From Branchiostoma floridae (taxonomy: Eukaryota), in NCBI RefSeq assembly GCF_015852565.1, contig NC_136205.1, positions 3,066,707 through 3,130,706 on the forward strand: a stretch of 64,000 nt of DNA. Direction: 5' to 3'. This document shows positions 1 through 64,000 of this stretch, one piece after another. How positions within the stretch are numbered: position 1 is the first letter of the stretch; every line of letters begins with the position of its first letter. The notes below the pieces were generated by a model. That model had not been told where the DNA came from. It searched no databases and worked only from the letters and a program-made list of their open reading frames with translations. The translations under genes were made by a program, and so were the position numbers.

Positions 1-57
1 ACCGTGAAAACCGCGAACATTAAACCACCGCGAACATTTCTGCATTTACAGTATTAC
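1..57. mobile_element. Same MITE family, copy 1 (partial, cut by the window start)
   Basis: accgcgaacattaaaccaccgcgaacatttctgcatttacag|ta. Confidence 0.55.
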
Positions 58-663
58 TCTGAACGGCTGTCACACCTAACCTCTGAACAATCTAGCTGTA
101 AGGTCAACAATCTAGCATGACGTCACGGCGACCCTCCTTCATGGTTGGTCGCTTTTGATTTAAATTTCCATCTAAAACAGTAATTTGATACTTTAAGGCT
201 AGGGTAAAGGTTCTTTGTTTTAAAACAGTAACAAAGCGTATTTCTATTGCCCTCTACACATCTAATGATGCCGTTATTTTCTCTTAAGTTTCTGCACGCG
301 CTAAATAATACTGCCATTTTGCACTGCTTCGACACTGCCTCTTTCTGGTGAAGACGCTTGAACTAAAGTTTGGCTTCATGATAACATTTTTGCCTAATAA
401 CAATAGTTTGCTAGTATTGAGAAGTTACCGTCCATGGTCAGAGTCTTTATCAGTTATTAAGTCATGTTCACTGTTCATTGTTTTTACTGAAAAGACAACT
501 GGCAACAATATGCTAAAATTGCAGTGTTAGGTTACATTTAGGTATATCTAGACCAAGTTAGCCATGTAAGGCAAACGATATTGCGGCAAGTTGAGCATTA
601 TCATTATGATGACGATGATGATGGAGATGACGATGATGATGTTGATGTAGGTGATGTTGATGC

Positions 664-1142
664 CTAGTTGATGGCAAAAGGATGTTGTATCGGCTCAAGG
701 TACTTTGGAGGACGGATAATCCTCGTTGCGGGTGCATCATTCGGATAAGTGAGATCAGTCAGATGAGTGCCGTCCATGTTCGGCGGCGGTCTTGGTCCTC
801 GAAGCGGATTCAACTCCTTAGGCGCCCTCAACTTCTTTTTCCTTTTCTTCTTTCCTTTCTTCTTCTGCTTCCCCTCCTTTCCTGGCTCTTTGGCTTCGCC
901 CAAGCCCCTCTCAAGATCGGGAAGACGGTCGACCCTCTTGAATCCTTGGCCCGGTTTTTCCTTCAGGTCCATGACTTGTACTGGAGTAGTTTTCTTCAGC
1001 TGGGCGTACTGCACGTACTTGTACACGGCGGCGAACAGGACTGACATGGCGGCGAATCCTCCCACCGCTGCCCCGGCCAGGTAGATGGCAGAAGACGTGC
1101 CGGTGTTTTCGTCGTTGTCTTCCCTGCCAGTGATGATGGTTT
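664..1142 (-). CDS. Terminal exon of the EGF-repeat receptor-like gene: extracellular stub, TM helix (IYLAGAAVGGFAAMSVLFAAVY) and a basic cytoplasmic tail up to the stop codon
   Basis: Minus-strand ORF with the acceptor ...tgtacag|AAACC at 1142. It has a hydrophobic 22-aa helix followed by a K/R-rich tail. The stop is at 664-666. Confidence 0.6.
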
Positions 1143-1609
1143 CTGTACAGTGATAAAGAAAGGGAGCATCAATCGGAAGTCTTACTAACTGATGTATCTT
1201 TCTTTTACAATGATGGCTGTAGAGCCCCTGGCTACGTTACCTGACTAGCACATAGTGTGTGTGTTTCTCTCTCTCTCTCTCTGGTTCTCCCCCTCTTTGT
1301 ATGTATATCTCTCTTTAAGTTAGTTCTTTTCTCTGCATGTGTCTTTCCCCCCTCTCTCTATCCCTCTGTTCTTTTATAACTGAAGTTAATCACCACTTCC
1401 GGACGCAATATTCTACTTTAGCGTATGTGTACACCGAAGGAACAGCTGTAATTTAAAGTTGCATTCCACCCGACGCCATATGAAAACTGCAAGTGCATCA
1501 TTATTATCAAATAATAAACAAAATTGATTGGTTAGAAGAATATTGTGTTTGAGTTTATAAAATTCATTACCACATTATTTGTGTATTATTAAAACATGTC
1601 TGTACGTAC

Positions 1610-1744
1610 TTTCACAATGCCTGCCGTAGTTGTTTTCGGGGCAGAAGCAGACGTAGGTCTCCGTGTTGCTGACGCATGTGCCACCGTTCTCACACGGGTT
1701 GGTCGAACAAAACTCCCGCATTGTCTCTTCGGTGTTTGAAGCGT
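1610..1744 (-). CDS. EGF-like domain exon (CSTNPCENGGTCVSNTETYVCFCPENNYGRHCE)
   Basis: It shows the 6-Cys EGF spacing. Minus-strand splice signals are present: ctatag|exon and exon|gtacgt. Confidence 0.65.
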
Positions 1745-2769
1745 CTATAGTAAGGAAAAGACTTATCATATAATAAGTGTCATCGACTAGATATACTGAT
1801 GATAGTCAAAGGGACTCATGGGCAACACATCCAGCATTAATCATGTTCTTCCAGTTGTCGTGACTAGATTGATGAAACTACAGAAAATAACAGTTTCTCC
1901 CATCCGTGAACAGTTTCATCAGGTTGGTACGTCACTGAATAAAGAGAATCTTTTTACACAACCAGTGCTTTATTCTCACCGACTGTATATACATATGTAA
2001 ATACTTTTCGTTTTGTGACCGCATCTGAACTGTGAGCAGCGACACCTGTCCTGCAGTACAATGTGAACCAGTCAGAATTGCCCTGAAGAAGGTGACAGAC
2101 GGTCACCGAAACGTCGGTGAGAATAAAGCACTGGTTGTGTAAAAAGAGTCTCTTTATTCAATAACAGTTTCTATTGCAGGAAAGGAGAGTTACAAAGATA
2201 TGTAACTGTTTCATGACACTTAAAAGTGTAATTGCTACCCTGGTGATCATGAAACGATTAGTTTCAGAGCAGTTCATATGTCAGCACCAAGGACAGTGGG
2301 TTTTATTTATGTCAATTTGCCTTTAGACGTCGGTGATAGTTCTAGAGTAACCAACTTTACTTCTGTAGTTTAATGGATTGATTTGTTGCTATAGATTGGC
2401 TATCGATGGCAAAATGGAGAAAATAAATTGTCAAAGAATCGAAATTGTAAATTATTTTGTGTATATTAAGCCCCTGTCACACAGAAGGAAAAAATCTATC
2501 GGTCTACGAATCTGCAAGCTCTACATTTACAGCAGTAACACGCTGTGTATTCTTTCCATCATTATGAAGATTTTTAAGAATCGGTCGATGCTCGTAGGTC
2601 AATGAGCGGAGTTGAATGTGTTTGTGAAGAATTTTCTGGTTAAAAATTCTGGCGTTTTTCAGAGCTTACAACCTTCGGGCGATCAACAAGTTCAGTCGAA
2701 GCTCTTCGTTTGTGTGACAGGGGCTAAAAAAGTAGTTGCCTCGCATTGACAAGAATAAAATGTACGTAC

Positions 2770-2940
2770 ACGATGGGAAGGTGGGAATCCTTAGTTCACA
2801 GTTCTCCCCGACAAACCCGCTGGTGCACCGACATGTGTAGGTCACCACGCCGACCTCACAGGTTCCGCCGTTCAGACATGGCAGTGACGCGCAGGGGTCG
2901 GTGGTGTTCGGAGACATCGCAGTAGTGTTAGCATCATCTG
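2770..2940 (-). CDS. EGF-like domain exon ([35 protein letters not shown])
   Basis: EGF Cys pattern in the minus-strand ORF 2666-3004. The low boundary is uncertain. Confidence 0.55.
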
Positions 2941-3590
2941 CTGGATGGATTGAAAAAATCAACATCAACGTACAATGTATATGTAACATGAAATTTACAC
3001 TCAAGTGTGGCTATGACAAAATCGTGTTCCGAAATACCAATGTAGTTAGCATCTTCTGTGAGATGGATTGAAAACCTTGTCAGCATCAACGTATATTTTA
3101 TATATGACGTTTGTACTCAAATATGGCTTTGACAAAATCGTATTCCGAGACACCACTGTAGATAAACATCATCTGTGGGATAGATGGAATATATCGTCAA
3201 CATAAACAACAACGTCAACGTACATATTTGTATAACATTTGCACTCAAATTTGGCTATGACAAAATCGTGTTCCGAGACACCACCGTAGAGTTAGCATCA
3301 TCTGTTGGTGAAGCAAAAACGTCGTTAACGCATGGCGTTTGCACTCACGTGATTATGACGTAGGAATTGTCCGCCATATTGGATGATTATACTTTTAAGC
3401 TGACGATATTTACTTTGCAAGTTATTACAGCTTCGCAATTTCAACGTCGTTACATATCAGACACCGGGAGCTATTTTCATTTATGTTATTATCATTATTT
3501 CGATGAAGCTATAAATGAATTAGAAATATACAGGATTTTGCACTATGTTGTTATTCAGGCAAGATCAGTAAACATTCCATGAATTCTTAC

Positions 3591-3708
3591 CTATTTCACA
3601 GTGTACGCCGTTGAAACCTTCCGGACAATCGCAGATGTACGTGCCATTTACCTCCAAACAGATACCACCGTTCAAACATGGATTAGGCGAACACTGTTCA
3701 GTCTCTGT
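3591..3708 (-). CDS. EGF-like domain exon ([33 protein letters not shown])
   Basis: EGF Cys pattern. The donor reverse complement cttac lies at 3586-3590. Confidence 0.6.
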
Positions 3709-3953
3709 GGAAAGTATAGCAAAAAAACGTTTTGATTGGATTTCATTAAACAATAAACAAAGCGAGTTAGCAATAACTATAATTGAATAAAAAGATTACC
3801 AAACGACAAATCCTAAATTAATGCCATGGTAAAGTGTAATCTTCAGACAAGATTAGCTCGGTGTCTGTGTAAGCTAAAAGGTACAAACTAAGACACTTCT
3901 TTCATTTCTCACATGGTTTTTACGGTGTGGAAATTAAATGTGACTTTCCTTAC

Positions 3954-4064
3954 CTTCGCAATTGCCCCCACGGTATCCCACTGGGCATGCGCAGTTATAA
4001 CCATTCAACAGGTCCTCACAAGAGCCGCCATTTTGACAAGGGTTCGAAACACATTCGTCTATTT
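3954..4064 (-). CDS. Calcium-binding EGF exon ([37 protein letters not shown])
   Basis: D-x-D-E-C cbEGF motif. The exon is 111 nt and flanked by cttac|...|ctg. Confidence 0.7.
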
Positions 4065-4163
4065 CTGCAAAACGGAAATAACAAATTAGAATATTCAGCA
4101 AAAATGGCAGAAATACTAAATTATGACCGAATCTAGGTCTGACAAAAATAACATTCTCCTCAC

Positions 4164-4277
4164 CTTCTTCACATGCATCTCCTCTGAATCCTTCTGGGCA
4201 TGCGCAGGTGAATAAGTTGACGTCATCATAACATGTGCCCCCATTCTGACACGGACTGGACTGGCACTCATCAACGT
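4164..4277 (-). CDS. Calcium-binding EGF exon ([37 protein letters not shown])
   Basis: 114-nt phase-1 exon with the cbEGF motif. Confidence 0.75.
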
Positions 4278-4404
4278 CTGTAAAGGTCAAAGTTCAACAC
4301 AAATAGTTATCACGCACTATATGTATTGTTGGTCACAGAACGGGTTAGTAGTACATAACTTTAGGTTAGAAAATGACATTTTTTTAGCTTTATTACTGTA
4401 CTAC

Positions 4405-4518
4405 CATTTTCGCAGTTGACTCCGTCAAAACCGACTGGACAGATACAGGTGTATGTCGCGACTAGGTCGTCACACGTGCCGCCATTTTGACAAGGACTGG
4501 ACTCACACTCGTTGATGT
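4405..4518 (-). CDS. Calcium-binding EGF exon ([37 protein letters not shown])
   Basis: 114-nt exon with the cbEGF motif. Confidence 0.75.
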
Positions 4519-4687
4519 CTGAAAACAAAACGGAATGGACCAGTATTACATTGAGCACATTTTAGGTACAACTTGTGTTACGAAAAAAAAAAACGATAAC
4601 AAAGATTATAACCAGAACGATTTAATTTCTTTCTGCGTAGATATTAAATGACTAAAACAACTATTAAAGGAAGACAATCTAACGCAC

Positions 4688-4801
4688 CTGTTTCACAGTT
4701 GACCCCCGCGTATCCAGGTGCGCAGGTACAGGTGTAGCTGTTCACCTGGTCCTGGCACGTGCCGCCATTTTGACATGGATTCGACTCACACTCGTTCCCT
4801 T
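4688..4801 (-). CDS. Calcium-binding EGF exon ([35 protein letters not shown])
   Basis: 114-nt exon with the EGF Cys pattern. It has no ORF of 60 aa or more in the provided track but has the same architecture as its neighbours. Confidence 0.7.
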
Positions 4802-4923
4802 CTGCAACAATGGAAATCAGAAAAACGATGACATAATTCTTAAATGATTTCCTTTACAAAAGATTCATCATACTTCAATAAAAATCATCATGAATTTCAG
4901 AGATGATAGAAGAGATATGGTAC

Positions 4924-5037
4924 CATCTTCGCATGTTTCTCCACTGTAACCATCTAGGCATGCGCAGGTGAATGAGTTGACGTCATCATAACATGTGCCC
5001 CCATTCTGACACGGACTGGACTGGCACTCATCAATGT
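4924..5037 (-). CDS. Calcium-binding EGF exon ([37 protein letters not shown])
   Basis: 114-nt exon. It is nearly identical to exon 4164-4277. Confidence 0.75.
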
Positions 5038-5165
5038 CTGGGTAGGTCAAAGTTCATCACAAAAAGTTATTTCGAAGCATGAAATCAACACTCAGTTTCA
5101 ATTGGAAAGTGGTAAGTAACAATAATTTACGAGTTCTATGAGTAATACTTTGAAATACATCTTAC

Positions 5166-5279
5166 TTTCTTCACATCTGTCGCCGGTAAATCCGTCTACG
5201 CATGCGCAAGTGAAAGAGTTGACTCCGTCAGAGCAGCTTCCACCGTTTTGACACGGGCTGGACTTGCACTCATCAATGT
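5166..5279 (-). CDS. Calcium-binding EGF exon ([37 protein letters not shown])
   Basis: 114-nt exon. It belongs to a near-identical tandem exon-intron unit of about 235 bp. Confidence 0.75.
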
Positions 5280-5400
5280 CTGCAAAAACGTTTAACGTTG
5301 ATTATTTGAAGTAGCTAAACACAACACGATTGTTCGTGAAGTAACAAGTGAAGAAACTCCTTCCGTTGTACTTGAGTATGTGCACAAAAGAACGTCTTAC

Positions 5401-5514
5401 TTTCTTCACAGCTGTCGCCGGTAAATCCGTCTACACATGCGCAAGTGAAAAAGTTGACACCATCTGAGCAGCTTCCGCCATTTTGACAAGGGCTGGATTC
5501 ACACTCATCGATGT
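5401..5514 (-). CDS. Calcium-binding EGF exon ([27 protein letters not shown]...CE)
   Basis: 114-nt exon in a tandem unit. Confidence 0.75.
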
Positions 5515-5633
5515 CTGAAAAAGATAGCGTTTATTATTTGAATCAACCAATCAAAGAGCTCAATATTTAGGAAAAGGTAAATGTCATTAAGTTCTTAAAT
5601 TGATTTTAATTTACAAATTGAAATAAGTCTTAC

Positions 5634-5747
5634 TTTCTTCACATCTTTCGCCGGTAAAGCCATCTGCACATGTGCAGGTATATGAGTTTGCACCGTCCGT
5701 ACAGATGCCGCCATTTTGACACGGGTTGGACTCACATTCGTCAATGT
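5634..5747 (-). CDS. Calcium-binding EGF exon ([37 protein letters not shown])
   Basis: 114-nt exon in a tandem unit. Confidence 0.75.
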
Positions 5748-5880
5748 CTGTAAAACGTTAACGTTCATTATTTGAATCAGCCAATCACAACACGATTGTT
5801 CGTGGAATAGCAAATAAAAGAAACTCCAATAATTGAGCTGTACTTATTTTGGACTTGTGTATGTGCGACAAAAATCTTAC

Positions 5881-5994
5881 TTTCTTCACATCTGTCGCCG
5901 GTAAACCCATCCACGCATGCGCAAGTGAAAGAGTTGATGCCGTCAGAGCACCTACCGCCATTTTGACATGGGCTAGACTCGCACTCGTCGATAT
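5881..5994 (-). CDS. Calcium-binding EGF exon ([37 protein letters not shown])
   Basis: 114-nt exon in a tandem unit. Confidence 0.75.
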
Positions 5995-6102
5995 CTGAAA
6001 AGATAACGTTCATTTTTTAAACTAACCAATCAGAGAACTCAATATTCAGGAAAAAGCAAGTATCATAAACCTAATAAATTCATTTATGTATCGAAGTCTT
6101 AC

Positions 6103-6216
6103 TTTCTTCACATCTGTCACCGGTAAAGCCATCTGCGCATGTGCAGGTATATTTGTTGGCTCCATCCGTGCAGCTTCCGCCATTTTGACACGGGCTGGAC
6201 TCACACTCGTCAATGT
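6103..6216 (-). CDS. Calcium-binding EGF exon ([37 protein letters not shown])
   Basis: 114-nt exon in a tandem unit. Confidence 0.75.
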
Positions 6217-6454
6217 CTGAATAAAAAGATAACGTTCAATATTTGAATCAACCAATCAAAACAGGTAATACGTCGACCACAGTTATACATCCAGGTAATA
6301 GGATACACCGAATAGCGGTTACTCAAATTCAAATGCAAACAACTGGAAAATCATGTCCAGTTGTTTCAGTAACTGCTATTTGGCACCAAACGTGTATAGT
6401 TAGGGGATGGCAAGAATCATGAACTTGGTAAATTGTACTTCAACAATATCTTAC

Positions 6455-6568
6455 TTTCTTCGCAGAAGTCGCCCACAAACCCATCTGCGCATGTGCAGGT
6501 GTAAGAGTTTACTCCATCCGTACAGGTACCGCCATTTCGACACGGGCTGGACTCGCATTCGTCAACGT
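6455..6568 (-). CDS. Calcium-binding EGF exon ([37 protein letters not shown])
   Basis: 114-nt exon. Confidence 0.7.
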
Positions 6569-6825
6569 CTGAGTAAACATAGTAGAAAAATTGGTCAACG
6601 TTTGAACAATCACTTGGAAATATGTTTGGACACCATTAGGCTAAGTGTAAATTAGTTGTCATTGGTAAAACTGCACATTATAAAAGTGCTTATAATTTTA
6701 GAAAGATTTGTATTCGCCAAGGTCTAAGTAAATATAGCACATTTGACAACGTTTGGACAAACATTGAGAATGAACAAGTTTATAACATACTAAGTATGTT
6801 TGGACACCGTTAGAATTAGCTTAAA

Positions 6826-7036
6826 TACTGTAAATGCAGAAATGTTCGCGGTGGATTAATATTCGCGGTTTTCGCGGTGCCCACTCCAACGCGAAATTAA
6901 AACTACCGCGAACAGTTTCCTATTATGGTATTAGACTGCAGTCTCTCGTGTTACCGCGAAATTAAAACGACCGCGAAAAGTCCTTTTTCCCCGCTACTGC
7001 GAAATTAAATCCCCGCGAACTTAAATGCATTTACAG
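6826..7036. mobile_element. Tc1/mariner-type MITE (~210 bp, TIR CTGTAAATGCAGAAATGTTCGCGG, TA flanks), copy 2
   Basis: ctgtaaatgcagaaatgttcgcgg…ccgcgaacttaaatgcatttacag, with related copies at 1-57 and 41613-41815. Confidence 0.7.
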
Positions 7037-7116
7037 TATGTTGTCATTGGTCTCACCATGCAATAAAATGCGAATAAACGTAGAGAGAAATTTTGATAAA
7101 CGTTAAAGATTTTTAC

Positions 7117-7230
7117 CTTCCTCACACCTGTCGCCAATGAAACCGTCTGGGCATGCGCAGGTGTAAGAGTTGACGGCATCGCTACATATGCCTCTATTTT
7201 CACACGGATCGGATTCGCACTCGTCAATTT
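7117..7230 (-). CDS. Calcium-binding EGF exon ([37 protein letters not shown])
   Basis: 114-nt exon. Confidence 0.7.
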
Positions 7231-7551
7231 CTGGAACGAGAGGAATTAAAAGCTACTTCATAATTTCGCAATAACATGTGAAAACAAGTAAGTAAAACTA
7301 ATTGTCAAAGTGTCAAATACGTACCTAATATTTTACCTCACTGATTGAGAAACCTTTTATTTGGGTCACTTTTAGTCAAGGTCACCGTACAAGTTGATAG
7401 GTCATCTATGTTGAACAGGGTGGAAGACAAAGATTTGATATATACTATCATAATGATACTGGCAATCTCTTGTTGTGACGAAAACATGCATCTTTACGCT
7501 TGGTAATTTTTGTTCTTAATTTTGTATCAAATGAAGAATTCTGCACAGTAC

Positions 7552-7665
7552 CTTGTTCACAGTTGTCTCCTCTATACCCGTCAGCACAGTCACAGACGTA
7601 TGAGTTGACTCCGTCTATACAGGCACCGCCATTCTGGCACGGACTCGACTCGCATTCGTCAACAT
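7552..7665 (-). CDS. Calcium-binding EGF exon ([37 protein letters not shown])
   Basis: 114-nt exon. The donor is gtactg on the minus strand. Confidence 0.7.
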
Positions 7666-8055
7666 CTGTTTGTAACAATAAAAGTTTTGTTAAACAAAAT
7701 CAAATTTAAAGAATGGTGTTGCTTTCGCGTTACTCAACAGCTTGGGCACCATTGACATTTTGTTTTAGTATATTTCATTTTTTCTAGATTCATGTGTATA
7801 AAGACTGACCAGGGCTTTAGAGCCTTTCTCTTTCCCACACCCGATTGCTGTTTATTACATCTTCATCTATATACTGGTAAAGACCAAAATGCCCAGTAGT
7901 ACTAAACAGTTGAACCGCCTAGAAACACATAAAGGCAAAATTCCCGTCGCTAACTATGGAAGCAGCAGTACCCTTAAGCTTAATACATGTATCATCTTTT
8001 AGAAATAATTTCTTTCTTGAATATTAGATTATCGAAGACAAAGCACATCACTTAC

Positions 8056-8181
8056 CTGTCTCACAAACTTGCCCTATGAAGCCTGCCGGACATGCGCAGA
8101 CAAAACAAGTATCTTCATCGGCCGAGTAGGTGCAGGTCCCACCATTTTCGCAAGGGGTAGGGTCACAATAGTCCCGTTTCT
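8056..8181 (-). CDS. EGF-like exon (RDYCDPTPCENGGTCTYSADEDTCFVCACPAGFIGQVCE)
   Basis: 126-nt exon with the EGF Cys pattern. Confidence 0.6.
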
Positions 8182-8614
8182 CTGTCGAGATCAAAGTAGA
8201 GATAAAAGAAGCCTTTAAAATCTAGTATGTATCATCTGTGGCTGATTATATTCATAAAAGGCAATGTTTTGATAAAAGAAAGTATGGCATGAAAAAGGCA
8301 TCTCGTTATAATATGGCGTCAGTCTGACTTTCTTGCTCATGTACTGTCTACTGTGTTTGATACGTCAATGAAAGTTAGACATCCAGGTAATAAGATAGAC
8401 CAAAAAAGCGGTTACTCAAGCAACTGGAAATGATTTTGGAAACGGTCAGACGTTTCAGACAGCATCGCTATCTTTCGACATTGACGCTGAGGAAAGCTGT
8501 TTGAAGAGAAGGTCTTATATCCTACCTATGACTTGAGTTAAACTTAGTCTCAGTTAGTGCGTTGGATCATTACAGATTACCGTCTGCACCCCTGTCAATC
8601 ATCTGATGACGTAC

Positions 8615-8753
8615 CTTCTTGGCAGGTCTGCCCCTCCCAGCCACACGCGCAAGTGCTGTCGGGACATTCTCCGGTGAAGCGGTTGCAGACGGCGTCATCA
8701 CGACAGTGGCAGGTAGAGGTGCATCCGGCACCAAACGTTCCCGCGCTGCACGC
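8615..8753 (-). CDS. Laminin-type EGF-like exon (CSAGTFGAGCTSTCHCRDDAVCNRFTGECPDSTCACGWEGQTC)
   Basis: It shows the 8-Cys laminin-EGF-like spacing in the minus-strand ORF 8595-8834. Confidence 0.5.
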
Positions 8754-9465
8754 TACAGAATCACATAAGTCAACAATTTTACACTGAAACCTGAAGATCT
8801 GCTGAAGTACTAAACACAGCCGATAGGGGTCCATAATCGAAACGTCTAGATGTACCTAAACTAACATTACTTATCAAATGTATTAAAAGATGCATTCATA
8901 ACTTCTCGAGTAAGTGCTCAAAAACGAACCATTCTTGGTAAGGTACGTAAAGTGCTCTGTATACATGGAAACATGTTTTGGCATTCTTCACTTTCTTTCC
9001 CTGTGGTAAATATCACACATTGTACAGTTCTTTTTGAAGGTTAGGTCAATTTTGACTTTTTGAACAAGTGATAAAATATTGGCTCCCCCAGTGCTGCTGT
9101 TCAACTCACTATGTAAGGTGCAGTTGTCTACTGAAAACTACACAGAACGTTTAAAAAAGGAAATTGAATTGAACAGCAGGGACTACAAACCCAGACGGGG
9201 GACGATACAGACTACCTGGCATAATTGACCCGTCGTTGACGTCACGCTAACGTTCAGGCCACGTGACATCAAGCTATTTTAAATTGCGAGGACTGATCGA
9301 AAGCTTGTGCTTTACTTTGTGTGCAAAATATATAAATAAAATTAAATATAGAATATTAAGTGTTTACAATGATTTGAAATATTCTATTGACAAAGGAAAA
9401 CTGGTCATTACGCATGTAAACAATTACCAGGCTATCATATAGACAAGAAAGGCAGTGTCCCGTAC

Positions 9466-9618
9466 CTGTGTCACATCTCAGACCCCGGAAGCCGGTGTTA
9501 CAGGAGCAGCCGTACGGGTCGGGGACACAGAACTGGAGTTCTGCGCATGCGTCAGGGCTGTCAACGCCATTGTCGCATTTGTGGGAACACGCCAGTCCGA
9601 ACCGGTTACTTCCGCAGG
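9466..9618 (-). CDS. EGF/laminin-EGF-like exon (SACGSNRFGLACSHKCDNG...CSCNTGFRGLRCDTG)
   Basis: Cys-rich ORF 9356-9643. Minus-strand splice sites are cctcag|exon and exon|gtacgg. Confidence 0.5.
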
Positions 9619-10003
9619 CTGAGGAGGGGGTGGGGTGAGTCATTCGTTTGTTTGTTTGTTTGTTTGTTTATTTGGTTTATTCACACACAATGTCGGAATA
9701 CTTCACAGTTGAGTGGTCTAAAAAGAAACTACTGATATGTAAAGCATCAGTAACAGCAGGCCCTAACCTGGAACCCACAGGGCAAACAAAAGAGTGGAAG
9801 GCATAAGAACAGCTGGAGAAGGGACACCGAGGAAGAGATGAGGAGCATCAGTAACAGCTGGCACGACCTGAGAAGGAAGGCACAGAGACGTGTACAGTGG
9901 AGGGCAATCATCGGTGGCCTATACTCCAACTGGGGCAAAGGGCCCAAGTAAGTAAAATATGTAAAAAAACAAACAAAATAAAAAATCGAACTTCGTGTCT
10001 TAC

Positions 10004-10135
10004 GTATTTCGCAGCGGTCTCCCCGAAAGCCCGGTGGACAGATGCACTCCCCCGTGTCGGAGTGGCACATCCCACCGTGGAGGCAGTTCGGACACCCCCG
10101 GCTACATCCGGGACCCCACCGGTTTTCTTGACATC
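10004..10135 (-). CDS. EGF-like exon (GCQENRWGPGCSRGCPNCLHGGMCHSDTGECICPPGFRGDRCE)
   Basis: Cys-rich ORF 9747-10163. The exon is 132 nt. Confidence 0.55.
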
Positions 10136-10618
10136 CTAAAGAAAAAATGACAGGTGTTAACACTCACGTGACTGTGTCTTAGGTACTGCCCGCCATGTTG
10201 GATGGTTAAAGCTGGAAGTTGCTAGGTAACTTTGAATTATCATATGCAGACGTCAGGTAATTATTACATCATATCATACAAATGCACATTTACAGGTATC
10301 CAGAAGGGAATCAACCAACATGGCAGACAGTAACATACCAAAACTATTTTTTTCAGAATGCTCTGGGGACAAGAACTGACATTCTAAGTGAATGTATGAT
10401 AAACGTTGTTTTTGAAGTCTCCATTGATCAATCGACCCATCAATCAATCAGTCAATAAATTAATCAATCAATTTACTTAAAGTTTTCTACTAACTTCTTG
10501 ATAAATTGTAGTTTACTAACAAGTCAGATTCAAGGATGTATTCGTGTGCTTTACAGAATATTGTGAAAAGGCAGTTAAAGACAATGGTCAGTGCAGCAAA
10601 CTGATAAGTTTAGTGTAC

Positions 10619-10745
10619 CTCTGACAATGACTCTAATCATAGCGCCATTTTCCGGTTCTCCGTCGTAATAGCATCTGTACACCCCCGCGTGTTGAGTGGG
10701 ATCGGCCCCACTGATGACGTAAATGCTGCTGCTTGTCGATTTTTC
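10619..10745 (-). CDS. Ig-like domain exon, C-terminal half (ADPTQHAGVYRCYYDGEPENGAMIRVIVR)
   Basis: It has an Ig-fold signature (G-x-Y-x-C) and the donor AG|gtacac. Confidence 0.45.
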
Positions 10746-11171
10746 CTGTGAAATATTTCACTTTGGTAAAAACCATAGCAATAAACGCAACGATGTTGTA
10801 TATGATATAAAAACTAAACTTGTAAGTGAAACATTGATATGATAACTGCGATGTTATATGGATAGGATTATATTTTGAAGAACGCACAAGATTTTTGCCT
10901 ACAAAGCCTTTTGCAAAAAGGCAAGCAAAGAGACGGAAGAATCGAGAGTATTTAAGTAATGATGACAGTTGACTCTTATGGGGTTATGGGTTTTTGATAG
11001 TACATAATTTCCATGTAATTCTTTACATTATGCGCTACGCAATACCAACATTATTGTCTACAATGCATAAAGCAACCGAGCAAACAAACAAACAAATGAA
11101 CGGAAACAAACAACCAAGAGAATTATAATAATAATGACTGTTTATTAATCAAACATTGAATCGCATCTCAC

Positions 11172-11277
11172 CACCCCATTCTGTTTCCACCGGATCCGTC
11201 TGAACTGTGTCTGCTGCGCCGTCATGCGGATTGTCAAGGTATCGCCGCGGTTCACGGTCAAGGAGAAGGTTGGGGGA
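11172..11277 (-). CDS. Ig-like domain exon, N-terminal half (SFTPPTFSLTVNRGDTLTIRMTAQQTQFRRIRWKQNGV)
   Basis: It shows an Ig beta-strand pattern including W-x-x-N-G, with the donor GTG|gtgaga. Confidence 0.45.
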
Positions 11278-11344
11278 GTGAAGGAGGCTGCCGGGTGAAA
11301 AATAAGTAAATAAGAAACCTTGTAAATCTATATCTACAGAACTG

Positions 11345-11900
11345 CAATGACGTAAATCTCCAACTCATGGGATCGCGTGGCACGATCGGGAGCGCGTTGG
11401 TCTCAGGCCCGAGAGGTCCGGGGTTCAAATCCGCTTGCCGTGTCACCGATCTTGTGCCCTTGGGAAAGGCACTTTACATGACTTTCCTCACCTAACTCAG
11501 GTGTAAATGAGTACATCGCTGCGGCTAGTGGCAGTGACAGGCCTTTGTGGTGGTGACAGGCCATAGGGGCATGTTCGGGCATGACGCACCCGCCATGACA
11601 CATGAGTCAGGGGTAGGAGGAACCCCTTGCATCCTTGGTCGGAAGTCCTCCTAGGAGACGGAAACTCCTAACAACAAACCTGCATCTGCTGGGGCCGTCT
11701 TACACGTTGCATACAGTTGACGAGAGTTCCTTCACCTTAAAAACCCAAGTGCAGGCCAGGCCGACGGGTCGCCTTAAACCCGTCCGCCTACCATTGTCTT
11801 CCGAGACAGACGGATGCCAACACAACAAACCTCCAACTAGTGCGTCAATCCAATTCCAAACCCTCACAGACAGTACCCTCCGTCCCTGTGGCGTCGCCAA
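11345..11900 (+). mobile_element. tRNA-derived SINE with a tRNA-like head (GGTTCAAATCC T-loop), copy 1, in an intron of the EGF gene
   Basis: The tRNA-like segment is at 11368-11450. The body (gggcatgttcgggcatgacgcac…gcatacagttg…) recurs at 23235-23530. Confidence 0.65.
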
Positions 11901-12714
11901 AAAATCTTCAATTTCAAAACAGGTAAGGGTTTCATTGAGCAAACTAAACGTCGTTTAACGTTACATACTAGGGCTGGGTATCGGTACTGCGTACCGGTAC
12001 AAAACCGGTTTTTCTTATTGGACCGGTCCAGAAAAACCGGACCTGAAAAAATTAGGTGGACCGGACGTTGGACCGATTCAAAAATTAACAGATTATTTTA
12101 TCAGGCATTCACACGTTTTAGCGCTTGCAGGTGGAAGAAAATAACAAGAGTGAAGTAGAGTAGAGTTTATAGTAATTTCTACCAAGTTTTACAGCAAATC
12201 GTACAGGTGTAGTTAGCGTTGTATGGTTTTAAAACGCCAGTGTAAGTCTAATACTCCACCAAACAGATCTCTTTGTAGTGAAATGGACCATTGGTATGAG
12301 TCATACTGCATCAGGTCCAGGTTCAGGTCCGGACCTGGACCTAATCCTTTGGACCTGAACCGGACCTGGACCTGAATTTTCGGTACCGGTACCCACCCCT
12401 ATTACATACCTATTCTCTTAATAGATAGGTACAAAATCAGTGCTATTCCCTCCTGGTCTGCACTATTAAATACTGCTTTATATTTATAGTATTTTTAATG
12501 TCACATTTACTAAATAGTAACGTTGATAATTGCCAATTTAAGTCTGGGTGTTAAGGTTGCTAAGGCTAAAACTGACTTAATTCACCGAGTTTTACAGCAA
12601 GGTATAAAGGTCTCAATATTGTTTTAGTATATTTATGTATTATTATGTCTATATGTATGTATGAATAAATCATTCAATAGAAACCATAAATGGTTCTTTT
12701 AGTTTTTATTTTAC

Positions 12715-12985
12715 CTGATTCGAACATCTTCACTGCTGCCACTTCTTCTCCCTGGGCAGAACATTGGAAACCGCCGATTCGCTCATCCCTCATGAACGAG
12801 TAAAACGTCATCTCCTGTCCTGGCCAATCAGATTCATCCCCTCTCATGGCCCTTGGGTTGGACCACCGGGGTAAGCTTGAGGCAGACAGAGCGTCGAACG
12901 TCGTTACGTAGGGCGTGACGCATTTGACGTAGGTGGGCGAGCTGTCAACAAACGGGAACTTGTTGATGACCGTGATGTCTATAAC
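12715..12985 (-). CDS. Extracellular N-terminal-region exon, unclassified and possibly discoidin-like (…DALSASSLPRWSNPRAMRGDESDWPGQEMTFYSF…)
   Basis: Open minus-strand frame of about 90 codons with the donor CAG|gtaaaa at 12715. The gene continues 5' beyond this point. Confidence 0.35.
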
Positions 12986-13038
12986 AGCTCCTGGGTGTCA
13001 AAGTGAAATATAGGCAAATGTTTTAGAAAGGAATACTT

Positions 13039-15133
13039 AACCCTATTCAGACCGGTGTGACAGCGATCTCGCCCCCCCGTGATCTCGCCCCCCGGGGGGC
13101 GAAATCACTAGCGATCTCGCCCCCCCGGGGCGAAATCACTAGCGATCTCGCCCTCCCCGGCTAGTGATCTCGCCCCCCTACCTCGCCCCCCTTTAGCGAT
13201 TTCGCCCCCCCCCCAAAAAAAAACGGTTTTACATGACATTTTAAAAGTTGATTGGTATAAATCACAAAATTCAGTTTCAGAATGATATAAGTACATGCGT
13301 TTGATACATAACTCCATTTATAGTATCAATATTAACGTAATTACATGGTAATAAGATAGTTGAACTTGTTTCAGACAAGGAGGGTTGGGTCCCTTGTATT
13401 CCAATTATTGCATATACCTGAGTCTTGACATAAGATGTATTTCATTGTATTCACCTGTCCTCAAGCAACCTATATATCTCCAATATGAAGTTTCTACCAT
13501 GAAGTGACCACAAAATAACTATGTAATGTCTTTATTAATTATGCAAATATTAGGTATTAATTAGAATAACGCACATTTTGGTATATGCACCTGGCCAAGG
13601 GATATCTTCACCTCCAACATGACTGTTTTTTCTAGTATTTAGGAACTGATGCATTTACCCTTGTTTCTTAAGACTGATACTTTACCAGTGTTTGTGTAGC
13701 ATTTAGCAACAGCTATATCAACTTGCGCGTAGATAGTGTTTATAATGAGAAACTATTATTCACGTGTGTTTTTGTTAGTGCTTTGGAAATGTTTCCAGCA
13801 CAAGAAAGAAAACACTGTGACAAATTGAAAACATATAGCTGACGTATTCCGTACCATAGACGGTGTTGATTTATACGTTCGCAGTAGCACTGTTTTTATG
13901 CCACCTCAGCTGCAAAAATTGTCTTTTTCATTTCAATGTTATGTTTGTACCGAACAATATAGTATCGACTTTCGAGGTATGACATCTTACGGTACGGTAA
14001 TAAGGTGCCATATAGGTACCAGGTAACACACCATATACATTACTCCCCAGGTGCAGTATAGTGCCAGGTAGCGCACCTGTAATATGTAGTAACCAGCTGC
14101 TTTGGGGGGGGGGGGCGAAAACGCTAAAGGGGGGCGAAAACGCTAGTGATCTCGCCCCCCGGGGGGGGCGAGATCACAGGGGGGGCGAGATCGCTGTCAC
14201 ACCTGGCTTTTTTGGTCATCCCTGGACCGGGGGGGGGGGGCTTTTGAGGCCCTCCACTTCTAAGTCCTCTAACTCTCGAACGACGTGCCGTAAGGCCACC
14301 AAATTTTCAGGACATTTTATCGACATAATATCTGACAAGTATTTGGCGTTTGACGTTACGTTGACGTAAGATGACGTAATTATGACGTCATCAATTTGAT
14401 TATATTGGCCGGACCCATGAAAAAGGGTATTCTCAGAAAACTTCAAGTTATACTACAAAAATGTAACAATAAGTGCAGATAACAGAATAATAATGTTTAT
14501 TTCGACTTGTATTGCCAATAGCACCATCGATGACGTCATAATGACGTAAAAAAAATGACGTCATGCACATCTAAGATACGAGATAGGCTCCGCCATATTA
14601 TATCCACCACCTTGAATTTTTAAAACTTCTTTTTTTGCAACAAATAATCACAAAGGGCAATGGAAATAGACTACATTCATTCATTTAGATAGTTTTTGAT
14701 GAAAAAATACCAGGTAGTTACAAATTTTAAGGGAAAATAAGCTTGTTATTCTTGATCTGGCCATACGGTCCGCCATCTTGGATTTTGGGCTGATGACGTC
14801 ATCAAATTAGCATAATTTATGCATATATAATTATGAAAGATATGCTAAATAATATAAGATTTTATTTATGTAACAAATTAGCAGTAATATAGCAAATAAA
14901 TGTGAAAAATACATTGTTAGAACCAAAAATAGTGATTTTTGGCAAAACTGCCTGTCAGCAAACGGTTGCCATGGCAACACGAAAAATTGGAAGATTTGTC
15001 AAACTTCGCAAAATTGTTGCCAACAATATTTTAGGAAAACTCACCAAATTTGGTGGCTTTAGCGTAAGGCGTTCTGGCGTTATAGGACATCGAAGTTAGC
15101 GCGGGCCCCAAAAGCCCCCCCCCCCCCCGGTCT
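13039..15133. mobile_element. Non-autonomous piggyBac-like element (~2.1 kb) with TTAA target-site duplications
   Basis: TTAA|CCCTATTCAGACCGG ... CCGGTCTGAATAGGG|TTAA. Subterminal inverted G/C-rich repeats (gcgatctcgccccccgggg) lie at 13060-13210 and 14100-14215. Confidence 0.75.
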
Positions 15134-16931
15134 GAATAGGGTTAAACGCTGAAGGAAGTGTTTTTTATCAATAGATGATATATCAATGAATACATAACCA
15201 TTGGCAAAATTTCACTTATAAGATATGTTTTAAGTTTTTAAGTAAAAAAAAAACCCAGTCGTATAGGAAAACACACTGGGAATCATAAATGCAATCCCTG
15301 TTTTCTGAGATTGAATCATAAAAGTAATAAATATAGCATGATTAAACTATCAGACAAAGTAGTTAATATATGGAGAAATAACATTATTTTAAATTATAGA
15401 GGTACACATTGTATAGATAGTACTGTACACATAGTACTGTACGTAACTTAGCAACACACAATGTTTGCGAAAAAAACCTTCCAAATTGAAAAAAATGACG
15501 TTATTCTGATGTGTGTTTAAGTGCACTCTCGTTCTAAGAGCCAACACTTTCTCTCTCTTAAAGTATTATCAAAAATACATTTTCTACACTTTCTCTTCTT
15601 CAGAGAATGCTCTATGTGATTTCCCCTCTTAACCTATTTCCATGTCAGATATTTCTGGCCAAAACTCAAAACAGAAGAGCACAGTGATTCAAGACTCCAT
15701 TGTGCAAAACATTTGATATCGCCGCCATTGTAAAAAATCAAGGCCCCCTAGCCCCCACACTCGAGTGCTCTTGTAGATAAACACGTGATGAGATCCGGCT
15801 CTAACAATACAACATCGAAAACCTAATATGCCACTTGACCAATAAGCATCGCCCTTATAGAGACAAGACGCCACCTTTTGGCAAGAGGATTATGATAGAG
15901 AGCCCTCCATAGGTCAATTAGCCATTCCATGTTGTTGCTAAGCAACCAGCAATTACGTCTGTTGTCACTGACATGATCGAAGGAATCGATAAAAAACTAC
16001 GCTTTATTCGGGTTGAAGTTGTCAGTTTTTCCATAGTTATTTGTTTCTATACTACTGCCAGGAGAATTGTTTTCATTTTGAAACTACACAATGGTCCAAA
16101 AAGGATGTTTTTTTGATAAGTAAAGTGCTTGTAAAAATATAACTAGCTCAATAAATGTTGAGTCGTGCCCTTTTCGTAGTCATGTCATTAATACTCTGCC
16201 AACGATGCTGTTGATTGTTCTAGACGTCGTTTCTACGTGGTTTTATATTACCAACATGCGTCTCTTTAACGTGGTAATATCGCTGTAGATGAGATGGAAA
16301 ACAATCAAAAACAGGATTCTGACAAACTTGAAAAGGGTTATCAATTACAGGACAAACGCAGTGCTAAAACACTGTAACCATCACATAGCCGAACATGGCC
16401 TTCCGACCTTCGCTAGACCACTGTTGATAGTCGTGAGCAAGGTCATTTGTGATTGGGAGATGGTCTGGAGATCGTCTTGTATAAAAATAAGTTTTTTCGT
16501 CGTATGCACCAGCCGTTCGTGTGCAATATACTTTGAAAAAGAAAAGTCGGAAAATTCATATTCTGCTTGTATACTGTTAGAGGATCGAACTGTATCTAGA
16601 AAGACTGGATCCAAGTATACTTTCAAAAAAGAACTAAATACTTTTTTTTTACATGAAATCGAAACGAAATACCTTGCCATCAGGTCTTACATTTGAATAC
16701 ATATTTATTTGCAATAATACAGAAATAGCTAAGTTTACTCATGAGCCATTATTGTTGTTTAGTAAATAAAATCTTCAGGTCTAATTTGCATTTCTCTATG
16801 GTATTTTGAACTGAATTGACCAAACGAAAGTTTCCGTACTTTTGTTGAGTCAATATCAATAAACCGTCACTGTGATACAAAGTTTTTCGTACTACCAAAA
16901 TGTATTGTTGAGCCAAATGTGCATAGTGCTA

Positions 16932-17511
16932 CGAGGGGCGTTCAAGAAGTAATCCACCTGACCCATTTCCCAAAGGAGGAGATTAATGAAACTTGGTGCA
17001 GTTATTAGTCTTTCTCTTCATAGGAATCACCCAGAGTTATGCATTTCTACCATCGTTTGATGCAGCTCTGTACACCGTTTTTGTAGGACGCCCCAGGTTG
17101 GTCCTGCAACAGATGCCTCATCAATGGCAGAAGAGGGACGACCAGGTCTGGGAGCTGTTTCCACAGACTTCCGGCCATGTTTGAATTCACAATGCCAGCG
17201 TTTTACAAGGTCATATGATGGGGAATCATCACCATAAGTTTCTTTTATTTCATCAAAAGTCTCATTTGGTGTGCGTCCTTTCAAATACAAAAACCGGATC
17301 ACTGCGCGACACTCAACTGGCTTCATTTCACACCTGGTCCATTTCACACCTGACTCAGTTCAAACACCTTTAAATCAAAAACCAAAATTAGTTCAGAGCT
17401 GTTTTTTGCAACATAACCCATAGAGATATGAATCATTACATATGCAAAATTTCATCTAGATCAGACAACTGGAAGTGGGTCAGGTGGATTACTTCTTGAA
17501 CGCCCCTCGAT
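16932..17511 (-). mobile_element. Internally deleted mariner-like element (~580 bp) with ~38-bp TIRs and a remnant transposase N-terminal HTH ORF
   Basis: The TIRs are cgaggggcgttcaagaagtaatccacctgacccatttcc and its reverse complement at 17473-17511. ORF 17027-17347 (…CRAVIRFLYLKGRTPNETFDEIKETYGDDSPSYDLVKRWHCEFKHGRKSVETAPRPGRP) resembles the Mos1/Himar HTH. TA dinucleotides flank the element. Confidence 0.8.
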
Positions 17512-18346
17512 AGCTATAAAATGTGAATGACGAAAAGAAATCTTCTAGCAGCCAATGAGCTTCTTTAGTTTGAATGACTCAGCAAAATTATTGGTTAGAA
17601 ACTAAATTTTAGCGCTCCTAACTGTAATAAAGAAATTGATATTAAATTATAAGAGCTCAAGCATATCGCAGATCAGTGACCGCACACTGAACATAATGTG
17701 TAGTAAAAAAGTAAAAGCCTAACAAATGAATAAACAAAACAGATTAAACTCACCACATGTTGTCCAGAGAAGAATAAAGGTGCTAGAGAAAAGCAAAAGG
17801 TTGATCATTTTGAAATCACATCGAGGAATGTGTTAAAGTTTATACAGTAACACCGTTCTGTGTACTGTGGTGACTTCTAAATAGGGACTGGTGGCGAATT
17901 ATGCTGGGAACTTGTGCCTGATGTGCTTTAGTGCGCATGGGTGAAGAGGGGACACTTTTGGACATCCGTAAGTTGTCATTGTTGCGGTAAACAAGTGTCG
18001 TTCGTTACGGTTGGATAGGTGGCAAGGGTAGGGATCGTCTGGAAATATCCGCATTTTGCTTTAAGGTCCTTTAGGGGAAATATTTTACAGTGTGTTCGTG
18101 TTGTGTATAGTGTCCAAGCAGACGTCTCAGCTGGATGACAAAAGAGAAGAATTTTGCCAGATTGGGTCAAATAAGTTGCCAGGTGAATTCAGTCTGTCTT
18201 TTGCAGCATATCAAGCTATCCGTCGGTCAGTTCACTCCTAGGCCAATCAACTCCTACTAGAATTTATTGCTAACTTAGCCAAAGTCCCCTATTCGACCAG
18301 GCCGGAGTCTGGTAGAGACTTTTAACGGGTACAATAGAAGCCAACC

Positions 18347-18491
18347 AATTGCACAGCGGATTAACGCACACTTCTGTTAACTGCACCGAATTCCAAAATC
18401 CCAAACCTGTACGGTCCAGCTGAATTCGCATTATTGCACCAGCCGGATAGTTGCACGAAATATGCTGGCAAATAGGCTGTGCAATTAACCC
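18347..18491. mobile_element. ~145-bp MITE (TIR AATTGCACAG…CTGTGCAATT), copy A. Its terminal TTAA was the target for the piggyBac-like insertion.
   Basis: caattgcacagcggattaacgcacacttctgttaactgcac…ggcaaataggctgtgcaattaa. Copy B is at 33034-33172. Confidence 0.65.
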
Positions 18492-19696
18492 TCAAGCACC
18501 CGACCTTTATTTGCGACTAAAATGACCGAGTGGGGTCCAAACGGACCCCAAAATGTTTTGTTCATGAAATCACAGTTCCAATTACTATCGGTGATCATTG
18601 TACATACATTGCTTCGTCAATGTAAGAGGAATATTTTGACATGCTAAGGTGTTGATAATTCTACCTCATTATCATAATTTATGCAAAAGATCAGAAGGAC
18701 CATGTTTTGCACTAAACCTATTCTGACCAGAGAGGGGAATTTTGAGGCCCTCACTGCCTCAGCAACTTTTATGTCGCGTAACTCATGAACGGCTAGTGCT
18801 AAATCTACGAAACTTGGTGATATATCACAAAATATTGTTAGCAAAATTTTTTTTGTCAATAAAGTAAATTTATCTTGATTTGGGGTTGTCATGGCAACGG
18901 AATTCTGACAGGCATATTTTTGCAAAACTTTTCCAATTTCGATTAAAAAAAGGTTTTCTTAGTAAACCATGCTCATTTTCTTACAACAATAAAATTCTAT
19001 GAAGTTCAATGCTATTTACATGATTTAAAATTTATAATTTATGCTAATTTCATGACGTCATTAGTCAAAATCCAAAATGGCCGCCCTTTTAGCAAAATGA
19101 CGTCATAATGTCGTTATATTATATTTAACAATCTTTATTGACACGACAAAAGTATTATATGGTGATGACACAGAAGTTTTTATGAGGATTTAGTTTTACA
19201 TGCTTATTATCCCCTGAAATTTTGGTGGTGATAGGATAAGTAGTTAGGGAGTTAGACTCAAAAGTTTGTTTCAAAAGCTGCACTTTTTGGCTGGGGTCCG
19301 TTTGGACCCCAGACGGACTGATCACAGACTTTCTTTATACAGTCAAACCTGTCTATAGTGGCCACTCAAGGGACCGGACAAATGTGGCCATTATAGACAG
19401 GTGGTCTCTGTATAGAGGTGGCAACTTGTAGATAAAATACCCAAGGGACCGACAAAAAGTGGCCACTATGGACAGGTGGCCCCTCTGTAGAGGTGGCCCC
19501 TAATACAGGTTTGACTGTACCTTTGTAGCTTCCACAGTATTGTACCAATCTTCATAAAAACTTAGGAAAAGGTATAGAAGATAAAGGCTGACAAAGTCAC
19601 GGAAGGAATTTTTCTTCAGATAAAAAATGTTCAAATGGTACTTAAAAATTTACGCCTGGGGTCCAAATGGACCCCACTCGGGTGTTTGAGGGTTAA
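18492..19696. mobile_element. Second piggyBac-like non-autonomous element (~1.2 kb) of the same family, inverted relative to the first, with TTAA target-site duplications
   Basis: TTAA|CCCTCAAGCACCCGA ... TCGGGTGTTTGAGGG|TTAA. Its internal sequence matches 14760-15010 in reverse complement (ttgccatggcaac, tgacgtcat blocks). Confidence 0.7.
19337..19513. mobile_element. Palindromic MITE nested inside the piggyBac-like element
   Basis: cagtcaaacctgtctatagtggccac…gtggcccctaatacaggtttgactg, with nearly perfect hairpin halves. Confidence 0.6.
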
Positions 19697-20539
19697 ACGG
19701 CTTTACTGTACTAGTATGGCGTAACTGTGGAGTGTCCGGCTTAGAACGACCGTGCTGTTTGCAAACATATCGCTAGATGTCGCCCTTGCACCGTGACCTA
19801 TTGTTGTCATGTGACGTGTTTGTTGACGATGAGGTCATAGCCCGAAATGGGAAGTTTTGTAGTTGTGCGAGTTCTTGCAGCTGCGTTGTCATCTTTATCG
19901 ACGTGTGCGAGCTTGCAGACGTCTTTATAGCGAGTGCGGAGCTCCTCAAAGATTCTTAAGGTACGTAGACTGAAGGCTTATGATTACAAGTCGTAGTATA
20001 ACTGATCTCTTTCATACTTCATGATGCTAGACGACTTGAGCTGCAATGCTTATTGCTTTGGTCATGGATACGTTTCAGAACCATGCATAAGAATTGTTGT
20101 ATATAGCAATTTTCACACCAAGGTGCTGAGATAGAATAGCTGATGGATATGGTTAAACTTCTGACTTCTTTTTTGCATACATAAGTAAGCCAGCGTAAAT
20201 TACAGCAGCTTATTTTTTAAAGATCATTCTTAAATCGTCTTTCCCAATTTATGTTCACTGTTACTTCCGGGTTTGGCGTTTCAAGTAAGTTGTTCTTACC
20301 GGCAAGTTGTGACTTAAGCAACATTTATTCCGCGACTTTGAGACTTCATTTATGCTCTAGTTTCAGAAAAAAAGTTTCTGTATTTTGCAGAAGGTAATTT
20401 GCATGCGCATGAGCATTGTATATTTAATAGCTAGAATAATATATTCATCATACCTCTAAACGTTAACTTACAATACTTGAGTACTGTGTTATTATGAGTG
20501 CATGTGTGTGTGTGTAGCCTTCATCACAGGCTCCAGCGG

Positions 20540-21050
20540 GGATGGCTGTTATTTTAGGTGTGTGTGTGTGTGTGGGGGGGGGGGTCTCTAGAGTTTCAAC
20601 GTTGATTTAATAAGGTTCTCAAATGGGAAAGGCAGCTTGCCGTGGAAAGGCGGTCTGCCTAAACACCACAAACGACCACAAACGACTCAGAAACACCACA
20701 AACGACCACAAACGACTCTAATATGCAGTGTGGCGCTCTGCAAGCACGCATTCATTGACATCGCTTCCATCTTGAAACCGGCGGACTAACTCGAAATAAC
20801 TGGTGAATACGTAGGACTTGCTGCACTCTTTAAATTCATAAATGTGTAAACAATGTCTCCAGAGCGCCACACAAGGTTTTTGACCCATATACACTGCATG
20901 TTAGAGTCGTTTGTGGTCGTTTGTGGTGTTTAGGCACACCCTGGAAGGGTCCAGTTTTGCACCGCTGCTGGTGGCATTATCTAGAACCTTAGTCAACGTT
21001 GAAAGTTGCGAACTACCTTCCACCACATGGAATAACAGCCAGCCCCATTA
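20540..21050. repeat. Large foldback/inverted-repeat structure with internal (aaacaccacaaacgaccacaaacgactc) direct repeats
   Basis: 20640-20720 is the reverse complement of 20885-20935. The outer arms 20540-20600 and 20990-21050 are also complementary. Confidence 0.6.
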
Positions 21051-21077
21051 GAGTGACTGCAAAGGAGGCTTTAATTC

Positions 21078-21440
21078 ATCTATCGGAGGTCAGTACCAAG
21101 GCTTTAGCCAGCTCGAATTTTTTTTTCCGTCAGCCAATTACAATCGTCGCGAAAACCGCAAAAATTAATTAGAAGGACTGAACTGAGACCTTGAAAAATG
21201 GGTTTTAATGAGATTATCGTATGCGAAAGGGCGCCGACACACATTGCCAACAATCATAACAATAGCAAAACAAACAGTGTGTGGCTTTTACGGCCGTGGA
21301 CGGCGTCCCCAAGCCGCCTGTAGCTTCCACGAAGCATTTTTGTCCGTCAAGGTTGACGGATTGGTTTTAAAATTTTTCTGTCACAGGCAGCAAATTTCCG
21401 TCAATTGACGGAAAAACGGACGCTGGCTAGACCCCTGGTC
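21078..21440. mobile_element. hAT-like MITE (~360 bp), copy 1, with an 8-bp TSD of GTCAGTAC/GTCGGTAC
   Basis: TIR CAAGGCTTTAGCCAGC…GCTGGCTAGACCCCTG. The internal sequence is about 90% identical to copy 2. Confidence 0.7.
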
Positions 21441-21541
21441 GGTACGCATATAATGATAAATCAAATCAACATGGTGAAGCTATGCAATTGCATTGTACCC
21501 AGCACACTGAGAGTTAACTGTTCAGGCTGCTTTGTCCTCAG

Positions 21542-21673
21542 ATGGGCGTGTTCCGTGGTTGCCAGGTAACCCTGGAGCTGACAGGTGTCACACTTCCATA
21601 TAAGGAGAAGAAGAGGCTGAGGGAACTCGTCACACAGAATGATGGCATCATCTCTTACATCATCAACAAAAAG
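21542..21673 (+). CDS. PARP4: PARP4 (vault PARP) exon 1 with start codon; BRCT domain start
   Basis: MGVFRGCQVTLELTGVTLPYKEKKRLRELVTQNDGIISYIINKK aligns with human MVMGIFANCIFCLKVKYLPQQQKKKLQTDIKENGGKFSF. The donor is AAG|gtcaga. Confidence 0.8.
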
Positions 21674-22170
21674 GTCAGAGGGCAACTGTTCATTGTCCAG
21701 TCAAAAAGCAATGCTTGAGTTGTAACTTGTAACGTATAGAGTCCAGTTGATTCTGTGTATGGATGTAATGTTTTCAGTGTGCCTGGACTTTATGTTTGAA
21801 GTTATTACAACATGTAGAATATATTGAGTACACTGTCTTATAAGTGGCAGGAAGTGATTGAGAAAGTGGTGTCACTACAAAGGTCAGACCTCCAGGAGTG
21901 ACTGGAAATAGAGTCCAGAGGTGGTAGAACTTAGCTATTTATCAGACATGGTAGACATTCCAGGTCATGGGGTCAATGGAAGGGGCCACTAATTCATGGG
22001 GAGGTATTGTTTTCAGTGTTTTTTTTTTGCAGTTACGTATTTTCCATCTGCTAGGTTAGAGTCTGTTCATGCAATACCTAAGGAATTTGTGAGACAAAAA
22101 AAGTATCATTCCATGTTAGAAATAACCATTCTGTCTTTTCTGTTGACAAATTGATTTACACATTTTCTAG

Positions 22171-22366
22171 ATTTCATTTCTGGTACTGGGGAACAAAGAA
22201 AGGACGGACAGCTACAAATGCAGGACGGCGGTGAAACTCGGCCTGCCCGTGGTGTCGCTCGACTACATCGAGGCCTGCGTACAGGCAGGGGAGCTGCTCC
22301 ATACCGACAGCTTCCTATTGGTCGGGAAGAGCGTTGCTGACGAGTTTTCTACGGGCAAAATCGCAG
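22171..22366 (+). CDS. PARP4: PARP4 exon 2 (BRCT)
   Basis: ttttctag|ISFLVLGNKERTDSYKCRTAVKLGLPVVSLDYIEACVQAGELLHTDSFLLVGKSVADEFSTGKIA|gtaatt. Phase 0 in, phase 1 out. Confidence 0.8.
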
Positions 22367-22639
22367 GTAATTAGGCGATTACACGTAACAGATAAAGAAC
22401 ACAGATGTTCTGCCGCACGATGTACGTAAGAATTTGGTGTTCAAATATTTTAATGGCATTTATTTTTATATGGATTGATGCCCTATATTGTTTTTAATGT
22501 AGTACAGTGGAGTTGTACATGTGATGTTCAGAACAATTCAGGATGTTTCCAACTGGACATCCTGCAAGTCTGTACAATTTGAATAAAACTCGTCAAGCTT
22601 GTCAGGTAACAGACTTCACCTCAACTGCTTCAAGTCATT

Positions 22640-22902
22640 ATAGAGAATTGCTAAACTTTCATTCCAACACAAAGATAATGTAGGGACTTAAATTTTCGGT
22701 CGATTTCCGTCAAGTTACCTAATGTTCACAGAATGACCCTTTCTCACTCCAGCAGTGACGTCAGGAAGACACCACTTTTGTAGGTGGGGGTCATAAGTAT
22801 CAGAAAGTCTATGTCGCCCCCCGTCTCTGTTGAGTGTGGGCCGATGGGCTCTGATGTGCAAGGCCTCCTTCACTCCTCGTGCGAAGAAATCCTCAACAGA
22901 GA

Positions 22903-22939
<37 letters not shown>

Positions 22940-23125
22940 CGACATAGACTTTCTGATATTTATGACCCCCTCCTGCAAAAGTGGTGTCTTCCTGACGTCA
23001 CTGCTGGAGTGAGAAAGGATTTTATTCTGTGAACAAGGTCGACGGAGATCGGACCGAAAATTTAGGGGTAAGTCCCTACATTATCTTCGTGTTGGAATGA
23101 AAGTTTAGCAATTCTCTATAATGTA
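22640..23125. mobile_element. Foldback element with ~200-bp inverted arms around a 39-nt poly-G tract, in PARP4 intron 2
   Basis: The arms at 22640-22895 and 22945-23125 are reverse complements. G39 sits at 22901-22939. A related fragment lies at 37195-37310. Confidence 0.7.
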
Positions 23126-23234
23126 TTCTACCAACACAGATGAACTTTCATGCTATGCTTCAAGTCAATCTATGGATCTAAAGTGACATAATTTAAGTTT
23201 TGGCTGCCTTTCAAAGCAAATAATATCCAAATAC

Positions 23235-23530
23235 ATCATAACTGTATGGGCATGTTCGGGCATGAGCGGCACCTGCCACGGCACACGAGTCGGGGGTAGG
23301 AGGAACCCCCTACATCCTTGGTTGGAAGTCCTCCTAGCAGATGGATACTCCGAACAACAAAGCTGCATCTGCTGGAGCCGCCTCACACGTTGCATACAGT
23401 TGCCCCTGTGAGACTTAGTGCTCCAATAGACGAGAGGGTGGAGAAGGAATTGCACACCCCTCCTTCACCATAAAAAGTCATGTGCAGGTCAGGCAAACAG
23501 GCAAATAGCCTGTCTGCCTCCTCATCTGTC
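23235..23530 (+). mobile_element. Same SINE family, 5'-truncated copy, in PARP4 intron 2
   Basis: About 85% identity to 11560-11760 over ~170 bp. Confidence 0.65.
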
Positions 23531-23714
23531 CAATCGACAGGAGAAAAACATCATAACTGTCAGGAAGATGTATGAATTTCTACTACTAGAATCAATGTTT
23601 TTTCTAGCCATATTGCATTCTCTATCCTGACATGCATTCATTTGGTTTATTGGTTGATATTAAGTTTAAGATAACTATATGACATGACTTATAAATCCTT
23701 ACCTAATATTCCAG

Positions 23715-23775
23715 CCCCAAGAAGCCTGAAGCAGGCAGAAGTAAAGAAGGTGACAGTAGACATCAACAAAATCAA
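23715..23775 (+). CDS. PARP4: PARP4 exon 3
   Basis: tattccag|(A)PRSLKQAEVKKVTVDINKIK|gtaagg. The phase chain is consistent (1 in, 2 out). Confidence 0.65.
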
Positions 23776-23977
23776 GTAAGGTGTCTTATTTTGACCAATT
23801 AGGGTCTTTCAATTCGTTATGATTATTGAATTGATTAAAAGGAAAATTCGAGTAAAATTTCTTATTTTACCAGATGATCACAATTCTTAGCTTACCATGC
23901 AGATAGTCATAAAAACTAAAATATTTCACAAAGTTATGGATCTTTAATTTCTTGCTTATCATGTTTACCCACTTAAG

Positions 23978-24101
23978 GGTGTGGAAACAAGGAGAAAATG
24001 GTCCAGATGGAGCTTTCAAACCTGTGTACTCCAAAGATACCAGCGGAGATCATCACTTGGTAGACGGAAAATTTGAGGTGGCCAAGTATGTCTTCTTACA
24101 G
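23978..24101 (+). CDS. PARP4: PARP4 exon 4
   Basis: cttaag|VWKQGENGPDGAFKPVYSKDTSGDHHLVDGKFEVAKYVFLQ|gtgagt. FEVAKY matches human QDFEVAKYNTLEK. Confidence 0.75.
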
Positions 24102-24483
24102 GTGAGTGAAGAGGTAAATTCCATGCAGAGTTTTCTCAAGGAAAAGTTTGCAAAAAGCAGTTTCTGACATTGCAAGCAACTGGATATGGTTTTGGAAACA
24201 GTCAGACGTGCAAATGGGAGCATTACATTTGCGAGTGGAGTGACCAACCTGGGAGATGATGTGGAAGTTAAATTGGAGGATTCTTAGCCTTCCTGAGGTG
24301 CAAACATTACTGTCAGACATATTGAAGACTTTGACCACTGGAAATTACTGTTTATATCAGAAAATAAGACAATATTGCTTCCAGTTCAAGACTTTATCAC
24401 TTTGTTACTTCTCATTAGCCTTAAGACAAGGATTTCAAATCTTATACGTTTCAAGTGAGATTCTCTCTGTAATTCTCTAACAG

Positions 24484-24615
24484 AAAGATACTCAGTCTGG
24501 TAAGGTGACCAAGAAGGGTTCAGCTGCACCTGTACTGCAGGTGCTGGAGCTACAGGTGGCATCAGGTGAACCTGATAACTCGAAAGGAGAGTTCAAGTAC
24601 AGGGTCATGACACAG
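24484..24615 (+). CDS. PARP4: PARP4 exon 5
   Basis: taacag|KDTQSGKVTKKGSAAPVLQVLELQVASGEPDNSKGEFKYRVMTQ|gtgaga. Colinear with human AVVVELQCSRDSRD... Confidence 0.7.
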
Positions 24616-24761
24616 GTGAGAAAAGTATCAACATTCTTGTTGGCTTGTTTGTATTGCGTATTGGTAAACAGCTTCATCGAAAAATTAAAATCAACACACC
24701 AGGGTTTCTATACTGAGGAGCACAAGCTGCATTTATCCAGACAGATTTATTTGATCCACTT

Positions 24762-25108
24762 CAGGGCTCGAAATTCATTTTTGGGATTAGGTGCACTGGT
24801 GCACCCAGCTTAAAAGATTGGGTGCACCAAAAATATTTTGGGTGCACCACTTAAATTTAAGTAATAACCTAGTAATAAAACTTAGTTACAAGCTATCGAA
24901 TTCTTAAACAACAGACATTTTTATTATCTTTCTAACACTTAGATGTCAAGAATATGATGTACGTGTATACTATGTATACTTTGATATCTTTACATACATA
25001 AACCTAAGAAAATATTTGGGTGCATCCTGTGCACCCAGAGAAAATAATTGGGTGCACAGCTCCAATTCTGGGTGAACCTGGGTGCACATGCACCCAGTAT
25101 TTCGAGCC
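24762..25108. mobile_element. MITE with TIR CAGGGCTCGAAAT…ATTTCGAGCCCTG containing ~10 internal GGGTGCAC(CC) palindromic units
   Basis: The terminal inverted repeats and internal repeated motif are visible. The CAGGG TIR start is shared with the 27072 family. Confidence 0.6.
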
Positions 25109-25289
25109 CTGCACTTACATCAGGAAGAACCCTTTTTTTGATAAGTGTGTTGGGTTTTTTAAATGCTTGAGATGTAGCTCTTCCCAAATATGGGACCTTT
25201 ATTTAGCATTCTATTGAGGCCAGCTAGAGTTGGATTTGGATTATTGTTTGTTTTACTAAGGCTTAACTCTCCTGTAATACCCCTACCAG

Positions 25290-25454
25290 GAGACAGGTGG
25301 CGCCAAAGAGTACAGGTACGTACAGACCGCGGATGAGGCAGTACAGGTGTACGGTATGCTGTACGACAGGTACACCAAACATCCGCACAACTACCGCAGG
25401 GCGGGGTCAGACGGGGACACGCCTTGGACGGTGGGGTCACCTCAACTGCTTCAG
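25290..25454 (+). CDS. PARP4: PARP4 exon 6
   Basis: taccag|ETGGAKEYRYVQTADEAVQVYGMLYDRYTKHPHNYRRAGSDGDTPWTVGSPQLLQ|gtaagt. Confidence 0.7.
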
Positions 25455-26091
25455 GTAAGTGGAAGATTTTTTTTAAAGCAAGAGCAAGTTAGATTAGACT
25501 TTGCATGTTATTGTCTGTACCCCTATGGTATCTGTATCCCCTGTGTCCGTACCCTGTAGTGTCCGTGCCACCTGTAGTGTCTGTACTCTCAGTAGTGTTT
25601 GTACAAGTTCCCTCTGTAGTGTGTGTACACCATGTATAGTTTCAGTGCCCCATGTATAGTTCCTTTAGCTCCATTTTTGGCCTTTAACAAAGTCCATGTA
25701 AAATGCTCCACAAATCTAACTCTTATTTGTCATTGTGGTAGGAAAACTTTTGCAACATACTAAAGGACCATTTAAAAGATATTGATGCCATCAAATGGAC
25801 ATTGCTTTTTCTTTCATTTTGGTAGGAGTAATTCGTCGATGTAGGTTAGACATCCAGGTAATAAGATACGCCAAAAAGTAGTTACTCTGAGCAACTGGAT
25901 ATGATTTTGGAAACGGTCAGACGTTTTGGATAGAATCCACTATCCTTCGTCAGTGACACTGAAGTGATCTGGAAGAAACAGGTCTTTTATACTCTAACTA
26001 TGGATGAAAACAATTTCAGATGTCCAATTTTGGTAGGAGTAATTGTTACATGATTGTATATCTTTGAAAAATTCTGTTTGTGCCCCTGTAG

Positions 26092-26229
26092 ATATTGAGT
26101 GAGGTTCAGACCCACACAGCCAGCGTGCCCCCCAGTGTCCTGGCTCTAGTGGACTCACTCTGGGAGGAGGCTCTGGGAAACCTGTCTCACGTCATCAACG
26201 GAGATGTACTACACATCAAAGTGGACCAG
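26092..26229 (+). CDS. PARP4: PARP4 exon 7
   Basis: ctgtag|ILSEVQTHTASVPPSVLALVDSLWEEALGNLSHVINGDVLHIKVDQ|gttcgt. Matches human LSQEVSDLVEMIWAEALGHLEHML. Confidence 0.8.
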
Positions 26230-26892
26230 GTTCGTTCGTTTGTTCGTATCCATTTTTGATTATACTGCTGCTGGGATCCCTGTCACGGGTAGGCAGCAGT
26301 CGGATAGTCTTCACACTGTGCTTATAATAATATAATAATATCATTAATTTCTTTCTGTCCCTTGAATTTTCAATGGAATACTTGTCGAGTGTGGAAGGCG
26401 CGATGATCCTAAAGGGGTCTTGGGAACTTAGTTTCAAAATCTCTGAAAGACCCCCTGAAACACTGTTTCCTGCATTTTGAGGGGCAAATTTTGCTGGTAG
26501 AGTAGACTCAGCTTGGTCCAATCACCAGGTATCTGAGCTGTATTCATGGAGATCTTTGCAATATTTGATTTTTTAGATATCTTTACATGCTGGTTTTTGT
26601 CCGTCACAAAGGACAAAATGTGTAAAATGTTTGTTTGTCCCTAGCTGCAAAGTTCCATCGAAAACAAGGACGGATGCAGACTAGAACCCTGGGTTGTACT
26701 GTAACCTAGTATTGATCAGAAGTTTCATCACTTAGTAATCAAACATACTTTCTTGATCTTTTAGGTATTATTATCACCTATAGAAATGTCTGATTTGTTG
26801 AAAAATATTGTATAATGATATGATATGAAGTTATGACGTTTAATTGAAATTATGACATTAATGCATTTTACATGAACTATTTTCTTTTCCAG

Positions 26893-27069
26893 ATCGACAA
26901 GGCAGAAGCACTACTTCTAAAGCTAAAGCAGGCTGTTGAAAGGAAGGCAGCAAATGAGGAGCTTCAGAAACTCTCCTCGGAGTTTTACAGCGCCATCCCC
27001 CACCGACCCGTCCACAAGTGTGTCATCAGGAACAAGAGGATAATAGCACGGAAACAGGACATGTGTCAG
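26893..27069 (+). CDS. PARP4: PARP4 exon 8
   Basis: ttttccag|IDKAEALLLKLKQAVERKAANEELQKLSSEFYSAIPHRPVHKCVIRNKRIIARKQDMCQ|gtacag. Matches human ILLLVKAALKNGETAEQLQKMMTEFYRLIPHKG...KKADLCQ. Confidence 0.85.
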
Positions 27070-27071
27070 GT

Positions 27072-27430
27072 ACAGGGCTCTAGCCAGCTCGACATTTTTT
27101 TTCCGTCAGCCAATTCCCAATGTCGCGAAAACACTATTCCAGGAGTTAGAGAGACTGAACTGAGACCTTAAAAAACGGGTTTTAATGAGATTATCGTATG
27201 CAAAAGGGCACCGACACACAATATCAACAATCATAACAATAGCAAAACAAACAGTGTGTGGCTTTTACGGCCGTGGACGGCGTCCCCAAGCAGCCTGTAG
27301 CTTCCACCAAGGAGCTTTTATCAGATTTTTGTCCGTCAAAGTTGACGGATTGGTTTTAAAATTTTTCCGTCACACGCAGCAAATTTCCGTCAATTGACGG
27401 AAAAACGGACGCTGGCTAGAGCCCTGGTCA
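27072..27430. mobile_element. hAT-like MITE, copy 2, inserted exactly at the donor of PARP4 exon 8. Its 8-bp TSD GTCAGGTA duplicates the CAG|GTA junction.
   Basis: TIR CAGGGCTCTAGCCAGC…GCTGGCTAGAGCCCTG. The flanks are ATGTGTCAGGTA|…|GTCAGGTAAAAAG. Confidence 0.75.
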
Positions 27431-28012
27431 GGTAAAAAGTAGGCCGGTAGCCTAAAAGTAAGACATTGTCAGGCTTCAGTTGATCCATAGACTATAGAAT
27501 GAATGAATGAAGGAAGAAAACCTTTATTGTAAAATGATAAAACTATGTTTCTGCTCTCACAAGCTAAGTACAAGTCAAAATGATAATAAAAGATGACAGT
27601 TCCGAGTAGTCTGAGTACAAGTTCTTAATTAAGTTCTAGTGATGTGAGGGCAAGTTATCTCACTACATTACTACTAGTCTAGAAACAGGGCCTCAGTTGG
27701 CATAGCCTGGAGACATGATATGTTACACTTCAGTCAAGCAATACCAGGAAGACAAGACATGTCATGTCATGATATATCAAACAACCTGAAATTTTGCTAG
27801 TCAAGAAAGAAATCTGACAGAGGTTATGTGCTATATTAATTTTGTAGGTTTCAATGCATAGTACAAGATTGTACAAAATCAAAGCAGCTGTATATTTTAC
27901 TTAGAAGATTACTTTGAAGTTTATGAACTCTAGCATAGTCATATAATAACATTGAATTTAAAAATGGAATGCAAAAGTGTTTAACGTTAATTTTTCATGT
28001 TTCCTTTCCCAG

Positions 28013-28176
28013 CTGATTCGAGACATGGTGAGCGTGAGTGAGGCCACGAGCTGGGCTTATCGCCCGAGCGCCGTCGCCAGGTGCCACGCCCTCAGGTGTA
28101 ACATCCAACCACTGGACAGGGACAGCGAAGACTTCCGTAGTCTGGAGTCCACGATTTACTACAGCCAAGGGAAGGG
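28013..28176 (+). CDS. PARP4: PARP4 exon 9
   Basis: tttcccag|LIRDMVSVSEATSWAYRPSAVARCHALRCNIQPLDRDSEDFRSLESTIYYSQGK(G)|gtaagg. Matches human LIRDMVNVCETNLSKPNPPSLAKYRALRCKIEH. Confidence 0.85.
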
Positions 28177-28195
28177 GTAAGGCCATTGTGTCACA

Positions 28196-28375
28196 GGGAT
28201 GAGTGAGAGAGTGAGTGAGAGAGTGAGTGAGTGAGTGAGTGAGTGAGTGAGTGAGTGAGTGAGTGAGTGAGTGAGTGAGTGAGTGAGAGTGAGTGAGTGA
28301 GTGAGTGAGTGAGTGAGTGAGTGAGTGAGTGAGTGAGTGAGTGAGTGAGTGAGTGAGAGAGTGAGGTAGTGAGTG
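28196..28375. repeat. (GAGT)n/(GAGTGAGT)n microsatellite starting 20 bp downstream of the PARP4 exon 9 donor
   Basis: gagtgagagagtgagtgag…(gagtgagt)n is visible. Confidence 0.9.
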
Positions 28376-28439
28376 AGAGTGTTTGAGCGGTTGAAAGTTT
28401 TAAATTCTATTTAATAGGCTACATACATTGTAAGCTTAT

Positions 28440-28570
28440 TGAACTTAAAGATCTTGTTACTTGTTTTGACTTGATCTTAAGATGTTTTGCCTCAATCTTG
28501 AGATGTTTTAGAAAAATCTTAAAATGCTTCATAAAACATCTCAAGATATTTTGAAAGTTGCTTGAAAAAG
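28440..28570. repeat. Interspersed repeat built of tcttgaga/tctcaaga palindromic units, copy 1. Copy 2 is at 52550-52740.
   Basis: atcttaagatgttttgcctcaatcttgagatgttttag…aacatctcaagatattttg compares with 52560-52740 …atcttgagacgttttaaaa…aatctcaagactgatg…. Confidence 0.5.
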
Positions 28571-28689
28571 TCCCTGAATTTACTATTTTTTACAGTGATT
28601 TGAATGCGTATCTTAATCATATTGTCATCAGTAATACACCCAGTATTCTCTCAATCACCGTACAGTTTTTAGGGTTCATGATTGTGTTG

Positions 28690-28880
28690 TTGATAACCCC
28701 CTCACATTAGGCGCGATTCAATCAGACGACGAGTCTGCGAGCTCTAAATTACGAGGAGGCATGACCCTGACGGGAAGGGGGAACTCTGCCATTTCTTCGT
28801 TGGCATCAGGGTCATGCCTCCTTGTAATTTAGAGCTCGCAGACTCGTCGTCCGATCGAATCGCGGCTAATGTGAGGGGGG
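28690..28880. repeat. Near-perfect ~190-bp palindrome (MITE-like foldback) in a PARP4 intron
   Basis: cctcacattaggcgcgattcaatcagacgacgagtctgcgagctctaaattacgaggaggcatgaccctga…tcagggtcatgcctccttgtaatttagagctcgcagactcgtcgtc…gcggctaatgtgagg. Confidence 0.65.
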
Positions 28881-29064
28881 GTATAAGCACCATCCAATGT
28901 GGTAGATCTCTGGGTGAAAAACATGCTTGTGAGAGACACACATGGCCAAAGCGTTATTAAATTTCAACTATATGACAAGGACATACATGTAGCAGAAATA
29001 AGTTAAACAGCTTCTTTAGGAGTTTTTAAAAAAGGTAAAGTTCAACCACACTCCTTATTTTCAG

Positions 29065-29173
29065 TGGGCAGTCCATCAGAGTTGAGAACGTGTTCAGGGT
29101 GTGTCGCTCTGTGGAGGAAGCTGGGTTCAACTCTGCCATCGGGAATGTCCAAATCAAGTTTCACTCCTCACAG
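29065..29173 (+). CDS. PARP4: PARP4 exon 10
   Basis: ttttcag|GQSIRVENVFRVCRSVEEAGFNSAIGNVQIKFHSSQ|gtaaac. Matches human DVLQIFRVGRVNETTEFLSKLGNVRPLLHGS. Confidence 0.8.
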
Positions 29174-29362
29174 GTAAACTATTTGTTTTCTCACAATGAT
29201 TTTGTTACTAAATCATGTTTTTCAAAAGTGACTAATGAGAAGTTAACAAAGTTAGTATTTTTTAAAAAATTTTCTATATCAGTCTATCTTAGTTGAGGCA
29301 CCTGCATTTAAAGCTCCTTCTATGTATTTTCAATTAATAAATCTCTTTTGTATATTTTACAG

Positions 29363-29391
29363 GCACAGAACTTTGTTGGCATCTTGTCAAG
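29363..29391 (+). CDS. PARP4: PARP4 exon 11 (29-nt micro-exon)
   Basis: ttttacag|AQNFVGILS(R)|gtaggc. Matches human PVQNIVGILCRG. It is needed to keep the reading phase. Confidence 0.7.
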
Positions 29392-29826
29392 GTAGGCAAG
29401 ATTTCAGTTCTGTATCTGTATCTGTATCTGTATCTATATAGCCGGTATAACCGCCGTTTGGCGTAACACACCAGCTTCGCAGGCACGCGGCGCGGCAGCA
29501 GCTGGTTATATTACACCAAACGACTCGTTACCCCTAACTTTTGCACATCTATCTGCAAGCATTCTTTAAAACTACCCAGAGAAGATGCCCCTACTGTACT
29601 TGGTGATAACAAATTCCACTTAGAATTGTTAAGAATGAATGACAAAAGGTGTTGATATAACCTTAACCCTGTGAAACTAGATCTTATGCAATAAATGATC
29701 TCTATACAGTCATCACATTAGTATTTAGTAACAGTTTTAATATTCGTTAACTAGCATTATTTTTAGTTGTCTGTCTCTTTTACACGTTAAACTAAAAAAC
29801 ATGACCTTGAAACGTGTGTTGTTCAG

Positions 29827-29922
29827 AGGTCTGCTGCTCCCCAAGGTCGTTGTTGATGACTTCGGCGGAACCAGAACTGACGCAGGCATGCTGGGACATG
29901 GCATCTACTTCTCAGATGCAAG
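29827..29922 (+). CDS. PARP4: PARP4 exon 12 (PARP catalytic domain)
   Basis: ttgttcag|GLLLPKVVVDDFGGTRTDAGMLGHGIYFSDA|gtaagg. Matches human RGLLLPKVVEDRGVQRTDVGNLGSGIYFSDS. Confidence 0.9.
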
Positions 29923-30301
29923 GTAAGGGTCGTGTGGCGCAATTAGAGGGTGTTTGATTGATGAAACTCTTGTTTTCCCAGTTTTCCGTAAGCCAGTGAA
30001 AATGTTTGGTACATGGTGCTGAAATGCCGTCCATCAAAATTTGAAGACTTAGTCAGTTACTACTGGTGGCTGCTGGTCCCAGAAAAGTTATTTCCTGATG
30101 TCAGTTTCCTGCTATATGTATGTAGTACATGTATGACCTAGGAGCCAGTGGGGAAAATACTGAAGACTTTATCAAAAAGAAATTTGCAGTAATAATGACT
30201 AAAACTGGAAATTAACATAAACTAAAAAAAGAATATTTCATTGAGGCATGACACTATTGATTTCTTGTTTCTTGCTATTCAACAATGGTCCATTCTTACA
30301 G

Positions 30302-30420
30302 CACCAGTGCAAAATACTCCTCTCCCAACAAGTCCAGAGGTACCAGATACATGGTAGTGAGTGAGGTAGCCTTGGGGAAGTGTAAGGATGTGTATCAACA
30401 CGGCATCGATTCCTAAATGT
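30302..30420 (+). pseudogene. Tandem partial duplicate (copy 1) of PARP4 exon 13: acceptor plus the first ~115 nt, ending in an in-frame TAA
   Basis: ttcttacag|CACCAGTGCAAAATACTCCTCTCCCAACAAGTCCAGAGGTACCAGATACATGG... repeats the exon-13 start. It then diverges at ...GTGTATCAACACGGCATCGATTCCTAA. Confidence 0.7.
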
Positions 30421-30453
30421 TTCTAACATTTCAATCATGGTCCTTTCTTACAG

Positions 30454-30577
30454 CACCAGTGCAGCATACTCCTCTCCCAACAAGTCCAGAGGTACCAGAT
30501 ACATGGTAGTGAGTGAGGTAGCCTTGGGGAAGTGTAAGGATGTGTATCAACACGGCATCGATTCCTAAATGTTTCTA
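30454..30577 (+). pseudogene. Tandem partial duplicate (copy 2) of PARP4 exon 13, a 158-bp unit
   Basis: Second near-identical copy of the unit. The authentic exon is the third copy, at 30606-30789. Confidence 0.7.
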
Positions 30578-30605
30578 ACATTTCAATCATGGTCCTTTCT
30601 TACAG

Positions 30606-30789
30606 CACCAGTGCAGCATACTCCTCTCCCAACAAGTCCAGAGGTACCAGATACATGGTAGTGAGTGAGGTAGCCTTGGGGAAGTGTAAGGATGTGTACA
30701 AACACGACACCAGCCTGACACAACCACCTCAGGGGTACAACAGTGTGCATGGAGTCAAGGGGACTGATGAGATCACTTCAGAGTTTAAG
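30606..30789 (+). CDS. PARP4: PARP4 exon 13 (PARP catalytic domain)
   Basis: tcttacag|STSAAYSSPNKSRGTRYMVVSEVALGKCKDVYKHDTSLTQPPQGYNSVHGVKGTDEITSEFK|gtagga. Matches human LSTSIKYSHPGETDGTRLLLICDVALGKCMDLHEKDFSLTEAPPGYDSVHGV. Confidence 0.9.
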
Positions 30790-31019
30790 GTAGGAATATT
30801 CTAAATGAGAAACGAACTCTTCTCCAACTCCAAAGTATTGAATTTTTGTCTGAATAACTCAGTCGTCTTAATCTGGAGAGAATCTCATTTTCATTTACAA
30901 CTGTCTTGAGAAGCAAGAAGAAGTTGAACCTTTACATACTAGACTAAGTATACTTTAGACTTTGTTGTCTTAGTTTTATATCACATCCTTACACACATTG
31001 CACTTAGAATCCCTAGGAA

Positions 31020-32600
31020 CTGCATTCTATTCACCTTGTTTCCAATGACATAATTTCCGAAAACCAACATGCGTATAGAAAATCACACTCTACAGCTAGT
31101 GCCCTTATACAAATGTCTGACTACTGGTTGGGGGAGATAGATAAAGGGAATTTGATTGGCGCCGTTATGCTAGATTTTAGCGCGGCATTTGATGTCATTA
31201 ACCACGATATTTGTTTAGCCAAGCTTAAGAGCTATGGTTTTGAGGAATCTGCAATCAAGTGGGTACAGAGTTATCTTGGCAACAGGAAACAAGCTGTATT
31301 CGTTAACGGTAGTTTTTCCTCATATAAAGAATCCAGGTGCGGCGTTCCCCAAGGCAGCTGCCTGGGTCCATTGCTTTTCTCTATATTTGTCAATGATCTC
31401 CCCGCATTTACAAATAGTATAGTAGTCATGTACGCTGATGATTCAACGCCCTCAGCATCGGCTCCCACTGTCGCGAAATTGAAATACAAATTGCAGACTG
31501 ACTTGGAGCGAATCTGGAATTGGGTACAAACTAATCATCTTGTTCTCAATATTGGAAAAACTAAATCAATCATGATGGGTACGCAACAAAAACTAAAACG
31601 TAATCCCAAATTAGAACTAAGAATAGATGGAACAGACATTACACATGTAGAACAGGCTGAACTGTTAGGTCTCACTATAGACCAACGTCTCACATGGGGA
31701 TCGCATATTGACAAAACGAAGAATAAAATGGCAGGCATACTAGCCACAATAAGACGACACAGGAAGTACTTCACAAAAAGTATATTGAGATCTGTTATTC
31801 AGGCTCTGGTTTTGTCACACATTGACTACGGCTCAGTGCTGCTATCCTCTGCACCACAGACACACATAGATGGTCTTCAGGTGGTCCAGAATCGCGCTGC
31901 TCGCCTGGCCACAAACAAGCCCTTTGACACCAACCTGGAAGACCTACACATGCAGTTAAAGTGGCAAACCGTTAAAGAAAGACTCTTCACAAATACTGTA
32001 TGTACATTCCACAAAATTGTTAAGGAAAGGCAACCCCAATGCATCTTCAAGCAATTACAAACAATTCAATCCACACATGAGCATCACACGAGGCTGTCTA
32101 CTAGAGGAGCATTCACTCAATCAAAACCCAAAACAAACGCTAAAACAAGGACATTTGGCTACAGATGCATCAAAACCTATAACACATTGCCAAACACAAC
32201 GACATCATACAACAACATTGAGTTCAAATCTAGGATAAAAGAGCTTGCGAAAACACGAGACAAAAGACAACCCCTGAGCACATGGTGGTAATGATTTTTA
32301 TATTTCAGTATATCTAAGTTATATATTTATGTTGTGTTATTAGTACACTTTTGATTGGATTGTGTTTCAATCAATTAAGTTAACTTCTTCTGCTATTCAT
32401 TATTTGTTATGTATGATCACTTCTTTATTTTGACCTCTGACCTCTGCTTATTATTTTGCTTATTATTTTACGCTAATTATCCGCTTTTGATGTTAAGTTG
32501 TTTCTTTTTCATTTCATGTATTTTATTTATTCTTATTATTATGACTCCAGGAAGAGTAGTGGCATGATTTTATGATGTACACTAATGGAGATCGCAACAA
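31020..32600 (+). mobile_element. 5'-truncated non-LTR (LINE) retrotransposon fragment with a reverse-transcriptase ORF, lying in the PARP4 intron between exons 13 and 14
   Basis: ORF 31113-32291 carries RT motifs: AVMLDFSAAFDVINHD, CGVPQGSCLGPLLF, YADD, and a thumb-like C-terminus. Confidence 0.8.
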
Positions 32601-32793
32601 ACAAACAAACCTTGACCTGTACTTGTTAGAGAGCATAAACGTATAATAAAGGTCTTCATTATCATTAAAAAATCTTAGACAGAAATTGTCAACACAATGA
32701 TTACTAATAGATTTATATCATTTATAGCTTAATGAGTTTTGGTAGTAGTTAATTACATATGTTTCATACTCAATCTGGTATATCCTGTTACAG

Positions 32794-32837
32794 GATGATG
32801 AATATGTCATCTACAATGTTCAGCAGCAAAAAATGAG
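32794..32837 (+). CDS. PARP4: PARP4 exon 14
   Basis: ctgttacag|DDEYVIYNVQQQKM(R)|gtatgt. Matches human DDEFVVYKTNQVKMKY. Confidence 0.75.
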
Positions 32838-33033
32838 GTATGTGAAACGAATTCCCATAATTTTGTATCTTGTGTTGTTTATAACTGTGTGGCAGAAAGT
32901 AGAAGTGGAGATTGTCACTGCCCTAACATCAATTCTCATAATTTAACTGGGTGCCATCAATACCCCCAAATGAGAAAAAGACATGAATTCAATGTAATTT
33001 AAAGAGATACAGACATTACAGTAGAAGCCAGTC

Positions 33034-33172
33034 AACTGCACAATGGATTAATGCACACTTCTGTTAACTGCAAGGAATCCCAAACCGGTGCAGTCCAGCT
33101 AGATAACTTTGCATTATTACACCAGCCGGATAATTGCACGAGATTCATTGGCAAATAGGCCGTGCAATTAAG
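33034..33172. mobile_element. ~145-bp MITE (TIR AATTGCACAG), copy B, in a PARP4 intron
   Basis: cagtcaactgcacaatggattaatgcacacttctgttaactgcaagg…ggcaaataggccgtgcaattaag. Confidence 0.65.
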
Positions 33173-33802
33173 TGGCTTCTACTGTATATGAATGCAGCAT
33201 ATGTAATCCTTGGGTACATGTATATAGTATTACACTTCAGATATTTACGTGACATGTTCAAAATGATCTTGAGAATGCCTCTATGTTGAGGTCTTATGGC
33301 ATCTGATGGAATTATGAGACTCATAAGTTGATGTTACACAGTGTTTTTAACCAACCAATTCTCACTGTACATTAACCATTGCTTTCAAGTACTATTTATT
33401 TATTGGTTTAGCTGTTCAGAACACACAGCCAGGGTTGCCCAACTAGCCTATGGCTATTACAAAGGGCTAACCCTGCTGACAAAAACAGAGACAATACATA
33501 TGGATTTGAACAGAATACTTATCAACAGATTTTCTAAGTTCATAAAGGATAGAAATGAAAACAAAAAAAAGTACATTTATACAGTATATACAAGGTGTAG
33601 CATGGCATACATATTATCTATAATAGAATATATAACATCATATATAACAATATTTGCAATGAGAGGTCAGGGTCTGTATATACACGTGTATGACTATGTG
33701 TAAGGGTCGCCTAGGCATTCTCACAGTTTTCTTTTGCTTGATAACATTGTTAGTGCTTTTGCAGATGTTTATTTCATGACCTGAATTTCTCCGTTGTTGC
33801 AG

Positions 33803-33921
33803 GTACCTTGTGGAGTTCTCGCTGCCAGGTGATCAGGTGACACCTGTGGATGAGACTGCTTACCTGCACCTGCTCACACCTGAGGGGGAGGCAGAGGAAG
33901 GGGAGGATCTAAACAAGATCT
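33803..33921 (+). CDS. PARP4: PARP4 exon 15
   Basis: ttgttgcag|YLVEFSLPGDQVTPVDETAYLHLLTPEGEAEEGEDLNKI|gtaagt. Matches human YIIKFSMPGDQIKDFHPSDHTELEEYRPEF. Confidence 0.8.
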
Positions 33922-34404
33922 GTAAGTGCTGTAAAATTATTACAGGCTTACAAACTCTTAGATAAACAGGTACATAGAAAGTAGTGTGCTCCCTTATGTA
34001 TTTGGGGGGTTGGCTCAAACCCTGGTTTGAAAAATAGTACATACATGACTTCTTCAGCACTTAACACTTATGACAAAGAGTGTAAAAGCACAACAGTGGA
34101 CTAACCCCATACTGTGGTGGTCCTGTGTAGTCTAAGGCCTGTAGAGATATAGCTGCCACCTCGTTCAGTCTATATATGATAAGTATGGGACTTAGAATTA
34201 GGACTAACTTAAGTGTTTTATGCCTTGAAAATAAAAAGTAAAATAATAATTAGAACATGCATCTATTGCATGTTACAGCTCTATATAGTCTATTGATTTT
34301 AACAGGATTCAAGTTTTGTTTTCAAAACTTATTAAAACTTTGAAAGGAACAATGATTTCACTAACTGTTACTGAAAAGCATACAACTTTTTTTTTTTCAT
34401 CCAG

Positions 34405-34541
34405 CCCTTGAAGATGTGCAGAACATTGCTGACCCTCTAGACAAGGTCAAAGGTGGGCTTATCTCCAAACACGGGGAGGAGACCCCCGTCCCGCTCAAGT
34501 CTGTACATGTCAGAGCCAAGCTCCTGGATTTAGCTGCACAG
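34405..34541 (+). CDS. PARP4: PARP4 exon 16
   Basis: tttcatccag|(S)LEDVQNIADPLDKVKGGLISKHGEETPVPLKSVHVRAKLLDLAAQ|gtaaac. Matches human LVPLEDVHIKGRIIDTVAQ. Confidence 0.8.
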
Positions 34542-34997
34542 GTAAACTATAAGTTGTATCCATTATTTGATGAAACTGCTGCTGAGGGGTGGGTACCGGT
34601 ACAGAAAATTTAAGTACTATCTGGTTCATATAAAGAGGAAAATGTCCAGGTCTGGATCTGAACCTCGACCTGATTGTCTGTGAAAACCTTCGTCCTGAAG
34701 AAATTATGGTAACTACAAAGTAAAACTAAACTCTTCTTCACTCTTGTTATTTCATTGGACATTTTGTAAGCTCCCAAACGTGTAGACCAGTGCCATAATC
34801 TGTTCATTTTCTATCAGACTCTTATCAGGTCTGTTTTTCTTGGACCGGTAAAACAAGAAAAAAAATACACTATATCAATGTTCGTCCACTATTGCTTGAA
34901 TTATCTTGTATTACGTAACACTTTGAAAATTGTTTGGCTGAAAGGCTGATATAAAATCAAACTATTATTAAATAAACTGTTTTCTTCCCCTCTGTAG

Positions 34998-35216
34998 GTT
35001 GTTGTGTTGCAGTCCTATAAGAATGAAAACAATGTTGCCATCGAGGCCAAGTACGTGTTCCCGCTAGATGACATGGCGGCTGTTGTCGGGTTTGAAGCAT
35101 TCATCAACGGGAAGCACGTGGTCGGAGAGGTGAAGGAAAAAGAGGAGGCACATCGCGAGTACCGACAGGCGATCAGCGAGGGACATGGTGCTTACCTCAT
35201 GGACGAAGAAACTCCT
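34998..35216 (+). CDS. PARP4: PARP4 exon 17 (VIT domain)
   Basis: ctctgtag|VVVLQSYKNENNVAIEAKYVFPLDDMAAVVGFEAFINGKHVVGEVKEKEEAHREYRQAISEGHGAYLMDEETP|gtaaga. Near-identical to human AKYIFPLDDKAAVCGFEAFINGKHIVGEIKEKEEAQQEYLEAVTQGHGAYLM. Confidence 0.92.
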
Positions 35217-35665
35217 GTAAGATTCTTGATGACTTAAATTCAACAGTTATTTTTGCAGTATTAGTACTGTTAGTAGTATTTTGTGTAATAGCATTGTGGG
35301 TAAAACTGTTTGCTTTGTATTTGAGATTTTGTGTGTTCAAACCCCAGGTGAGTCATAATAGAGAATTTTGAAGAAATTATGTCATACAGTTTGATGCAAA
35401 AGAATGTGTACTGCCTTATACAGAGTTTTGGGTCACAACAAAATAGCAATATACAAGAGGGCCAAGTAAGTATCCTGGTGGAACCCCAACCCTAGACCAT
35501 ATATCTTTTGACAAGAAAAACTAAGTTTCCACTGGTCAGTCTGTGAATGTTTTACTACCTTCTTGTCACTGCGCCAACAAACAATGTTTCAGTGTCAAAG
35601 AGGTACATTCAATGACACATATCTTTTACATACAGTGACAATTGTTATGATTTGTGTTTTTCTAG

Positions 35666-35800
35666 GATGTGTTTACAGTGAGTGTAGGGAACCTGCCCCC
35701 CAGAGCCAGTGTACTGATCAAGATCACCTACGTCGCTGAGCTGGCAGTGGAGGGAGAAAACATCTGCTTCAGACTGCCTGGCAGCGTCGCTCCCTGGCAG
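35666..35800 (+). CDS. PARP4: PARP4 exon 18 (VIT domain)
   Basis: ttttctag|DVFTVSVGNLPPRASVLIKITYVAELAVEGENICFRLPGSVAPWQ|gtgtgt. Matches human DVFTVSVGNLPPKAKVLIKITYITELS...MPATVAPWQ. Confidence 0.92.
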
Positions 35801-36277
35801 GTGTGTTTGTCTAGAACTTTGTTACCATGGCAACAAGACGTTGTTATCTCCGTGTACGAATGATTCATTCTGTTTTTTTTATATTCTTGGTGTCCGTAGT
35901 TATTTGAATACACTGTCAGTAGATTTTGAGTGTCAGGAAGTGAGTGGGAAAATGGTGTCACAGTGTAAACTTGGGAGAGTGACAGTTCATGAAAGTATCA
36001 GACATGACAGGTCATCGGGTCAATGGAAGAGGCTACTAATTTCACGGGGAGACTATTTTTTTGTCTGTGTATTTGCAGTTATGCATTTTCCACATGCAAG
36101 TCACACTCACTATAGAGTAACAGGAAACAATCATTATTTAATGGACATATAATAAATGTAATAAGGACTTCGAACTCTTGTTTTGGATGTTGAGATAATA
36201 TGTACATTGTATAATGTTTGTTTGATCACAACTAAGATTATTCAAAGATTTTTTAAGCTTAGATTTTCCACCAACAG

Positions 36278-36427
36278 AAAGATTCACTCTCTGAGAAGAT
36301 CCAAAAGGACCTGGAAACTGTCAAGGTGGAAAAGGATGCTGGGAAAGAATTCTCCCTCCAGGTCGCCATGGAGATGCCCTTTGACATCAGGACCATCCAA
36401 TCACCATCTCACAAAATCAGAGTGAAG
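36278..36427 (+). CDS. PARP4: PARP4 exon 19
   Basis: ccaacag|KDSLSEKIQKDLETVKVEKDAGKEFSLQVAMEMPFDIRTIQSPSHKIRVK|gtagaa. Matches human KQSFSLTMSIEMPYVIEFI. Confidence 0.85.
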
Positions 36428-36818
36428 GTAGAAATTACTTCCATGACCTGTTTTGACTCAGCCAAGGCACTCTGTTTCTTTGTCACTAACCATTCTGTTA
36501 TAATTACAAAATGTACTTTGAAAATGCTGATGAGCTTTTGCAAACAAAACAATAAAAACAGTCTTGAAAACAATTATCCAATCAGAGGACTAGATTTTTT
36601 TTAGAATGTTCCTAAATAATGTATTGCATGCTCAGAAATGATTAATGTCATCTCTGACTACTGAGGGCATAATTTTTGTCCTGTAATTTTCTTTGATTTT
36701 TCTTGCTATCCTCTTATATTTTATGAATATACTATTAGATGATAAAGCAGTGGTTTGATAATAGATATTACTTCATTCCTCAGTTATGAATTTAGATGAA
36801 ATGGTTATCTGTGTGTAG

Positions 36819-37007
36819 GGTCAGAGAACGACTCGGCATAATTATAAGTTTCTCTTTATCCCCACCAATCAGAGGACAGCAAGCAAGGCTGTAGTGGAGC
36901 TGGAGAAGAACTGCATGCTGGGAGCTGGTTTCCTGCTGCAGGTTGGGCTGGCTGAGATCCACGTACCCAGGATGTGGGCGGAGCGGCACCCTGACAAGGA
37001 CAGCCAG
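36819..37007 (+). CDS. PARP4: PARP4 exon 20
   Basis: gtgtgtag|GQRTTRHNYKFLFIPTNQRTASKAVVELEKNCMLGAGFLLQVGLAEIHVPRMWAERHPDKDSQ|gtttgt. Matches human LHIGLSAAYLPRMWVEKHPEKESE. Confidence 0.8.
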
Positions 37008-37696
37008 GTTTGTTGGTTTGTTTGAACTTTAGCATGAAAGCTCATCTGTGTTGGTATAATCGATACTGAAGGTTTTTAATTGTCATTCAACACAAGAAAT
37101 TGCTCTCCTCGAATTTTCGGTAGCACATCCGTCAACCTTTGACAGGAGTGGTGGTTCAATTACTCTAAACATGTGATGTAGGAACACGAATGAAGAATCG
37201 TAGATGCTTGGCAAGCGGTATCGGCCCCCGTCTCTGTTAAGTGTCGGCTAGTGTGATCTTATGTGTATGGCCTCCTTTACCCCCCTCGCGAAGTAATCCG
37301 GTTCAGTATCCAATATTTGTGCTTTGTTTTAACTTTGTTTCTTCATAAAAGCTCAAATTGTCCTGCAGGCTGCTTTTCATTGAGGTCATGAGGGAAGAGA
37401 CAAGGGTCAGACTAAGTGTATAACAGAGATACAATACAGTTAATGATGATATGCATTCTTTGATTAATATCATCATATAGCAGGATATCAGTTGATGATA
37501 CTCTTTCCTCTTTTTATTTGAGGGACTGAAAAAGTCACAAAGTTGTGTTTAAGGGTTGAACTATGCCATCTCTTTTTTTAAACCCTCTTCATTATACACA
37601 GGACTGTGAGGGTCAACAAGTTATACTAAGTCTTATGTGGGGGTGAAGTCTGCTATCTCTAATGATTTTACTTAAAAAAAATCTGTTCATACACAG

Positions 37697-37883
37697 GCCT
37701 GTATGCTGACCTTCTACCCAGAATTCCAAGCAGAGGTTATGCAGGGTCATGAGGTCATCCTCCTCTTGGACGGGTCCAACTCCATGCGGGGGTCAGCTCT
37801 GGAGGCAGCCAAGAAAGTCGCCCTGCTCTGTCTGTGCCATCTACCAAAGGAATGTAGCTTTAACGTTGTTGCTTTTGGCACAG
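37697..37883 (+). CDS. PARP4: PARP4 exon 21 (vWA domain start, MIDAS DxSxS)
   Basis: tacacag|ACMLTFYPEFQAEVMQGHEVILLLDGSNSMRGSALEAAKKVALLCLCHLPKECSFNVVAFGT(G)|gtgtgt. Matches human ACMLVFQPD...VIICLDCSSSMEGVTFLQAKQIALHALSL. Confidence 0.88.
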
Positions 37884-37924
37884 GTGTGTTCTTAATCATT
37901 TTCATTTTGAAAACAGATTTGCAA

Positions 37925-38095
37925 TGGAATATGATTCTATTTAACTTTCTTTGGTGCTGATTGGCTATCACACGATGCGGTCTCATTTCAAATGATTCTA
38001 TTTACCTTTCCTTGGTGCTGATTGGCAATCACATGAGGCATTCTCATTTGAAATAATTTTATTTACCTTTCATTGGTGCTGTTTTGCAGATTTGT
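37925..38095. repeat. Minisatellite of ~62-bp units, each carrying CTGATTGGCT (inverted CCAAT / NF-Y-like box), block 1
   Basis: Three units of the form ctttggtgctgattggctatcacacgatgcggtctcatttcaaatgattctatttaa. Confidence 0.7.
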
Positions 38096-38290
38096 AACGG
38101 AATACAAAATAGTCTGAAGCTTCTGTACGTTGGTGCAGTCGCTGTAGAAGAGCAATTTGAAAGAGTGCTCAACAAATTTCATCGATGAAATATCAAACGT
38201 TTGATAGGATATAGCCCTTATTCATGTCCTTGTTAGGTATTGTGATGTAACTAGTTTTTCTTTATAAACTTTACAAATTCCATTTTGTAG

Positions 38291-38364
38291 GATATGAGGA
38301 ACTGTTTGCTGTGAGCCAGTCCAGAACCAAGTCCAATGTCTCTAAGGCTGAAACCTTTATCCAG
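38291..38364 (+). CDS. PARP4: PARP4 exon 22 (vWA)
   Basis: ttttgtag|(G)YEELFAVSQSRTKSNVSKAETFIQ|gtatag. Matches human GYKELFSYPKHITSNTMAAEFIMS. Confidence 0.75.
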
Positions 38365-38469
38365 GTATAGTCTTCATCTCATTGTTATTGAGCATTATAA
38401 CTTATCCCATGTAACTGTCTTTCAAGGTTTATTAGGCAAGAAAACAGTATACTGTTCCTTTTTGTTTGC

Positions 38470-39150
38470 CATTCTAATGAAATCTTGTTTCATCTGTCCT
38501 TGGTGCTGATTGGCTGTTGCATAGGTAGTCTTCTCCTATGTAATGATTATAAACTTATCTTACCTTGGTGCTTATTGGCTGTGACATAAAGAAGTCCTCT
38601 TTCAAATGATTCTATTTCATCTTTCCTTGGTGCTGATTGGCTATCACATAAGGTGGTCTCATTTCAAATGATTCTATTTCATCTTAAGTTGGGTTCTGAT
38701 TGGCTGTGACATTAAGCAGTCTCCTTTCAAATGATTATATTCTATCTCTCCTTGGTGCTGATTGGCTATTACATGAGCAGTCTCATTTCAAATAATTTTG
38801 TTTTATTTAGTTAATGCTGATGGCTTGGAATTTAGGCAGTCTTCTTTCAGATGGTTCTATTTTATTTCTCCTTGGTGCTGATTGGCTATCACATGAAACA
38901 ATCTCATTTCAAATGATTCTATTTCATCCTACGTTGGTGCCAATTGACTATCACATGAGGCGGTCTCATTTCAAATGATTATATTTCATCTTACATTTTA
39001 CTGATTGGCTGGAACTTGAGGCAGTTTCTTTCGAGTGATTTTATCTAGCTTTCCTTGGTTCTGATTTGCTATCATCTCATGCAATGTTATTAAAACTAGT
39101 CTATTTTATCTCTCCTTGGTGCTGATATGCTATCACGTTGTGTAGTCTTT
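38470..39150. repeat. Same CCAAT-containing minisatellite, block 2 (~11 units), in the PARP4 intron between exons 22 and 23
   Basis: Repeated tccttggtgctgattggctatcacatgag…tctcatttcaaatgattctatttcatc units with variants. Confidence 0.75.
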
Positions 39151-39354
39151 TATCTAAGTACTAGTTTTATCCCACCATTTATACTGAATGTCTCTTGGAT
39201 AATCCCATTTGATATCTGATTTCTCTTCCCTTACTAAATATCAAAACACAGCAAACCATACACTTTTTGTAGGTGATTTTCAGTAGTGATACATTTGACA
39301 AGAAAGCCATAGAAAGAAAAATGTTCTTACCAATTTCTGCAATTATTTTATCAG

Positions 39355-39542
39355 AATGTCAAAGCATCCAAGGGAAACACAGATGCATGGAGACCCCTGC
39401 GTGGGTTCTTCCTGCTTCCGCCGTTGGGTAAAACACGGAACGTGTTCCTCATCTCTGACGGACATGTGAACAACCCTGACCAGACTCTGAGCGACATCCA
39501 CCAACATTACCAGGAGACTAGGGTCTTCAGCTGTGGTGTGGG
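39355..39542 (+). CDS. PARP4: PARP4 exon 23 (vWA)
   Basis: tttatcag|NVKASKGNTDAWRPLRGFFLLPPLGKTRNVFLISDGHVNNPDQTLSDIHQHYQETRVFSCGVG|gtaagg. Matches human MGNTDFWKTLRYLSLLYPARGSRNILLVSDGHLQDE...RLFACGIG. Confidence 0.88.
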
Positions 39543-39654
39543 GTAAGGACAAATCTCACAAGATTTTGTGTACTATTCCTTGAACCTTGAACCTTGACCA
39601 TTCAAGATTCAAGATATAACAAATTGATCCTGACTGTCCGTAATAATTAGCAAC

Positions 39655-39735
39655 CAATGACACTACTGGGAGACAAGGGTCTTCAGCTGTGGGGTGGGGT
39701 AAGAATGCATCTCACAAGATTTTGTGTACTGAACT
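39655..39735 (+). pseudogene. Duplicated fragment of the 3' end of PARP4 exon 23 plus its intron start. This is a decoy donor.
   Basis: gagacaagggtcttcagctgtggggtggggtaagaatgcatctcacaagattttgtgtact copies agactagggtcttcagctgtggtgtggggtaaggacaaatctcacaagattttgtgtact at 39515-39575. Confidence 0.65.
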
Positions 39736-40162
39736 TGATTCTACTGGAAGATACATTTGTAAGTCAATGTGTAACAACAGACAGATCCTGGCTGTCCATC
39801 ACAATTAGCAGTTTAACCAATGATGGTATGGTAATTAGTGTTTAGATTGGCTGCAGTCTCGCAGACATTTGCATTTTTCTGTTTTATATCCTATCTTCTG
39901 CTGGAGGTGGATGGGGCTATATGAGATTGGTCTACTGGTTAAGATTTGGAGACTTACTTCATGACTTTTTAGTTACTTTTGTCACTCTTTTTCAACAATA
40001 ATAATATGTAAGATGGAAATAGAACAATTGAACATCACAAAGTCTGTAGAACTCATATGAAAATGATTAGTTACAGAGATTGCCTTCCAACATAGCAACC
40101 TTCCATTTTTTTTTCATGTAGAATGTAGCAACAACACAATAATTCTTGATGCTTGTTTTTAG

Positions 40163-40262
40163 GTCAACTTCCAACAAACATTTGCTGCGAGCCTTGGCCA
40201 GGGTGGGAGGGGGCGCCTTTGAGTATTTTGATGATAAAACCAAATCCAAGTGGGAAAAGAAG
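40163..40262 (+). CDS. PARP4: PARP4 exon 24 (vWA end)
   Basis: gtttttag|STSNKHLLRALARVGGGAFEYFDDKTKSKWEKK|gtaaag. Matches human STANRHVLRILSQCGAGVFEYFNAKSKHSWRKQ. Confidence 0.88.
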
Positions 40263-40489
40263 GTAAAGTCTATCATTTTATATCATGAACATGTAATATG
40301 TTTCATCGTTTCCCATAAAGTTTGCATTGCATGTATATCTTAATCTATATTGTCATTTATCAATAATTACTTTTAATACTCAATTTCATATACTTTATTA
40401 GGCTTTTATGCATTTTGTTATTTATGTATGAATATCAAAACACATAATTCATTACATACTCTCAGGCATACTTTCATACACATGTGCAC

Positions 40490-40575
40490 ACATAATTTTT
40501 ATACAAACACACAAACATACACATAGGCACAGAGACACAAACACACACACACACACACACACATACACACACCAC
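40490..40575. repeat. (CA)n-rich microsatellite
   Basis: acacacacacacacacacacacatacacacac. A second block lies at 40850-40915. Confidence 0.85.
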
Positions 40576-41039
40576 TAAGGTCATCTAAGGTCAGGACACA
40601 CATACCTATATGGTATCAAGTTACATATACTAGGGCAGTATGCAACGGAAAGGTATATAAGTGCGAACTTTGTGTCAGCCTCAAACCTCAGAAGATATTG
40701 AATGTGCACAGCAAAACTGGTTTGGCTGACCAGCTAAAAGTTACACACTGAAACTTGTAGCTCCAGATGTCTTACTGAGGGATGACTGCAGTGCAAAATA
40801 TGTTGGTAGCTTAAAGAATGAGTCCACTCAACTTTATACATAATACACACAACACACATAGGTACACAGACACAAACACACACACATACACACACACACA
40901 CACACATGCACACACATGCATGTACAATCATGTGTACACTGAGAAGATATTAAAGCAAAGCTTAAACCTCAAGTTTACTGTGTTTGATATAGTGACTAAT
41001 ATACATGTAGATGTATCTAAAACCCTGTCAAATTCCTAG

Positions 41040-41210
41040 GTGAAAGCCCAGCTGTGGAAAGCTGCCCAGCCCGGCCTGACGTCCATGTCAGTTGATTGGC
41101 AGCAGTGGGATGATGATGCCCCGCCTCCTGTCCAGGCCCCCAATCAGATCGTCTCTCTCTTCAACGGTTTCCGTCAAGTGGTGTATGGCTACGTCCCACA
41201 CTGCACTCAG
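41040..41210 (+). CDS. PARP4: PARP4 exon 25
   Basis: attcctag|VKAQLWKAAQPGLTSMSVDWQQWDDDAPPPVQAPNQIVSLFNGFRQVVYGYVPHCTQ|gtcaaa. Matches human VKWQQLNPDAPEALQAPAQVPSLFLNDRLLVYGFIPHCTQ. Confidence 0.9.
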
Positions 41211-41612
41211 GTCAAAACATTCCAATATACATGTAGTACCTGTCAACTTGTAAACCTGAGTCTGTAAACTTGTAAAATGCAAAACTTTGTACTAATTTGT
41301 ACCAGGTCTCAATGTTGTGCTCTTTGGAATTTAGGCACAATATCCACACTCATCAGAATGAATACCACAGTATCCATTTTTATTAGAATGAATACCTAAC
41401 TGTTGTTAGTGTCACTAAAATGAGTGATGCTGAAGAAGAGTGATGGATGTCACTTGAAATGTCCGTTTTTTTATCCAGTTGTTGGGATTGAATTGTATTT
41501 GAATATTGTTTACCTGGGTGTCCAACCTTCATAAAGGACTTCTCAAACTAATCTGAAACATGGCTAATCATTCTAAAATGAAAAAGTTTGTAATTGAAAT
41601 TACTGTAAATGT

Positions 41613-41815
41613 ATTTAAGTTCGCGGCGATTTAATTTTGCGGGAGTGGGAAATGGACTTTTCACCGTGGTTTTAATTTTGCAGTAACACCATAGACTACA
41701 GTCTAATACCATAAAGAAAAATGTTCGCGGTGGTTTTAAGTTTGCGGTGAGGTGGTCTCCGCGAAAACAGCTAGCATTAATCCACCACGAACATTTCTGC
41801 ATTTACAGTATTGTT
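41613..41815. mobile_element. Same MITE family, copy 3, in a PARP4 intron
   Basis: ta|ctgtaaatgtatttaagttcgcgg…cacgaacatttctgcatttacag|ta. Confidence 0.7.
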
Positions 41816-41829
41816 TTTATTTATTCCAG

Positions 41830-41910
41830 GCCACCCTGAAGGCTGTCATCAACAACCGGGAAATCAGCACCATGGTCTCCACCACTGAACTCAGCATCAC
41901 CACAGGCAAG
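41830..41910 (+). CDS. PARP4: PARP4 exon 26
   Basis: tattccag|ATLKAVINNREISTMVSTTELSITTGK|gtggga. Matches human ATLCALIQEKEFRTMVSTTELQKTTG. Confidence 0.9.
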
Positions 41911-42407
41911 GTGGGACAGGTTTTTGGCTACACCTCTGGGGTGGAGGCCATATTTCTTTTTAATAGCTGGGATTATTTCCTGTAACCAGGCATTTTAATT
42001 TGTTTGTTGATTGTTTATTTAAGGATTGAGACCTATACTAAACATACATGAGCAAAAGAGAAATAAAGCAACAGCTGCAGTAACAACACAGAATAAGAAC
42101 ATTCATACAACATTTTGGCAACTGTCTGTCACCTTCCTCAGAGCAATTCTGAGGGCCACTACACATTTTAGCTAAGGTGTCGCTGCTAGCAATGCACGTT
42201 AGGAACTATGACAGCCATTTATGCGTTCCCAAATATAACATTATACATATAACATATATTGATCACAATGATTGTTGTCATATATAAAATTACAGATGCC
42301 GACAGTCAGTAGATCCTGGTTGTGAATAAAAAAAATGTTACATTATAATAGTGATTTTCCAACCTGACTAAATGATTCAAAGGACTAACCACACAGTTTT
42401 GTCCCAG

Positions 42408-42488
42408 ATCCTGCACCAGCTGACGGCCCGTGCTGTCATCAGAGACTGGGAGGACGGGACCCTGCATGCAGACAGGATGCACCATGAG
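42408..42488 (+). CDS. PARP4: PARP4 exon 27
   Basis: gtcccag|ILHQLTARAVIRDWEDGTLHADRMHHE|gtcagc. Matches human MIHKLAARALIRDYEDGILHENETSHE. Confidence 0.9.
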
Positions 42489-42952
42489 GTCAGCGTGTTC
42501 TAAATCCTGACATTGAGAATCAGTGTGGTATTCCTCATGTCATGTGTGGCTGTGCTGGGTGGTTGTCTTTGTAGTACCGTAGCACAGTTTTCGTTGCTCA
42601 TTTGTACATTCTGCGGTCATGATCTTCTAATGGTTGATAGGTCTTTGGCTCATGAAAAAGTGGTATAATTTTGGGCCCTCTGGCAGCTTTTTTTAAACTG
42701 TAGGAGGCGATGTTTGAAAAAAAGAGTAAGGCAGGTAGGGGTTGACGGATTGTCACAATTTTTGCTATGTAGATGGCTTAAGAGATAATTGACATACTTA
42801 GTTGGCTTGTGTAAAGGGGTATAGTTTGGGGCTCTTTGGCAGCTTTTTTTGTAACTGCAGGAGCAGGATCTTCATGAATTTTGGTTAAAAAAAAACTTTG
42901 TAGATGGCTTTAGAGATAATTGACATGCTTATCTTTCTCTCTTTTTTTCCAG

Positions 42953-43054
42953 ACAAAGAAAATGGGTCTGAAGCCGTACATTATCGACCTTAGTAAGGAG
43001 TACTCCATCGTCACACAGTTCACCAGCTTTGTAGCTGTGGAGAAGCGGGAAAAG
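42953..43054 (+). CDS. PARP4: PARP4 exon 28
   Basis: ttttccag|TKKMGLKPYIIDLSKEYSIVTQFTSFVAVEKREK|gtgaga. Matches human MKKQTLKSLIIKLSKENSLITQFTSFVAVEKRDE. Confidence 0.9.
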
Positions 43055-43529
43055 GTGAGAAAAATTTTGGTGACACCAAGGGAACAGAACTTGTACTTGT
43101 AACAGTTACTGTAAGTGTGGAAATAACTCATAAGCCAGAGCGAAAAAAAAAAAAATCCATGAAAACAAAAATTCTGCCAAACCACAGGACTAAACATCCA
43201 GACCATTTTTTCCCAGGCTTGGTTTGTCTTATGGTCCACATCCAGTAAACCTGTAAGATACAATCATCGCCATTTCAATAAATATTTATTCATTTATTGC
43301 TATTCTTGTTCAAAGAGGGGAACGCCCCATGCCCTGACCATTTGCCCCCTTACCCTGAGGAGCGGATCCTCTGACAGTTATAAAATTCTGATTAACCAGG
43401 GGTAGTTTAAGGACAAACGTGGGCATAGTTTGTTTGTTTTTTGAGAAAAGGGGAAAAGCAACACACTCACGGATGTTATTCATAGAATGAAGTCAGTGTG
43501 GCCTATGACATAATGATTGTTTGATGCAG

Positions 43530-43657
43530 GATGAAGATCTGACTACCGGTGAGGGTCCAAGCATCACAGAACTGGTGGAAAAAGAGAGTGTGGACATCCT
43601 ATCCTACATGGGATGGGAGAGGGACAAAGGGGAAGAGGAGGCAGAGGAAGTGTATAA
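43530..43657 (+). CDS. PARP4: PARP4 exon 29 (ends in a basic NLS-like stretch)
   Basis: gatgcag|DEDLTTGEGPSITELVEKESVDILSYMGWERTKGKRRQRKCI(+AG)|gtatga. Matches human NESPFPDIPKVSELIAKEDVDFLPYMSWQGE...KRKHRK. Leaves phase 2. Confidence 0.75.
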
Positions 43658-43785
43658 GGTATGAGCCAAATTAAAGTGGAATTTTGGCTTGCTTTAAAAT
43701 GAAAGATTTTTGTGAAGAAAATCAAGTACGTGTGCCTTAAATTTTTTGACTGGACATCGCATAGTTTCTTGTATTCAATTTCTAG

Positions 43786-44187
43786 AATAAAGTGCTTGAT
43801 GGACAGATCACAGAAAAGGCCATTGAACACAGCTTGGAGTTCTACACCACTGCAGTGGAGACTGCAAAAAGGGAGCTTCCCCCAACCCATCCAACAGTGT
43901 TGCAGTCACAGCTCTCTTTGGCAATGTTTTATCACAACAAATTGAATATGCAGGACAAGGCCTGCCTGGTTGCAAAGGCTGCCTTTGACGATGCGATCGC
44001 GGAGTTGGATACTCTGAGCAAGGAAAGCTACAAGGACTCGACCTTGGTGATGCAGCAGTTGAGAGACAACTTGACATTGTGGTCTGCTGAGGACGGGGAA
44101 GAAGAGAAAAAAGCCAACGAAAAGAAAAAGGTCCTTATTCCTAGTGTCAACCATAGCTCACTTTGGCTAATCAACCTTCTCGGATGA
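43786..44187 (+). CDS. Intact ORF encoding a 14-3-3 protein C-terminal half (helices 7-9, including 14-3-3 signature 2). It is embedded between PARP4 exons 29 and 30. Its status is unresolved: it could be an exonized module, a nested-gene exon or a young pseudogene fragment.
   Basis: [109 protein letters not shown]. Compare 14-3-3 epsilon [42 protein letters not shown]...[41 protein letters not shown]. The frame is open from the tttctag| acceptor-like site at 43785 to the TGA at 44185. It is not in phase with the exon-29 donor when obvious splice sites are used. Confidence 0.5.
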
Positions 44188-44194
44188 AGCCCAT

Positions 44195-44575
44195 CTTACA
44201 TACCCAACCATGGCCTCGCGACCTTCTCCAGACCATGGTTGGGAGTTAAGCCCCTGTCACACATAGCCGACCATGCCCTCCCAACCTTCTTCAGACCATG
44301 GTCAGGAGTTAAGCCCTTGTCTTACATACCTGACCATGGCCTCCCAACCTTCTCCAGACCATGGTCAGGAGTTAAGCCCTTGTCTTACATACCTGACCAT
44401 GGCCTCCCAACCTTCTCCAGACCATGGTCAGGAGTTAAGCCCTTGTCTTACATACCTGACCATGGCCTCCCAACCTTCTCCAGACCATGGTTGGGAGTTA
44501 AGCCCGTCTTACATACCCAACCATGGCCTCGCGACCTTCTCCAGACCATGGTTGGGAGTGAGACCATCAGTAATT
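44195..44575. repeat. Tandem array (~6 copies) of a 63-bp (3n) unit with internal palindromes (catacctgaccatgg…ccatggtcagg). It is open in two reading frames.
   Basis: ccatggtcaggagttaagcccttgtcttacatacctgaccatggcctcccaaccttctccaga repeated. ORFs 44239-44613 and 44273-44632 are open only because of the 3n periodicity. Confidence 0.7.
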
Positions 44576-45028
44576 TGGACCAGACCAAACTTGGCAAAGT
44601 CATATTCTTCTAAGGTGCAAGCAGATTGGTAAAATGGAATATGGTTGGTAGCAAGTCATTGAAAGGTCCTGAATTTGTGACAGGGGATGTGACTAGTACA
44701 TAATTTTGCATGGAAACGGGAATAGACCGACTGAGTGTGCTTGTTAAAACTAAGAGTAGATTATCTTCAAGACCAGAATCTTCAAATTACCAATTGAATT
44801 TATCATAACTTTTCTATATTTGATGTTGTCAACAGGTCATAGAGGAAGTTTATTATGAAGAGGTTTTAATGGGAGGTAAGATACCAATTAATCTTTAATT
44901 TACATTTAGTTTAACCTTGTATTAAGTTGGAATTTATTGAATGGTTGATCATGAGATTTCAACACCAAGGACTCTATTGAAATGCACATCTTGATTTTGT
45001 TTTGGTATTTTTATTTTCCAACTTCTAG

Positions 45029-45169
45029 ACTTGGATGATTTTGACATGGAGGACCCTGAGTATCTAGAAATGGGAGGTGCTGGTGTTTCCTCCAGCACAG
45101 AGGAGACAGAATCTGATGACTCGTGGGGATCAGATTCAGATCTAGATGAAGAGAGTGAATGTGAGGAAG
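45029..45169 (+). CDS. PARP4: PARP4 C-terminal-region exon 30 (acidic)
   Basis: cttctag|(x)LDDFDMEDPEYLEMGGAGVSSSTEETESDDSWGSDSDLDEESECEE(G)|gtaaga. Phase 1 in and out. It chains in phase to the next two exons. Confidence 0.55.
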
Positions 45170-46037
45170 GTAAGAAACTAGTTGGAAATCTTTAACGATG
45201 TATCTGCCCATCATTGCCAATCATCATCATCATATCTTGTCGCTCCATCTCCTTATCCAGCTGCGGGCTGCCTCATTGGCCTCTCTTAAGCTAAGGGCAC
45301 AACCTGCCGTACATACAATTTGTCTGTATGTTTTTTTAGGCCACGTTCCCCACATATGTCTGGAAACGCTTCGTCCGTACTGGCACATAGGGGGGCAAAT
45401 CCGCAGCCCGAGGGCACACAAAGTTTTGCCTGCACGTAAAGTTCTACAGCGTGTCTGCGTGCTCCGTCGGATTCTCTACGAGTTTGTATGGAGGCGGTAC
45501 TTACCACTTACGGATCCCAAAAGATTGCCCACGTATTTGCATGTACAGCGGGCTGTGCCCTTAGCTTTAGGTCACTGTCCGAGCAGGTTGGGCCAAGTTC
45601 ACAGTTTTGTAACAGATGTTGTATTGTTTGCAGCTCTGCTCAGTATGGGCAGGCTGCACTTGCAGATTTGTCCAATTTCATTTCCAATAACGTTTTCCCT
45701 AGAGTTTTGTTTATTTGATGTTTTTGGTTTTGATGTTGCTTAGACTGGAGATGGTTCGCTAGACCTAGTGGTTGACCAGTCAGGTTTGACTCACTGTGGA
45801 CTGCATATTTACTTTTGAATTATTCTATTGTAAATGCCCATATGGTTGTTTTATGTTCACAGTTTCACTGTTGCCGCTTTACCACATACTCAAACCACTA
45901 GGAACATTTCTCCATGACAGTAAATTGTTGCTACAGTATATGGTGCTATTGCATGTGAACTCAAAAAGTCCATTTTCCTGCTTCTGCAAAATCAGATCCC
46001 TGCAAACTTAATTGCATGTACTGTATCTTGTTCACAG

Positions 46038-46133
46038 GAGGTAAGGAAACAGTAAGAAAGAAAGATTCATCATCACCAGAGGAGGAAGAGAGTGAAGAAG
46101 AGATGGGGTTTGGATTGTTTGATGATGGTGAAG
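46038..46133 (+). CDS. PARP4: PARP4 C-terminal-region exon 31, carrying a ribosomal P-protein-like tail motif (SPEEEESEEEMGFGLFDD)
   Basis: ttcacag|GGKETVRKKDSSSPEEEESEEEMGFGLFDDGE(G)|gtagga. Phase 1 in and out. Confidence 0.55.
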
Positions 46134-46398
46134 GTAGGATGGCAGGTGAGATGGTAGAGTACTGTAAATCTTGAGATGCATGGTTTTCATGGTGACATCT
46201 CCACCATGATACAATCGCCATACAAACAGCCCGGCTGGGCCCTGGGTTATAGAAATGTGACTTAGTCCTTACTGTTACCTAGTTTAATAAAAGAGACAAC
46301 GAAAAAGAACTGCAGTCAAAAATCATACTTTTGACACTTTTTGTTGGGCTCCGTTTTTCAAAGACACTAACTCTTGAATCTTTCTATTTCTTCAACAG

Positions 46399-48751
46399 CT
46401 GCTGATGAAAAAGAGGGTTCTCCTCTTGCTGATACTTATCAGATGAAGGCTAATGCCTTGCAATTGGAAAAAGGTCGATTTGCATCTCCCATGAGGTCTA
46501 GATCAAGGTCAAGGTCAGATAAACATTCCTCTCCAGCATACAGCCCGACATCTCCAGCATATAGCCCAGCATCTCCAGCATATAGCCCGACTTCACCTAC
46601 TGAGGAAGCCACAGAGGCTGAGTACACAAAGCCTAAACCTCTAGCTCGGAAAATGGCACCAAAACGGGTCGAAAAGGAGAAGGCACCAAGCCCACACTTC
46701 TCAAAGATGTCTGCAACGTTCTTGACCCGAGAATCTGAAAGGGGAAAGTCCTCATACAGAGTGTCAGATGAAGTTCAGGCTCGTGTAGATCGCCTTGATG
46801 ATCTAGTAGAAAAAGCTGATGCTCTTAGTGCACAAGCTGCAATATTTGGTGCTTCAACAACCATTTCTAAAGATGATGGCCTCTTTGCCGGTTCAACAGA
46901 GGCAAGTGTGCAGAAACCTAAACCTTTTGAATCCAAGCCAGGTATCGTTCAACCTGCCAGATTTACTTATGAAGCAACACCAGATACTACCAAGGGTCTT
47001 TTTGGCAGAAAGGCTGAACCAGAGACTGCAGGGTTTGCTCTTGCCCAGTCTGTGGCCGCAGAAGAGCCAGCTCCTGCTTTTGGTTTTGGAGCTCCAGTTG
47101 CAAGCTTTGGTGCAGAAACTTATGGAACTCGTGGTGTAGACTTGGATGCACCCATACCGTATGGCAAAATCCCAGTTGGTGGAACGCCGTTTGGTGAAAC
47201 GCCAGTTAGTGGAAAGCCGTTTGGTGAATCTGCTGTAAAGTTTGGAGGTCCTCCTGGCACTGTAGCTGGCACAAAGACGCAAGAGACTGCATTTGGTCAG
47301 GGTTTTGGTTATGCTTCAAGTCGTGGTGTAGGCTTTGGTAAAGCAACATTTGGTGAAGCAACATATGGCACACCATTTGGTGGAACACCATTTGCTGCAA
47401 CCACAGGTCTTTTTGCCCACTCAACTGCACCAAAGGATCAGGAAGCTGTGTCATTTGGTTTTGCTCCCTCTACTGACCAGAGCACAAGGGGTGGTGGAGG
47501 ATCCGCAGGTGGTTTTAGCTTTGGTTGGACTGCATCATCAGATTTGGGACAGAGGGATCGAGACAGGAGCTCCCCCCTAATTGGTGACACAAAAAAAGGA
47601 TTCAAGTTTGGAGCCTCACTTGAAGAGAAAGAAGAAACAGCAAGCTTTAGCTTTGGTGGATCCAGCCAGAAAGTGGTTCCTCAAGCAGGTTTTGGAGCTG
47701 ATCAACAGATGCAGCAGCAACAACAGCAACAACAACAACAGGCTCAGATGAATGTCTCTGATACTGCTCCTCAGAGGAAGATGCGAAGCAGGCTTCATGG
47801 CGCTATAGCTACCTTAAGTGAATCCAGTCAAGCAGAAATGGTTCCTGAAGCAGGTTTTATCTCCAATCAACGGATGCAGCAGCAACAGGCTCAGATGGAT
47901 GTTCTTCTTACTGCTCCTCCGAGGACAGGTGGTGGAAGGGTTCATGGCGCTTTAACTAGATTAGACGAATCCAGTCAAGCAAAAGTGGTTCCTCAAGCAC
48001 GTGTTGGCTCTCGAGCTCCTCAAAAAGCGAGGAAGACAACTGGCGGCAAGGCTGTTAGAGTTTCTTCAGGATTCAAGGACAGCTTGGACATCGTAGACAA
48101 GAGTTCACGCGACACTGGTGACTCTTGGAGAGCTGTCAAACGGACCGAGACCCCCATGGCTGGTTATTTTGACATGAGGGCCATGTCCCCTGCCTCAACA
48201 AATTCTGCACAGTCAGTTGCTTTTCAACAGCTGTCAGCATCTGCTGCCTTTCTACAGGCACCCCCTCCTGCGCCACCCCCTTGTTCAACAGGCCCCCCTC
48301 CTCTTCCACCCCGCTGCCCAGCAGGACCCCCTCCTCCAGCTGGTGCCCCTCCCCCACCACCACCACCCCCTAAGGGCATTCAGCTTCTTAAACCAAGAGC
48401 AAGTTTAAAGTCCAAAGCAGTAATGGCAGCACCCATGCGTGCACTATCCATGCCCTCGAAAGAATATGCCCCATTGCCCCCTCCTCCTCCAAGTTCAGTC
48501 GAACAGGCACCAGAGCTACCAGCATGGGATAGAGAAGAAGAACTGCAAATGGGGATTGTTGAAGAAAGCCGTGCAATTGCTTCGTATGAACAGATGGAAG
48601 AGTTAAAACCATTGTCAAGAAGTTTGGAATTGAGACAAAAGAAGAAAAAGAAACAGTTCGAAATCCAGGCAAGGTTGGAGGAAGAAAAGGTATCATTGGA
48701 CAAAGTCATGTACATGGATGAAAGCGTTCAAGAAGGAGAGGAAATGTACAG
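46399..48751 (+). CDS. PARP4: PARP4 giant low-complexity exon 32 (784 codons) with five modules: SPAYSPT CTD-like heptads, FG/GF repeats, polyQ, an FH1-like polyproline run and a basic KKKKKQFEIQARLEEEK tail
   Basis: Single ORF 46374-48755. The acceptor ttcaacag|CT at 46398 is in phase with exon 31. The donor ATGTACAG|gtaaga at 48751 is in phase with exon 33. The position corresponds to the Pro/Ser-rich disordered region of human PARP4. Confidence 0.65.
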
Positions 48752-49442
48752 GTAAGAGTGAAGTCAACAAAGTACAGTCTCTACCTAATTAGATGAATGT
48801 GAAATTTTCCACAAATCGGGGGAATATTTTATCTGAGAGCTTGCAATTGCCTGGTTAATGTAGTACAGGCTTGTCCGCTGAAGATTGTAACTTGTAACTG
48901 TAGCCCTTTGGCCAATTTCTACTGATTTTTCACATAAACCACAGTCTCATAGGGACTAAATGAAATGTTTGATTTATGTAATTGTGGCAAACATGTTGCC
49001 TACCTGAGCTTTTCAAAGGAAAAATGTAAAGTTTCAATAAAGTTAACGTAAATTACTTTCAAGGACCAATTTAGGGACTATTCTTGACAATTGAACTACA
49101 TGTAAATCCAAGGTTACACAAAGCTTACCATAAAAGTGTACAACTTGTGATAACAGTCATTATTTTCCACATAAAGCAGTGTTCAAGTTTGTGGGCACGG
49201 GTCAATGGTATGCAAATGTATTGTGTCGTCTTAACTTTATTCTTTAAAGTAGGGGTTCTTTGCATTGAGCAATTTCATGATATTCATACAATGCCACATC
49301 GTTGTAAACACCACAGAAGACAGTATCTCTTTTGTTTAGTATTTTTGTTTGATGTCAGCCTGTTGTTACATGATTGTGTATAATTATGCCTTTGTCATCT
49401 TGTTCATGACTTTTGTAACATGTATTACAAACTTTATTTCAG

Positions 49443-49519
49443 GACCAGTTTGAGGGGGTTTTACGGTCCAAGAAGAGGTCCCGGTGCATATCACTCTGCC
49501 AGCTTTCATCTAACCTCAG
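49443..49519 (+). CDS. PARP4: PARP4 exon 33
   Basis: tatttcag|(R)TSLRGFYGPRRGPGAYHSASFHLTS|gtaggt. Matches human GFGSYHPSASSPFHFQPS. Confidence 0.6.
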
Positions 49520-49978
49520 GTAGGTTAATCAATTCATGTGCAAAGTAAGGCTAATATCAGTAGTCTAAGACTAGATGGAGAGCTTTTTTATATAGTCATC
49601 CAAAGATCTAAACTTCATTGAAATATCATGATAGGACCGTTGATCATTGAAATAGCATTGAAAGATGTTGTAGGTCACTAAAATATCATTAGTAAGACCA
49701 TACTTCAAATGGGGGCATGGGTTCGTATCCCACTTCTGACACCATATTGGCTTAGAGATTATCTCAGTCGTAGACTTAAAATGCTCAACATTTCTTGTCC
49801 CAAAGAACTAATTGCCAAGGTACAATGGACCTGTAAATACTGTACACAGTGTCCATCTTACCTGTCATGACCAGTGCAGATGTTAGTAATGACTGACTAA
49901 GAAAAAAGAAATTGCACAAATGTCTAATCTGAAAAATGATGCTCACAAGTAATCATGTTTTTTTTCAACCCTCTGCAG

Positions 49979-50079
49979 GTTCCTTTAGTGGAAGAGAAAT
50001 TGATGTAGTACCTGTCGTGACCACAAGGGGGAGGGTCATCACAGAGACAACTGTTGACCAAATCTTTGCACTGCTAAAG
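49979..50079 (+). CDS. PARP4: PARP4 exon 34
   Basis: ctctgcag|(G)SFSGREIDVVPVVTTRGRVITETTVDQIFALLK|gtatca. Phase-consistent. Confidence 0.55.
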
Positions 50080-50578
50080 GTATCATTTGTAATTATTGGT
50101 TCAAATATAAAGTATAGTAGCTCTAGTTTTAGAGTGATGAATTACTGTAACATTAACACTGAATTTATTCTTTTTTGAGTGGGAGATTAGAATTGGTCTT
50201 GCACCCATCCATAATTTGACTGTTTTTTTGACAGTTTACTGCGTACTCGGATGCCAAAATGTTCTTTTATTCTTTATTGCAGGCGCTAATAGGCCCATAG
50301 TAAAAGCCTACTGTATAAGACACACAACATAACATAGATATTAAAACAACAATGCCACTCTATGTGTACAAGCGCCTCCTGATGTTTTTGAAATATTATT
50401 GTGTTATGGTAGAAAGAATCCAACTAGATGGAATGGGAAGAGTGGAAAAGCGGAATATACAAAAGAACGTTTGCGTCATGATAGAGTAATATTAGCATAG
50501 ATAATACCATAGTTTACTCATATAGCTAAAACCCAAGGATAAAACAATCAAATTTAATTATATTGCCCCCCTCCCCAG

Positions 50579-50693
50579 CACACTGACCAGGGGCTCTCCT
50601 ACTGGGAGTTCAGTCCAGAGTTAGACGAGTTGCTTGGGATTTCCAGTCAGCAGTGCATCCAGATATTTAACACTGCAGGACTCAAATCTCTGG
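50579..50693 (+). CDS. PARP4: PARP4 exon 35 (MVP-interaction region)
   Basis: ctccccag|HTDQGLSYWEFSPELDELLGISSQQCIQIFNTAGLKSL(G)|gtaaga. Matches human TEDGFWKLTPELGLILNLNTNGLHSFLKQKGIQSLG. Confidence 0.85.
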
Positions 50694-51244
50694 GTAAGAT
50701 CTCATTCATGATCATGGTCATAAGGATATGTGTCCATACATGTAGTCAGGTCAGATGACAACTGTTTCCCTCCTGTCAACAGTCTTTCAGCCTGCAAAAA
50801 GAATCTTCACATCTATTTCCTTGCATGATACTAAGTAATTTTCGCAAACCCATCAACTTAGTTCATTGCCTAGAAGTGGTCAAATGGTCTTGCTTTGATC
50901 AAGCCATATTGCATTAACAAAAGGTAAAGAAATGAAATAAGGAATGAATGAAGACCTTTATTCTACATTTTTGCCCAACTGAACTAAGCACAGGTCACAA
51001 GAAAGACAAAACACACAATGTTATGCAAAAGTACAATATTATTTGTATCATAGATCTAATCTAGTGAAGAAGTTTGGCTTCTTCTCCCTTCCTGGTAATG
51101 GTAAAAATGTAGGCTTGTATGTTGTTAGGTTTGTCAAAATGCAACTCATATCTATTAAGTGAATCTACTTCCTATTTCTATCATTAACATAGTGCATAGT
51201 CCAATCAACAACGAAGTGAACTTCATCTTCATTTATCTTCATCT

Positions 51245-51330
51245 CCAGGTGTGAATGTTGCCAGGCAGATACTGCAGCTGGTGGCCACCTTTGAACAAGC
51301 TCGTACAAAAAACATTGAAAAATACCTTTA
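51245..51330 (+). pseudogene. Degenerate partial duplicate of PARP4 exon 36 (…VNVARQILQLVATFEQARTKNIEKYL*)
   Basis: ttcatctccag|GTGTGAATGTTGCCAGGCAGATACTGCAGCTGGTGGCCACC... has the same acceptor and first 45 nt as the exon at 51380, then diverges to a stop. Confidence 0.6.
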
Positions 51331-51379
51331 AGTTAGCACTGAGTGGGACATAATTTTTTATTTTTATTTTGATCTCCAG

Positions 51380-51555
51380 GTGCGAATGTTGCCAGGCAGC
51401 TGCTGCAGCTGGTGGCCACCTTGCTGGTTGTGCAGCTGCTGATGCTGCACCTGCCGCAGCTGTTCCCCAGCTGCAGGAGCCTGCTGCACCTGGATGTGGC
51501 GCAGGTGCCGGCCAAGTGGTGCAGTGCATTGCAGCAGGTGCTCACATGGGCCAAG
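51380..51555 (+). CDS. PARP4: PARP4 exon 36 (MVP-interaction region)
   Basis: atctccag|(G)ANVARQLLQLVATLLVVQLLMLHLPQLFPSCRSLLHLDVAQVPAKWCSALQQVLTWAK|gtagga. Matches human RECLLDLIATMLVLQFIRTRLEKEGIVFKSLMKMDDASISRNIPWAFEAIKQASEWVRR. Confidence 0.8.
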
Positions 51556-51654
51556 GTAGGATTTTGTACTACAAAACTACCAAAACTAGACTGAGTTTGT
51601 ACTACAAAAACTTAATTTGTATACACTTGTTGCAAGAAGAGGAAAGAGACATGT

Positions 51655-51870
51655 AAATGATAGATGTAATAATAGTGGCGCAGGCGTCAGCCACTTGGTG
51701 CAGCACACTGCAACAGGTGCTCACATCGGCCAAGGTAGGAGTTACCTACTGATAATATGAGGGGCAATCAATAAGTTTACACAGAAAAAAGGTGCACAAC
51801 TCAAATTTTGGAGCATTATAAACTATATGAATGTGCACCAAAATTCAATGGGCCAAGGTAGGAGTTGGCT
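51655..51870 (+). repeat. Two extra copies of the exon-36 3' end plus donor junction (…CAACAGGTGCTCACATCGGCCAAG|gtaggag) and downstream intron start
   Basis: 51690-51740 and 51845-51870 repeat the sequence GGGCCAAGgtaggagtt...gaggggcaatcaataag. Confidence 0.6.
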
Positions 51871-52353
51871 ACTTAGTATGAGGGGTGATCAATAAATTCT
51901 TGGACTCATGAATAAAGGTGCTTAACTCAGATTTTGGATCTGATGTAAAGTATAAAGTATTATATGAATTTGTACCATAATTCAAATCATTGTGATCATT
52001 ATTGTACAGGCAACACCCAGTAATGGTAGGTAAGAGAGAAGAAAAAACATGGACAATTGAGCTGCAAGCTGAGGTGTGCATGTCAACTTGTTCTGCTAAA
52101 TGTCGGATACTAATAAAAGAATTAGGCACTGAAGAGGACGAATTTGAAAGAGAAATCAAGAAGCTTAAGATCACACCAATGTTCACTCATCAGGTATAAG
52201 CTTTGTTGTACTGTTGACCAATCGCTTACGTGACATGAATTATGAGGAAGACTGCAGTTGAAATTTCTATGTACTATTTTCTTGTGGTGGAACAAAATTT
52301 TAATTCTGTTATCATATAAATCTATTCGTTTATTAATTTTTCTATTTTCACAG

Positions 52354-52452
52354 AGTGTTGACACGATGCACCCATCAGTGTACTCCCGTTTGGAGCTTGG
52401 GAAGAGTTGGGAGGACCTGACCACAAAGCTGATCGGTGTCAGCAATGCATAG
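52354..52452 (+). CDS. PARP4: PARP4 terminal exon 37 with stop codon
   Basis: ttttcacag|SVDTMHPSVYSRLELGKSWEDLTTKLIGVSNA*. Matches the human C-terminus YPSICPRLELGNDWDSATKQLLGLQP. Confidence 0.85.
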   Translation, partial: SVDTMHPSVYSRLELGKSWEDLTTKLIGVSNA

Positions 52453-52549
52453 TAGTCACATGGCTGATTTCAGTAACAAAACAGTAGAGGGTAAAAGTTG
52501 TCTATTTTTGGAGTAGCATGTCAATAAGTACCAGTAGCATTTCATATTT

Positions 52550-52740
52550 CTTTCAAGATTGTATTATAAATCTTGAGACGTTTTAAAATTCTAAGAAACA
52601 TACTTTTATACTCAAAGAATCTTGAGACTAAATATAAAGATGATCTTGGAAAATCTCAAGACTGATGCAAAACATTTCAAGATTTACCACAAAATCTCAA
52701 GATATTTGGAATAAACCCCAAGATTTTTCGATTTTCAACT
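52550..52740. repeat. tcttgaga-unit interspersed repeat, copy 2, in the PARP4 3' flank
   Basis: See copy 1. Confidence 0.5.
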
Positions 52741-53269
52741 AGGTATGAAGACCAATATAATCTGTTGAGTACCATATGTTTTTCACAAACTATCAGCTAT
52801 CTAAGTTTAAGCTGTAAGAGGCTAGAAGTATTTGTATAAAGTGCTCTGCTTAGTCCAATAATAGTCTTCTAAGTTTTCAGTAATGTTAAGACAGCTACAT
52901 GTATATTCTGACAGTAAGAGATCAGTAACAGGTACTCATAGGAAAACTTAAGTTTAACTGTTCTTTTATCAATGATTAAGTTACATTGTCTTTGTTCTGC
53001 GTAAATATGATGATATCAATAATTGTAATTTTCATTTGTACTAAATTGAATATAGCATTGGTGTGTTAAGCATGTACGAAAGAAAAAATAAAGTTGTCTT
53101 ACACCTTTATGTTTTATGTCATTTAGTACTTTTTTTTTAGATATCCATGTCTAGATGCCTCCCTCTACATCTACCAATAATGCATATCTATTGACCCCCT
53201 CATTGTGTACACTTCCATTCCCTTCCGTTTTTTACGCACACACTCCCACTGACAAACACACACATTTAC

Positions 53270-53440
53270 ATAGGTGAGCGTCCACACACACACGCACACA
53301 CACACACATAAATATACACACGCACACAAACGCAATTGCAACAAGAGTTCGTAGACCTCAGGCCTGCATGAAATGTAATTGGTGTATGTTGAGATGTTGT
53401 GTATTTGTGTGTGTGTGTGGGTGGGGGGGGGGGGGCTGTG
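53270..53440. repeat. (CA)n … (GT)n(G)n microsatellite cluster
   Basis: cacacacacgcacacacacacac … gtgtgtgtgtgtgggtgggggggggggg. Confidence 0.85.
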
Positions 53441-54929
53441 TATCTTTGTGTGAATGGCCAGCTATGTGTAGCAGTATGGTTGTTGTAACCATACACTAAC
53501 CTTGTTTGAATGGGTCATGGTTTGTTATGGTTTTGGTGTGTGTGTGCGAAATAGTGGTTTGATCATTACTACAATGGTCTAATCTGATTTTGTACCCCTC
53601 AAAACATGGAGACACCAGAATAATTATTTTTGTAGCAGGTGTGGTTACAGTGATATTGACAAAAACAAGATTTTCTGTAAAACTGCCAAAATGGTGGTGT
53701 GATCATTACAAACATGGATTAATCTGGTTATTTATCCTTCGAAACATGGGGATAGACACCAAAATCAATTTGATACCATGTGAAGTTACTGAGATATTGA
53801 CAAAAAGAAGACTTTTCTTAATAAGTTAATGGCCGCCCTACTTTGCATATTGTGCGTATTGCCTAATGATGACAGAATGGCATAATCCAGATTCTTATAG
53901 AGCACACCTCAGAGGCATAGAAACATCAAAAGAACTTTGTATGAATTACATTGCAAGGTTATGTAAAAATATGGGGTTTGGCAACCAAACTAAGTCTTGT
54001 GTGGTAAGTATCAATGTGGTCGCTATGTTCATGTTGTAACAAAGACATTATAAAATGAAGGTATTGAAGTCAAAAGGCCAGTAACATTCTGTGCATAGTA
54101 AGAAAACAGTTTGTAATATATAGTTGTCAGGCACATGGCAGTATTGTATATCAGTAATAGTATCAAAATGACACAATGAAGAACTGGTAACCTTTAGCGC
54201 AAAACACCTGATCATCTGTAACACTGGACACACAACCATATAAATACAGTGTAGGTCCTAGTCATGACTTCCACTGGCACAATTTAAAGCCACCCTTCAT
54301 TCCAGATATCACATGACATCCCAACCATTTACCCAACATAAATATCAAATCCTATGATAAACATTTACACCAAAACAAGGTACAAACACACACAACCATA
54401 CAACATCGCAATACATCATCGCATATGACTATCAGTACAATAGACAACAAAAACAAGGGTATACATAATCTACAAAAAAAAACATACACATACCACTCTC
54501 TTACGCTAACACACTATCTCCTTCTCCTCCACCTTAGAAACTCGTCTCTTCTTGCGTTTCCCCATGATGACCAAACACGCTCATAACCTCGTATCACAAG
54601 TATAGAGGCTTGTACAGGACTGAAAGCAACACTTTAGCCTTCAGCACCACAACTTATACCTGACCAATCAATACAGCAGCAGATTAAACCAACCTACAAG
54701 CACTCTTAGAACAGAAGCCACTGATGTGATTTGTAACAACAGCACAGCCTGCTGTGACCACAAGCAAGCAGACCTACATGTACTAGTATCATCTGTTTCT
54801 TAGGAACAAATCCACTGCAGGATATCTAAAATTAGACCTGTCACTCAAACAGCCACACAAACCGTCATCTGGGTTCACAACCAAGCAGATATGAGTAGAC
54901 CTGCCCCAACCAAAAAAAAAACAGCATCA

Positions 54930-55530
54930 GCCTACAGTGTCAAGTTCAAGCACTAGGAGGCCCAAAATCAAACCTGACCACCAGGACACAAGCAACAATC
55001 CACGTAACAAATAGCAACACAATGGCACCTTGCGTTCCGGAGATACAGCGCACGCGCCGTGCCCGCAGAAAAGGTAACCTGGAATGTCAAGTTCAAGCAC
55101 CAAGGGCGCCAAAATCAAAATTGAGAATTATTCAGCCACCACCAACACATGTGCCAAATATCATTGCGCCCGCACCAACCGTTCAGAAGATATAACTCCG
55201 GAAAACCCCCTCCCCGACACAAAATTCGACCTGCCGCGTCAGGTTCAAACGCGACAAGGCCCAAAGTCAATCCTAGGCAACAAGCAACAACTCCCCACCC
55301 ATGCACCGAAAATCGTCGCAATGGCGCGTATCGTTCCGGACACACAGCGCCAAAAGTGCCCCAAAAAACACAAAAAATGCCACCTTCAATATTAAGTTCA
55401 AGCACCAGGAGGCCCAAAATCAAACCTGAGTGTCAAGCTAACACCCCCAACCCACGTACCAAAAATCGTCGTGCTCGCACCATCCGTTCTCGAGATACAG
55501 CGCCCTAAATCCCCAGCTTCCAAAAGTTCC
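54930..55530. repeat. ~150-160-bp tandem (satellite-like) repeat, ~3.5 copies
   Basis: Units start caagttcaagcac(c/t)a(g/a)g(a/g)ggcccaaaatcaaa and contain ccgttc(c/a)g(g/a)agata(c/t)a. Confidence 0.6.
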
Positions 55531-57316
55531 CACGCCCCTGAAAACCATACCTGCATACATGCAGGTAATTACACAAACATAAATACCCACATACACATAC
55601 ATGTACACACATAATTACACACTGTCAGACACATATAAATACATACACGCGCATACAAGCACTCACATGTAGGATGCAGACAATACCTACATTTGCATAC
55701 ATTATTAAGAATGGTCTGGAGCCTGCCCAAACTGGTTCTTCTGCATGTTTCCTTGTTTATCGCATTTGTGTCCAACCCACCAAACTGGGCGTCTCGGTAC
55801 AACGGTACAACATCTGCTGTATCTAGCTAATAATAACAAGACAGAAGACTTTTGGCTCATCAACCTAAAGACGGTATGTGGTCTTTGAATTCTATAGCTA
55901 TCACTTTTGTGTCTTACATTGGCGGCAAATACGACCAAGTTGTCGTAAGACGTTGAAACTCTTTAATGCTTCTCATTGTGTATATGTCCTCACACACCAG
56001 CAACGATTTTCCAACAACCTGCCTCAACCGTAATCATGCACGTTAGGGTTTTTGCCTTGCCGCCAGGCAAGGCTTTACGCCAGCTTTTTTCCATGGATCA
56101 ATGGACGGACCTTTTAACCCAGCCCTTCCAAAGCCCCTTCCAAAGGCCCTTCTTTCCTTGCCGAGTTTCATGGCTTAGTTAGACAATGGTACATTCCAGA
56201 CGAGTATTAAAACGCTCTTCTAGACGCATGTTACTGTATGTGGTCCAGCGTAATAAATCTACGCTTTAACTCACCATGTTCATATAAATATATATCACAA
56301 ATTGCATCAGAAGGAACTTAGTTTGTAATAAAAAATAATGCATATTCATTGTGGGTCAAAAAGTTTTACAAAACCTGTTTAATGTGCCAATAATTCATCT
56401 GACATAAATTATGATAATGAGGGGGAGGGGGGCGACATGTGGAACTCGGGATTTTTAAGCGTAGAATCTAGTCTAACTTACCAAAATAACATAAAATACG
56501 CGGCAAGGCACAGCTTTTTTAAAAAGATTTCTTGTTTGACAGCAGACCTTTTTCGTCTAGTAGTACGTTTCGGCACAGGTAATCCCGACTTAGAGATGGA
56601 GGGGGTAGAATGGTGATCCCGTTCTTGAGGAGAGTCACACATGTGCACATCGAGTACCTTTAAGGGCCCCACAACATGGAAATTGGTAAGCTAATAAGGG
56701 TTACTTGGGTGAGCGTAAGCAGTTCATAACCTTTATAATCTTAAATGAATTATCGACATCCTCGCAAATCAACCTTTGGCTTCAAATAGAGAGTAGTACT
56801 CAATGGCAGGCTCGATCTCATTCAAATGTGCAACATGTAGCGATTTAGTTTAGAAAAAATACACCAGCTTATGTTGAATAGATAACGTCGAAAGAATTGA
56901 ACAATGCTATAGTTGGCTACAGAAATTATTGACCATTATAGTAAAACATTTTACGGAAAGTATACTAGAAATGACTCAAACAGTCCTATGAAATCATAAG
57001 GTTCATTCAAATGCTTAGGTACCTCTGTTCCTTAGAAAGTCAGATAAACTGTACCGACTCACAATAAAGCTTTAACGTTAAACAGAGTACAAGAACAAGA
57101 ACAGTTACTGATCTAATCTGATCCTTGGACTTGCAACTGATCTGTGCTTAGGTGCACACGAGCAACTGCGCAGATGCCTGCTTTACACACGGTCAGACGT
57201 CATCTTGTCAACAATGGACACGAACCTGCTTAGGTTTGAAAAACGTCATCTTGTCAGCAATGGACACGAACCTGCTTAGGTTTGAAAGATGACATTTGGA
57301 ATATTTCCTGTTCTAG

Positions 57317-57454
57317 GTGGTTGCTGCTGACGGTGTCGTCCTGACCGTCTTGGACCGCGTGACCGAAGACGAGAGAGAGATAGAGTTGCCACAGGGCTAT
57401 CTTGGCGACGAGATAAAAACTCGTTTTGATCAATTGGAAAGTTGTATCGACGTG
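57317..57454 (+). pseudogene. Paralogous copy of a PARP4 3' exon (like exon 34) in a partial downstream duplicate
   Basis: ttctag|VVAADGVVLTVLDRVTEDEREIELPQGYLGDEIKTRFDQLESCIDV|gtaagc resembles EIDVVPVVTTRGRVITETTVDQIFALLK. Confidence 0.4.
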
Positions 57455-58639
57455 GTAAGCCTTGCTTAATACACCTTCAAACATTGTCTAACAGGCTGCT
57501 TTTATTTAGCAGTAAAACTTACGGACTTTTCATATTCACTTTTGGAACAGTCCATTTTTGCATGAGTTGTGAGATGGTTAGATATGCTGTATTTGTTCGC
57601 AAATATTACCCGTCTATTTGAATATTTTTACTTGGATGTCTGATCTCCAGGAGCCCGTGGCGTCCCGATTTTAATTTTTTTTTACACTTATCAGCTCGAT
57701 GAAAAATGGACCCTTCCAGCCGAACGCCATATCAAACAAATAGAATCCCCTGTTCTATTTCGAATACTCGGTCAAAAAGAGCCCTAGTGGGATAGGAGTA
57801 GCTAAAGAAAAAATGCTATGCCTTTTTTGTTGAAGACTACACCGGCCGAGTATAGTTGTTTTGGAAGGGTGGGCGCTACATACGTAGCATTACTTTGTTC
57901 CTGGGAAGGATGCACGTGCAAAGTGTGCGTAGTAGGGGCGGGATTCTGCAGTAGCGAACTTTAATTTTTAGTAGGGTCTTATATTTTGTATATGGATACT
58001 GAAGAGGACCTTCTTTTGTTCCTGTAGGTTATAACTGTTGTGTCGGCGTGTGGTGAGGAGAAGGTCATTGGCCACAAAAGCATTGCACACTAAGTAAGTG
58101 TGCCTTTTACATCGGAGGTAAGACAGTCTAATACCCTGGGGGCCAGACAGGATCGGGTAGCTAGCAATTTTTGTTCGGGGACCCAAAGCAGTCAGCCCGC
58201 CGATCTCACATAAGCGCTCCGGGGAGTTCAGCCGGAAGGAGTTATCGCTACGGAAATGGGCAGGTGGACATTCTTCGGGCTTAAACTCCCCGGAGCGCTG
58301 TTAGGAGATCGGCGGGCTGACTGTCTTGGGCCACCGAATGAACTGCCCAAGCTGCCCGATCCCGGCTGGCCCGTTGGGTACAGTCTAACCGAGCAGTTTG
58401 CAAACTGACATGATACCGGGTACCATTTGCTTCGGTGCCCGCAAGGAGCCCTGATGCCACAAAATGTTCCGGTGGACTGCCGGAGTGACTGGGAGGAGGT
58501 ACCTCTCGGTACTATTATGTTTATTGCAAATTCTTGCAGTAGAAAAGTAGTTGAAAGTTCTATGCACTATTTTCCCATGTTGAAATGTTTTGATTCTGTA
58601 ATACATTCATTCTTTTATTTTTCCTTTTTTTTCTCACAG

Positions 58640-58738
58640 GGTGTTTACGCGATGCACCCATCAGTGTACTACCGTTTGGAACTTGTGAAGAGTTGGGAGG
58701 ACCTGACCACAAAACTTATTGGTGTCAGCAATGTGTAG
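58640..58738 (+). pseudogene. Second copy of the PARP4 terminal exon (…GVYAMHPSVYYRLELVKSWEDLTTKLIGVSNV*), together with its upstream intron segment
   Basis: ttctcacag|GGTGTTTACGCGATGCACCCATCAGTGTACTACCGTTTGGAACTTGTGAAGAGTTGGGAGGACCTGACCACAAAACTTATTGGTGTCAGCAATGTGTAG is about 90% identical to 52354-52452. The upstream intron sequence is also duplicated. Confidence 0.7.
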
Positions 58739-60017
58739 TAGTCACGTTGTTTTCAGTTCATCTTCCTCTCATGGTTTAATTTTACACATTTTACAATTTC
58801 AACAAATTTACACAGACATTCCTATATGCAACAACATTAGAAGATATACCAATACAAAAACGAGAAGTCACAAATATAAGCGCATCAAATGTACATAAAA
58901 GAAGTCTTACATAGACATACCGCCATCTTAGGACATTTATATAGTCACAAAACAGCAGATGTCGTCATTCTTACAAATACAACAGCTTTCCACATACCTA
59001 AACATGAGAACATATATCACAATACACACAAAAAAGAAGAAAATTGATGGTGGACGTGCAACATAAAAATCAAAAACAGATTCAGTGATGGACTCCAGTG
59101 ATTCCACTGTACGTTGTAGAAACTTTTGATTACCGAATAAAGCTTTGAAGAAATACAGTTTGTAACGCTATACGGTTAACAGAAAACCTTATTATCAAGG
59201 TATAGATTTAAACAACTTGGGAGCTATAGTCTAAAATAAGCTTTTTTTTCAAGTGTTGGCACCATATATGTACATTTATACTTAGGTGTGTTGAGTTTGG
59301 TTCTTGCCCTGAATTGTATGTGACCTTTTTTTAAATTTGAAAAGATGAAGCAAGACCAGAAAACCAAAACATTAACTTAGTTTTGCCTAAAATGTACAAA
59401 ACAGGAACTAGAATATATTTTACACATATCGAATAGCTATGCAACTTGGGTGTATATGTATATGAAAAATGATTATTCTTCAATGTTTTTTTAATGGAAA
59501 CTTAAGTTTCACTGCCTTTGATCTACTTATATCTAATGATATCACTAATTTGAATTTCTCATTTGTACTGAAATATAGGCTTGGTGTATTGTGCGTGTAT
59601 GAAAGTTTAAAAGATGTTCTCTTAAACCTTAATATATCTTAATGGCTCAGACTTCAAGAAAATGACTTAGGTTCCTGCCCTGAGTTGCTTTCCTCCACAT
59701 CTACCCACACTGTATTTACTCCCTCATTTTGAACAATTCCTTTCCAGTTGTAACATTCATCTAGACTAACGTTTTGAACACCTAAATAAACCATCACCAA
59801 CACTCTTTAGTTTATTTACACTAATTTTAACTCTGTAAAGATTGTTAGATAGACTTACATTGCTTTCCATGGTCATATGTAAATCATCATTGGGTTTTTA
59901 GCACTTTTATGTACACTATGTAGACTAAAGCAAGCTTATACTGGGCATTTTTCTTCTGTATTCCATTGTCCATCTTGGAATATGGAACTGGCCAGTAGAC
60001 CGATCCTCACAACTGCT

Positions 60018-61244
60018 TTAAAGTCCAAATACGTGTAGGAAGTTTTTATTCGATTCCTCCCAGTACTTCGAATCCAGCAGTTTCTGCTTGAGCCGTTGAG
60101 CAACCTTGAACTCCGTGCTTCTATTCTTCAATATCTGCACAATGCGCGTTTTTAGCCTTGCCACGTCTTCGTGGTCATCGCCACTGATCTCCACAATCGG
60201 GTGCGTGAAATCCAAGTCACCGTCAATCTTATATTGGGCCTTCAAGAACTCTGCAAGCCCCGACTTGCTGGAAACGACCGTAGGGACACCCGCAGCGATG
60301 GCCTCGAGGCCAACCAGTCCGAATGGCTCTGCACGTGACGGCATCAGAACAACATCTGCCCTTCCCATCTCTTCGCACAGCTCTTCCTGTGTGCAATACT
60401 CCAGAGGGGTGAAGGGAACAAACTCAAATTTACCTTTGTTGGCGTTGATGATCTCCTGTGTTTTTTCAAAATCCCCTTTCTTGATGCCACACAGTCGCCA
60501 CTTCGTGTTGGGTAGTTCCTCGATCACATCTCCCATGCTCCGTGCTGAAAGATCGTAGCCTTTCAACCTCTCCACACCCTTGACCCTACCGATGGACAGC
60601 ACCACTCTTGTGTCGGTCTCCGCGGGTGGTTCCATATTGGCCTTGCTGAATATGTCGGACGGTTTAGGCAAAAACTGGATCCGTTTTAGTTGTTTGACTT
60701 GCTTTGTCTGATGCGTGTAGTAGTCGTGCAACCTTGGACCTACTGAGACGACAACACTTGCATCTTTAAGGTCATCCAGAATGCTCGCATGCTCCTTTGC
60801 TATCTCCTGCACTCTCTCTGTACTTTTGTAGTGGCTCGTGTTTTCAGGGATGACGTGTGTGACTTGGGCGAGTTTGGCGTCAGGAAGGCGGTCCTCCTTG
60901 ATTCGTTTTGCTGCGCGGCTTGTGATGTTAACGTGACCGACGATGAAGTCTACATCTTCCGGTAAGTGTGGATAATAAGTCAGATGTTGCCGGGTCAGCC
61001 ACTTAAGGTTTGGGGTTTCGTCGTCATCTTCGGTTCTTGGAAAGATCAGCTGAACCCCATCAGCAGCTGCATCATCCTTGTCCTTCTGGTTGGCCTGTAA
61101 GACTGTGCTGTAGACCTTTGCCCCTTTCAAAGCCAGAAAGCGCGCCGTCTGGCGGTGGATAGTGGATATGCCCCCTTTGGAGGTCCCATACTCATCGTTG
61201 AGCATCAACACCACGGGCTTTCCCCCTTTAAACAGCAAATGCAC
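60018..61244 (-). CDS. Intronless 408-codon GT-B fold, family GT4-like glycosyltransferase ORF (E-x7-E motif EPFGLVGLEAIAAGVPTV). It has no ATG at its N-terminus, so it is possibly a terminal exon.
   Basis: The uninterrupted ORF has N-terminal PVVLMLNDEYGTSKGGISTIHRQTARFLALKGAKV (Gly-rich loop) and C-terminal VVLMPSRAEPFGLVGLEAIAAGVPTVVSSKSGLAEFL. Its first codon in the track is GTG. An AG acceptor (…tttgctgtttaaag|GGGGAAAGCCC) lies 18 nt into the ORF. Confidence 0.7.
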   Translation of the reverse strand: MHLLFKGGKPVVLMLNDEYGTSKGGISTIHRQTARFLALKGAKVYSTVLQANQKDKDDAAADGVQLIFPRTEDDDETPNLKWLTRQHLTYYPHLPEDVDFIVGHVNITSRAAKRIKEDRLPDAKLAQVTHVIPENTSHYKSTERVQEIAKEHASILDDLKDASVVVSVGPRLHDYYTHQTKQVKQLKRIQFLPKPSDIFSKANMEPPAETDTRVVLSIGRVKGVERLKGYDLSARSMGDVIEELPNTKWRLCGIKKGDFEKTQEIINANKGKFEFVPFTPLEYCTQEELCEEMGRADVVLMPSRAEPFGLVGLEAIAAGVPTVVSSKSGLAEFLKAQYKIDGDLDFTHPIVEISGDDHEDVARLKTRIVQILKNRSTEFKVAQRLKQKLLDSKYWEESNKNFLHVFGL

Positions 61245-61799
61245 ATAGTTTTTTCAAAGTTGCAGATAGACTGTTGATATCATTAAAAGTAGTAAAATAT
61301 GATTGCATGATCTTGGGCCTCCATCCATAGCTAAAGATATAGTTAAAGGTGTTGATATTTTAGGATGTACACTTAGCTATTGTCCTCGTGTTCGATACAA
61401 GTGCAGCATTTTGTCGATTAGGTTATACCTGGCAACTTCCTCATCATTTTCAGTTTTTCTAAGGTAGCACAACGTACAATTATATGCATTCAGTTCACTT
61501 TAGGAAATAAAACATGTGAGCCAGATTTGCCTTGTCCACTTCTGTACACTTCGGGGCTACCTGTGTGTTAGCTGGTCTCAGTTTTCTGTCCAAACAATGC
61601 TGCAGTGTAATGCACAATGTAGATCCTGTATGCTCGACGTATGGGGCAATTGACTTGTTTTTGTTTTTTTAAACATGGTACTGGTACTGTTATAATGCAG
61701 CAAAGTACTAGTACTATTTTAATGACCCAATTTACAGCTGTCGTCCACAAGTCCCATAGACTTTTGTTGCTTTGGACTGGAAAATGTATAAATCCTCAC

Positions 61800-61892
61800 C
61801 TTCTTTCCGAGAGGCAGGTGCTGTTGCCCCTGCCGGGCCACTATGGAGATTGGTGTTAGAATCGTCTGGCTCAGCACCCATCTCAGGTACAC
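61800..61892 (-). CDS. Low-complexity linker exon of the ZU5 gene (VPEMGAEPDDSNTNLHSGPAGATAPASRKE). It ends in phase 1.
   Basis: aactacag|…GAAG|gtgagg. It resembles the previous exon, and the intron just downstream of each (plus-strand coordinates) carries the same catagacttttgttgctttggactgg motif. This is a local exon-intron duplication. Confidence 0.45.
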
Positions 61893-62045
61893 CTGTAGTT
61901 TAAGGGTCAAATAGTTGATGTAATATCGAGTGCTTTATTTCAAAGTCTAAAGACTTTATACAAATGAAACATAATCAGAACCATATACGTGTATTTGGAT
62001 ATATGCGTATTTGGTAAAATGAAATGAAATGAAATGGATTCTCAC

Positions 62046-62135
62046 CTGGGTTACTGGTTTCAGTTGGTACATGGCCAGACCCAACTTTATTTGGGGATGT
62101 CTCAGGACGGTGGTCATTGGTCCGGTTACCATTAC
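62046..62135 (-). CDS. Low-complexity linker exon of the ZU5 gene (GNGNRTNDHRPETSPNKVGSGHVPTETSNP)
   Basis: ttggtag|…|gtgaga, 90 nt. Confidence 0.45.
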
Positions 62136-62549
62136 CTACCAAGCACGAAGAAAAACAACATAGCAATTAGACCCGGTGATATGTTAAGACGTATATGAAG
62201 ATATAACTTCAGGTGTGCAAAAGTCAAAATATAACCAAATTAAAGGCCCTCGTCAGTAATTCTCATAGACTTTCGTTGCCTTGGACTGGTAAATTATATA
62301 CTGTACGTGGTTTCTATTTATTCGGAATTAGCCTCTCAAAGTGTCGCAGAATTCCATAAAACTACATCTAGATCACTTATTTGACATCTGAACAAAATCA
62401 AAGCAACAGTACCATTGTTAAATAACAATTATAACAATTCGGCATAACAATTACAAAAATTCGGCATCACAGAATGAAGGGACATTTTGTATTCCTAGAC
62501 TTTTATAGAAATAATTACATGACTTTTGCAAAGAGAAAAATGTACTCAC

Positions 62550-62580
62550 TAGAAGTGTTAGGAATTCGATCTTGGCGTTC
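62550..62580 (-). CDS. 31-nt micro-exon of the ZU5 gene (ERQDRIPNTS)
   Basis: tctttcag|GAACGCCAAGATCGAATTCCTAACACTTCTAG|gtgagta. Confidence 0.35.
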
Positions 62581-62825
62581 CTGAAAGAGAAAAAAAGCAC
62601 GCCGGGAACTTTATTTTGGGGACATCGCAATACCATAATAATGGCTAATTGTAGCATGATGATCTACTAAATCGTACATCAAGTAGACGTGTTTGATATT
62701 ACACCATAATATTTGGTCATATGATTCTAAAGCTACATTTTGTTTGTACTATGGTTTTAATCCGGTATTTGGGTAAGCTTTGCTTTAGAATAAAGCATTT
62801 TCGGTTATATCTTAGACGCTCTTAC

Positions 62826-63742
62826 CTCCCGAAACGTGAACCTGCATACAACCCGAGGTTCTTGCTCTTGAATAGTTGTGATGATGACTTCACCCTTAAG
62901 ATGTTTTCCGTTCGGCCTATCCAGGAGCATTTGAACAGTCTGTCCGTGCTCTTCGCGACAGAGCTGGGCACATAGCTCTATTGTCTGAGATTCTTTTTGG
63001 CCTTCTTTGATACTGACAACAACTTCAATATCATTCCTTTGAAACAGATCGAACATTGCTTTGTTGCTTCCACACATGGTGAAGCCAGGAAGGTAATAAT
63101 CTTTTTCAACACTCTTGTCCCTACACACAACATGGAAATCTACGTCTACTTCATGTGGCTTGATGTGTGCGGAAAACCGACAATTTAAAGTTCTTAACGA
63201 CAGAACGTATGCCATGCTCTGTCCTACATGTACACCCGTTTCAATTTGCTGCAGCTGCTGCTCGGTCCACAGCACACACAGGGGACAGAAGGCTTGCAGA
63301 GATATGGACAGTTTGTCCGGATGTATCTGATGTGGGGTTGAAGCTGTGATATCTGCCCAGCCATGTCCATCGAAATGCTTCAGCAGAACACATTCCATGC
63401 CTTCAGTACCCGGAGGTCTCCATGTCTCTAGCTCAATTGGTCCACTCAGCTGTGCGCCGTGTAGGTTGACATCGACAGCCGGGGAGAACAGCACCTGATC
63501 CAGCAGCTCGCGTGGACAGGCCTCCTCACATAGAGACCAAGGGTAGCCAGAGATCCAGCTGAAGCCTTCGTCACCTCTCAAAATATCGGGAATGTCTACA
63601 GTAGAAACTGTAATTGTTGTGTCTCTCTGAAGGACGCCTGATGGCACACAAAGTTTGGCAAAACCGGAAATCTCAATCTCCCCACCCGATGGTCCTACAA
63701 ACGCCTTTGCAGTCTTTGTGTGATGTAGCTCTTGCAGTATTC
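62826..63742 (-). CDS. Large exon encoding a ZU5 domain followed by a UPA-like region (UNC5/PIDD/ankyrin-type)
   Basis: ttttag|GILQELHHTKTAKAFVGPSGGEIEISGFAKLCVPSGVLQRDTTITVSTVD…LFSPAVDVNLHGAQLSGPIELETW… has the ZU5 consensus (A-x-F-D-x-x-GG-x-L…G-V-x-L-x-IP-x-GA…SP-x-V-x-x-GP-x-G-x-x-F-x-x-P-V-E-L). The donor is G|gtaaga at 62825. Confidence 0.65.
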
Positions 63743-64000
63743 CTAAAATAAGTCAAAGGCATATTAGATTTGATACGTGCAAAATACAAATTTTGTTCAA
63801 ATATGTTTTACGTAAATCACCTGGCTGTCTTTCCAGTGCATAATACAGTTTGAAAGGAAAGTAATCTAGGGCGAGAAAAAACAGTACATTGGTTGTAGAA
63901 AAAAGTATGCTATACTCGATTCGAATTCTCTGTTGCGTACACACGCTCTGCTTGCAGTAAGAACTTGGTGTGTGTTGATGAAATTCAAACAAACCTGCAA

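Follow-up and report, generated by a model that had tools for sequence, protein, structure and literature searches.

A hAT-like miniature element at the splice donor of PARP4 exon 8 in Branchiostoma floridae, flanked by a target-site duplication that copies the donor

What becomes of an exon when a DNA transposon inserts exactly at its splice donor and leaves a copy of that donor on either side of itself? The question is raised by a locus in Branchiostoma floridae at which a short element lies on the junction between exon 8 of a PARP4 gene and the intron that follows. The window analysed here is the whole stretch of 64,000 nucleotides that contains this locus (assembly GCF_015852565.1, contig NC_136205.1, positions 3,066,707 to 3,130,706). 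Positions are given in window coordinates, and the features listed with coordinates lie on the forward (+) strand. We ask where the exon ends, what the element is and how it arrived, which of the two donor copies serves the gene, and whether the family to which the element belongs is drawn to splice donors.

The exon concerned (26893..27069, 177 nt, phase 0) is number 8 when the coding exons are counted. Preceded by a good acceptor, ttttcttttccag|, it encodes IDKAEALL...RKQDMCQ in the one frame that stays open for 59 codons; the product belongs to the PARP regulatory helical domain, and the exon alone corresponds to residues 294-352 of human PARP4 (PDB 8sx1/11jf). The next coding exon (28013..28176, beginning LIRDMVSVSEATSW) is preceded by the acceptor tttcctttcccag| and corresponds to human PARP4 residues 352-397; its 3' end, read off the sequence, is probably at GGG|GTAAGG. 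When 26893-27069 is joined to the sequence from 28013 onward, the resulting 114-residue peptide matches Pfam PARP_reg (E = 1e-9). Its best match among solved structures is human PARP4 residues 294-397 (PDB 8sx1/11jf, E = 2.4e-18), far ahead of PARP3 (E = 0.005) and PARP1 (E = 0.018). The alignment passes through the junction with no gap (DMCQ|LIRDMV against human DLCQLIRDMV), and therefore we place the end of exon 8 at 27069, with CAG, and the start of the intron at 27070, with GTA. A donor at 27064|27065 (TGT|GTCAGG) was considered and rejected, as it breaks the frame and loses the conserved Gln.

The remainder of the gene can be followed across the window. A working human PARP4 query sequence aligned colinearly by tblastn over residues 3-1706, from 21542 to about 52440; the query was validated by these colinear matches and by PDB matches for residues 249-397. 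Its residues 3-42 align to the first coding exon (21542..21673, MGVFRGCQVTLELTG...IINKK), which encodes the N-terminal half of the BRCT domain and follows the acceptor-like sequence ctttgtcctcag|. An earlier exon mapping, in which a 4857-residue concatenated six-frame query was compared with PDB, had low sensitivity and recovered only exons 7 and 8. Matches from PDB, Pfam and tblastn together give, in the same order as in human PARP4, the domain architecture BRCT - PARP regulatory - PARP catalytic - VIT - VWA, and the sequence suggests that the whole gene lies within the window and is otherwise intact over about 31 kb. An intronless glycosyltransferase ORF is also present in the window. The intron that follows exon 8 (27070-28012) is 943 nt long. 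Its first 362 nt are the element and the duplication, and the other 581 nt are non-element sequence with a strong acceptor of their own. Therefore, the intron is older than the insertion, and the element lengthened an existing intron from 581 to 943 nt; it did not create it.

The element itself, hereafter copy 1, occupies 27073..27426 (354 bp). Its terminal inverted repeats (TIRs), CAGGGCTCTAGCCAGC on the left (27073..27088, with the terminus CAGGG) and GCTGGCTAGAGCCCTG on the right (27411..27426), are complementary at 16 of 16 positions. On either side stands GTCAGGTA (27065..27072 and 27427..27434), a perfect 8/8 duplication detected by repeat search, with 362 bp from start to start. Across 27040-27440 the layout reads ...ACATGT, GTCAGGTA, the element from CAGGGCTCTAGCCAGC to GCTGGCTAGAGCCCTG, GTCAGGTA again, and AAAAG. 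The left copy of the duplication comprises the last five exon bases, GTCAG (-5 to -1), and the first three intron bases, GTA (+1 to +3), with the donor junction at 27069|27070. The right copy holds a second CAG|GTA, which keeps the original intron context, GTAAAAAG, and has its junction at 27431|27432. The first-pass annotation had proposed an insertion exactly at the exon 8 donor and a duplication that copies the exon end together with GTA, and the gapless PARP4 homology and the duplication itself bear out both proposals. The interval it gave for the element, 27062-27438, does contain it and takes in flanking sequence as well, the element proper being 27073-27426.

Inside its ends, copy 1 is rich in short repeats. 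A left subterminal repeat, TTTTTTTCCGTCA (27096..27108), belongs to its direct and inverted repeat families, and the motif TTTCCGTCA / TGACGGAAA is present as four direct and several inverted copies, recurring at 27330-38, 27364-72 and 27384-92 and, inverted, at 27342-49 and 27394-27405. Over the whole window, clusters of this motif are confined to copy 1 and to the second element copy described below; the subterminal repeats may represent transposase-binding sites. Copy 1 contains only short, stop-interrupted ORFs. An Rfam search of the window gave no family match and does not support a structured RNA. A scan of the window for 12-nt inverted repeats with an 8-bp duplication returned five matches, compared with 0-1 in ten shuffled control windows, and copy 1 alone had unrelated flanks. 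The other matches were rejected as hAT-like elements: they are palindromic, and their apparent duplication is an extension of the inverted repeat.

A second member of the family, copy 2, lies in the same orientation at 21097..21437 (341 bp). By blastn within the window it aligns with copy 1 over its full length at 86.6% identity (E = 1e-124), with 33 substitutions and 13 gap columns, and its TIRs are degraded (CAAGGCTTTAGCCAGC / GCTGGCTAGACCCCTG). The duplication around it reads GTCAGTAC on the left (21089..21096), where a preceding GGAG gives the donor-like GGAG|GTCAGTAC, and GTCGGTAC on the right (21438..21445), with 7/8 bases matching between the two. A second copy with an 8-bp duplication had been reported before; both are real, at coordinates a few bases away from the 21078-21440 then given. 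When the two copies are aligned with their flanks, homology extends from CA(G/A)GG to CCCTG. A mis-call of the element boundaries had been named as a possible weakness, and the ends of copy 1 proved exact by the 16/16 TIRs, the 8-bp duplication and this two-copy alignment. A model with a 3-bp duplication and an element ending in GTCAG was rejected, as GTCAG would still be needed 5' of both targets; it is also contradicted by left-side homology that starts at CAGGG. The intron upstream of exon 8 holds a one-ended relic of a related family, consisting of a 3' end only (26594..26691, terminus GCAGACTAGAACCCTG, flank GGTTGTAC). Its match to copy 1 is weak (67% identity over 103 nt by blastn), and a search for its left end found none.

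To which superfamily does the element belong? An 8-bp duplication (8/8 in copy 1, 7/8 in copy 2), 16-nt TIRs and a CAGGG terminus are all structural features of the hAT type. Its size (under about 800 bp), TIRs and duplication are those of a miniature inverted-repeat element (MITE). MITEs are typically non-coding and occur in many homogeneous copies; the 64 kb here contain two, which are 13% diverged. The clustered subterminal ACGG/CCGT repeats and short TIRs resemble the arrangement at Ac/Ds termini, where Ac has AAACGG repeats. Non-autonomous hAT elements are mobilised by the transposase of an autonomous partner with the same termini, a protein with a BED zinc finger, a DDE/RNase-H fold and a hAT C-terminal dimerisation domain. 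In the window we found neither a transposase nor an autonomous partner, and no further TIR matches. An 8-bp duplication and a YARNG terminus have been described as typical structural features of hAT elements (PMC3014272), and CAGGG fits YARNG. The element is thus most likely a hAT-like, non-autonomous element of MITE size, with the hAT assignment made by structure, and the first description of it as a hAT-like MITE is upheld by its TIRs, 8-bp duplication, CAGGG terminus, subterminal repeats and homologous second copy. P elements likewise make 8-bp duplications, and the P-element target motif GTCCGGAC matches the two duplications here at 5/8 and 6/8 positions, so an origin in the P superfamily, or in another superfamily that makes duplications of this length, deserves mention. 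We consider such an origin improbable in view of the CAGGG terminus, which fits YARNG, and of the short 16-nt TIRs and ACGG-type subterminal repeats, which are Ac-like.

The history that we favour, and hold to be likely, is that a DNA transposon that moves by cut-and-paste, most probably a hAT-type element, landed on a pre-existing PARP4 exon/intron junction and was tolerated, with the upstream donor in use. Transposase would have cleaved the two strands of GTCAG|GTA with an 8-bp stagger, and the 8 bp would have been doubled when the gaps were repaired. Exon 8 would in this way still have ended intact, with a GT donor immediately before the element, and a second CAG|GTA would have come to lie in the original intron context 362 bp downstream. 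What made the insertion tolerable, on this view, is that the duplication restored CAG|GTA as a minimal donor, with the A at +4 as the price.

The two donors that result are not equivalent. From +4 onward the upstream donor, CAG|GTACAGGG, is made of inverted repeat, whereas the downstream donor, CAG|GTAAAAAG, retains the original intron context. The first-pass annotation had spoken of two identical exon-end-plus-donor sequences; they are indeed duplicated, 362 bp apart, but their identity reaches only from -5 to +3 (GTACAG upstream versus GTAAAA downstream), and the insertion has cost the upstream donor its +4 A. A simple donor position weight matrix with approximate frequencies, to be read purely as a heuristic, gives 0.3 bits for the upstream donor against 3.2 bits for the downstream donor. 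With the same heuristic matrix, scores run from -0.8 to 7.3 for about 17 other PARP4 donors that a small spliced-alignment script proposed, one doubtful call aside. Weakened as it is, the upstream donor does not fall outside the scores of the donors that this PARP4 gene apparently uses, and it keeps six contiguous U1-complementary bases (-3 to +3).

Splicing from the downstream donor would lengthen the exon by 362 nt, a number not divisible by 3, and so shift the reading frame. By translation, an in-frame TAA is reached at 27169..27171, after 32 extra codons (VQGSSQLDIFFPSANSQCRENTIPGVRETELRP*). With later junctions far downstream of this premature stop, the downstream-donor transcript is a predicted substrate of nonsense-mediated decay and should be degraded by this pathway. 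The downstream donor had been put forward as a route to a longer exon that includes the element; the frameshift and the stop after 32 codons make such an exon unusable. The junction named for it, 27438 to 28013, also has to be replaced by 27431 to 28013, since the exon would then end on base 27431, followed by GT at 27432-33. Only the junction from 27069 to 28013 yields the conserved protein, and the rest of the gene looks intact. We therefore infer that functional PARP4 mRNA uses the upstream donor, with the element carried as extra intron sequence.

Substantial mis-splicing is possible, given that the downstream donor is about 3 bits stronger and stands in its original context. It could even be that the insertion is deleterious, that most transcripts use the downstream donor with its original +4 A and its score some 3 bits higher, and that the element is exonized and PARP4 reduced to a hypomorph or null, maybe as a recent, polymorphic insertion. 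Perfect TIRs and a perfect duplication are compatible with a young insertion, and PARP4 loss is tolerated in mice. However, the remaining gene appears intact over about 31 kb, and the upstream donor keeps its six U1-complementary bases and a score within the PARP4 donor range. The differences between copies 1 and 2 at CpG-type sites run in both directions, and copy 1 is therefore not demonstrably pristine. On this evidence a deleterious insertion seems to us unlikely, with enough in its favour to be kept in mind. The single locus is mainly of use to annotators, who can record a MITE within an intron, a PARP4 exon 8 donor that has been weakened and, possibly, an isoform subject to nonsense-mediated decay.

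The structure that copy 1 may adopt in a transcript bears on the choice between donors. In the predicted RNA fold, its TIRs form a stem of 16 bp with the entire element enclosed (MFE -121.9 kcal/mol, z = -3.3). Both CAG|GTA copies adjoin the base of this stem, side by side, and the stem therefore does not clearly give an advantage to either. By juxtaposing the two sites in RNA, such a stem would suit a route in which the element and one duplication copy are spliced out on their own, in the manner of an introner or a recursive splicing step, from 27069|27070 to CAG| at 27431. This route would exactly restore the original donor CAG|GTAAAAAG for a second splicing step, and the duplication does contain AG|GT, with introners that have AGGH or 8-nt duplications documented elsewhere (bioRxiv 10.1101/2020.10.14.339549; PMC9860276; PMC11282704). 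The acceptor that it requires, GCTGGCTAGAGCCCTGGTCAG|, is 53% pyrimidine, has competing AGs and scores 1.4, compared with 3.1-4.4 for neighbouring real acceptors. Moreover, direct splicing would yield the very same final mRNA, so that nothing requires the additional step, and we regard it as highly improbable.

Is the position of copy 1 on a donor a matter of chance, or does the family seek such sites? The duplications GTCAGGTA and GTCAGTAC share GTCAG in register in the two copies. For random 8-mers of the window, at least 5/8 matches would arise with a probability of about 0.03 and a terminal run of 5 with about 0.003, which on two copies is suggestive of a sequence preference. The first-pass annotation had described the shared target as GTCAGTA-like; aligning the two duplications in that way needs a gap, and in register they overlap in GTCAG only. 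The published target motif is GTNCGNAC (earlier NTNNNNAN) for hobo and GTCCGGAC for the P element (PMC3276498). For Hermes it is NTNNNNAN, and most of the Hermes duplications listed start with GT (PMC2803484). The GTCAG duplications match the left half (GTC.G) of the hobo and P-element motifs. Set against the consensus nTnnnnAn (GTnnnnAC in hobo), in a comparison of three sites at most, GTCAGTAC fits fully, GTCAGGTA fits only in the T at position 2 and has T, not A, at position 7, and the relic flank GGTTGTAC fits only in the A at position 7. We consider it most likely that the GTCAG common to both copies reflects an ordinary half-palindromic preference of the hAT/P type, for which recognition of splice sites is not needed. 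The simplest reading is that GT and CAG of the target motif overlap the splice-site consensus by happenstance. The donor GT falls at duplication positions 6-7 in copy 1, where the donor is real, and at positions 1-2 in copy 2, where it is donor-like. The window contains 149 GTCAG sites on both strands, two of which are occupied.

A family that truly prefers donor-like targets, with insertions at 5' splice sites enriched and tolerated through a donor regenerated by the duplication, would also account for the shared GTCAG, for which the chance values just given apply in the same way. GTCAG is similar to GTRAG at intron positions +1 to +5, and CAG, the consensus for the end of an exon, is part of it. 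PARP4 here also uses GTCA donors, as judged from the inferred donors AAG|GTCAGA at 21674, CAG|GTCAAA at 41211 and GAG|GTCAGC at 42489. Copy 2 may itself sit on a donor, that of a 5'UTR intron, since GGAG|GTCAGTAC lies 453 nt upstream of ctttgtcctcag|ATG. There are two copies only, and the case was noticed because one of them is on a donor. The register of GT differs between the duplications (6-7 versus 1-2), the hobo and P-element motifs already have GTC.G as their left half, and just 2 of 149 GTCAG sites in the window are occupied. For these reasons we judge a true preference for donors to be improbable.

The placement of copy 2 deserves closer attention, as it would supply the second donor. 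It ends 104 nt upstream of the PARP4 ATG at 21542, which comes directly after ctttgtcctcag|, with a branch-like TTAAC 24 nt further up, and GGAG|GTCAGTAC scores 3.6 bits in the heuristic donor matrix. A TATAAT at 21449-54, just downstream of copy 2, equally allows for a promoter there. The putative 5'UTR intron would have measured 104 nt before the insertion, which is unusually short, all other inferred PARP4 introns being longer than 400 nt. We consider it possible, if on the doubtful side, that copy 2 occupies positions +1 to +8 of such an intron. In its strongest form the argument would be that the family has a GTCAG preference that coincides with 5' splice sites in two registers, and that insertions at donors are both enriched and systematically tolerated. 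We give this little credence. If it were true, the two registers would be GTCAG as intron +1 to +5, or CAG as the exon end followed by GT, and both copies in the window would be examples in a single gene, one at the exon 8 donor and the other at the putative 5'UTR-intron donor. The family would then stand one mutational step from an animal introner, as an exonic CAG|GT target would leave the element flanked by AG|GT.

We also looked for further copies of the family elsewhere. An exact 24-mer from the conserved 3' end had no match in metagenome or viral contigs, and the TIR string CAGGGCTCTAGCCAGC had no match in a literature search. A degenerate pattern that combines the subterminal repeat and the inverted repeat matches all four element ends in the window; outside it, the pattern gave 11 matches in metagenomes, 12 in prokaryote genomes (all of them bacterial contigs) and one in a virus. 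The 11 metagenome matches were rejected as family copies, as blastn shows a match at the level of the pattern only. The 12 prokaryote-genome matches and the viral one are treated here as probable chance matches.

The ordinary hAT history that we favour can be set beside three known systems. The first are the hAT MITEs, relatives of Ac/Ds, hobo and Hermes, with which the element shares the 8-bp duplication, short TIRs ending in YARNG, clustered ACGG/CCGT repeats, a small size (354 bp), the lack of coding capacity and duplications with an initial GT like that of the hobo and Hermes motifs. It differs in that the copy 1 duplication does not have the A at position 7 of NTNNNNAN, and in that the window holds two copies and one relic, with no transposase seen there. 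In classical insertions at or near splice sites, such as the maize Ds/dSpm alleles, the element is spliced out through cryptic sites. There as here a DNA transposon lies in a transcribed region and its effect is set by competing donor choice; the maize donors, however, lie within the ends of the element, whereas here both come from the duplicated host target.

Introners are the third. In some introner families, one splice site is brought by the element and the duplication provides the other; others, with an AGGH duplication, draw both from it, and families with an 8-nt GHN6 duplication are also known (bioRxiv 10.1101/2020.10.14.339549; PMC9860276; PMC11282704). As in introners, the duplication at PARP4 exon 8 supplies AG|GT, and transcripts can be spliced as though the element were absent. 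An introner, with or without its duplication, makes up a whole intron with splice sites at its boundaries, and its many near-identical copies form lineage-specific introns in unrelated genes. In contrast, copy 1 is not coextensive with an intron and has lengthened an older one from its donor, and nothing here points to many intron-forming copies. The case is a single example of a known phenomenon, an insertion by standard hAT-type cut-and-paste, and calls for no new mechanism. Were the family to prove enriched on donors across the genome, a link would emerge between the ordinary target preference of hAT elements and the evolution of introns in an animal. As it stands, the locus is a tidy case from nature of the way in which a splice site hit by a transposon can be rescued by the target-site duplication, and introners exploit the same principle.

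The PARP4 gene contains a tandem repeat at window positions 30278-30706, where a 152-bp unit is present in 2.8 copies with 97% matches. The unit spans a 3' splice site, tttcttacag|, as well as the start of the PARP catalytic-domain exon, and the peptide encoded by its exon part, SYSTSAxYSSPNKSRGTRYMVVSEVALGKCKDVY, gives three tblastn matches in the window, at 30294, 30446 and 30598. The 152-bp period is not divisible by 3. This duplication may be genuine, which would give the exon three acceptors in competition, or it may have arisen as an artefact of assembly. Further along the gene, positions 52369-52440 encode the peptide of the last conserved PARP4 exon, HPSVYYRLELVKSWEDLTTKLIGV, and tblastn places a second copy of this peptide about 6 kb downstream, at 58655-58735. 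Because this exon's peptide recurs downstream, the sequence suggests that the 3' end of PARP4 is partly duplicated.

A long (GTGA)n microsatellite occupies 28180-28370, starting 4 nt past the inferred donor of the exon at 28013..28176, which follows the intron carrying a hAT-like MITE. The microsatellite yields numerous tandem donor-like GTGAGT motifs.

Small inverted-repeat elements are found both in and near PARP4. One of these, at 20652-20940, has arms of 37-41 nt made of ACAAACGACC repeats (CCTAAACACCACAAACGACCACAAACGACTC...), with an internal duplication within the left arm. It lies immediately upstream of a second copy of the MITE (21097-21437), so small DNA elements are clustered in the 5' region of PARP4. 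A palindromic element in PARP4 intron 2 (22738-23018) has 85-nt arms that are 96% complementary around a G13/C13 run, and a 174-bp palindromic element at 14374-14547 has 22-nt arms containing TGACGTCA. Transposon-derived coding sequence is also present. An RVT_1 (reverse-transcriptase) ORF of 392 residues on the + strand (31113-32291, E = 6e-19) is a fragment of a non-LTR retrotransposon, located within a PARP4 intron in sense orientation. Upstream of PARP4, on the - strand, lies the relic of a mariner transposase, an ORF fragment with the Mos1-type HTH_48 domain (17030-17359, E = 2e-9).

Two further coding features lie on the - strand. Across 2600-10200, successive ORF fragments show cysteine patterns of EGF-like type, which indicates a multi-EGF gene upstream of PARP4 and on the opposite strand. 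At 60018-61244, an intronless ORF of 408 residues matches the Pfam family GT4-conflict from end to end (E = 3e-77), and an exact-sequence look-up of this ORF returned no record. GT4-conflict, a family 4 glycosyltransferase in conflict systems, is a prokaryote-type family and is unusual in an animal genomic window.

What the first reader, a model, noticed from the sequence alone, without database searches (positions are those of the whole stretch)
30290..30789. Three tandem copies of the PARP catalytic exon 13 acceptor and 5' portion
A 158-bp unit consisting of the polypyrimidine tract, AG, and the first ~115 nt of the exon (…STSAAYSSPNKSRGTRYMVVSEVALGKCKDVY) occurs three times head-to-tail. 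Only the third copy continues into the rest of the exon. Copies 1 and 2 run into an in-frame TAA. Both upstream copies keep perfect acceptors, so they are strong decoy 3' splice sites directly in front of a catalytic-domain exon. They may drive NMD-coupled regulation. Alternatively, this could be a collapsed or expanded assembly artefact.
Basis: seen in the sequence. Interest (0 to 1): 0.55.

Follow-up and report, generated by a model that had tools for sequence, protein, structure and literature searches.

The report
Triplicated splice acceptor in PARP4 gene
In an invertebrate vault-PARP (PARP4) gene, a 152-bp piece spanning the end of an intron and the start of a catalytic-domain exon is present three times in a row, so two dead-end copies of the splice acceptor sit just before the real one; it is a real but ordinary kind of small tandem duplication, and nothing shows that it regulates the gene.

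Summary
A head-to-tail array with a period of 152 nt (not 158) lies at about 30257-30711. It holds three copies of "intron tail + AG + first 93-105 nt of the exon". Only the third copy (exon 30606-30789) continues into the rest of the exon. Copies 1 and 2 run into an in-frame TAA. The gene is a PARP4 orthologue that looks otherwise intact. The exon lies between the exons carrying the catalytic Tyr and Glu. Four related animals have the same intron, in the same phase, with a single acceptor, so the array is lineage-specific.

The array has two age layers. The 59-nt junction segment is about 20-25% diverged from its parental sequences. The cores differ at 2 of 93 nt, or not at all. This points to an older duplication, then homogenisation of the core, then a brand-new third copy. 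So at least two copies cannot be an assembly artefact. The third could be a miscount.

Acceptor 1 has lost the CTAAC branch point and part of its pyrimidine tract. Acceptor 2 is an exact copy of the real acceptor.

Best reading: the upstream copies are intronised by-products. Productive splicing uses acceptor 3, and leaky use of the decoys would give NMD substrates. Evolved NMD-coupled regulation is unsupported. Interest is low to moderate.

The parts
29827..29922 (+). Upstream PARP4 exon (…GLLLPKVVVDDFGGTRTDAGMLGHGIYFSDA), which carries the catalytic-triad Tyr in GIYF. It ends in phase 2 (AG|) with a strong donor, AAG|GTAAGG, at 29923.
   Evidence: Translation; 75-91% amino-acid identity to the same exon in relatives L001-L004, L007, L009 and L010; donor context.
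29923..30301 (+). Intron up to acceptor 1, 379 nt. This matches the ancestral intron size (about 368 nt in relative L004).
30253..30301 (+). Original intron tail ('tail-O') with acceptor 1 (…ccattcttacAG). Its signals are degraded: CTTGC where copies 2 and 3 have CTAAC, a pyrimidine fraction of 0.59 and a longest pyrimidine run of 5.
30302..30453 (+). Repeat unit 1. It consists of decoy exon core 1 (30302-30394; carries AA at 30312-13, giving Lys, the probable ancestral state) and junction segment J (30395-30453; in-frame TAA at 30414-30416; CTAAC branch point at 30423-30427; acceptor 2 AG at 30452-53).
30454..30605 (+). Repeat unit 2. It consists of decoy exon core 2 (30454-30546, identical to the real exon) and a second, identical copy of J (30547-30605; TAA at 30566-30568; CTAAC at 30575-30579; acceptor 3 AG at 30604-05).
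30606..30789 (+). The real exon, 184 nt (STSAAYSSPNKSRGTRYMVVSEVALGKCKDVYKHDTSLTQPPQGYNSVHGVKGTDEITSEFK). Its first 93 nt form repeat copy 3. The donor AAG|GTAGGA is at 30790.
   Evidence: PF00644 match of the spliced product; conserved in relatives.
32794..32838 (+). Next exon (DDEYVIYNVQQQKMR), which carries the catalytic Glu. It is reached in frame only from acceptor 3.

Best explanation
This is a real, lineage-specific tandem triplication of a 3' splice junction, consisting of about 47-49 nt of intron tail plus about 103-105 nt of exon, inside an otherwise intact PARP4 gene. It arose in steps. First, an older duplication of the junction took place, and its flanks have since diverged by about 20-25%. 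Second, the 93-110 nt core was homogenised by gene conversion or unequal crossing-over. Third, a very recent unequal exchange or slippage added the third copy, which has no substitutions of its own. Functionally, the two upstream copies are now part of the intron. The full-length enzyme is made only when the spliceosome joins the donor at 29923 to acceptor 3 (30604-05). Three things favour that choice: the CTAAC branch point at -28, the better pyrimidine tract, and the proximity of the real downstream donor (a 184-nt exon, against 336 or 488 nt from acceptors 2 or 1). Any use of acceptor 1 or 2 gives a TAA after 37 codons, many exons upstream of the end of the gene, so the transcript would be an NMD substrate or would encode a truncated protein lacking the catalytic Glu. 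The decoys are most likely tolerated by-products of minisatellite-type mutation that, at most, cost some expression. They are probably not an evolved regulatory device. Shown here: the structure, the reading frames, the single-copy state in relatives, and the differences in signals. Inferred: the order of events, which acceptor is used, and NMD.
For: Array structure and identities. The junction J can be reconstructed as exon continuation plus intron tail, with 12 mismatches and a 3-nt indel in 56-59 nt, whereas the cores differ at 2 of 93 nt (Fisher p about 1e-4). No other copy of the unit or of J exists in the window, so this is not a transposable element. Same intron position and phase with a single acceptor in L004, L007, L009 and L010. 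Relatives L007, L009 and L010 read STSAKYS, so the Lys codon of copy 1 is probably ancestral and copy 1 keeps an older 5' end. Only acceptor 3 gives the conserved open reading frame among single-acceptor routes. The acceptor-3 product matches PF00644 (E 4.5e-30), while the acceptor-1 product stops at profile position 126 of 199. The acceptor signals are unequal (acceptor 1: pyrimidine fraction 0.59, run of 5, no CTAAC; acceptors 2 and 3: 0.71, run of 9, CTAAC at -28; mean of 20 other acceptors of this gene 0.72). Flanking PARP4 exons are open and conserved from the start Met at 21542 through BRCT, PARP_reg, PARP, VIT and vWA. Other minisatellites lie in the same gene (periods 61-63 and 125-182 nt), so this mutational process is active locally.
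Against: No transcript or read data for this species could be reached, so acceptor usage, NMD and copy number are all unverified. Acceptor 2 is identical to the real acceptor over 152 nt, so substantial mis-splicing, and therefore a real fitness cost or a real regulatory effect, cannot be excluded. The core-versus-flank contrast could also reflect selection on the decoy copies, which would argue for a function. The age estimate rests on short flanks (about 12 + 44 nt).
Confidence: 0.6

Rival explanations
1. Evolved unproductive-splicing (AS-NMD) control. The decoy acceptors are maintained to divert a tunable fraction of PARP4 pre-mRNA into PTC-containing transcripts, and copy number sets the dose.
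For: Each decoy leads to an in-frame TAA far upstream of the last exon junction. The two-copy state appears to have persisted long enough for its flanks to diverge by about 20-25%, while the cores stayed nearly identical. Decoy 2 has full-strength signals.
Against: Four relatives have a single acceptor, so there is no conservation. Acceptor 1, the older decoy, has lost its branch-point consensus and part of its pyrimidine tract, which is the opposite of maintenance. The strong decoy is brand-new, with no substitutions. Core identity is explained more simply by gene conversion or unequal exchange in a tandem array. From general knowledge, conserved AS-NMD switches are typical of splicing-factor genes and are usually deeply conserved.
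Confidence: 0.1
2. Assembly miscount. The genome really has two copies (or a different number), and the third exact unit was introduced when the assembler resolved a 233-nt exact repeat.
For: The last duplication left no substitutions. The array contains a 233-nt exact self-match at offset 152, which a short-read or poorly polished assembly could miscount. No independent assembly of the species was found.
Against: The window has no Ns. It resolves a 45-copy TGAG microsatellite and a 10-copy 62-nt minisatellite, which suggests long-read contiguity, and long reads span 456 nt easily. The AA/GC dinucleotide and the distinct tail-O and exon continuation anchor both ends. An artefact cannot create the diverged J junction, so at least two copies are real.
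Confidence: 0.15
3. Hypomorphic or null allele, or rescue through new internal introns. Splicing goes mainly to acceptor 1 or 2. The allele is then either a loss-of-function or reduced-function variant caught in the reference individual, or it is rescued by AG|GT proto-splice sites in the cores (Rogers/Hellsten-type intron birth), giving a Lys-containing product.
For: Acceptor 1 sits at the ancestral distance from the donor (379 nt, against about 368 nt in L004), and acceptor 2 is a perfect copy. Two AG|GT pairs restore the exact reading frame in silico: donor 30340 or 30492 (GAG|GTACCA) to the acceptor ending at 30643, and donor 30366 or 30518 (GAG|GTAGCC) to the acceptor ending at 30669. Hellsten et al. 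showed that duplicated AGGT sites can be spliced at a low level (PMC3265369).
Against: Those donors lack the +4 to +6 consensus. Their acceptors lack a usable branch point and pyrimidine tract, and they lie downstream of a much better AG. The older two-copy state has apparently survived for a long time in a gene whose other exons are all intact, which argues against a null allele.
Confidence: 0.1

Closest known systems
Small intragenic tandem duplications spanning an exon-intron boundary, and intron gain or intron sliding by tandem duplication (Rogers model; Hellsten et al. 2011, PMC3265369; Lehmann et al. 2010, PMC2891723)
   Same: A short head-to-tail duplication inside a gene leaves redundant splice signals. 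The redundant copy can be removed as intron, so the protein is unchanged. NMD is thought to buffer the unspliced or mis-spliced forms. The size (152 nt) is in the range of common natural duplications.
   Different: In the published cases the duplicated segment lies within an exon, and a new intron is born between AG|GT proto-splice sites. Here the segment includes a complete, pre-existing 3' splice site with its branch point and pyrimidine tract. No new intron is needed, because the old intron is simply lengthened by 304 nt and gains two internal pseudo-acceptors. This case also has three copies and shows evidence of homogenisation.
Decoy splice sites and decoy exons (Parra et al. 2018, bioRxiv 10.1101/258897 / PMC6097662, and PMC7373989; also the caspase-2 In100 decoy 3' acceptor, cited from my own knowledge)
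   Same: Intronic, non-productive 3' splice-site-like elements lie close to a real exon. They could engage the spliceosome and lower the yield of productive mRNA.
   Different: Known decoys were defined functionally, by reporter or antisense experiments, and are often conserved. They act by promoting intron retention or exon skipping. Here nothing functional has been tested, the relatives lack the element, and the expected outcome is use of an alternative 3' site with a PTC.
Alternative 3' splice sites coupled to NMD (unproductive splicing)
   Same: Choosing an upstream acceptor adds sequence containing an in-frame stop far from the last exon junction.
   Different: Regulated cases are typically conserved and lie in genes for RNA-binding proteins. 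This case is lineage-specific and lies in PARP4. Its alternative sites are exact paralogues of the constitutive site, not independent sites.
Tandemly duplicated, mutually exclusive exons
   Same: Tandem copies of exon sequence, each with its own acceptor.
   Different: The copies here are truncated: they lack the 3' half of the exon and any 5' splice site in a compatible phase. They therefore cannot substitute for the real exon. No selector- or docking-type complementarity was found.
Minisatellites undergoing concerted evolution by unequal exchange
   Same: A period near 150 nt, interior units that are nearly identical, more diverged array edges, and other minisatellites nearby.
   Different: There are only three units, and the unit happens to contain a functional splice junction of a conserved catalytic exon.

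Membership tests
Tandem duplication of a 3' splice junction (structural class) | Head-to-tail copies with a constant period and high identity | tested here: met
   Period 152, 2.8-3 copies, 97% matches, and a 233-nt exact self-match.
Tandem duplication of a 3' splice junction (structural class) | Each copy contains the intron tail, the AG and the 5' part of the exon, and the junction between copies can be derived from the two parental ends | tested here: met
   J equals about 10-13 nt of exon continuation joined to the intron tail from about -45, with 12 mismatches and a 3-nt indel.
Tandem duplication of a 3' splice junction (structural class) | Single copy at the orthologous site in relatives (a derived state) | tested here: met
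   L004, L007, L009 and L010 have the same intron position and phase, with one acceptor and one exon copy.
Regulated unproductive splicing (AS-NMD) | The alternative site introduces a PTC more than about 50 nt upstream of the last exon-exon junction | tested here: met
   TAA at 30414-16 and 30566-68, with more than 15 coding exons downstream.
Regulated unproductive splicing (AS-NMD) | The alternative junctions are actually used, and the transcripts are stabilised when NMD is blocked | not testable with these tools
   No transcript data could be reached for this species.
Regulated unproductive splicing (AS-NMD) | The alternative site is conserved across species | tested here: not met
   It is absent from all four relatives that retain the intron. 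No congener was available.
Intron birth by duplication of an AG|GT proto-splice site | The duplicated unit contains AG|GT, so that removing whole periods restores the reading frame | tested here: met
   Two such pairs restore the exact length (donors 30340/30492 and 30366/30518).
Intron birth by duplication of an AG|GT proto-splice site | The proto-splice sites have usable donor, branch-point and pyrimidine-tract signals, and they are spliced | tested here: inconclusive
   The donors are GTACCA and GTAGCC. The acceptors follow a purine-rich or short pyrimidine stretch and lie downstream of a much better AG. Actual splicing could not be tested.
Mutually exclusive tandem exons | Complete exon copies, each with a 3' and a 5' splice site in the same phase and of similar length | tested here: not met
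   Copies 1 and 2 lack the 3' 80-90 nt of the exon. No GT in the unit gives an in-frame stand-alone exon with good signals.
Decoy exon / decoy 3' splice site | An intronic, non-productive site that binds splicing factors and changes the outcome at the neighbouring real site | not testable with these tools
   Only the sequence potential can be shown.
PARP4 (vault PARP) gene | Domain order BRCT, PARP regulatory, PARP catalytic, VIT, vWA | tested here: met
   Pfam on window-encoded pieces: BRCT_2 (weak, 26.6 bits against a cutoff of 27.3), PARP_reg (5e-10) and PARP (4.5e-30). The VIT/VIT_2/VWA query retrieves proteins named PARP4. The exon order is collinear with relatives. The H-Y-E residues can be read directly in FHSS, GIYF and DDEYVIY.
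PARP4 (vault PARP) gene | C-terminal MVP-interaction domain | not tested
   Only a weak PF26156 mark on relative L009. The window's 794-aa C-terminal ORF has no Pfam hit.

The most novel reading that the evidence does not exclude
The array is a maintained 'dosage throttle' whose strength depends on copy number. Gene conversion or selection keeps the decoy cores identical to the real exon so that they compete fully for the spliceosome. Variation in copy number between individuals (1, 2, 3 or more) would then set how much PARP4 pre-mRNA is shunted into NMD. This would be a minisatellite acting as a heritable rheostat on vault-PARP expression.
Probability: 0.08. Interest if true: 0.55.

Novelty: new member of a known kind. 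Interest (0 to 1): 0.25.

Why it matters
If the structure is real, it is a clean natural example of what happens when a complete 3' splice site is duplicated in tandem in front of an essential catalytic exon. The gene survives because the last copy can still be used. The oldest decoy shows decay of exactly the signals that would make it compete (branch point and pyrimidine tract). The newest decoy is still a perfect competitor. That makes the locus a convenient natural minigene for asking how spliceosomes choose among identical acceptors (proximity, exon definition, branch-point strength), and for studying how small junction duplications are tolerated and then silenced. For annotation, it warns that gene predictors may pick acceptor 1 or 2 and call a truncated or frameshifted PARP4. 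It does not open a new biological principle.

Tried and rejected
(1) Independent evidence for copy number and usage. The protein search with the spliced catalytic peptide found no same-species sequence; the best exon hits were 76-90% identical and covered the upstream exon only. Exact look-ups of the 71-aa real-exon ORF and the 43-aa decoy ORF found nothing.

(2) Transposable element or dispersed repeat. Rejected, because neither the unit nor J occurs elsewhere in the window.

(3) ncRNA, tRNA/SINE or an antisense gene in the array. Rejected, with no Rfam match at E<=1, no tRNA, and only short repeat-derived ORFs on the minus strand.

(4) Mutually exclusive or cassette use of the copies. Rejected, because the copies are truncated. 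Routes using the better cryptic donors (GTGAGT, GTAAGG) are never in frame with the canonical acceptor, and the in-frame routes need poor donors and would duplicate 10-30 residues inside the catalytic fold.

(5) Selector- or docking-type RNA pairing that would choose one acceptor. Only 10-18-nt imperfect inverted matches were found. The one that touches the acceptor (30014-30024) pairs equally with all three copies.

(6) Pseudogene. Rejected, because all mapped exons are open, collinear and conserved.

(7) Whole-array assembly artefact or haplotype merge. Rejected for the two-copy state, because an exon-to-intron junction (J) cannot arise from allelic variation and has itself diverged.

(8) Verifying 'exon 13'. 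The linker at 22.4-25.3 kb shows no detectable conservation with relatives, so the exons there could not be counted.

(9) Species identification. Only the nearest named hits are available (Crassostrea gigas PARP4-like 68%, Solemya velum 65%). The third protein search was not spent on this.

Full report
OBSERVATION. The repeat is real. Tandem Repeats Finder reports a single array at 30278-30706 with period 152, 2.8 copies, 97% matches and no indels. The direct-repeat finder gives three copies spaced 152 nt apart. In the register of the splice acceptor, the motif TTCTTACAG occurs at 30293-30301, 30445-30453 and 30597-30605, so exon-type sequence begins at 30302, 30454 and 30606. Unit 1 (30302-30453) and unit 2 (30454-30605) differ only at two adjacent bases: 30312-13 is AA and 30464-65 is GC. 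Unit 2 and the real exon are identical for 93 nt and then diverge. The longest exact self-match at offset 152 is 233 nt, so chance is not an issue. The peptide it quoted belongs to copies 2 and 3; copy 1 reads STSAKYSS.

ANATOMY. Each 152-nt unit has two parts. The first is a 93-nt core identical to the start of the exon. The second is a 59-nt junction segment, J, which is identical in its two copies (30395-30453 and 30547-30605). J is best reconstructed as about 10-13 nt of exon continuation joined to the last 45 nt or so of the intron, but with 12 mismatches and a 3-nt indel. J contains an in-frame TAA (30414-16 and 30566-68), a consensus branch-point motif CTAAC whose branch A lies 28 nt before the next exon start (30426 and 30578), a 9-nt pyrimidine run, and the AG. 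The original intron tail in front of copy 1 differs from the tail inside J at 7 of the last 36 positions. It has CTTGC in place of CTAAC, its tract is interrupted (ccAttcttacag), its pyrimidine fraction is 0.59 and its longest pyrimidine run is 5. The mean pyrimidine fraction for 20 other acceptors of this gene is 0.72. Neither the unit nor J occurs elsewhere in the window. The region holds no Rfam family, no tRNA and no plausible antisense gene.

GENE CONTEXT. The + strand from about 21.5 to 48.7 kb encodes a PARP4 (vault PARP) orthologue. The start is MGVFRGC… at 21542. BRCT, PARP_reg and PARP catalytic pieces score in Pfam, although BRCT_2 falls just under its cut-off. The VIT and vWA exons retrieve proteins named PARP4; the closest named hits are Crassostrea gigas at 68% and Solemya velum at 65%. 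The exon order is collinear with three related genomic loci. The organism is therefore an invertebrate, probably a mollusc or another lophotrochozoan, but it was not identified. The local gene model is coherent: …FHSSQ | AQNFVGILS (29363-29391) | (R)GLLLPK…GIYFSDA (29827-29922; donor AAG|GTAAGG) | target exon 30606-30789 (donor AAG|GTAGGA) | DDEYVIYNVQQQKMR (32794-32838). The target exon lies between the exon with the catalytic Tyr and the exon with the catalytic Glu. With acceptor 3 the product matches PF00644 at E = 4.5e-30. With acceptor 1 the product ends at profile position 126 of 199, before the Glu. The label 'exon 13' is plausible but unverified, because at least 9 conserved coding exons precede this one and the linker at 22.4-25.3 kb could not be resolved.

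COMPARISON WITH RELATIVES. The species itself is absent from the searchable collections. Four related animals were recovered with the orthologous junction: L004 (a Logan contig), L007 (JGI), and L009 and L010 (ENA genome contigs). All four have the intron at the same position and phase (…AG|gt … ag|T/C AC(C/T) AGT…) with one acceptor and one exon copy, and Tandem Repeats Finder, run on L004 and L005, found no array at the junction. L004's intron is about 368 nt, matching the 379 nt from the donor to acceptor 1 here, so the extra 304 nt is an insertion on the exon side. L007, L009 and L010 read STSAKYS. The AAA (Lys) of copy 1 is therefore probably ancestral, and the GCA (Ala) of copies 2 and 3 is probably derived. 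Those three relatives also have an extra short intron after EVALGRVS.

HISTORY (inference). Divergence is strongly uneven. There are 2 differences in 93 nt between cores 1 and 2, and none between core 2 and the real exon. In contrast, J differs from its parental sequences at 12 of 56 aligned positions plus an indel (Fisher p = 1.6e-4). From position +13 of unit 1 onward, 140 consecutive nucleotides are identical to unit 2. If the flanks reflect roughly neutral divergence of an old duplication, 81 or more identical core positions are not expected (0.8^81 is about 1e-8, and even 0.9^81 is about 2e-4). The simplest history has three steps. An older duplication covered about -49 to +105. The core was then homogenised by gene conversion or unequal exchange, as is usual in tandem arrays whose edges escape homogenisation. 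A very recent unequal exchange or slippage then created the third unit and has accumulated no substitutions since. This pattern is exactly what results from duplicating the segment that runs from core position 13 of the first copy to position 12 of the second. Other minisatellites in the same gene (61-63 nt and 125-182 nt periods) show that this mutational process is active locally. One consequence follows: an assembler cannot invent a diverged exon-to-intron junction, so at least two copies are real. Only three versus two remains open.

CONSEQUENCES FOR SPLICING (inference from sequence). I enumerated every AG as an acceptor, and every GT…AG pair as an additional internal intron. Among single-acceptor routes, only 30606 reproduces the conserved protein. 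Acceptors 1 and 2 end in TAA after …DVYQHGIDS, many exons before the end of the gene, so such transcripts should be NMD substrates by the standard 50-55-nt rule. The reading frame can be rescued from acceptor 1 or 2 only through two AG|GT pairs inside the cores: GAG|GTACCA … CCAGAG|, and GAG|GTAGCC … GTGAGTGAG|. Their signals are poor, and their acceptors lie downstream of a far better AG. Three features favour acceptor 3: its consensus branch point, its better pyrimidine tract (both shared with acceptor 2), and its pairing with the true donor across a 184-nt exon, against 336 or 488 nt for acceptors 2 and 1. Acceptor 1, the older decoy, looks weakened. Of the tail differences, the branch-point change and a net gain of two pyrimidines all favour the downstream sites, which fits decay of, or selection against, a harmful competitor. 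Acceptor 2 is indistinguishable from acceptor 3 over -59 to +93, so it is the serious potential competitor. It is also the newest element. No inverted repeat could mask one copy selectively.

VERDICT ON INTERPRETATIONS. Its alternative of 'NMD-coupled regulation' is possible but unsupported: there is no conservation, the old decoy is decaying, and the strong decoy is brand-new. Its alternative of an artefact can apply only to the third copy. The best explanation (confidence about 0.6) is a tolerated, stepwise junction triplication whose upstream copies are intronised by-products. The rivals are an assembly miscount of the third unit (0.15), evolved AS-NMD control (0.10), and a hypomorphic allele or AG|GT rescue (0.10).

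RELATION TO KNOWN PHENOMENA. The closest precedents are intragenic tandem duplications that leave redundant splice signals. These cover intron birth at duplicated AG|GT sites (Hellsten et al. 2011, PMC3265369) and new intron positions arising by tandem duplication, with NMD buffering the unspliced forms (Lehmann et al. 2010, PMC2891723). This case differs in that a complete pre-existing 3' splice site is duplicated, so the old intron is merely extended. Functionally defined decoy splice sites and decoy exons (PMC7373989 and bioRxiv 10.1101/258897) are a possible analogy, but membership cannot be tested without RNA data. Mutually exclusive tandem exons are excluded because the copies are truncated. 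This is a new instance of a known kind, not a new kind.

LIMITS. All statements about which acceptor is used, about NMD, about the order and age of events, and about copy number in the real genome are inferences.

Noticed in passing
window 43843-44097 (+); relatives L007 3648-3878, L009 13549-13638, L010 14881-15027: A 14-3-3 C-terminal half (PF00244, E=6e-26, profile 146-223 of 223; …[27 protein letters not shown]) lies inside the PARP4 gene order, downstream of vWA, and is conserved at the same place in three relatives. In L007 it lies in one uninterrupted ORF with vWA, so it appears to be fused in frame to PARP4 in this clade.
   Followed up: partly
L007 4065-4268 (ORF residues 635-702): The same long PARP4 ORF of relative L007 also contains an actin N-terminal fragment (PF00022, E=6e-13; …[40 protein letters not shown]…). 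No counterpart was detected in the window by tblastn. This may be exon shuffling or a chimeric contig.
   Followed up: partly
window 31017-32288 (+): A 424-aa ORF with a reverse-transcriptase domain (PF00078, E=5.6e-22) lies in the intron immediately downstream of the target exon, in the same orientation as PARP4. It is a retrotransposon fragment, of non-LTR type judging by its motifs.
   Followed up: partly
window 44194-44559 (+): A 63-nt tandem repeat (5.8 copies, 91% matches) is open in frame (…SYIPDHGLPTFSRPWSGVKPL… repeated). It lies just after the 14-3-3-like exon and has no Pfam hit. It could be coding or intronic.
   Followed up: no
window 37931-39136 (+): A minisatellite of 61-62-nt units (about 10 copies, 70-86% matches, with higher-order periods of 125 and 182 nt) lies in the PARP4 intron after the first vWA exon.
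   Followed up: no
window 28200-28377: A (TGAG)45 microsatellite lies in the PARP4 intron just after the PARP_reg exon.
   Followed up: no
window 21187-21405 and 27164-27394 (+): Two PARP4 introns share a dispersed repeat with nearly the same ORF (…WVLMRLSYAKG(R/H)RHT…TIITIAKQTVCGFYGRGRRPQAACSFH…). It is probably a transposable-element family.
   Followed up: no
window 60021-61253 (-): A 411-aa single-exon ORF matches 'Family 4 glycosyltransferase in conflict systems' (PF20706, E=3.4e-77) over its full length. This is an immune- or conflict-associated GT4 domain in an animal genome. The neighbouring ORF at 62808-63752 (-), which looked ZU5-like by eye, has no Pfam hit.
   Followed up: partly
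window about 1500-10200 (-): A large gene made of EGF-like repeats (…[38 protein letters not shown]…) contains a 233-235-nt exon-plus-intron periodicity at 5160-6263 (4.7 copies, 69-71% matches), which indicates old tandem exon duplication.
   Followed up: no
window 30415-30431 and 30567-30583: The branch-point region inside J (AAATGTTTCTAACATTT) is an imperfect palindrome (7-bp AT-rich stem with a 3-nt loop). The original intron tail lacks it. This is probably chance, but it overlaps the CTAAC branch point.
   Followed up: no
L007 1234-1308; L009 and L010 equivalent positions: Relatives with compact genes have an extra short intron (about 75 nt in L007) that splits the orthologous exon after …EVALGRVS. 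This is close to, but not at, the right-hand breakpoint of the duplication in the window.
   Followed up: partly

What the first reader, a model, noticed from the sequence alone, without database searches (positions are those of the whole stretch)
43786..44187. Intact 14-3-3 C-terminal half (helices 7-9, signature 2) embedded inside the vault-PARP gene
A 134-codon open frame between PARP4 exons 29 and 30 encodes …ELPPTHP…[45 protein letters not shown]…. This is the ligand-groove half of a 14-3-3 protein. It covers helices 7-9 and the diagnostic YKDSTL[IV][11 protein letters not shown] motif, and nearly every signature residue is conserved. The N-terminal half, including signature 1 (RNLLSVAYKN), is nowhere in the window. 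The ORF opens exactly at an acceptor-like tttctag|, runs without a stop, and ends in a 14-3-3-style acidic tail. Three explanations fit:
- (a) a 14-3-3 fragment exonized into PARP4's disordered C-terminal region;
- (b) the 3' exons of a nested 14-3-3 gene;
- (c) a very young pseudogene fragment.
On (a): exon 29 leaves phase 2 and exon 30 needs phase 1 in. Joining through the weak sites acacag|CTTGG (43833) and CCTA|gtgtca (44143) would satisfy both phases, which makes (a) formally possible. A half 14-3-3 fused to a vault component would be an undescribed architecture.
Basis: partly seen in the sequence, partly recalled or inferred. Interest (0 to 1): 0.75.

Follow-up and report, generated by a model that had tools for sequence, protein, structure and literature searches.

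The report
14-3-3 half is a PARP4 exon
The half 14-3-3 sequence is a real, conserved coding exon of the amphioxus vault-PARP (PARP4) gene, an architecture already reported in 2014, and it is one example of a wider, little-studied habit of PARP4 of carrying pieces of very conserved cell proteins in its flexible tail.

Summary
Window 43786-44184 is an open frame matching the C-terminal part of the 14-3-3 family (Pfam E=1.7e-30, profile 128-223 of 223). No N-terminal half occurs in the window.

It is neither a pseudogene nor a nested gene. It is a coding exon of PARP4 in a Branchiostoma (amphioxus) genome.
- Exon '29' (43530-43658) ends in phase 0.
- Acceptors at 43786 and 43807 are both in frame.
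- 44143|GT is the only donor giving the phase that the next exon (45029) needs.
- Skipping the exon shifts the frame.

The annotated PARP4 proteins of B. lanceolatum and B. belcheri contain it. dN/dS against B. lanceolatum is 0.21 (0.10 for helices H-I), while the flanking introns cannot be aligned.

The architecture is not undescribed. Perina et al. 2014 list PARP4-like proteins with an appended 14-3-3 domain, naming B. floridae. The module lacks the phosphate-binding and dimerisation helices, so it cannot act as a canonical 14-3-3.

In passing, I found that PARP4 linkers across animals and amoebae carry fragments of 14-3-3, ubiquitin, actin, VAMP, HSP70, calmodulin, the ribosomal P-stalk tail and Pol II CTD heptads. 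A bait or decoy role is speculative but testable.

The parts
43530..43658 (+). It is phase 0 at both ends, with donor AAG|GTATGA.
   Evidence: Homology to PARP4 of Lingula, Ridgeia, Anneissia, P0233 and B. lanceolatum. Splice context and frame.
43786..44143 (+). 14-3-3-like coding exon (helices alpha-F to alpha-I plus a short charged tail), 358 nt. Acceptor is tttctag|43786. An alternative in-frame acceptor, CAG|43807, corresponds to the site used in the B. lanceolatum gene model. Donor is TTCCTA|GTGTCA at 44143/44144, which leaves phase 1.
   Evidence: Pfam and PDB matches. In-frame joining, and a frameshift if the exon is skipped. It is the only phase-1 donor. Conservation island against B. 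lanceolatum, dN/dS 0.21. Present in the annotated PARP4 of B. lanceolatum and B. belcheri.
44144..45028 (+). Intron following the 14-3-3 exon. It contains a 63-bp tandem repeat (44194-44559, 5.8 copies). Reading through the donor meets TGA at 44185.
   Evidence: B. belcheri has no intron at this point, and its contiguous KKKVPNL matches the window's spliced KKKVLIP|NL.
45029..45169 (+). Acceptor ttctag|, phase 1 in and phase 1 out.
   Evidence: The order of segments agrees with the B. belcheri PARP4 model.
46038..46145 (+). Exon encoding GGKETVRKKDSSSPEEEESEEEMGFGLFDDGEGRMA, a copy of the ribosomal P-stalk C-terminal peptide.
   Evidence: Pfam Ribosomal_60s E=0.0017, matching profile positions 68-88 of 88. 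tblastn with RPLP2. B. belcheri has DMEFGLFD at the same place. Frame.
46399..48752 (+). Large exon of the disordered linker (3' end not determined). It carries Pol II CTD-like heptads (about 46530-46601), a VAMP-like SNARE-motif stretch (46767-46856), FG-type repeats (about 47076-47690), polyQ and polyPro tracts.
49471..52440 (+). Exons of the C-terminal MVP-interaction domain of PARP4 (approximate span).
   Evidence: tblastn of the B. belcheri PARP4 model, whose product hits Pfam PARP4_MVP-ID.
21542..43054 (+). Upstream PARP4 exons (BRCT, PARP regulatory and catalytic, VIT, vWA, rest of the ITIH-like region).
   Evidence: tblastn of B. lanceolatum PARP4. ORF list.

Best explanation
The segment is a constitutive coding exon of the amphioxus PARP4 (vault PARP) gene. 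It encodes a truncated 14-3-3 module (helices alpha-F to alpha-I) at the start of the long disordered linker that joins the ITIH-like region (VIT/vWA) to the C-terminal MVP-interaction domain.

Shown:
- It splices in frame between the YMGW exon and the acidic exon.
- It is needed to keep the frame.
- It is conserved under purifying selection among Branchiostoma species.
- It is part of the annotated PARP4 proteins of the sister species.

Inferred, origin: it descends from a fuller 14-3-3 domain appended to clade-5 PARPs. That domain is near full length in dictyostelids and in the mussel cassette. It is reduced to a half in this genome and in B. lanceolatum, and to helices H-I only in B. belcheri.

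Inferred, function: the module lacks helices A-E. It therefore lacks the dimer interface and the K49/R56/R127/Y128 phosphate-binding cluster, and N173 in helix G is also lost. It cannot work as a canonical dimeric phosphoserine reader. The selected part is the alpha-H/alpha-I surface ([34 protein letters not shown]). The most likely role is a tethered protein-interaction or mimic module displayed on the PARP4 linker, presumably inside the vault. It would present a 14-3-3-like surface to partners that normally recognise 14-3-3.
For: - Identity: Pfam and PDB matches.
- Gene context: PARP4 exons on the same strand, upstream and downstream.
- Splicing logic: exon 29 ends in phase 0; acceptors 43786 and 43807 are in frame; donor 44143 is the only one giving phase 1; exon 30's acceptor needs phase 1; skipping, or using donor 44130, gives an early stop. 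The downstream frame is validated by agreement with the B. belcheri protein. The junction-spanning P-N-L matches contiguous sequence in B. belcheri.
- Annotation: B. lanceolatum PARP4 CAH1248284.1 reads ...YMGWERDQGETE|IMEKATEDSLEFY...LTLW and carries PF00244. B. belcheri KAI8502339.1 also carries it.
- Selection: window vs B. lanceolatum dS=0.54, dN=0.11, omega=0.21. Helices H-I give omega=0.10, and the value vs B. belcheri is 0.13. Counts are 27 synonymous and 28 non-synonymous changes, where neutrality predicts about 11 and 44. There is no stop or frameshift in three species, and the flanking introns are unalignable.
- Same architecture elsewhere: contig L001 has the PARP4 YMGW exon running into the 14-3-3 half without any intron. 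In Mytilus trossulus a three-exon 14-3-3 cassette lies between the same PARP4 exons with symmetric phase 1-1. Dictyostelid PARP4-like proteins also carry it.
- Published: Perina et al. 2014.
- Loss of canonical function residues: alignment.
Against: - No transcript or peptide data could be consulted, so exon use in this species is inferred from phase logic, conservation and sister-species annotation.
- The donor TTCCTA|GTGTCA is weak, and the equivalent position is not conserved in B. lanceolatum or B. belcheri. The sequence after the 14-3-3 exon evolves fast.
- The B. lanceolatum model simply reads through and stops, so a truncated isoform ending after the 14-3-3 module is possible.
- In mussels one PARP4 model (P0249) skips the cassette, and NCBI annotates it as a separate 14-3-3 epsilon-like gene. 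Inclusion may therefore be regulated in some lineages.
- Nothing tested here shows what the module binds, or whether a four-helix half folds stably on its own.
Confidence: 0.82

Rival explanations
1. Alternative terminal or cassette exon. The 14-3-3 exon is used only in a minority isoform. Examples would be a truncated PARP4 that reads through the 44143 donor to the TGA at 44185 and lacks the vault-binding domain, or a separate transcript, as in the nested-gene annotation in mussels.
For: The B. lanceolatum model ends by read-through just after the module. In Mytilus the cassette is phase-symmetric and is skipped in one PARP4 model, and NCBI also models it as a 208-aa '14-3-3 protein epsilon-like' gene starting at an internal ATG. 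The 44143 donor is weak.
Against: In this window, skipping the exon shifts the frame of all downstream PARP4 exons, whose frame is confirmed by homology. The window has no N-terminal 14-3-3 exons and no in-frame ATG before helix G, so a free-standing 14-3-3 protein cannot be made. The B. belcheri model continues through to the MVP-interaction domain.
Confidence: 0.12
2. Dead fragment. This would be a recent retro-inserted or duplicated piece of a 14-3-3 gene lying in a PARP4 intron, open by chance.
For: It is only a partial domain, and a tandem repeat lies immediately downstream. No protein more than 62% identical was found in the first database search.
Against: It is orthologous in three Branchiostoma species at dS 0.5-0.7, with omega 0.1-0.2 and no disabling mutation, while the flanking introns have diverged beyond alignment. 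It is bounded by in-phase splice sites rather than a poly(A) tail or target-site duplications. It is about 40% diverged at the protein level from every canonical 14-3-3, yet 133 codons stay open.
Confidence: 0.02
3. Functional canonical 14-3-3 domain. The module would still bind phosphoserine/threonine clients, perhaps completing its groove with another 14-3-3 or with PARP4 helices.
For: Helix I groove residues (L216, N224, W228) and the whole signature 2 are retained.
Against: Helices C and E, which carry K49, R56, R127 and Y128, are absent. So is the dimerisation region (helices A-D). N173 in helix G is replaced by Ser and L220 by Gln. B. belcheri keeps only helices H-I. Even the full-length PARP4-embedded copies of dictyostelids and mussel have lost the basic cluster.
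Confidence: 0.04

Closest known systems
Clade 5 (vault) PARP4-like proteins with an appended 14-3-3 domain (Perina et al. 2014, DNA Repair 23:4-16, PMC4245714)
   Same: The core is the same (PARP catalytic, VIT, vWA), followed by a 14-3-3 match. The paper names Branchiostoma floridae, Strongylocentrotus purpuratus, Capsaspora and four amoebae. I recovered the same architecture in B. lanceolatum, B. belcheri and four dictyostelids.
   Different: The paper records a domain hit only. Here the exon structure, phases, truncation to helices F-I (H-I in B. belcheri), loss of the phosphate-binding residues and purifying selection are worked out. Whether the window is B. floridae itself was not verified.
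Canonical 14-3-3 proteins (Pfam PF00244; e.g. human zeta and epsilon)
   Same: About 60-65% identity over helices F-I. Signature 2 is nearly intact, and the charged tail follows LTLW.
   Different: There are no helices A-E, hence no dimer interface, no signature 1 and no K49/R56/R127/Y128 pocket. Helix G groove residues are changed. The module is embedded in a polypeptide of more than 2000 residues instead of being a free 30-kDa dimer.
Mytilus trossulus '14-3-3 protein epsilon-like' (P0021), nested in the PARP4 gene
   Same: It occupies the same position, between the YLGW exon and the following linker exon. It shares derived helix-G residues (LSLSAFYHD against LSLAMFYHN here). It shows 59-62% identity to the window exon.
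   Different: The mussel copy has three exons and keeps degenerate helices C-E. It is phase-symmetric (1-1), so it can be skipped, and it is followed by an actin N-terminal fragment that the window lacks.
Integrated decoy domains of plant NLR immune receptors (analogy only)
   Same: Pieces of conserved host proteins are fused into a rapidly evolving part of a protein suspected of a role in immunity. Different lineages carry different pieces.
   Different: PARP4 is not an NLR. No effector binding, signalling output or immune phenotype is known for these modules. The parallel rests on architecture alone, and no paper in the searched library makes it.

Membership tests
14-3-3 family (PF00244) | Significant match to the family profile above the curated threshold | tested here: met
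   E=1.7e-30, 106.7 bits against a cut-off of 33.2. PDB 14-3-3 chains match with E down to 3e-33.
14-3-3 family (PF00244) | Complete nine-helix domain (alpha-A to alpha-I), including signature 1 RNLLSVAYKN | tested here: not met
   Only profile positions 128-223 are matched. tblastn with full-length 14-3-3 sequences finds nothing else in the window.
14-3-3 family (PF00244) | Signature 2 [18 protein letters not shown] | tested here: met
   [18 protein letters not shown], with two substitutions. This is the most constrained part, with omega 0.10.
14-3-3 family (PF00244) | Phosphate-binding cluster K49, R56, R127, Y128 and groove Asn173/Asn224 (residue roles taken from established knowledge of 14-3-3 zeta) | tested here: not met
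   Helices C and E are absent. N173 is replaced by Ser. N224 and W228 are kept.
14-3-3 family (PF00244) | Dimerisation through N-terminal helices | tested here: not met
   The N-terminal helices are absent from the exon and from the window.
14-3-3 family (PF00244) | Folds as the alpha-F to alpha-I helical hairpins of the 14-3-3 fold | not tested
   No structure prediction was run. With canonical 14-3-3 sequences as the alignment, it would be close to circular.
PARP4-like (clade 5 PARP) with appended 14-3-3 | PARP catalytic + VIT + vWA encoded upstream on the same strand in one gene | tested here: met
PARP4-like (clade 5 PARP) with appended 14-3-3 | 14-3-3 sequence joined in frame to the PARP4 exons | tested here: met
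   In-silico splicing. Contiguous ORF in L001. Sister-species protein models.
PARP4-like (clade 5 PARP) with appended 14-3-3 | The exon is present in mature mRNA or protein of this species | not testable with these tools
   No RNA-seq, cDNA or proteome data were accessible.
Processed or duplicated pseudogene fragment | Neutral evolution (omega about 1), disabling mutations, a poly(A) or target-site-duplication scar, absence from related species | tested here: not met
   Omega is 0.21. The frame is open in three species. The segment is bounded by splice sites, and orthologous loci are present.

The most novel reading that the evidence does not exclude
The PARP4 linker is an array of integrated baits. 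In different lineages, the disordered region between the ITIH-like region and the vault-binding domain has acquired and kept fragments of very conserved hub proteins: 14-3-3, ubiquitin (made uncleavable as ...RGG-Pro), actin residues 1-70, the VAMP SNARE motif, the HSP70 substrate-binding domain, calmodulin/EF-hand, a Ras-family GTPase, the ribosomal P-stalk tail, Pol II CTD heptads and FG repeats. From my own knowledge, not tested here, many of these are host proteins that bacterial toxins and viral factors use as cofactors, docking sites or substrates. On this reading, PARP4 displays these mimics inside the vault to capture, ADP-ribosylate or sequester pathogen proteins, or to sense them. 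That would give the vault an innate-immune trapping function. It would also explain why the same linker is the sole target of positive selection in mammals (Daugherty et al. 2014).
Probability: 0.22. Interest if true: 0.9.

Novelty: already known. Interest (0 to 1): 0.42.

Why it matters
The flagged feature itself is settled. It is a genuine, selected part of PARP4, and the architecture has been in the literature since 2014, so it is not a discovery.

Its value lies in what it points to. The function of the vault particle and of PARP4 has been open for decades. The only evolutionary clue so far is positive selection confined to the disordered linker in mammals (PMC4038475). The linker of non-mammalian and amoebal PARP4 repeatedly carries conserved fragments of 14-3-3, ubiquitin, actin, VAMP, HSP70, the P-stalk tail and others, and at least one of them is under strong purifying selection. 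This turns a vague idea, that the linker binds something from pathogens, into concrete experiments with defined baits.

Tried and rejected
- The first database search with the exon gave only canonical 14-3-3 fragments, none above 62% identity. It gave no clue to the organism.
I replaced it with an alignment of P0233 and the window ORF. The profile kept only the 284 P0233 positions, but it still retrieved about 150 PARP4 representatives.
- Lingula, Ridgeia and Anneissia PARP4 loci showed no 14-3-3 sequence after the YMGW exon. Downstream sequence available was 4 kb, 10 kb and 0.5 kb respectively. The module is therefore not universal in invertebrates.
- No actin fragment was found in the window, although the mussel and L001 have one after the 14-3-3 module.
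The strong-looking donor AAAAAG|GT at 44130 was rejected because it is phase 0 and gives a stop in exon 30.
- Donor conservation could not be used. The sequence 3' of the exon is unalignable between species.
- Literature searches linking PARP4 with 'decoy', 'mimic', 'integrated domain', 'bait', 'tripwire' or 'synaptobrevin' found no paper proposing the bait idea.
- Structure prediction was not run. With canonical 14-3-3 sequences as the alignment it would be nearly circular, and the spliced PARP4 context cannot be submitted.
- The species of the window was not verified. It is inferred to be a Branchiostoma species, probably B. floridae, from 70-100% exon identity to B. lanceolatum and dS of about 0.5.

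Full report
**1. What is in the sequence**

Window 43786-44184 is a 133-codon stop-to-stop open frame on the + strand. It matches Pfam 14-3-3 with E=1.7e-30 (106.7 bits, cut-off 33.2) over profile positions 128-223 of 223. It also matches solved 14-3-3 structures with E down to 3e-33, aligning to residues ~135-240.

Signature 2 is nearly intact ([18 protein letters not shown]). Helix G is strongly diverged, including N173->S. tblastn with a full-length 14-3-3 and with a divergent PARP4-embedded 14-3-3 finds no N-terminal half anywhere in the window.

**2. Context**

The window is a eukaryotic genome with a PARP4 gene on the + strand running from about 21.5 kb to at least 52.4 kb. BRCT, PARP, VIT, vWA and later exons match known PARP4 proteins.

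The closest protein is PARP4 of Branchiostoma lanceolatum (CAH1248284.1), at 70-100% identity exon by exon. Its locus shows the same upstream EGF-repeat gene on the opposite strand. The window is therefore an amphioxus PARP4 locus, probably B. floridae. The species is an inference and was not verified.

**3. The segment is a PARP4 exon**

*Splicing and reading frame*
- The preceding exon (43530-43658, ...SVDILSYMGWERDKGEEEAEEVYK) ends on a complete codon at AAG|GTATGA.
- The open frame starts on a complete codon at the strong acceptor tttctag|43786. A second in-frame acceptor, CAG|43807, corresponds to the one used in the B. lanceolatum model.
- The next PARP4 exon has a strong acceptor, ttctag|45029, and needs one base from the previous exon.
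- Among all GT sites after the 14-3-3 signature, only TTCCTA|GT at 44143 supplies that base.
- The joined product reads ...EEVYK[NKVLDGQ]ITEK...[24 protein letters not shown]|NLDDFDMEDPEY...
- It stays in frame through the next two exons into the large linker exon. That frame agrees with the B. belcheri PARP4 protein.
- Skipping the exon, or using the better-looking donor at 44130, gives a stop within 12 codons.

*Sister-species annotation*
- The B. lanceolatum protein runs ...YMGWERDQGETE|IMEKATEDSLEFY...LTLWSDEDREKGKEKEKVLAP and carries PF00244.
- The B. belcheri protein (KAI8502339.1) carries helices H-I ([34 protein letters not shown]). It continues through DMEFGLFD, YSPTSPT, FG repeats and polyPro to the MVP-interaction domain.
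- In B. belcheri the sequence KKKVPNL is contiguous. This matches the window's spliced KKKVLIP|NL.

*Selection*
- Aligned to the B. lanceolatum locus, similarity starts at about 43795 and stops at about 44143. Both flanking introns are unalignable.
- Nei-Gojobori estimates over 114 codons are dS=0.54, dN=0.11, omega=0.21.
- For helices H-I, omega is 0.10. Against B. belcheri it is 0.13.
- The neighbouring PARP4 exon 29 gives 0.22.
- Observed changes are 27 synonymous and 28 non-synonymous. Neutrality predicts about 11 and 44 (my arithmetic from the counts).
- No stop or frameshift is present in any of the three species.

*Same architecture elsewhere*
- A JGI metagenome contig (L001) encodes PARP4 exons. 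Its YMGW region continues without any intron into a 14-3-3 half, has a 62-nt intron at AFD|G, and then an actin N-terminal fragment.
- In Mytilus trossulus a three-exon, nearly complete but degenerate 14-3-3 lies between the same PARP4 exons. It is annotated by NCBI as '14-3-3 protein epsilon-like'.
- The mussel cassette has symmetric phase 1-1, so it can be included or skipped in frame. An actin N-terminal exon follows it.
- Dictyostelid PARP4-like proteins (Cavenderia, Heterostelium, Synstelium, D. purpureum) carry near full-length 14-3-3 domains at the same place.
- Lingula and Ridgeia lack the module.

**4. Rivals**

*Young pseudogene fragment.* This is excluded by orthology, omega and the splice-site boundaries.

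There are no N-terminal exons and no start codon before helix G, and skipping the exon breaks PARP4.

*Minority or truncated isoform.* One that reads through the weak 44143 donor to the TGA at 44185 cannot be excluded without RNA data. The B. lanceolatum model ends that way.

**5. How it probably works**

Shown: the module lacks helices A-E, and with them the dimer interface and the K49/R56/R127/Y128 phosphate pocket. N173 and L220 are replaced. Even the full-length PARP4-embedded copies in amoebae and the mussel have lost the basic cluster, and B. belcheri keeps only helices H-I.

Inferred: it is not a canonical phosphoserine reader. Selection acts on the alpha-H/alpha-I surface. The module most likely serves as a tethered interaction or mimic surface on the PARP4 linker. 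The residue roles come from established knowledge of 14-3-3 zeta structures, not from a test here.

**6. Comparison with what is known**

Perina et al. [quoted passage not shown] They name four amoebae, Branchiostoma floridae, sea urchin and Capsaspora, and they also mention actin and ubiquitin-related extra domains.

What is added here:
- the exon anatomy;
- the truncation series, from full domain to half to helices H-I;
- the loss of canonical residues;
- the evidence of purifying selection.

**7. A wider pattern seen in passing**

*In this window.* The linker after the 14-3-3 exon contains:
- a copy of the ribosomal P-stalk tail (EEEESEEEMGFGLFDD; Pfam Ribosomal_60s E=0.0017);
- three Pol II CTD-like heptads;
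- a VAMP-like SNARE stretch;
- FG-type repeats;
- polyPro.

*In other PARP4 proteins.* Pfam scans of 56 PARP4 representatives, and local phmmer over 148, find the following in the same linker:

| Fragment | Count and detail |
|---|---|
| 14-3-3 | 16 of 56 |
| Ubiquitin | 15 of 148; 8 of 12 inspected end ...RGG-Pro |
| Actin, residues ~2-70 | 6, including Nematostella, Hydra and Magallana |
| VAMP SNARE motif | Protopterus, Pelomyxa and one metagenome protein |
| HSP70 substrate-binding domain | 4 |
| Calmodulin/EF-hand | 2 |
| Ras-family domain | 1 |
| MGFGLFD-type P-stalk tails | about 9 |
| YSPTSPS heptads | about 9 |

One metagenome protein (P0338) carries a 14-3-3 relic, a ubiquitin-like module, actin 1-70, an MGFMLFD tail and an HSP70 domain in a row. 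Some hits at protein ends could be fused gene models. P0283 (Mytilus edulis) is one example.

*Relation to published work.* Daugherty et al. 2014 showed that positive selection in primate PARP4 is confined to this disordered linker. They proposed that it binds pathogen factors. Suskiewicz et al. 2023 place the linker between the ITIH-like region and the MVP-interaction domain. No paper in the searched library proposes that the embedded fragments are baits or decoys. I offer that reading as the most novel one not excluded, with low probability.

**8. Verdict**

Interest in the feature itself is modest. The wider linker pattern deserves a systematic follow-up.

Noticed in passing
window 46038-46145 (peptide at 46058-46123): A PARP4 linker exon encodes KKDSSSPEEEESEEEMGFGLFDD, a near copy of the C-terminal tail of ribosomal stalk proteins P0/P1/P2 (Pfam Ribosomal_60s E=0.0017). 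Similar tails (MGFGLFD, DMEFGLFD, MGFALFD) occur in the PARP4 of B. belcheri, dictyostelids and others.
   Followed up: partly
window about 46530-46601, 46767-46856, about 47076-47690, about 48261-48374: The large linker exon carries three Pol II CTD-like heptads (SPAYSPTSPAYSPASPAYSPTSP), a VAMP-like SNARE-motif stretch (DEVQARVDRLDDLVEKADALSAQAAIFGAS; weak Pfam Synaptobrevin hit, also seen in Lingula), FG-type repeats and a polyproline tract.
   Followed up: partly
PARP4 representatives P0241-P0388 (not in the window): PARP4 linkers of many animals and amoebae embed fragments of ubiquitin, actin residues ~2-70, the VAMP SNARE motif, the HSP70 substrate-binding domain, calmodulin/EF-hand and a Ras-family domain. 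Ubiquitin is found in 15 proteins, and 8 of the 12 inspected end ...RGG-Pro. P0338 has five such modules in tandem. Only the 14-3-3, actin and ubiquitin-related domains are mentioned in the 2014 survey.
   Followed up: partly
window 30278-30706: A 152-bp unit is repeated 2.8 times at 97% identity. Each copy contains a PARP catalytic-domain exon segment (…YSTSAAYSSPNKSRGTRYMVVSEVALGKCKDVY…). This could be a very recent tandem exon duplication, mutually exclusive exons or an assembly artefact.
   Followed up: no
window 44194-44559: A 63-bp tandem repeat (5.8 copies, 91% matches, open in two frames) fills part of the intron right after the 14-3-3 exon. B. belcheri has no intron at that point, so the intron may have arisen from an insertion.
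   Followed up: partly
window 31017-32288: A 424-codon open frame with reverse-transcriptase-like sequence (…FSAAFDVINH…) lies inside a PARP4 intron. It is probably a retrotransposon.
   Followed up: no
window about 1500-10200, minus strand: A long series of EGF-like repeat exons (…[16 protein letters not shown]…) lies upstream of PARP4 on the opposite strand. The same neighbour (EGF, EGF_TEN) is annotated beside PARP4 in B. lanceolatum.
   Followed up: no
L005 6001-7363 and 10163-10573 (Mytilus trossulus): The gene annotated as '14-3-3 protein epsilon-like' lies inside PARP4. It is phase-compatible (1-1) with the flanking PARP4 exons, so it may be an alternative PARP4 cassette rather than an independent gene. 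An actin N-terminal exon follows it.
   Followed up: partly
L001 1164-2020 (JGI sample 3300046527, unidentified eukaryote): An intron-poor PARP4 locus with 60-240-nt introns encodes PARP4 YMGW region, then a 14-3-3 half, an acidic linker and actin residues ~4-70, all in one frame. The organism is unknown.
   Followed up: partly

Follow-up and report, generated by a model that had tools for sequence, protein, structure and literature searches.

The PARP4 gene of the amphioxus Branchiostoma floridae carries, inside one of its exons, a copy of the C-terminal tail of the ribosomal stalk proteins P0, P1 and P2, a tail that serves as docking site for translational GTPases as well as for ricin, trichosanthin and Shiga toxins. 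The window, i.e. the whole 64-kb stretch of DNA that was analysed, harbours the gene on its + strand from ~21.5 kb to ~52.4 kb, as delineated by stop-to-stop frames and tblastn. An earlier note on this DNA had drawn attention to the stalk motif by itself. Judged by sequence, the PARP4 tether is a collage of hub-protein copies to which the motif belongs as a single module, and the motif's place in this larger array shifts its most likely meaning. Full-text literature searches returned no paper that linked PARP4 to the stalk motif, mimicry, decoys or baits, and within the literature searched the stalk-tail feature of PARP4 appears to be undescribed so far. To our knowledge no host-encoded stalk tail has been described before outside ribosomal proteins.

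The stalk-tail exon of B. floridae PARP4

The exon with the stalk-tail copy encodes ...KKDSSSPEEEESEEEMGFGLFDDGEGRMA and begins at a canonical acceptor at 46037/46038 (cacag/G). With slashes marking the acceptor and two possible GT donors, the splice context is ...cacag/GAGGTAAGG...GAGATGGGGTTTGGATTGTTTGATGATGGTGAAG/gtaggatggcag/gtgaga, and the translation is GGKETVRKKDSSSPEEEESEEEMGFGLFDDGE(GRMA). The frame is kept by both donors, the one after 46133 and the stronger one after 46142 (GCAG/gtgaga). The exon had earlier been placed at 46038-46133, of which the acceptor stands but the end probably needs revision: because the NCBI model P0001 is spliced from the donor after 46142 (...FDDGEGRMAAADEK) and residues matching this ending are present in B. 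belcheri (FDQEGWMAADEEK), the exon most likely spans 46038-46142, with 46133 as an alternative donor. The 11-mer SEEEMGFGLFD is preceded by an acidic and Lys/Ser lead-in that begins at 46055.

The 64-kb window contains the degenerate coding pattern of the core MGFGLFD a single time, and the pattern was missing from all of 100 dinucleotide-preserving shuffles. The exon peptide alone matched the Pfam model Ribosomal_60s at profile positions 68-88 of 88 (E = 7.9e-4). When all PDB sequences were searched by phmmer, 21 distinct sequences were retrieved, all of them P0, P1 or P2 and each aligned at its very last residues, which bears out the likeness to the P0/P1/P2 tail on which the earlier note was built. 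A chance 7-mer was ruled out by the shuffles, by the Pfam and PDB searches and by conservation. The data confirmed that the stalk-tail copy in the PARP4 exon is real.

About 950 more in-frame residues follow the motif, which is therefore internal, as had been supposed, and not at the extreme C-terminus, where the stalk proteins in the PDB all end. Neither a P1/P2 dimerisation domain nor an rRNA-binding uL10 body was found at the locus, the Pfam match being confined to the tail positions. Since the carrier is without these domains and the motif is not C-terminal, the element is a stalk-tail peptide but its carrier is no stalk protein. A gene-model chimera with an adjoining RPLP gene was also considered and rejected, as there is no P-protein N-terminal domain and the motif lies inside transcript-derived proteins of Euglena and Mastigella.

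Architecture and annotation of the gene

The gene is PARP4 (vault PARP, PARP clade 5), with the BRCT/PARP, VIT/vWA and MVP-interaction domains all present. In tblastn the window exons, including those at 21.5-30.8 kb, were mostly 94-100% identical to P0002, a 'PARP4-like' protein of Branchiostoma that carries BRCT, PARP_reg, PARP, VIT, vWA and 14-3-3 domains (precomputed Pfam matches included). Over the best alignments P0002 and P0001 were 98-99% identical to the window, their source being a B. floridae x B. japonicum assembly. The catalytic H-Y-E triad was present by inspection (KFHSS, GIYFSD, DDEYVIY), and a 643-aa VIT-vWA query retrieved PARP4 proteins across eukaryotes. The terminal exons matched human PARP4 residues 1582-1706 (PDB 9bw6/9bw7, the domain solved in the vault cage) with E = 4e-14. 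This MVP-interaction domain had no match in the Pfam library used and was identified by PDB sequence search; PF26156 is present on the B. lanceolatum orthologue. The identity to P0002 together with the MVP-interaction domain confirms the earlier assignment of the exon to PARP4.

Together with the large exon and seven other exons bordered by canonical GT-AG sites, the stalk-tail exon forms one open frame with no stop. This chain runs from the vWA tail through the two post-vWA exons, the 14-3-3 exon, the mini-exon and the acidic exon into the stalk-tail exon, and continues through the large exon to the first two terminal exons (Table 1), in agreement with the earlier claim of a common phase for the stalk-tail exon and the acidic and low-complexity exons around it. 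The exons on either side encode the 14-3-3 fragment and acidic or low-complexity sequence. The stalk-tail copy is thus carried on the tether between the enzymatic/ITIH-like body (with the 14-3-3 fragment) and the MVP-interaction domain, the vault anchor.

The NCBI annotation divides the locus into the 'PARP4-like' P0002, which ends by read-through past the 14-3-3 exon, and the 'uncharacterized LOC144867646' P0001, and the B. lanceolatum annotation likewise divides it in two. The B. belcheri model P0003 holds the vWA tail, 14-3-3, the stalk motif and the MVP-interaction domain in one protein. A single transcript joining the body, the stalk-tail exon and the MVP-interaction domain is predicted from the splice chain and P0003, with the locus split in the two annotations. 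Whether the exon is spliced into PARP4 mRNA had been raised as a concern; it is present in the annotated models P0001 and P0003.

Table 1. Exons and sequence elements of the B. floridae PARP4 gene, in positions of the window
Feature	Position	Strand	Remarks
PARP4 body: BRCT, WGR/regulatory, PARP catalytic, VIT and vWA exons	21542..42488	+	tblastn of P0002
Two post-vWA exons	42953-43054, 43530-43658	+	encode ...SIVTQFTSFVAVEKREK / ...VDILSYMGWE element, conserved in all PARP4s
14-3-3 C-terminal half exon	43786..44130	+	Pfam positions 122-223 of 223 only, E = 6e-29
Mini-exon, 40 nt	44836..44875	+	needed for frame; has the ATG where NCBI model P0001 begins
Acidic exon	45029..45169	+	DLDDFDMEDPEYLEM...ESDDSWGSDSDLDEESECEE; acidic run around tryptophan
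Stalk-tail exon	46038..46142	+	105 nt, phase 1-1, encodes GGKETVRKKDSSSPEEEESEEEMGFGLFDDGEGRMA; canonical AG/GT
11-mer SEEEMGFGLFD	46091..46123	+	equivalent of P-protein SD[D/E]DMGFGLFD
Core MGFGLFD	46103-46123	+	within the 11-mer
Largest exon, disordered tether	46399..48751	+	2353 nt; many short motifs (listed singly)
Pol II CTD-type heptads (n = 3)	46539-46601	+	YSPTSPA in window; YSPTSPS in B. lanceolatum
Synaptobrevin-like helix	46767-46856	+	13/30 residues identical to VAMP2 51-80
FG repeats	47067-47669	+	large exon
PolyQ	47703-47747	+	large exon
Histone-H3-tail-like APQKARKTTGGKAVR	48015-48059	+	large exon
Polyproline	48258-48371	+	large exon
Second acidic-W element	48513-48542	+	large exon
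Terminal exons	49443-49519, 49979-50079, ~50576-50700, ~51379-51555, ~52255-52449	+	MVP-interaction domain

Conservation and distribution of the motif

Conservation in orthologues had been proposed as a check on the motif, and the motif was found in B. belcheri, in B. lanceolatum and in distant PARP4-like proteins. The stalk-tail segment of B. belcheri is EEESESDEDMEFGLFDQEG. In B. lanceolatum, EEEESDDMMEFGLFDEDGEGR is encoded at locus L001 by an exon that has AG and GT at its borders but is missing from the annotation; identity in the DNA alignment lies chiefly within the exon, the upstream intron being unalignable and the downstream flank aligned in part, and the splice sites are kept. Between the PARP4 tails of B. 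floridae and B. belcheri, 52% of the residues in aligned columns are identical, and the motif is among the few conserved islands. The stalk-tail copy is genuine and kept by selection in a tether that evolves fast.

We searched 1.84 billion representative proteins by HMMER with the VIT-vWA region and obtained 150 PARP4-like proteins. Among these the motif was present in dictyostelids, Mastigella and Euglena. Over all proteins compared there were 28 instances in 19 PARP4-like proteins, from molluscs, frogs, a catfish, dictyostelids, Mastigella and Euglena, with at most 4 copies per protein. The consensus of these instances, EEESDEDMGFGLF[D/G]D, is the same as that of the P0 tail, and the stalk match covers 13 consecutive P0-tail consensus positions. 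Serine was found at -4 in 17 of the 28 instances, and Asp directly after the motif in 15. We take the serine at -4 to correspond to the CK2 site of P-proteins.

In mollusc and vertebrate PARP4s the motif lies downstream of a conserved landmark, FTSFVAVEKR...LPYMxW. The mollusc carriers were Gigantopelta, Aplysia (2 copies; PF00428 E = 1.5e-5), Elysia and Argopecten, and the vertebrate carriers were dendrobatid frogs and a catfish. All 8 Argopecten isoforms contain the motif, so that a cassette exon was dismissed, with no sign of alternative splicing. Among the dictyostelids it was carried by Heterostelium, Cavenderia (2 copies), Synstelium (2 copies) and Dictyostelium purpureum, which has four copies, one repeat being YQEESDEDMGFDLFGDYDDKP, and a PF00428 (Ribosomal_60s) score of 44.5 bits against a curated cut-off of 28.1. 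A PARP4-like protein of the archamoeba Mastigella has the motif, and that of Euglena gracilis has at least 3 copies, with a PF00428 score (35.7 bits) also above the cut-off. The motif was not found by regex and inspection in the mammals, Bufo, axolotl, shark, nemertean, chiton and one unionid mussel examined, absences that are uncertain where gene models are incomplete, as many of those surveyed are. When the four-copy D. purpureum stalk region was used as a protein query for dictyostelid P-proteins and MGFDLFG carriers, no match was obtained at E <= 10. The association of the motif with PARP4 is thus ancient but patchy and spans Metazoa, Amoebozoa and Euglenozoa.

Compared with the C-terminal tail of P0/P1/P2 (PF00428), the PARP4 copies have the same 11-13 residues, with the acidic run, Ser at -4 and the GFGLF core, and they share the Lys/Ser/Glu-rich lead-in and, in some carriers, the multi-copy display. 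They differ in being internal, usually with Asp, Glu or Gly after the motif, and in their carrier, a vault ADP-ribosyltransferase without the P1/P2 dimerisation domain or the uL10 body.

Other hub-protein copies on the tether

The stalk-tail exon lies among further sequences that resemble parts of hub proteins (Table 1). The 14-3-3 remnant covers profile positions 122-223 in the window as against only 189-223 in B. belcheri. In addition to the elements listed singly, the large exon contains RS repeats. Its synaptobrevin-like helix gave weak matches to Pfam Synaptobrevin, with E = 0.05 for the window and E = 0.0038 for B. belcheri. The copy of the H3 tail in the window is QKARKTTGGKA; its counterparts are SARKTTGGKA (B. 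belcheri) and RKSTGGKA (B. lanceolatum). These SNARE-like and H3-like matches in the window are weak, were chosen post hoc and are singly unconvincing, but become credible because they recur in orthologues and are stronger in other lineages.

The tail of D. purpureum holds a full 14-3-3 and 7 perfect CTD heptads (Pfam RNA_pol_Rpb1_R above cut-off), along with a WH2 match that is only weak (E = 0.033). That of Bodo saltans has Synaptobrevin at 34.8 bits (E = 1.5e-8) and a calmodulin-like EF-hand pair (E = 1e-12). Ubiquitin occurs in PARP4-like tails of molluscs and Euglena, followed by Pro in Gigantopelta, Sinanodonta and Euglena; a ubiquitin-Pro junction resists deubiquitinases. The Sinanodonta mussel has H3 residues 13-31 (15/19 identical) plus KQTAR, and one protist PARP4-like tail has H3 residues 3-17 (13/15 identical), with Arg for Lys9 and Lys14. 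In PARP4-like proteins H3 is present as tails only. The modules look like displayed target surfaces rather than working domains, because mere fragments have been kept: the last helices of 14-3-3, H3 tails, the synaptobrevin core and an EF-hand pair.

Domains related to 14-3-3, actin, actin binding and ubiquitin have already been recorded on PARP4-like proteins, including that of B. floridae (Perina et al. 2014, PMC4245714). That survey dealt with the same family and with extra modules after vWA, and included B. floridae and dictyostelids, but recorded domains of Pfam/SMART size only; the stalk tail, H3 tail, CTD heptads and SNARE-like elements are absent from it, as is a unifying interpretation.

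Possible roles of the stalk-tail copy

We tentatively propose that the tether may be a bait or decoy array at the host-pathogen interface, with stalk-dependent toxins as ligands of the stalk module. The stalk-tail copy would be displayed as bait on the PARP4 tether, so that proteins normally addressed to the stalk tail would be captured on PARP4 instead of the ribosome. Captured proteins would end up near an ADP-ribosyltransferase and, whenever PARP4 is vault-bound, inside the vault cage. Stalk-dependent ribosome-inactivating toxins would be the paradigm ligands, and host translational GTPases would unavoidably bind as well. Further members of the putative array would be the 14-3-3 terminal helices, Pol II CTD heptads, R-SNARE-like helix, FG repeats, H3 tail and the polyproline and acidic-W elements, to which other lineages would add ubiquitin, a calmodulin-like EF-hand pair and actin (the last according to the literature). 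That the peptide binds stalk-tail ligands, which of these ligands matter, and whether the outcome is sequestration, ADP-ribosylation or a signal, is what we infer from the sequences.

Several observations are consistent with a bait. The peptide is close to the stalk tail in its consensus, passes Pfam cut-offs and matches stalk termini only in the PDB; it is a conserved island within a diverged amphioxus tail, which points to selection; and some proteins have 2-4 copies, like the multi-copy ribosomal stalk. Hub proteins are reduced to fragments, and module sets that vary by lineage, with a patchy motif, are the pattern expected of an arms race. The literature on the mammalian linker, on a ricin-blocking peptide and on the vault protein set lends further support. 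The mammalian PARP4 linker is under positive selection, and its proposed role is to bind proteins of pathogens, which would be ADP-ribosylated or sequestered in vaults (Daugherty et al. 2014, PMC4038475). It belongs to the same gene and the same tether and lies mostly in the largest exon, but the mammalian PARP4 sequences examined were without the stalk motif or recognisable hub copies, and no mimicry was reported there (PMC4038475). PARP4 resides inside the vault and shapes the set of proteins that co-purify with vaults (PMC12280208). The action of ricin A chain on ribosomes is inhibited by free SDDDMGFGLFD peptide (IC50 values of 4.7 and 31 uM), so that a copy of the tail outside the ribosome can compete with it for a toxin that depends on the stalk (Li et al. 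2018, PMC6162817). Every residue that this study described as critical, i.e. the Asp run, Phe, Leu, Phe and the final Asp, is present in the window copy, including the last Asp of the peptide, which is needed for ricin A chain. Docking like that of the stalk tail would engage the hydrophobic face of LF and the acidic patch. The synthetic peptides were free, with a free C-terminus, and acted in vitro, whereas the PARP4 copy is a natural internal protein segment.

This last difference also counts against a bait, as a free terminal carboxylate may be required. Abundant host eEF1A and eEF2 would be expected to compete for the peptide, and the motif is missing in the mammals for which positive selection was shown. 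Toxins would also have to reach a tether in the vault lumen. We know of no read-out that would make PARP4 a sensor. The modules are also hubs of normal cellular interactions, which a cargo adaptor would fit equally, and the list of pathogen-targeted hubs was assembled post hoc.

The closest concept for the PARP4 tether is, by analogy, the integrated decoy of plant NLRs. Plant NLR integrated decoys, like the protease 'tripwire' linker of NLRP1, are copies of host targets at the host-pathogen interface. An integrated decoy holds a module from a pathogen-targeted host protein, and the PARP4 copy is derived from the stalk tail by its sequence. Shared with both systems are modular, lineage-specific and fast-changing copies of host targets; in PARP4, on the other hand, the carrier is no NLR but a PARP docked in the vault cage, and many different copies stand on one tether. 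A broader version, in which the vault PARP would be an ancient 'honeypot' that displays the stalk tail, H3 tail, Pol II CTD, SNARE core, 14-3-3, ubiquitin, a calmodulin lobe, actin and VCA-type elements, we regard as rather doubtful. Pathogen toxins and effectors use many such hub surfaces as docking sites, activating cofactors or substrates. Effectors might be lured into or onto the vault beside the ADP-ribosyltransferase or, alternatively, might cut or modify the tether and thereby free PARP4 as an alarm.

The main rival, which we consider somewhat less likely than a bait, is an endogenous link to translation or a ribosome-linked role of the vault, by which the tail copy would recruit host eEF2, eEF1A, eRF3, eIF5B and perhaps GCN2 to PARP4 or the vault. 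The ligands might then be ADP-ribosylated or be kept together with ribosomes enclosed in vaults, into which they might also be loaded; alternatively, translation might be tuned by competition with the stalk. As an ADP-ribosyltransferase PARP4 is of the diphtheria-toxin type, a fold whose classic target is eEF2. For the motif taken by itself the fit is very good: the functional docking peptide is matched including the acidic patch, the conserved serine and the multi-copy display, and universal ligands fit a conservation that extends from Euglenozoa and Amoebozoa to chordates. Moreover, 80S ribosomes of fixed orientation are present inside ~8% of Dictyostelium vaults, and ribosomal proteins are enriched by MVP proximity labelling (PMC13100048). 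Perina et al. (2014, PMC4245714), however, recorded PARP4-like proteins of the VIT/vWA/14-3-3 type in 'four other' amoebae but not in D. discoideum, from which the ribosome-in-vault data come. Repeated loss across many lineages would be odd for a housekeeping link. The adjoining H3 tail, CTD heptads, SNARE helix, 14-3-3 helices, ubiquitin and EF-hands are unrelated to translation, and because of this a role in translation only does not explain the array.

It is improbable that the peptide is an acidic-hydrophobic motif with a different ligand or role and that its likeness to the stalk is convergent. Candidates for such a role would be an Arp2/3- or G3BP-type acidic/aromatic motif, an intramolecular contact with PARP4 or MVP, or an acidic region that accepts auto-ADP-ribosylation. 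Dictyostelids have a clade-specific extension, MGFDLFGDY (LFGDFDE in one protein), that is foreign to P-protein tails and resembles the G3BP-binding motif FGDF. Acidic-W elements are close to the stalk motif, and the dictyostelids also have a nearby polyPro-WH2 arrangement that is WASP-like by eye. Against this, the match to the 13 consecutive P0-tail positions goes beyond a mere acidic-aromatic pattern, the Pfam stalk model is above cut-off in two distant lineages, and the matching solved proteins are stalk proteins only. With the bait, translation-link and other-ligand readings summed, the peptide is very probably functional in some way.

The earlier note had suggested a convergent or captured mimic. 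Mimicry remains in the bait array preferred here, but a recent capture or retro-insertion of an RPLP 3' end in amphioxus, kept as a neutral passenger, is very improbable. The symmetric phase 1-1 of the exon would be compatible with shuffling, and the P-protein tail is present alone, without the N-terminal domain. The exon and its splice sites are, however, kept in three Branchiostoma species, and its flanks in B. lanceolatum, with an unalignable upstream intron and a downstream flank only partly aligned, do not favour a recent event. An equivalent motif site is present in PARP4 of molluscs, frogs and catfish, and also in amoebozoan and euglenid PARP4-like proteins; since the association spans Metazoa, Amoebozoa and Euglenozoa, recent exon capture is disfavoured. 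A chance match or annotation artefact, with the exon outside the PARP4 mRNA, would agree with the division of the locus in the NCBI and B. lanceolatum annotations, but is hardly credible given the absence of the pattern from all shuffles, the stop-free canonical chain from the vWA tail to the MVP-interaction domain, the joining of the parts in P0003, the mollusc, Euglena and dictyostelid proteins (some of them transcriptome-derived) that hold all parts in one chain, and an MVP-interaction domain that is sensible only as the end of PARP4.

Significance

The roles of vaults and PARP4 have been in question since 1986, and the stalk copy offers a concrete experimental handle on them. Previously the positive selection seen on this disordered linker in mammals was the only strong evolutionary clue. 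The linkers of amphioxus, molluscs, amoebae and euglenozoans are legible, as they carry recognisable copies of the stalk tail and of other hub motifs. A vague 'pathogen interface' can thereby be replaced by concrete candidate ligands, viz. stalk-dependent toxins, eEF2/eEF1A, readers or modifiers of histone tails and of the CTD, and SNARE-directed factors. A non-ribosomal stalk tail is also relevant to the field of the stalk and ribosome-inactivating proteins, and it ties in with the recent finding of ribosomes enclosed by vaults. If the tether does act as bait, integrated decoys would be an ancient eukaryotic strategy and not a speciality of plant NLRs; if the broader honeypot holds true, the vault would gain a defined innate-immune function dating to early eukaryotes.

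Hub-protein motif copies in PARP4-like proteins

Besides the ribosomal stalk tail, the tether of amphioxus PARP4, the disordered segment that precedes the MVP-interaction domain, was found to carry several more copies of hub-protein motifs (46399-48751 and 43786-44130). In Branchiostoma belcheri and B. lanceolatum, most of these tether motif copies stand out as conserved islands.

Features of the PARP4 locus and its surroundings (window coordinates)
Feature	Position	Strand	Location
Pol II CTD heptads	46539-46601	+	PARP4 tether
Synaptobrevin-like helix	46767-46856	+	PARP4 tether
FG repeats	47067-47669	+	PARP4 tether
H3-tail-like ARKTTGGKA	48015-48059	+	PARP4 tether
Polyproline	48258-48371	+	PARP4 tether
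Acidic-W element	48513-48542	+	PARP4 tether
Half 14-3-3 domain	43786-44130	+	PARP4
PARP catalytic-domain piece	30261-30800	+
Reverse-transcriptase ORF (RVT_1, E = 6e-22)	31017-32288	+	PARP4 intron
Minisatellite (63-bp unit, 5.8 copies, 91% matches)	44194-44559		intron directly after 14-3-3 exon
Diverged copy of last PARP4 exon	58637-58726	+	~6 kb downstream of real exon
Mos1-type transposase HTH fragment	17027-17347	-	upstream of PARP4
EGF-repeat gene	2666-10163	-	upstream of PARP4
GT4-conflict ORF, 408 aa	60018-61244	-	near PARP4
ORF, 280 aa	62805-63647	-	adjoining GT4-conflict ORF

Hub-motif copies were also present in the tails of PARP4-like proteins from other eukaryotes (surveyed in P0176, P0205, P0107, P0182 and P0207). 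The tail of D. purpureum contains a complete 14-3-3 domain and seven CTD heptads, that of Bodo saltans a Synaptobrevin and a calmodulin-like EF-hand pair, and those of molluscs and Euglena a ubiquitin followed by Pro. Near-exact H3 tail copies occur in Sinanodonta and in one protist, Lys9 and Lys14 being replaced by Arg in the protist copy. In dictyostelid tails the order polyPro-WH2-C-acidicW, as judged by eye, is similar to a WASP VCA; the WH2 match of this segment is weak in Pfam. The dictyostelid stalk motif itself shows a clade-specific extension to MGFDLFGDY (PARP4-like proteins P0164, P0170, P0172, P0175 and P0176), which takes the form LFGDFDE in one protein. This extension resembles the FGDF motif, which binds G3BP.

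Organisation of the PARP4 locus

The catalytic-domain piece encoding STSAKYSSPNKSRGTRYMVVSEVALGKCKDVY is present in three tandem copies in the window, as compared to two in the annotated Branchiostoma PARP4-like protein P0002. Either this piece was genuinely duplicated in place, or the repetition is an artefact of assembly. The second copy of the last PARP4 exon reads ...MHPSVYYRLELVKSWEDLTTKLIGVSNV. The minisatellite coincides exactly with the read-through end of the NCBI PARP4-like model, and may be the reason for annotation of the locus as two genes.

The product of the intronless 408-aa ORF belongs to the 'GT4-conflict' glycosyltransferases (PF20706, E = 3e-77), which are named after biological conflict systems; the presence of such a gene beside PARP4 may be a coincidence. 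The adjoining 280-aa ORF gave no Pfam match. Since the EGF-repeat gene, transcribed opposite to PARP4, is also found at the orthologous locus of B. lanceolatum (L001, 1-8010, - strand), local synteny is conserved.

Follow-up and report, generated by a model that had tools for sequence, protein, structure and literature searches.

The PARP4 locus and its linker exon

The window, a stretch of 64,000 nucleotides from Branchiostoma floridae, holds a whole PARP4 orthologue of about 45 exons that runs from Met1 to the stop codon (21542-52452) on the forward strand, as do all features described below. Residues 1-1337 of the B. lanceolatum PARP4 model P0062 are collinear with 21542-44094 at 63-100% identity (tblastn), and the families listed for that model are PARP_reg, PARP, VIT_2, VIT, VWA, VWA_3, VWA_2, 14-3-3 and two more, BRCT being unnamed there. 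Fifteen exons at 41040-52452 have canonical splice sites and join into a single uninterrupted frame of 1372 codons. Among them, five post-VWA exons, all in phase 0 (41040-41210, 41830-41910, 42408-42488, 42953-43054 and 43530-43658), are homologous to human PARP4 residues 1041-1217 (E 4e-53), and four MVP-interaction domain (MVP-ID) exons (49979-50079, 50579-50693, 51380-51555 and 52354-52452), which end at the stop codon, are homologous to human residues 1582-1706 (E 1e-12). PF26156, PARP4_MVP-ID, is a precomputed Pfam assignment of the gene models P0041 and P0042; the Pfam copy used here gave no PF26156 match for exons 49979-52452.

Between the homologues of these two human segments, where human PARP4 has its disordered segment as an earlier note on this DNA had observed, sits a giant linker exon at 46399-48751 (2353 nt, 783 full codons and a split codon at each end). 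Its acceptor (ttcaacag/CTGCTG, 46398/46399) and donor (GTACAG/gtaagagt, 48751/48752) are canonical. The coding frame contains no stop, against 23 and 47 in the other two frames, and the chance of finding 794 consecutive codons open at 40.7% GC is about 1e-22. Residues 86-870 of P0001, an NCBI model of 910 residues (LOC144867646) whose source is a B. floridae x B. japonicum hybrid, agree with the translation at 100% identity. Orthologous ORFs lie at 8018-10282 of L002 and at about 23516-25887 of L001; the B. lanceolatum counterpart is intact over 754 codons, and that of B. belcheri is kept except for one 1-nt frameshift among the FG repeats in the B. belcheri assembly. The splice sites, the stop-free frame, the identical NCBI model and the ORF in two congeners bear out the exon claimed by the earlier note, and flanks homologous to human PARP4 in one continuous frame make it a coding exon of the PARP4 orthologue. 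Skipping it in silico leads to a stop 3 codons later, so that the exon would be required in any vault-anchored isoform.

Annotation of all three Branchiostoma genomes divides the locus among two or three gene models. NCBI annotation of this assembly splits it into the 'uncharacterized' P0001 (910 aa) and the 'PARP4-like' P0041 (177 aa, MVP-ID only), and the B. lanceolatum annotation likewise has two separate models, with the giant exon wholly unannotated. Taken at face value, such models would make LOC144867646 an independent unit nested between two PARP4-derived genes, with an ATG (44869) and a terminal exon of its own. That ATG, however, lies in a 40-nt exon (VIEEVYYEEVLMG, 44836-44875) which is open upstream and whose frame is continuous with the 14-3-3 and VWA-side exons; P0001 residues 3-52 match acidic exon 1 (45029-45169), whose splice sites are canonical. 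The alternative terminal coding piece of P0001 (VSILPVMTSADVSND and a stop, 49850-49896) probably belongs to a dispersed repeat, since the sequence around it matches the B. belcheri locus at an unrelated place, and the ATG of P0041 is intronic. A 77-nt exon leading from the giant exon to the MVP-ID exons (TSLRGFYGPRRGPGAYHSASFHLTS, 49443-49519) is present in P0001, P0002 (B. belcheri) and P0042 (B. lanceolatum). When the gene models of the three species are overlapped they bridge every junction: P0062 runs from the head into 14-3-3; P0002 covers the post-VWA region, 14-3-3, the acidic exons, the giant exon and the MVP-ID; and P0042 connects the tail of the giant exon to the MVP-ID. Head and linker modules also occur in a single chain in sponge, bivalve and lungfish PARP4, together with a C-terminal MVP-ID in the latter two. 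Against this shared frame of all 15 exons, a separate gene seems to us very improbable, and the giant exon is very probably the linker exon of PARP4.

Modules and conservation of the linker

Two exons just upstream of the giant exon carry modules of their own. The exon at 43786-44130, in frame with the PARP4 exons and included in P0062, encodes half of a 14-3-3 domain, the C-terminal one: it aligns with positions 122-223 of the 223 in the Pfam 14-3-3 profile at E 7.5e-30. Acidic exon 2 (46038-46145) contains a copy of the P-stalk C-terminal tail, EEEESEEEMGFGLFDD, at 46079-46126. This motif, which includes EEEMGFGLFDD, follows an acidic run and is internal rather than C-terminal; it aligns with positions 63-88 of 88 of Pfam Ribosomal_60s at 19 bits (E 0.002), below the cutoff of 28.1, and both B. 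belcheri and B. lanceolatum retain it.

Within the giant exon, an RS run (SRSRSRS) is followed by three heptads of the RNA polymerase II CTD type (46494-46601). The heptads, SPAYSPT SPAYSPA SPAYSPT SPT at 46530-46601, are encoded by a 21-nt unit repeated three times; they score 27.6 bits against RNA_pol_Rpb1_R (PF05001; cutoff 20.3), and their only database matches outside PARP4 are RPB1 CTDs. The number of heptads is likewise three in B. lanceolatum but one in B. belcheri. The three CTD-like heptads reported before are thus present and above the Pfam cutoff. An FG/GF-rich region occupies 46845-47696 (exon residues 149-431), with 18 FG in PFG, FGFG and FSFG contexts and DNA repeats of 15 nt and 30 nt. 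Dipeptide counts for the exon are 18 FG and 10 GF, where shuffling leads one to expect 3.3 +/- 1.7 FG (maximum 13 in 5000; z about 7-8). The enrichment behind the proposed FG-repeat stretch therefore stands, but its length is about 280 rather than about 400 residues, and neither Nucleoporin_FG nor any other nucleoporin profile in Pfam matches the giant exon at E up to 10.

A tandem duplication at 47671-48010 (unit of 147-165 nt, about 2.3 copies, 78-83% identity; repeat families D2, D4 and D7) includes the Q run QQMQQQQQQQQQQAQ at 47703-47747. The run exists as described, but its longest pure stretch is Q10, which makes 'Q12' approximate; B. belcheri has a single short copy of the unit with Q5, and B. 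lanceolatum has none. Polyproline extends over 48261-48491, as a block at 48261-48371 and a second PLPPPPP at 48471-48491, on a 33-nt repeat of 2.6 copies. It is found in all three Branchiostoma species with separate expansions in each, and its sequence is exactly as quoted previously; the FH1/WH2-like identity attached to it, however, lacks profile support, FH1, FH2 and WH2 profiles (Pfam, E up to 10) giving no match for the window or for the B. belcheri segment. At the exon end lies a long K/E-rich helix (48522-48749; AlphaFold2 helix, residues 708-782, pLDDT 75-94), inside which KKKKK at 48639-48653 marks the expected K-rich tail.

A copy of the histone H3 tail, QKARKTTGGKAVR, lies at 48021-48059. 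The motif, which contains ARKTTGGKA, is identical to H3 residues 5-17 (QTARKSTGGKAPR) at 10 of 13 positions, a level reached by 0 of 3000 shuffles for a resemblance that was noticed post hoc. Its core, RK[ST]TGGKA.R, is invariant in the three Branchiostoma species, and the B. lanceolatum string RKSTGGKA is identical to H3 residues 8-15. In H3 itself, an ARKS/T-TGGKA string is what H3K9 readers and writers recognise. At 46767-46850 there is a helix resembling the R-SNARE (synaptobrevin) motif, VQARVDRLDDLVEKADALSAQAAIFGAS; against the Pfam Synaptobrevin profile neither it (18.7 bits, E 0.0015) nor its B. belcheri counterpart (23.5 bits) reaches the cutoff of 26.4. AlphaFold2 predicts it as a helix with pLDDT 84-93, its local dN/dS is 0.24, and no transmembrane anchor accompanies it. 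The H3-tail copy, the R-SNARE-like helix and the duplication of the Q-run unit were not among the modules listed in the earlier note.

Mean AlphaFold2 pLDDT over the giant exon is 40.7, with values below 50 in 664 of 783 residues (85%) and two confident helices only, and 67% of residues are disorder-promoting; the low pLDDT and the list of modules uphold the modular, largely low-complexity or disordered nature first ascribed to the exon. Pairwise dN/dS is about 0.47 in the giant exon versus, in the folded exons that flank it, 0.105 in the post-VWA exons (against B. belcheri) and 0.135 in the MVP-ID exons, in a sample of three species for which dS, at about 0.6-0.9, is near saturation. Conserved islands within the exon have dN/dS of 0.18-0.24, and the polyproline and several FG blocks are near 1. 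The orthologues differ by many in-frame indels and in repeat copy numbers, while all three species agree at 166 positions, among them those of AYSPTSP, the SNARE-like helix, APAFGF, PFGGTPFA and RK.TGGKA.R. As judged from these sequences, the exon is apparently fast-evolving between its motifs by tandem duplication and in-frame indels, and the motif islands are retained. Tandem repeats in the DNA gave rise to the heptads, PFG units, polyproline and Q run, which slippage alone could have produced.

Linker modules in other PARP4 lineages

The earlier note regarded this combination of modules as a lineage-specific and unusual elaboration. That view finds no support, since PARP4 linkers of many lineages turn out to carry similar modules in a comparison set that includes many automated gene models and, in P0110, P0145 and P0199, continuous ORFs on short contigs or transcriptome assemblies. 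FG is over-represented in 30 of 69 linkers, and runs of at least six prolines occur in 38 of 97. CTD heptad arrays are present in PARP4 of the sponge Sycon, the bivalve Sinanodonta and dictyostelid amoebae. The P-stalk tail motif occurs in 12 of 97 tails, in no heads and in about none of the shuffles, and the PARP4-like protein of D. purpureum scores 43.7 bits against Ribosomal_60s, above the cutoff of 28.1; P0110, a continuous transcript-like ORF, has head and linker in one chain for these two parts only, the linker being P-stalk-like. H3-tail strings are found elsewhere as RTKQTARRSTGGRAP in P0147 and GKAAPRKHLATKAARKSAS in the bivalve P0096, and lungfish PARP4 exceeds the Synaptobrevin cutoff with 38.1 bits.

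Larger pieces recur as well: 14-3-3 in 16 PARP4 tails, ubiquitin in 13, an N-terminal actin fragment in 6, and an Hsp70 fragment in 3 tails by BLAST and in a fourth, P0162, via Pfam. The 14-3-3, ubiquitin, actin and Hsp70 pieces in PARP4 tails are confirmed by Pfam, and what has been copied is actin residues 2-72, the substrate-binding part of Hsp70, and ubiquitin with a Pro after GG. Linkers with copied epitopes or fragments are found in amoebae, sponge, cnidarians, molluscs, millipede, sea urchin, amphioxus and lungfish. The recurrent motifs are absent from the 97 PARP4 N-terminal heads, and about none occur in shuffled tails. Motif copies excepted, the giant exon gave no alignment to PARP4 linkers outside Branchiostoma. 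In the giant exon, lineage specificity appears, from these comparisons, to be confined to the Q run, its 147-nt duplication and the repeat copy numbers.

Candidate functions and comparison with known systems

PARP4 is fixed in the vault wall through its C-terminus, and its domains are connected by long disordered stretches (PMC12280208). The giant exon makes up most of a linker of about 1060 residues between the enzymatic and ITIH-like head (BRCT, PARP catalytic, VIT, VWA) and the C-terminal MVP-interaction domain, which anchors PARP4 on the inner vault wall. A leash of this length, mostly disordered, may permit the head to move in the vault lumen, and it would expose short motifs that copy epitopes of abundant host proteins, namely the CTD heptads, R-SNARE-like helix, FG, H3 segment and polyproline, with a 14-3-3 half-domain and a P-stalk tail contributed by separate exons just upstream. 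Readers of the copied epitopes, whether host factors or pathogen effectors, could in this way be docked beside the ADP-ribosyltransferase. We infer partner binding by the linker motifs, and the identity of the partners, from these resemblances; cargo docking, as the earlier note suggested, would be compatible with conserved short motifs on a disordered tether. Tethering with motif display is the mechanism that we prefer for the amphioxus linker, and we consider its chances about even.

Much of the exon could also be explained as a passive entropic spacer, a drifting flexible leash in which heptads, FG, polyproline and Q run are slippage by-products without specific function. Much of its DNA does consist of tandem repeats, with units of 21, 15/30, 33 and 147-165 nt as well as CAA/CAG, copy numbers vary among the three species, dN/dS is four to five times that of the flanks and near 1 in the polyproline and several FG blocks, and the exon is unalignable outside the genus. 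A drifting leash does not, however, predict motif islands that stay invariant in three species at dS of about 0.6-0.9, nor is a 10/13 match to H3 a product of slippage, nor would MGFGLFD after an acidic run, YSPTSPS arrays, H3 strings and a SNARE motif be expected to recur in distant PARP4 linkers when they are absent from heads and from nearly all shuffled tails. We therefore consider a functionless spacer rather unlikely. Less likely still, judging from composition, is a phase-separation scaffold in which FG-, Q- and proline-rich sequence would condense PARP4 or cargo in or around vaults. The exon is FG-, Q- and RS-rich and mostly disordered, the roughly 10-20 PARP4 per vault would give a high local concentration (PMC4038475; bioRxiv 10.64898/2026.05.01.722283), and condensates have been named as a possibility for PARP disordered regions (PMC10450202). 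At 18 per 280 residues, however, FG density is modest, a cohesive array of GLFG type is lacking, Nucleoporin_FG gives no match, B. lanceolatum has no Q run, and the conserved motifs that are not of low complexity (H3-like, SNARE-like and P-stalk) would be left unexplained.

A more specific version of tethering with motif display is that the host-like modules are an array of integrated decoys, at which binding or cleavage would either confine toxins or effectors to the vault or, like a tripwire, release or activate PARP4. Its targets would be ribosome-inactivating proteins (P-stalk), SNARE proteases, and effectors that act on the CTD, H3, FG-nucleoporins, actin, ubiquitin and 14-3-3. Human exon 30, recurrently under positive selection, is a proposed interface between host and pathogen (PMC4038475), a viral cleavage or modification site has been suggested in the exon-30 region (PMC10450202), ricin A chain docks at the GFGLFD tail (PMC6628406), and relatives of an antiphage system include the vault component TEP1, a TIR-like NADase (bioRxiv 10.64898/2026.05.01.722283). 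The mimicked set is moreover non-random, consisting of abundant and highly conserved hubs of which only exposed epitopes or fragments are copied, and the modules are also present in bacterivorous amoebae. These arguments are wholly circumstantial, however: PARP4 linkers have no known effector partner, the linker presumably lies in the vault lumen, to which effectors may or may not have access, post hoc choice of 'famous' targets inflates the pattern, and dN/dS in the amphioxus exon is below 1, so that positive selection is not demonstrated there. A pathogen-baiting role for the amphioxus linker is accordingly possible but doubtful. Extended to the family, and with host readers admitted beside pathogen toxins and effectors, the idea becomes that the PARP4 linker is an ancient modular array of copied host epitopes inside the vault (P-stalk, CTD, H3, R-SNARE, FG, N-terminal actin fragment, non-cleavable ubiquitin, 14-3-3 and Hsp70 fragment); this we put forward tentatively, well short of an even chance.

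To our knowledge, the sole evolutionary clue to vault and PARP4 function so far has been the concentration of positive selection in the disordered exon-30 region of mammals. What the amphioxus exon adds is readable motifs, which led to the cross-lineage pattern of copied epitopes and fragments. If that pattern holds, 'disordered and fast-evolving' becomes a concrete list of candidate ligands, and the unreadable vertebrate linker may be a diverged form of the same device. If the ancient-array idea is true, the vault and PARP4 would together be a decoy-based device for surveillance or capture conserved from Amoebozoa to chordates, and the bait array would also account for the hypervariability of the vertebrate exon. 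Plant NLR integrated decoys and the 'tripwire' mimic sites of NLRP1/CARD8 are immune proteins that carry copies of effector targets; the PARP4 linker has the idea of copied effector targets in common with them but no NLR module, and the likeness is an analogy only.

The heptads are tandem and fit YSPTSPS as in the RPB1 CTD, but there are only three, with Ala or Thr at position 7, no polymerase attached and a 21-nt DNA repeat beneath them. The FG region approaches FG nucleoporins in having about 1 FG per 16 residues, a disordered S/T/G/P-rich context and both FSFG and FGFG, and differs from them in its short array, its irregular spacers and the absence of a Nucleoporin_FG match or an NPC-anchoring domain.

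Closer relatives are found within PARP4 itself. Human exon 30, the largest PARP4 exon, encodes about 360 residues that are disordered, hypervariable in length and under recurrent positive selection (Daugherty et al. 2014, PMC4038475); since a single large disordered hypervariable exon is thus known in vertebrate PARP4, the amphioxus linker exon is not new as such. Both are very large exons predicted to be disordered, in the same gene and in the same slot between the FTSFVAVEKR...VD.LPYM.W segment and the MVP-ID, and many vertebrate linkers are enriched in FG and proline. The amphioxus exon, at 784 aa, has over twice the length of the human one (about 360 aa), its pairwise dN/dS is 0.47 where that of primate exon 30 is >1, and it gave no match to human PARP4 in a PDB sequence search covering the full 1724-aa chain. 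Amphioxus has CTD heptads, the H3 copy, the SNARE-like helix and the 14-3-3 and P-stalk exons, whereas none of these was seen in P0068, the one mammalian representative read by eye. The CTD, P-stalk, H3 and SNARE short copies and the giant exon appear neither in the survey of PARP4-like proteins by Perina et al. (2014, PMC4245714) nor in other literature that we found. That survey describes 14-3-3 appended to PARP4-like (clade 5) proteins in B. floridae, sea urchin, Capsaspora and amoebae, and its subject is whole appended domains (14-3-3, actin and ubiquitin-related), which were read as links to signalling or the cytoskeleton. The amphioxus linker belongs to the same family, and to the same C-terminal accretion zone, as these clade 5 proteins.

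The giant exon as part of PARP4

The giant exon (46399-48751, +) is bounded by canonical splice sites (acceptor ttcaacag/CT, donor CAG/gtaaga) and is open from 46401 through 783 codons with 0 stops, against 23 and 47 stops in the other two frames; at the 40.7% GC of the window, the chance of an open run this long is about 1e-22. Its translation agrees at 100% identity with positions 86-870 of P0001, a 910-aa NCBI model from a B. floridae x B. japonicum hybrid assembly ('uncharacterized protein LOC144867646'), which identifies the window as DNA of amphioxus. On these grounds we confirm the exon described in an earlier note on this DNA.

That note had assigned the exon to PARP4, and the assignment is supported from both sides. 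Fifteen exons between 41040 and 52452, all with AG/GT boundaries, join into one uninterrupted frame of 1372 codons up to the stop. The first 180 residues of this assembly match human PARP4 1041-1217 (E 4e-53), and the last 125 match human PARP4 1582-1706, the MVP-interaction domain (MVP-ID; E 1e-12). Upstream, a collinear series of matches to residues 1-1337 of the B. lanceolatum PARP4 model P0062 runs from 21542 to 44094, so that the collinear map and the 15-exon frame together place the PARP4 gene at 21542-52452, with the giant exon inside. The B. belcheri protein annotated parp4 (P0002) is the sole other protein homologous along the giant exon, and its locus (L001) matches the window collinearly, one exon after another. 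Because a transcript that skips the giant exon meets a stop after three codons, any isoform reaching the vault anchor must contain it. Frame continuity and the comparison with other PARP4 make it unlikely that the exon belongs to a separate gene. The gene models of three Branchiostoma species, combined, bridge every junction of the locus, and the sequence argues strongly for a PARP4 locus read as one single mRNA.

Public annotation of the locus is fragmented in all three species. P0001 starts at an ATG in a 40-nt exon (44836-44875, +) whose frame is open upstream, and its coding sequence finishes with a piece (49850-49896) inside a probable dispersed repeat; a second NCBI model, the 177-aa 'PARP4-like' P0041, is limited to the MVP-ID, and its start ATG is intronic. 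At the B. lanceolatum locus, P0062 comprises the N-terminal head, with PARP catalytic, VIT and VWA domains, plus 14-3-3, and P0042 comprises the giant-exon tail plus MVP-ID. The orthologous giant exon, with an intact ORF of 754 codons, lies unannotated there (GCA_927797965.1 OV696701.1, L002 8018-10282) between two separate 'PARP4' models of 1363 aa and 281 aa. In B. belcheri the orthologous exon carries a 1-nt frameshift within the FG repeats (L001 ~24466) and a 65-nt GT..AG gap (L001 25630-25694), both of which the public gene model spans by 'introns'. The frameshift prompted a pseudogene reading, which we rejected: past the shift the new frame has no interruption for 1.3 kb and the conserved motifs continue to be encoded, and the ORFs of the window and of B. 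lanceolatum are intact. Since that stretch is open and keeps its motifs, the shift is more likely to be an assembly error or a recent allele than the mark of a pseudogene, and the same origins would probably account for the 65-nt gap.

Several other features lie in or near the gene. A tandem repeat at 30278-30706 (+; period 152 nt, 2.8 copies, 97% identical) holds a repeated PARP catalytic-domain exon, with P0062 residues 502-535 matching 30300-30401, 30479-30553 and 30631-30789; either the exon and its flanks were triplicated very recently or the repeat is an artefact of assembly. PARP4 introns contain a reverse-transcriptase (RVT_1) ORF fragment (31113-32288, +) and repeat arrays at 44194-44559 (63 nt x5.8), 38488-39136 (62 nt x10.5) and 28200-28377 ((TGAG)45); a further array (235 nt x4.7) lies upstream of the gene at 5160-6263. 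The last MVP-ID exon has a diverged copy (77% at the protein level) at 58637-58729 (+), ~6 kb past the stop codon of PARP4. On the opposite strand, ~7.5 kb downstream of the stop, an intronless 408-aa ORF (60018-61244, -) matches Pfam PF20706 'GT4-conflict', a family 4 glycosyltransferase of conflict systems (E 3.3e-77), and may be a bacterial-type conflict-system gene adjoining PARP4 in an animal genome. Between 54001 and 56000 base composition is strongly skewed (GC skew -0.27, AT skew +0.23), and short ORFs that overlap one another are numerous.

Modules and their conservation in Branchiostoma

The linker opens with an exon encoding the C-terminal half of a 14-3-3 domain (43786-44130, +; Pfam E 7.5e-30), which is conserved in both B. 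belcheri and B. lanceolatum. After the 40-nt exon come two acidic exons, the second of which ends with EEEESEEEMGFGLFDD (46079-46126, +). This string copies the C-terminal tail of ribosomal P-proteins, aligns to positions 63-88 of 88 of Pfam Ribosomal_60s (E 0.002, below cutoff) and is kept in both other species. From there the linker runs through an RS run with CTD heptads, a SNARE-like helix, the FG region, a Q duplication, an H3-like string, polyproline and a K-rich helix to the MVP-ID.

All five modules that the earlier note had listed for the giant exon are present, with some details corrected. Three CTD-type heptads, built by a 21-nt x3 repeat, lie at 46530-46601 and score 27.6 bits against Pfam RNA_pol_Rpb1_R (cutoff 20.3). 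The FG region holds 18 FG and 10 GF dipeptides, the FG count standing against 3.3 +/- 1.7 in shuffles; FG dipeptides are confined to exon residues 149-431, a length of ~280 residues rather than the 400 proposed. What had been called Q12 is the run QQMQQQQQQQQQQAQ at 47703-47747, in which the longest pure run is Q10. The polyproline block stands as quoted (48261-48371), and the K-rich tail falls inside a helix confidently predicted by AlphaFold2. Beyond these, we recognize a SNARE-like helix with the pattern QAR.DRL.DL.EK.D.L.A....F.AST.IS (below the Pfam Synaptobrevin cutoff both in the window, at 18.7 bits, and in B. belcheri, at 23.5 bits) and an H3-like string, QKARKTTGGKAVR, that equals H3 residues 5-17 at 10 of 13 positions, a score reached by 0 of 3000 shuffles; its B. 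lanceolatum counterpart, RKSTGGKA, is identical to H3 residues 8-15. Pfam searches with the whole giant exon and its sub-segments gave no nucleoporin FG, FH1/FH2 or WH2 match, so membership of these families was dropped and we retain a compositional resemblance only. By AlphaFold2 prediction from the single sequence the giant exon is mostly disordered: mean pLDDT is 40.7, 664 of 783 residues fall below 50, and no helix is predicted with confidence apart from residues 123-150 and residues 708-782. Disorder-promoting residues make up 67% of the exon.

When the window, L001 (B. belcheri) and L002 (B. lanceolatum) are compared in pairs, the giant exon is 36-51% identical; 166 of 579 shared columns are invariant in all three, and in-frame indels are numerous. 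Against B. belcheri, dN/dS is ~0.47 (dS ~0.8-0.9), compared with 0.10-0.14 in the flanking folded exons and 0.18-0.24 in some islands within the giant exon; its protein thus evolves four to five times faster than its flanks but not neutrally. The conserved islands are ASP..SRS and AYSPTSP (three heptads in the window and B. lanceolatum, one in B. belcheri), the SNARE-like helix, four FG-region motifs (APAFGF, KTQE.AFGQGF, PFGGTPFA...LF.H and GGFSFG), the H3-like RK[ST]TGGKA.R, invariant in all three species, and the polyproline core. Lineage-specific are the Q run, which B. belcheri has in a short form and B. lanceolatum lacks, and which sits within a 147-165-nt unit duplicated ~2.3 times; a ~50-residue FG unit in three copies in B. 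belcheri; and (SSARPPPPPPP)x6 in B. lanceolatum.

Linker modules in other PARP4 proteins

A word-indexed search with the giant exon returned only P0001 itself, P0002 and RPB1 CTDs, and a PDB sequence search returned RPB1 CTD entries only. A HMMER scan of 1.84 billion representatives, using the post-VWA region, giant exon and MVP-ID as query, gave 599 matches, with the giant-exon part matched by P0002 alone. We compared 97 PARP4 or PARP4-like sequences carrying the FTSFVAVE anchor, taking the part after the anchor as the tail; segment-wise phmmer against these tails found partners outside Branchiostoma for the P-stalk and CTD modules only.

The motif classes themselves recur in PARP4 linkers across very wide phylogenetic distances. 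Of the 69 tails that reach 400 aa, 30 have FG over-represented (z >= 3), among them those of vertebrates, sea urchin and dictyostelids, and proline runs of six or more occur in 38 of 97. Among the same 97 tails, 16 contain 14-3-3, 13 ubiquitin (typically the LRLRGG end followed by P), 12 a P-stalk-type motif, 8-9 CTD heptads, 6 actin residues ~2-72, 4 H3-tail strings, 4 a VAMP-like SNARE motif, and 3, by BLAST, an Hsp70 substrate-binding fragment, to which Pfam adds P0162. As a control, P-stalk, CTD and H3 motifs are absent from the 97 N-terminal heads (87,556 aa) and practically absent from shuffled tails. Named lineages with tail modules are dictyostelids, Mastigella, the sponge Sycon, Nematostella, Hydra, Mytilus, Magallana, Sinanodonta, a millipede, Lytechinus and Protopterus. 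Pfam confirms modules in proteins that also carry PARP catalytic, VIT and VWA domains, and BRCT except in the N-terminally truncated fragments P0145 and P0162: Synaptobrevin in lungfish PARP4, 14-3-3, Ribosomal_60s (43.7 bits) and Rpb1_R in D. purpureum, an actin fragment in Nematostella and oyster, ubiquitin in a bivalve, and ubiquitin with actin and Hsp70 fragments in one continuous ORF in P0145. Chimeric gene models are an unlikely origin of the actin, ubiquitin and Hsp70 pieces: the pieces are incomplete, they recur at comparable places in the proteins of several phyla, and some belong to continuous ORFs of short contigs or assembled transcriptomes (P0145, contig of 4.2 kb; P0110, Logan contig of 5.8 kb; a Mastigella Trinity transcript).

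Some of these fusions were known: Perina et al. 2014 (PMC4245714) described PARP4-like proteins that carry an added 14-3-3 in B. floridae, sea urchin, Capsaspora and amoebae, and noted actin or ubiquitin-related domains in some such proteins. In our incomplete coverage of the literature we found no paper reporting that PARP4 contains copies of CTD, P-stalk, H3 or SNARE motifs, nor a unifying reading.

A hypervariable linker with conserved motifs

In human PARP4, exon 30 is the largest exon, ~360 aa, disordered and variable in length among vertebrates; it is under recurrent positive selection and was proposed as a host-pathogen interface (Daugherty et al. 2014, PMC4038475). It lies between the ITIH-like region and the MVP-ID, where viral cleavage or modification has been suggested (Suskiewicz et al. 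2023, PMC10450202). By position and architecture the giant exon is the amphioxus counterpart of this hypervariable linker exon, a correspondence that does not extend to alignable homology. Apart from the Q duplication and the repeat copy numbers, its motif classes recur in other PARP4 linkers, and the lineage-specific, unusual elaboration that had been suggested finds no support.

The C-terminus of PARP4 is anchored in the vault wall, and long disordered regions bridge its domains (Lodwick et al. 2025, PMC12280208). On our preferred reading the linker would work within the vault, as a flexible leash and also as a multivalent docking or bait platform beside the ADP-ribosyltransferase. Its short, conserved motifs resemble epitopes of abundant host proteins, and the invariance of these motifs in Branchiostoma together with their recurrence elsewhere contradicts a pure spacer made by slippage. 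Phase separation, as first suggested, would leave unexplained those motifs that are not of low complexity. A more specific proposal is that the modules act as decoys for toxins and effectors. This would fit the vertebrate selection data and the choice of copied proteins, GFGLFD for instance being the ricin A-chain docking site (PMC6628406); we consider it rather improbable.

The giant exon is of value mainly for its readable motifs, which expose a comparative pattern by which PARP4 and vault function become experimentally approachable. The PARP4 of the lungfish Protopterus annectens (P0099) carries in its linker (residues 1333-1385) a synaptobrevin-type R-SNARE motif that scores 38 bits against Pfam Synaptobrevin, above cutoff, and is 65% identical to VAMP2 residues 39-87. 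Its linker runs from a degenerate acidic-GF.LFDD motif through the SNARE motif, an FG-rich region and polyproline to the MVP-ID, a module order that parallels that of amphioxus.
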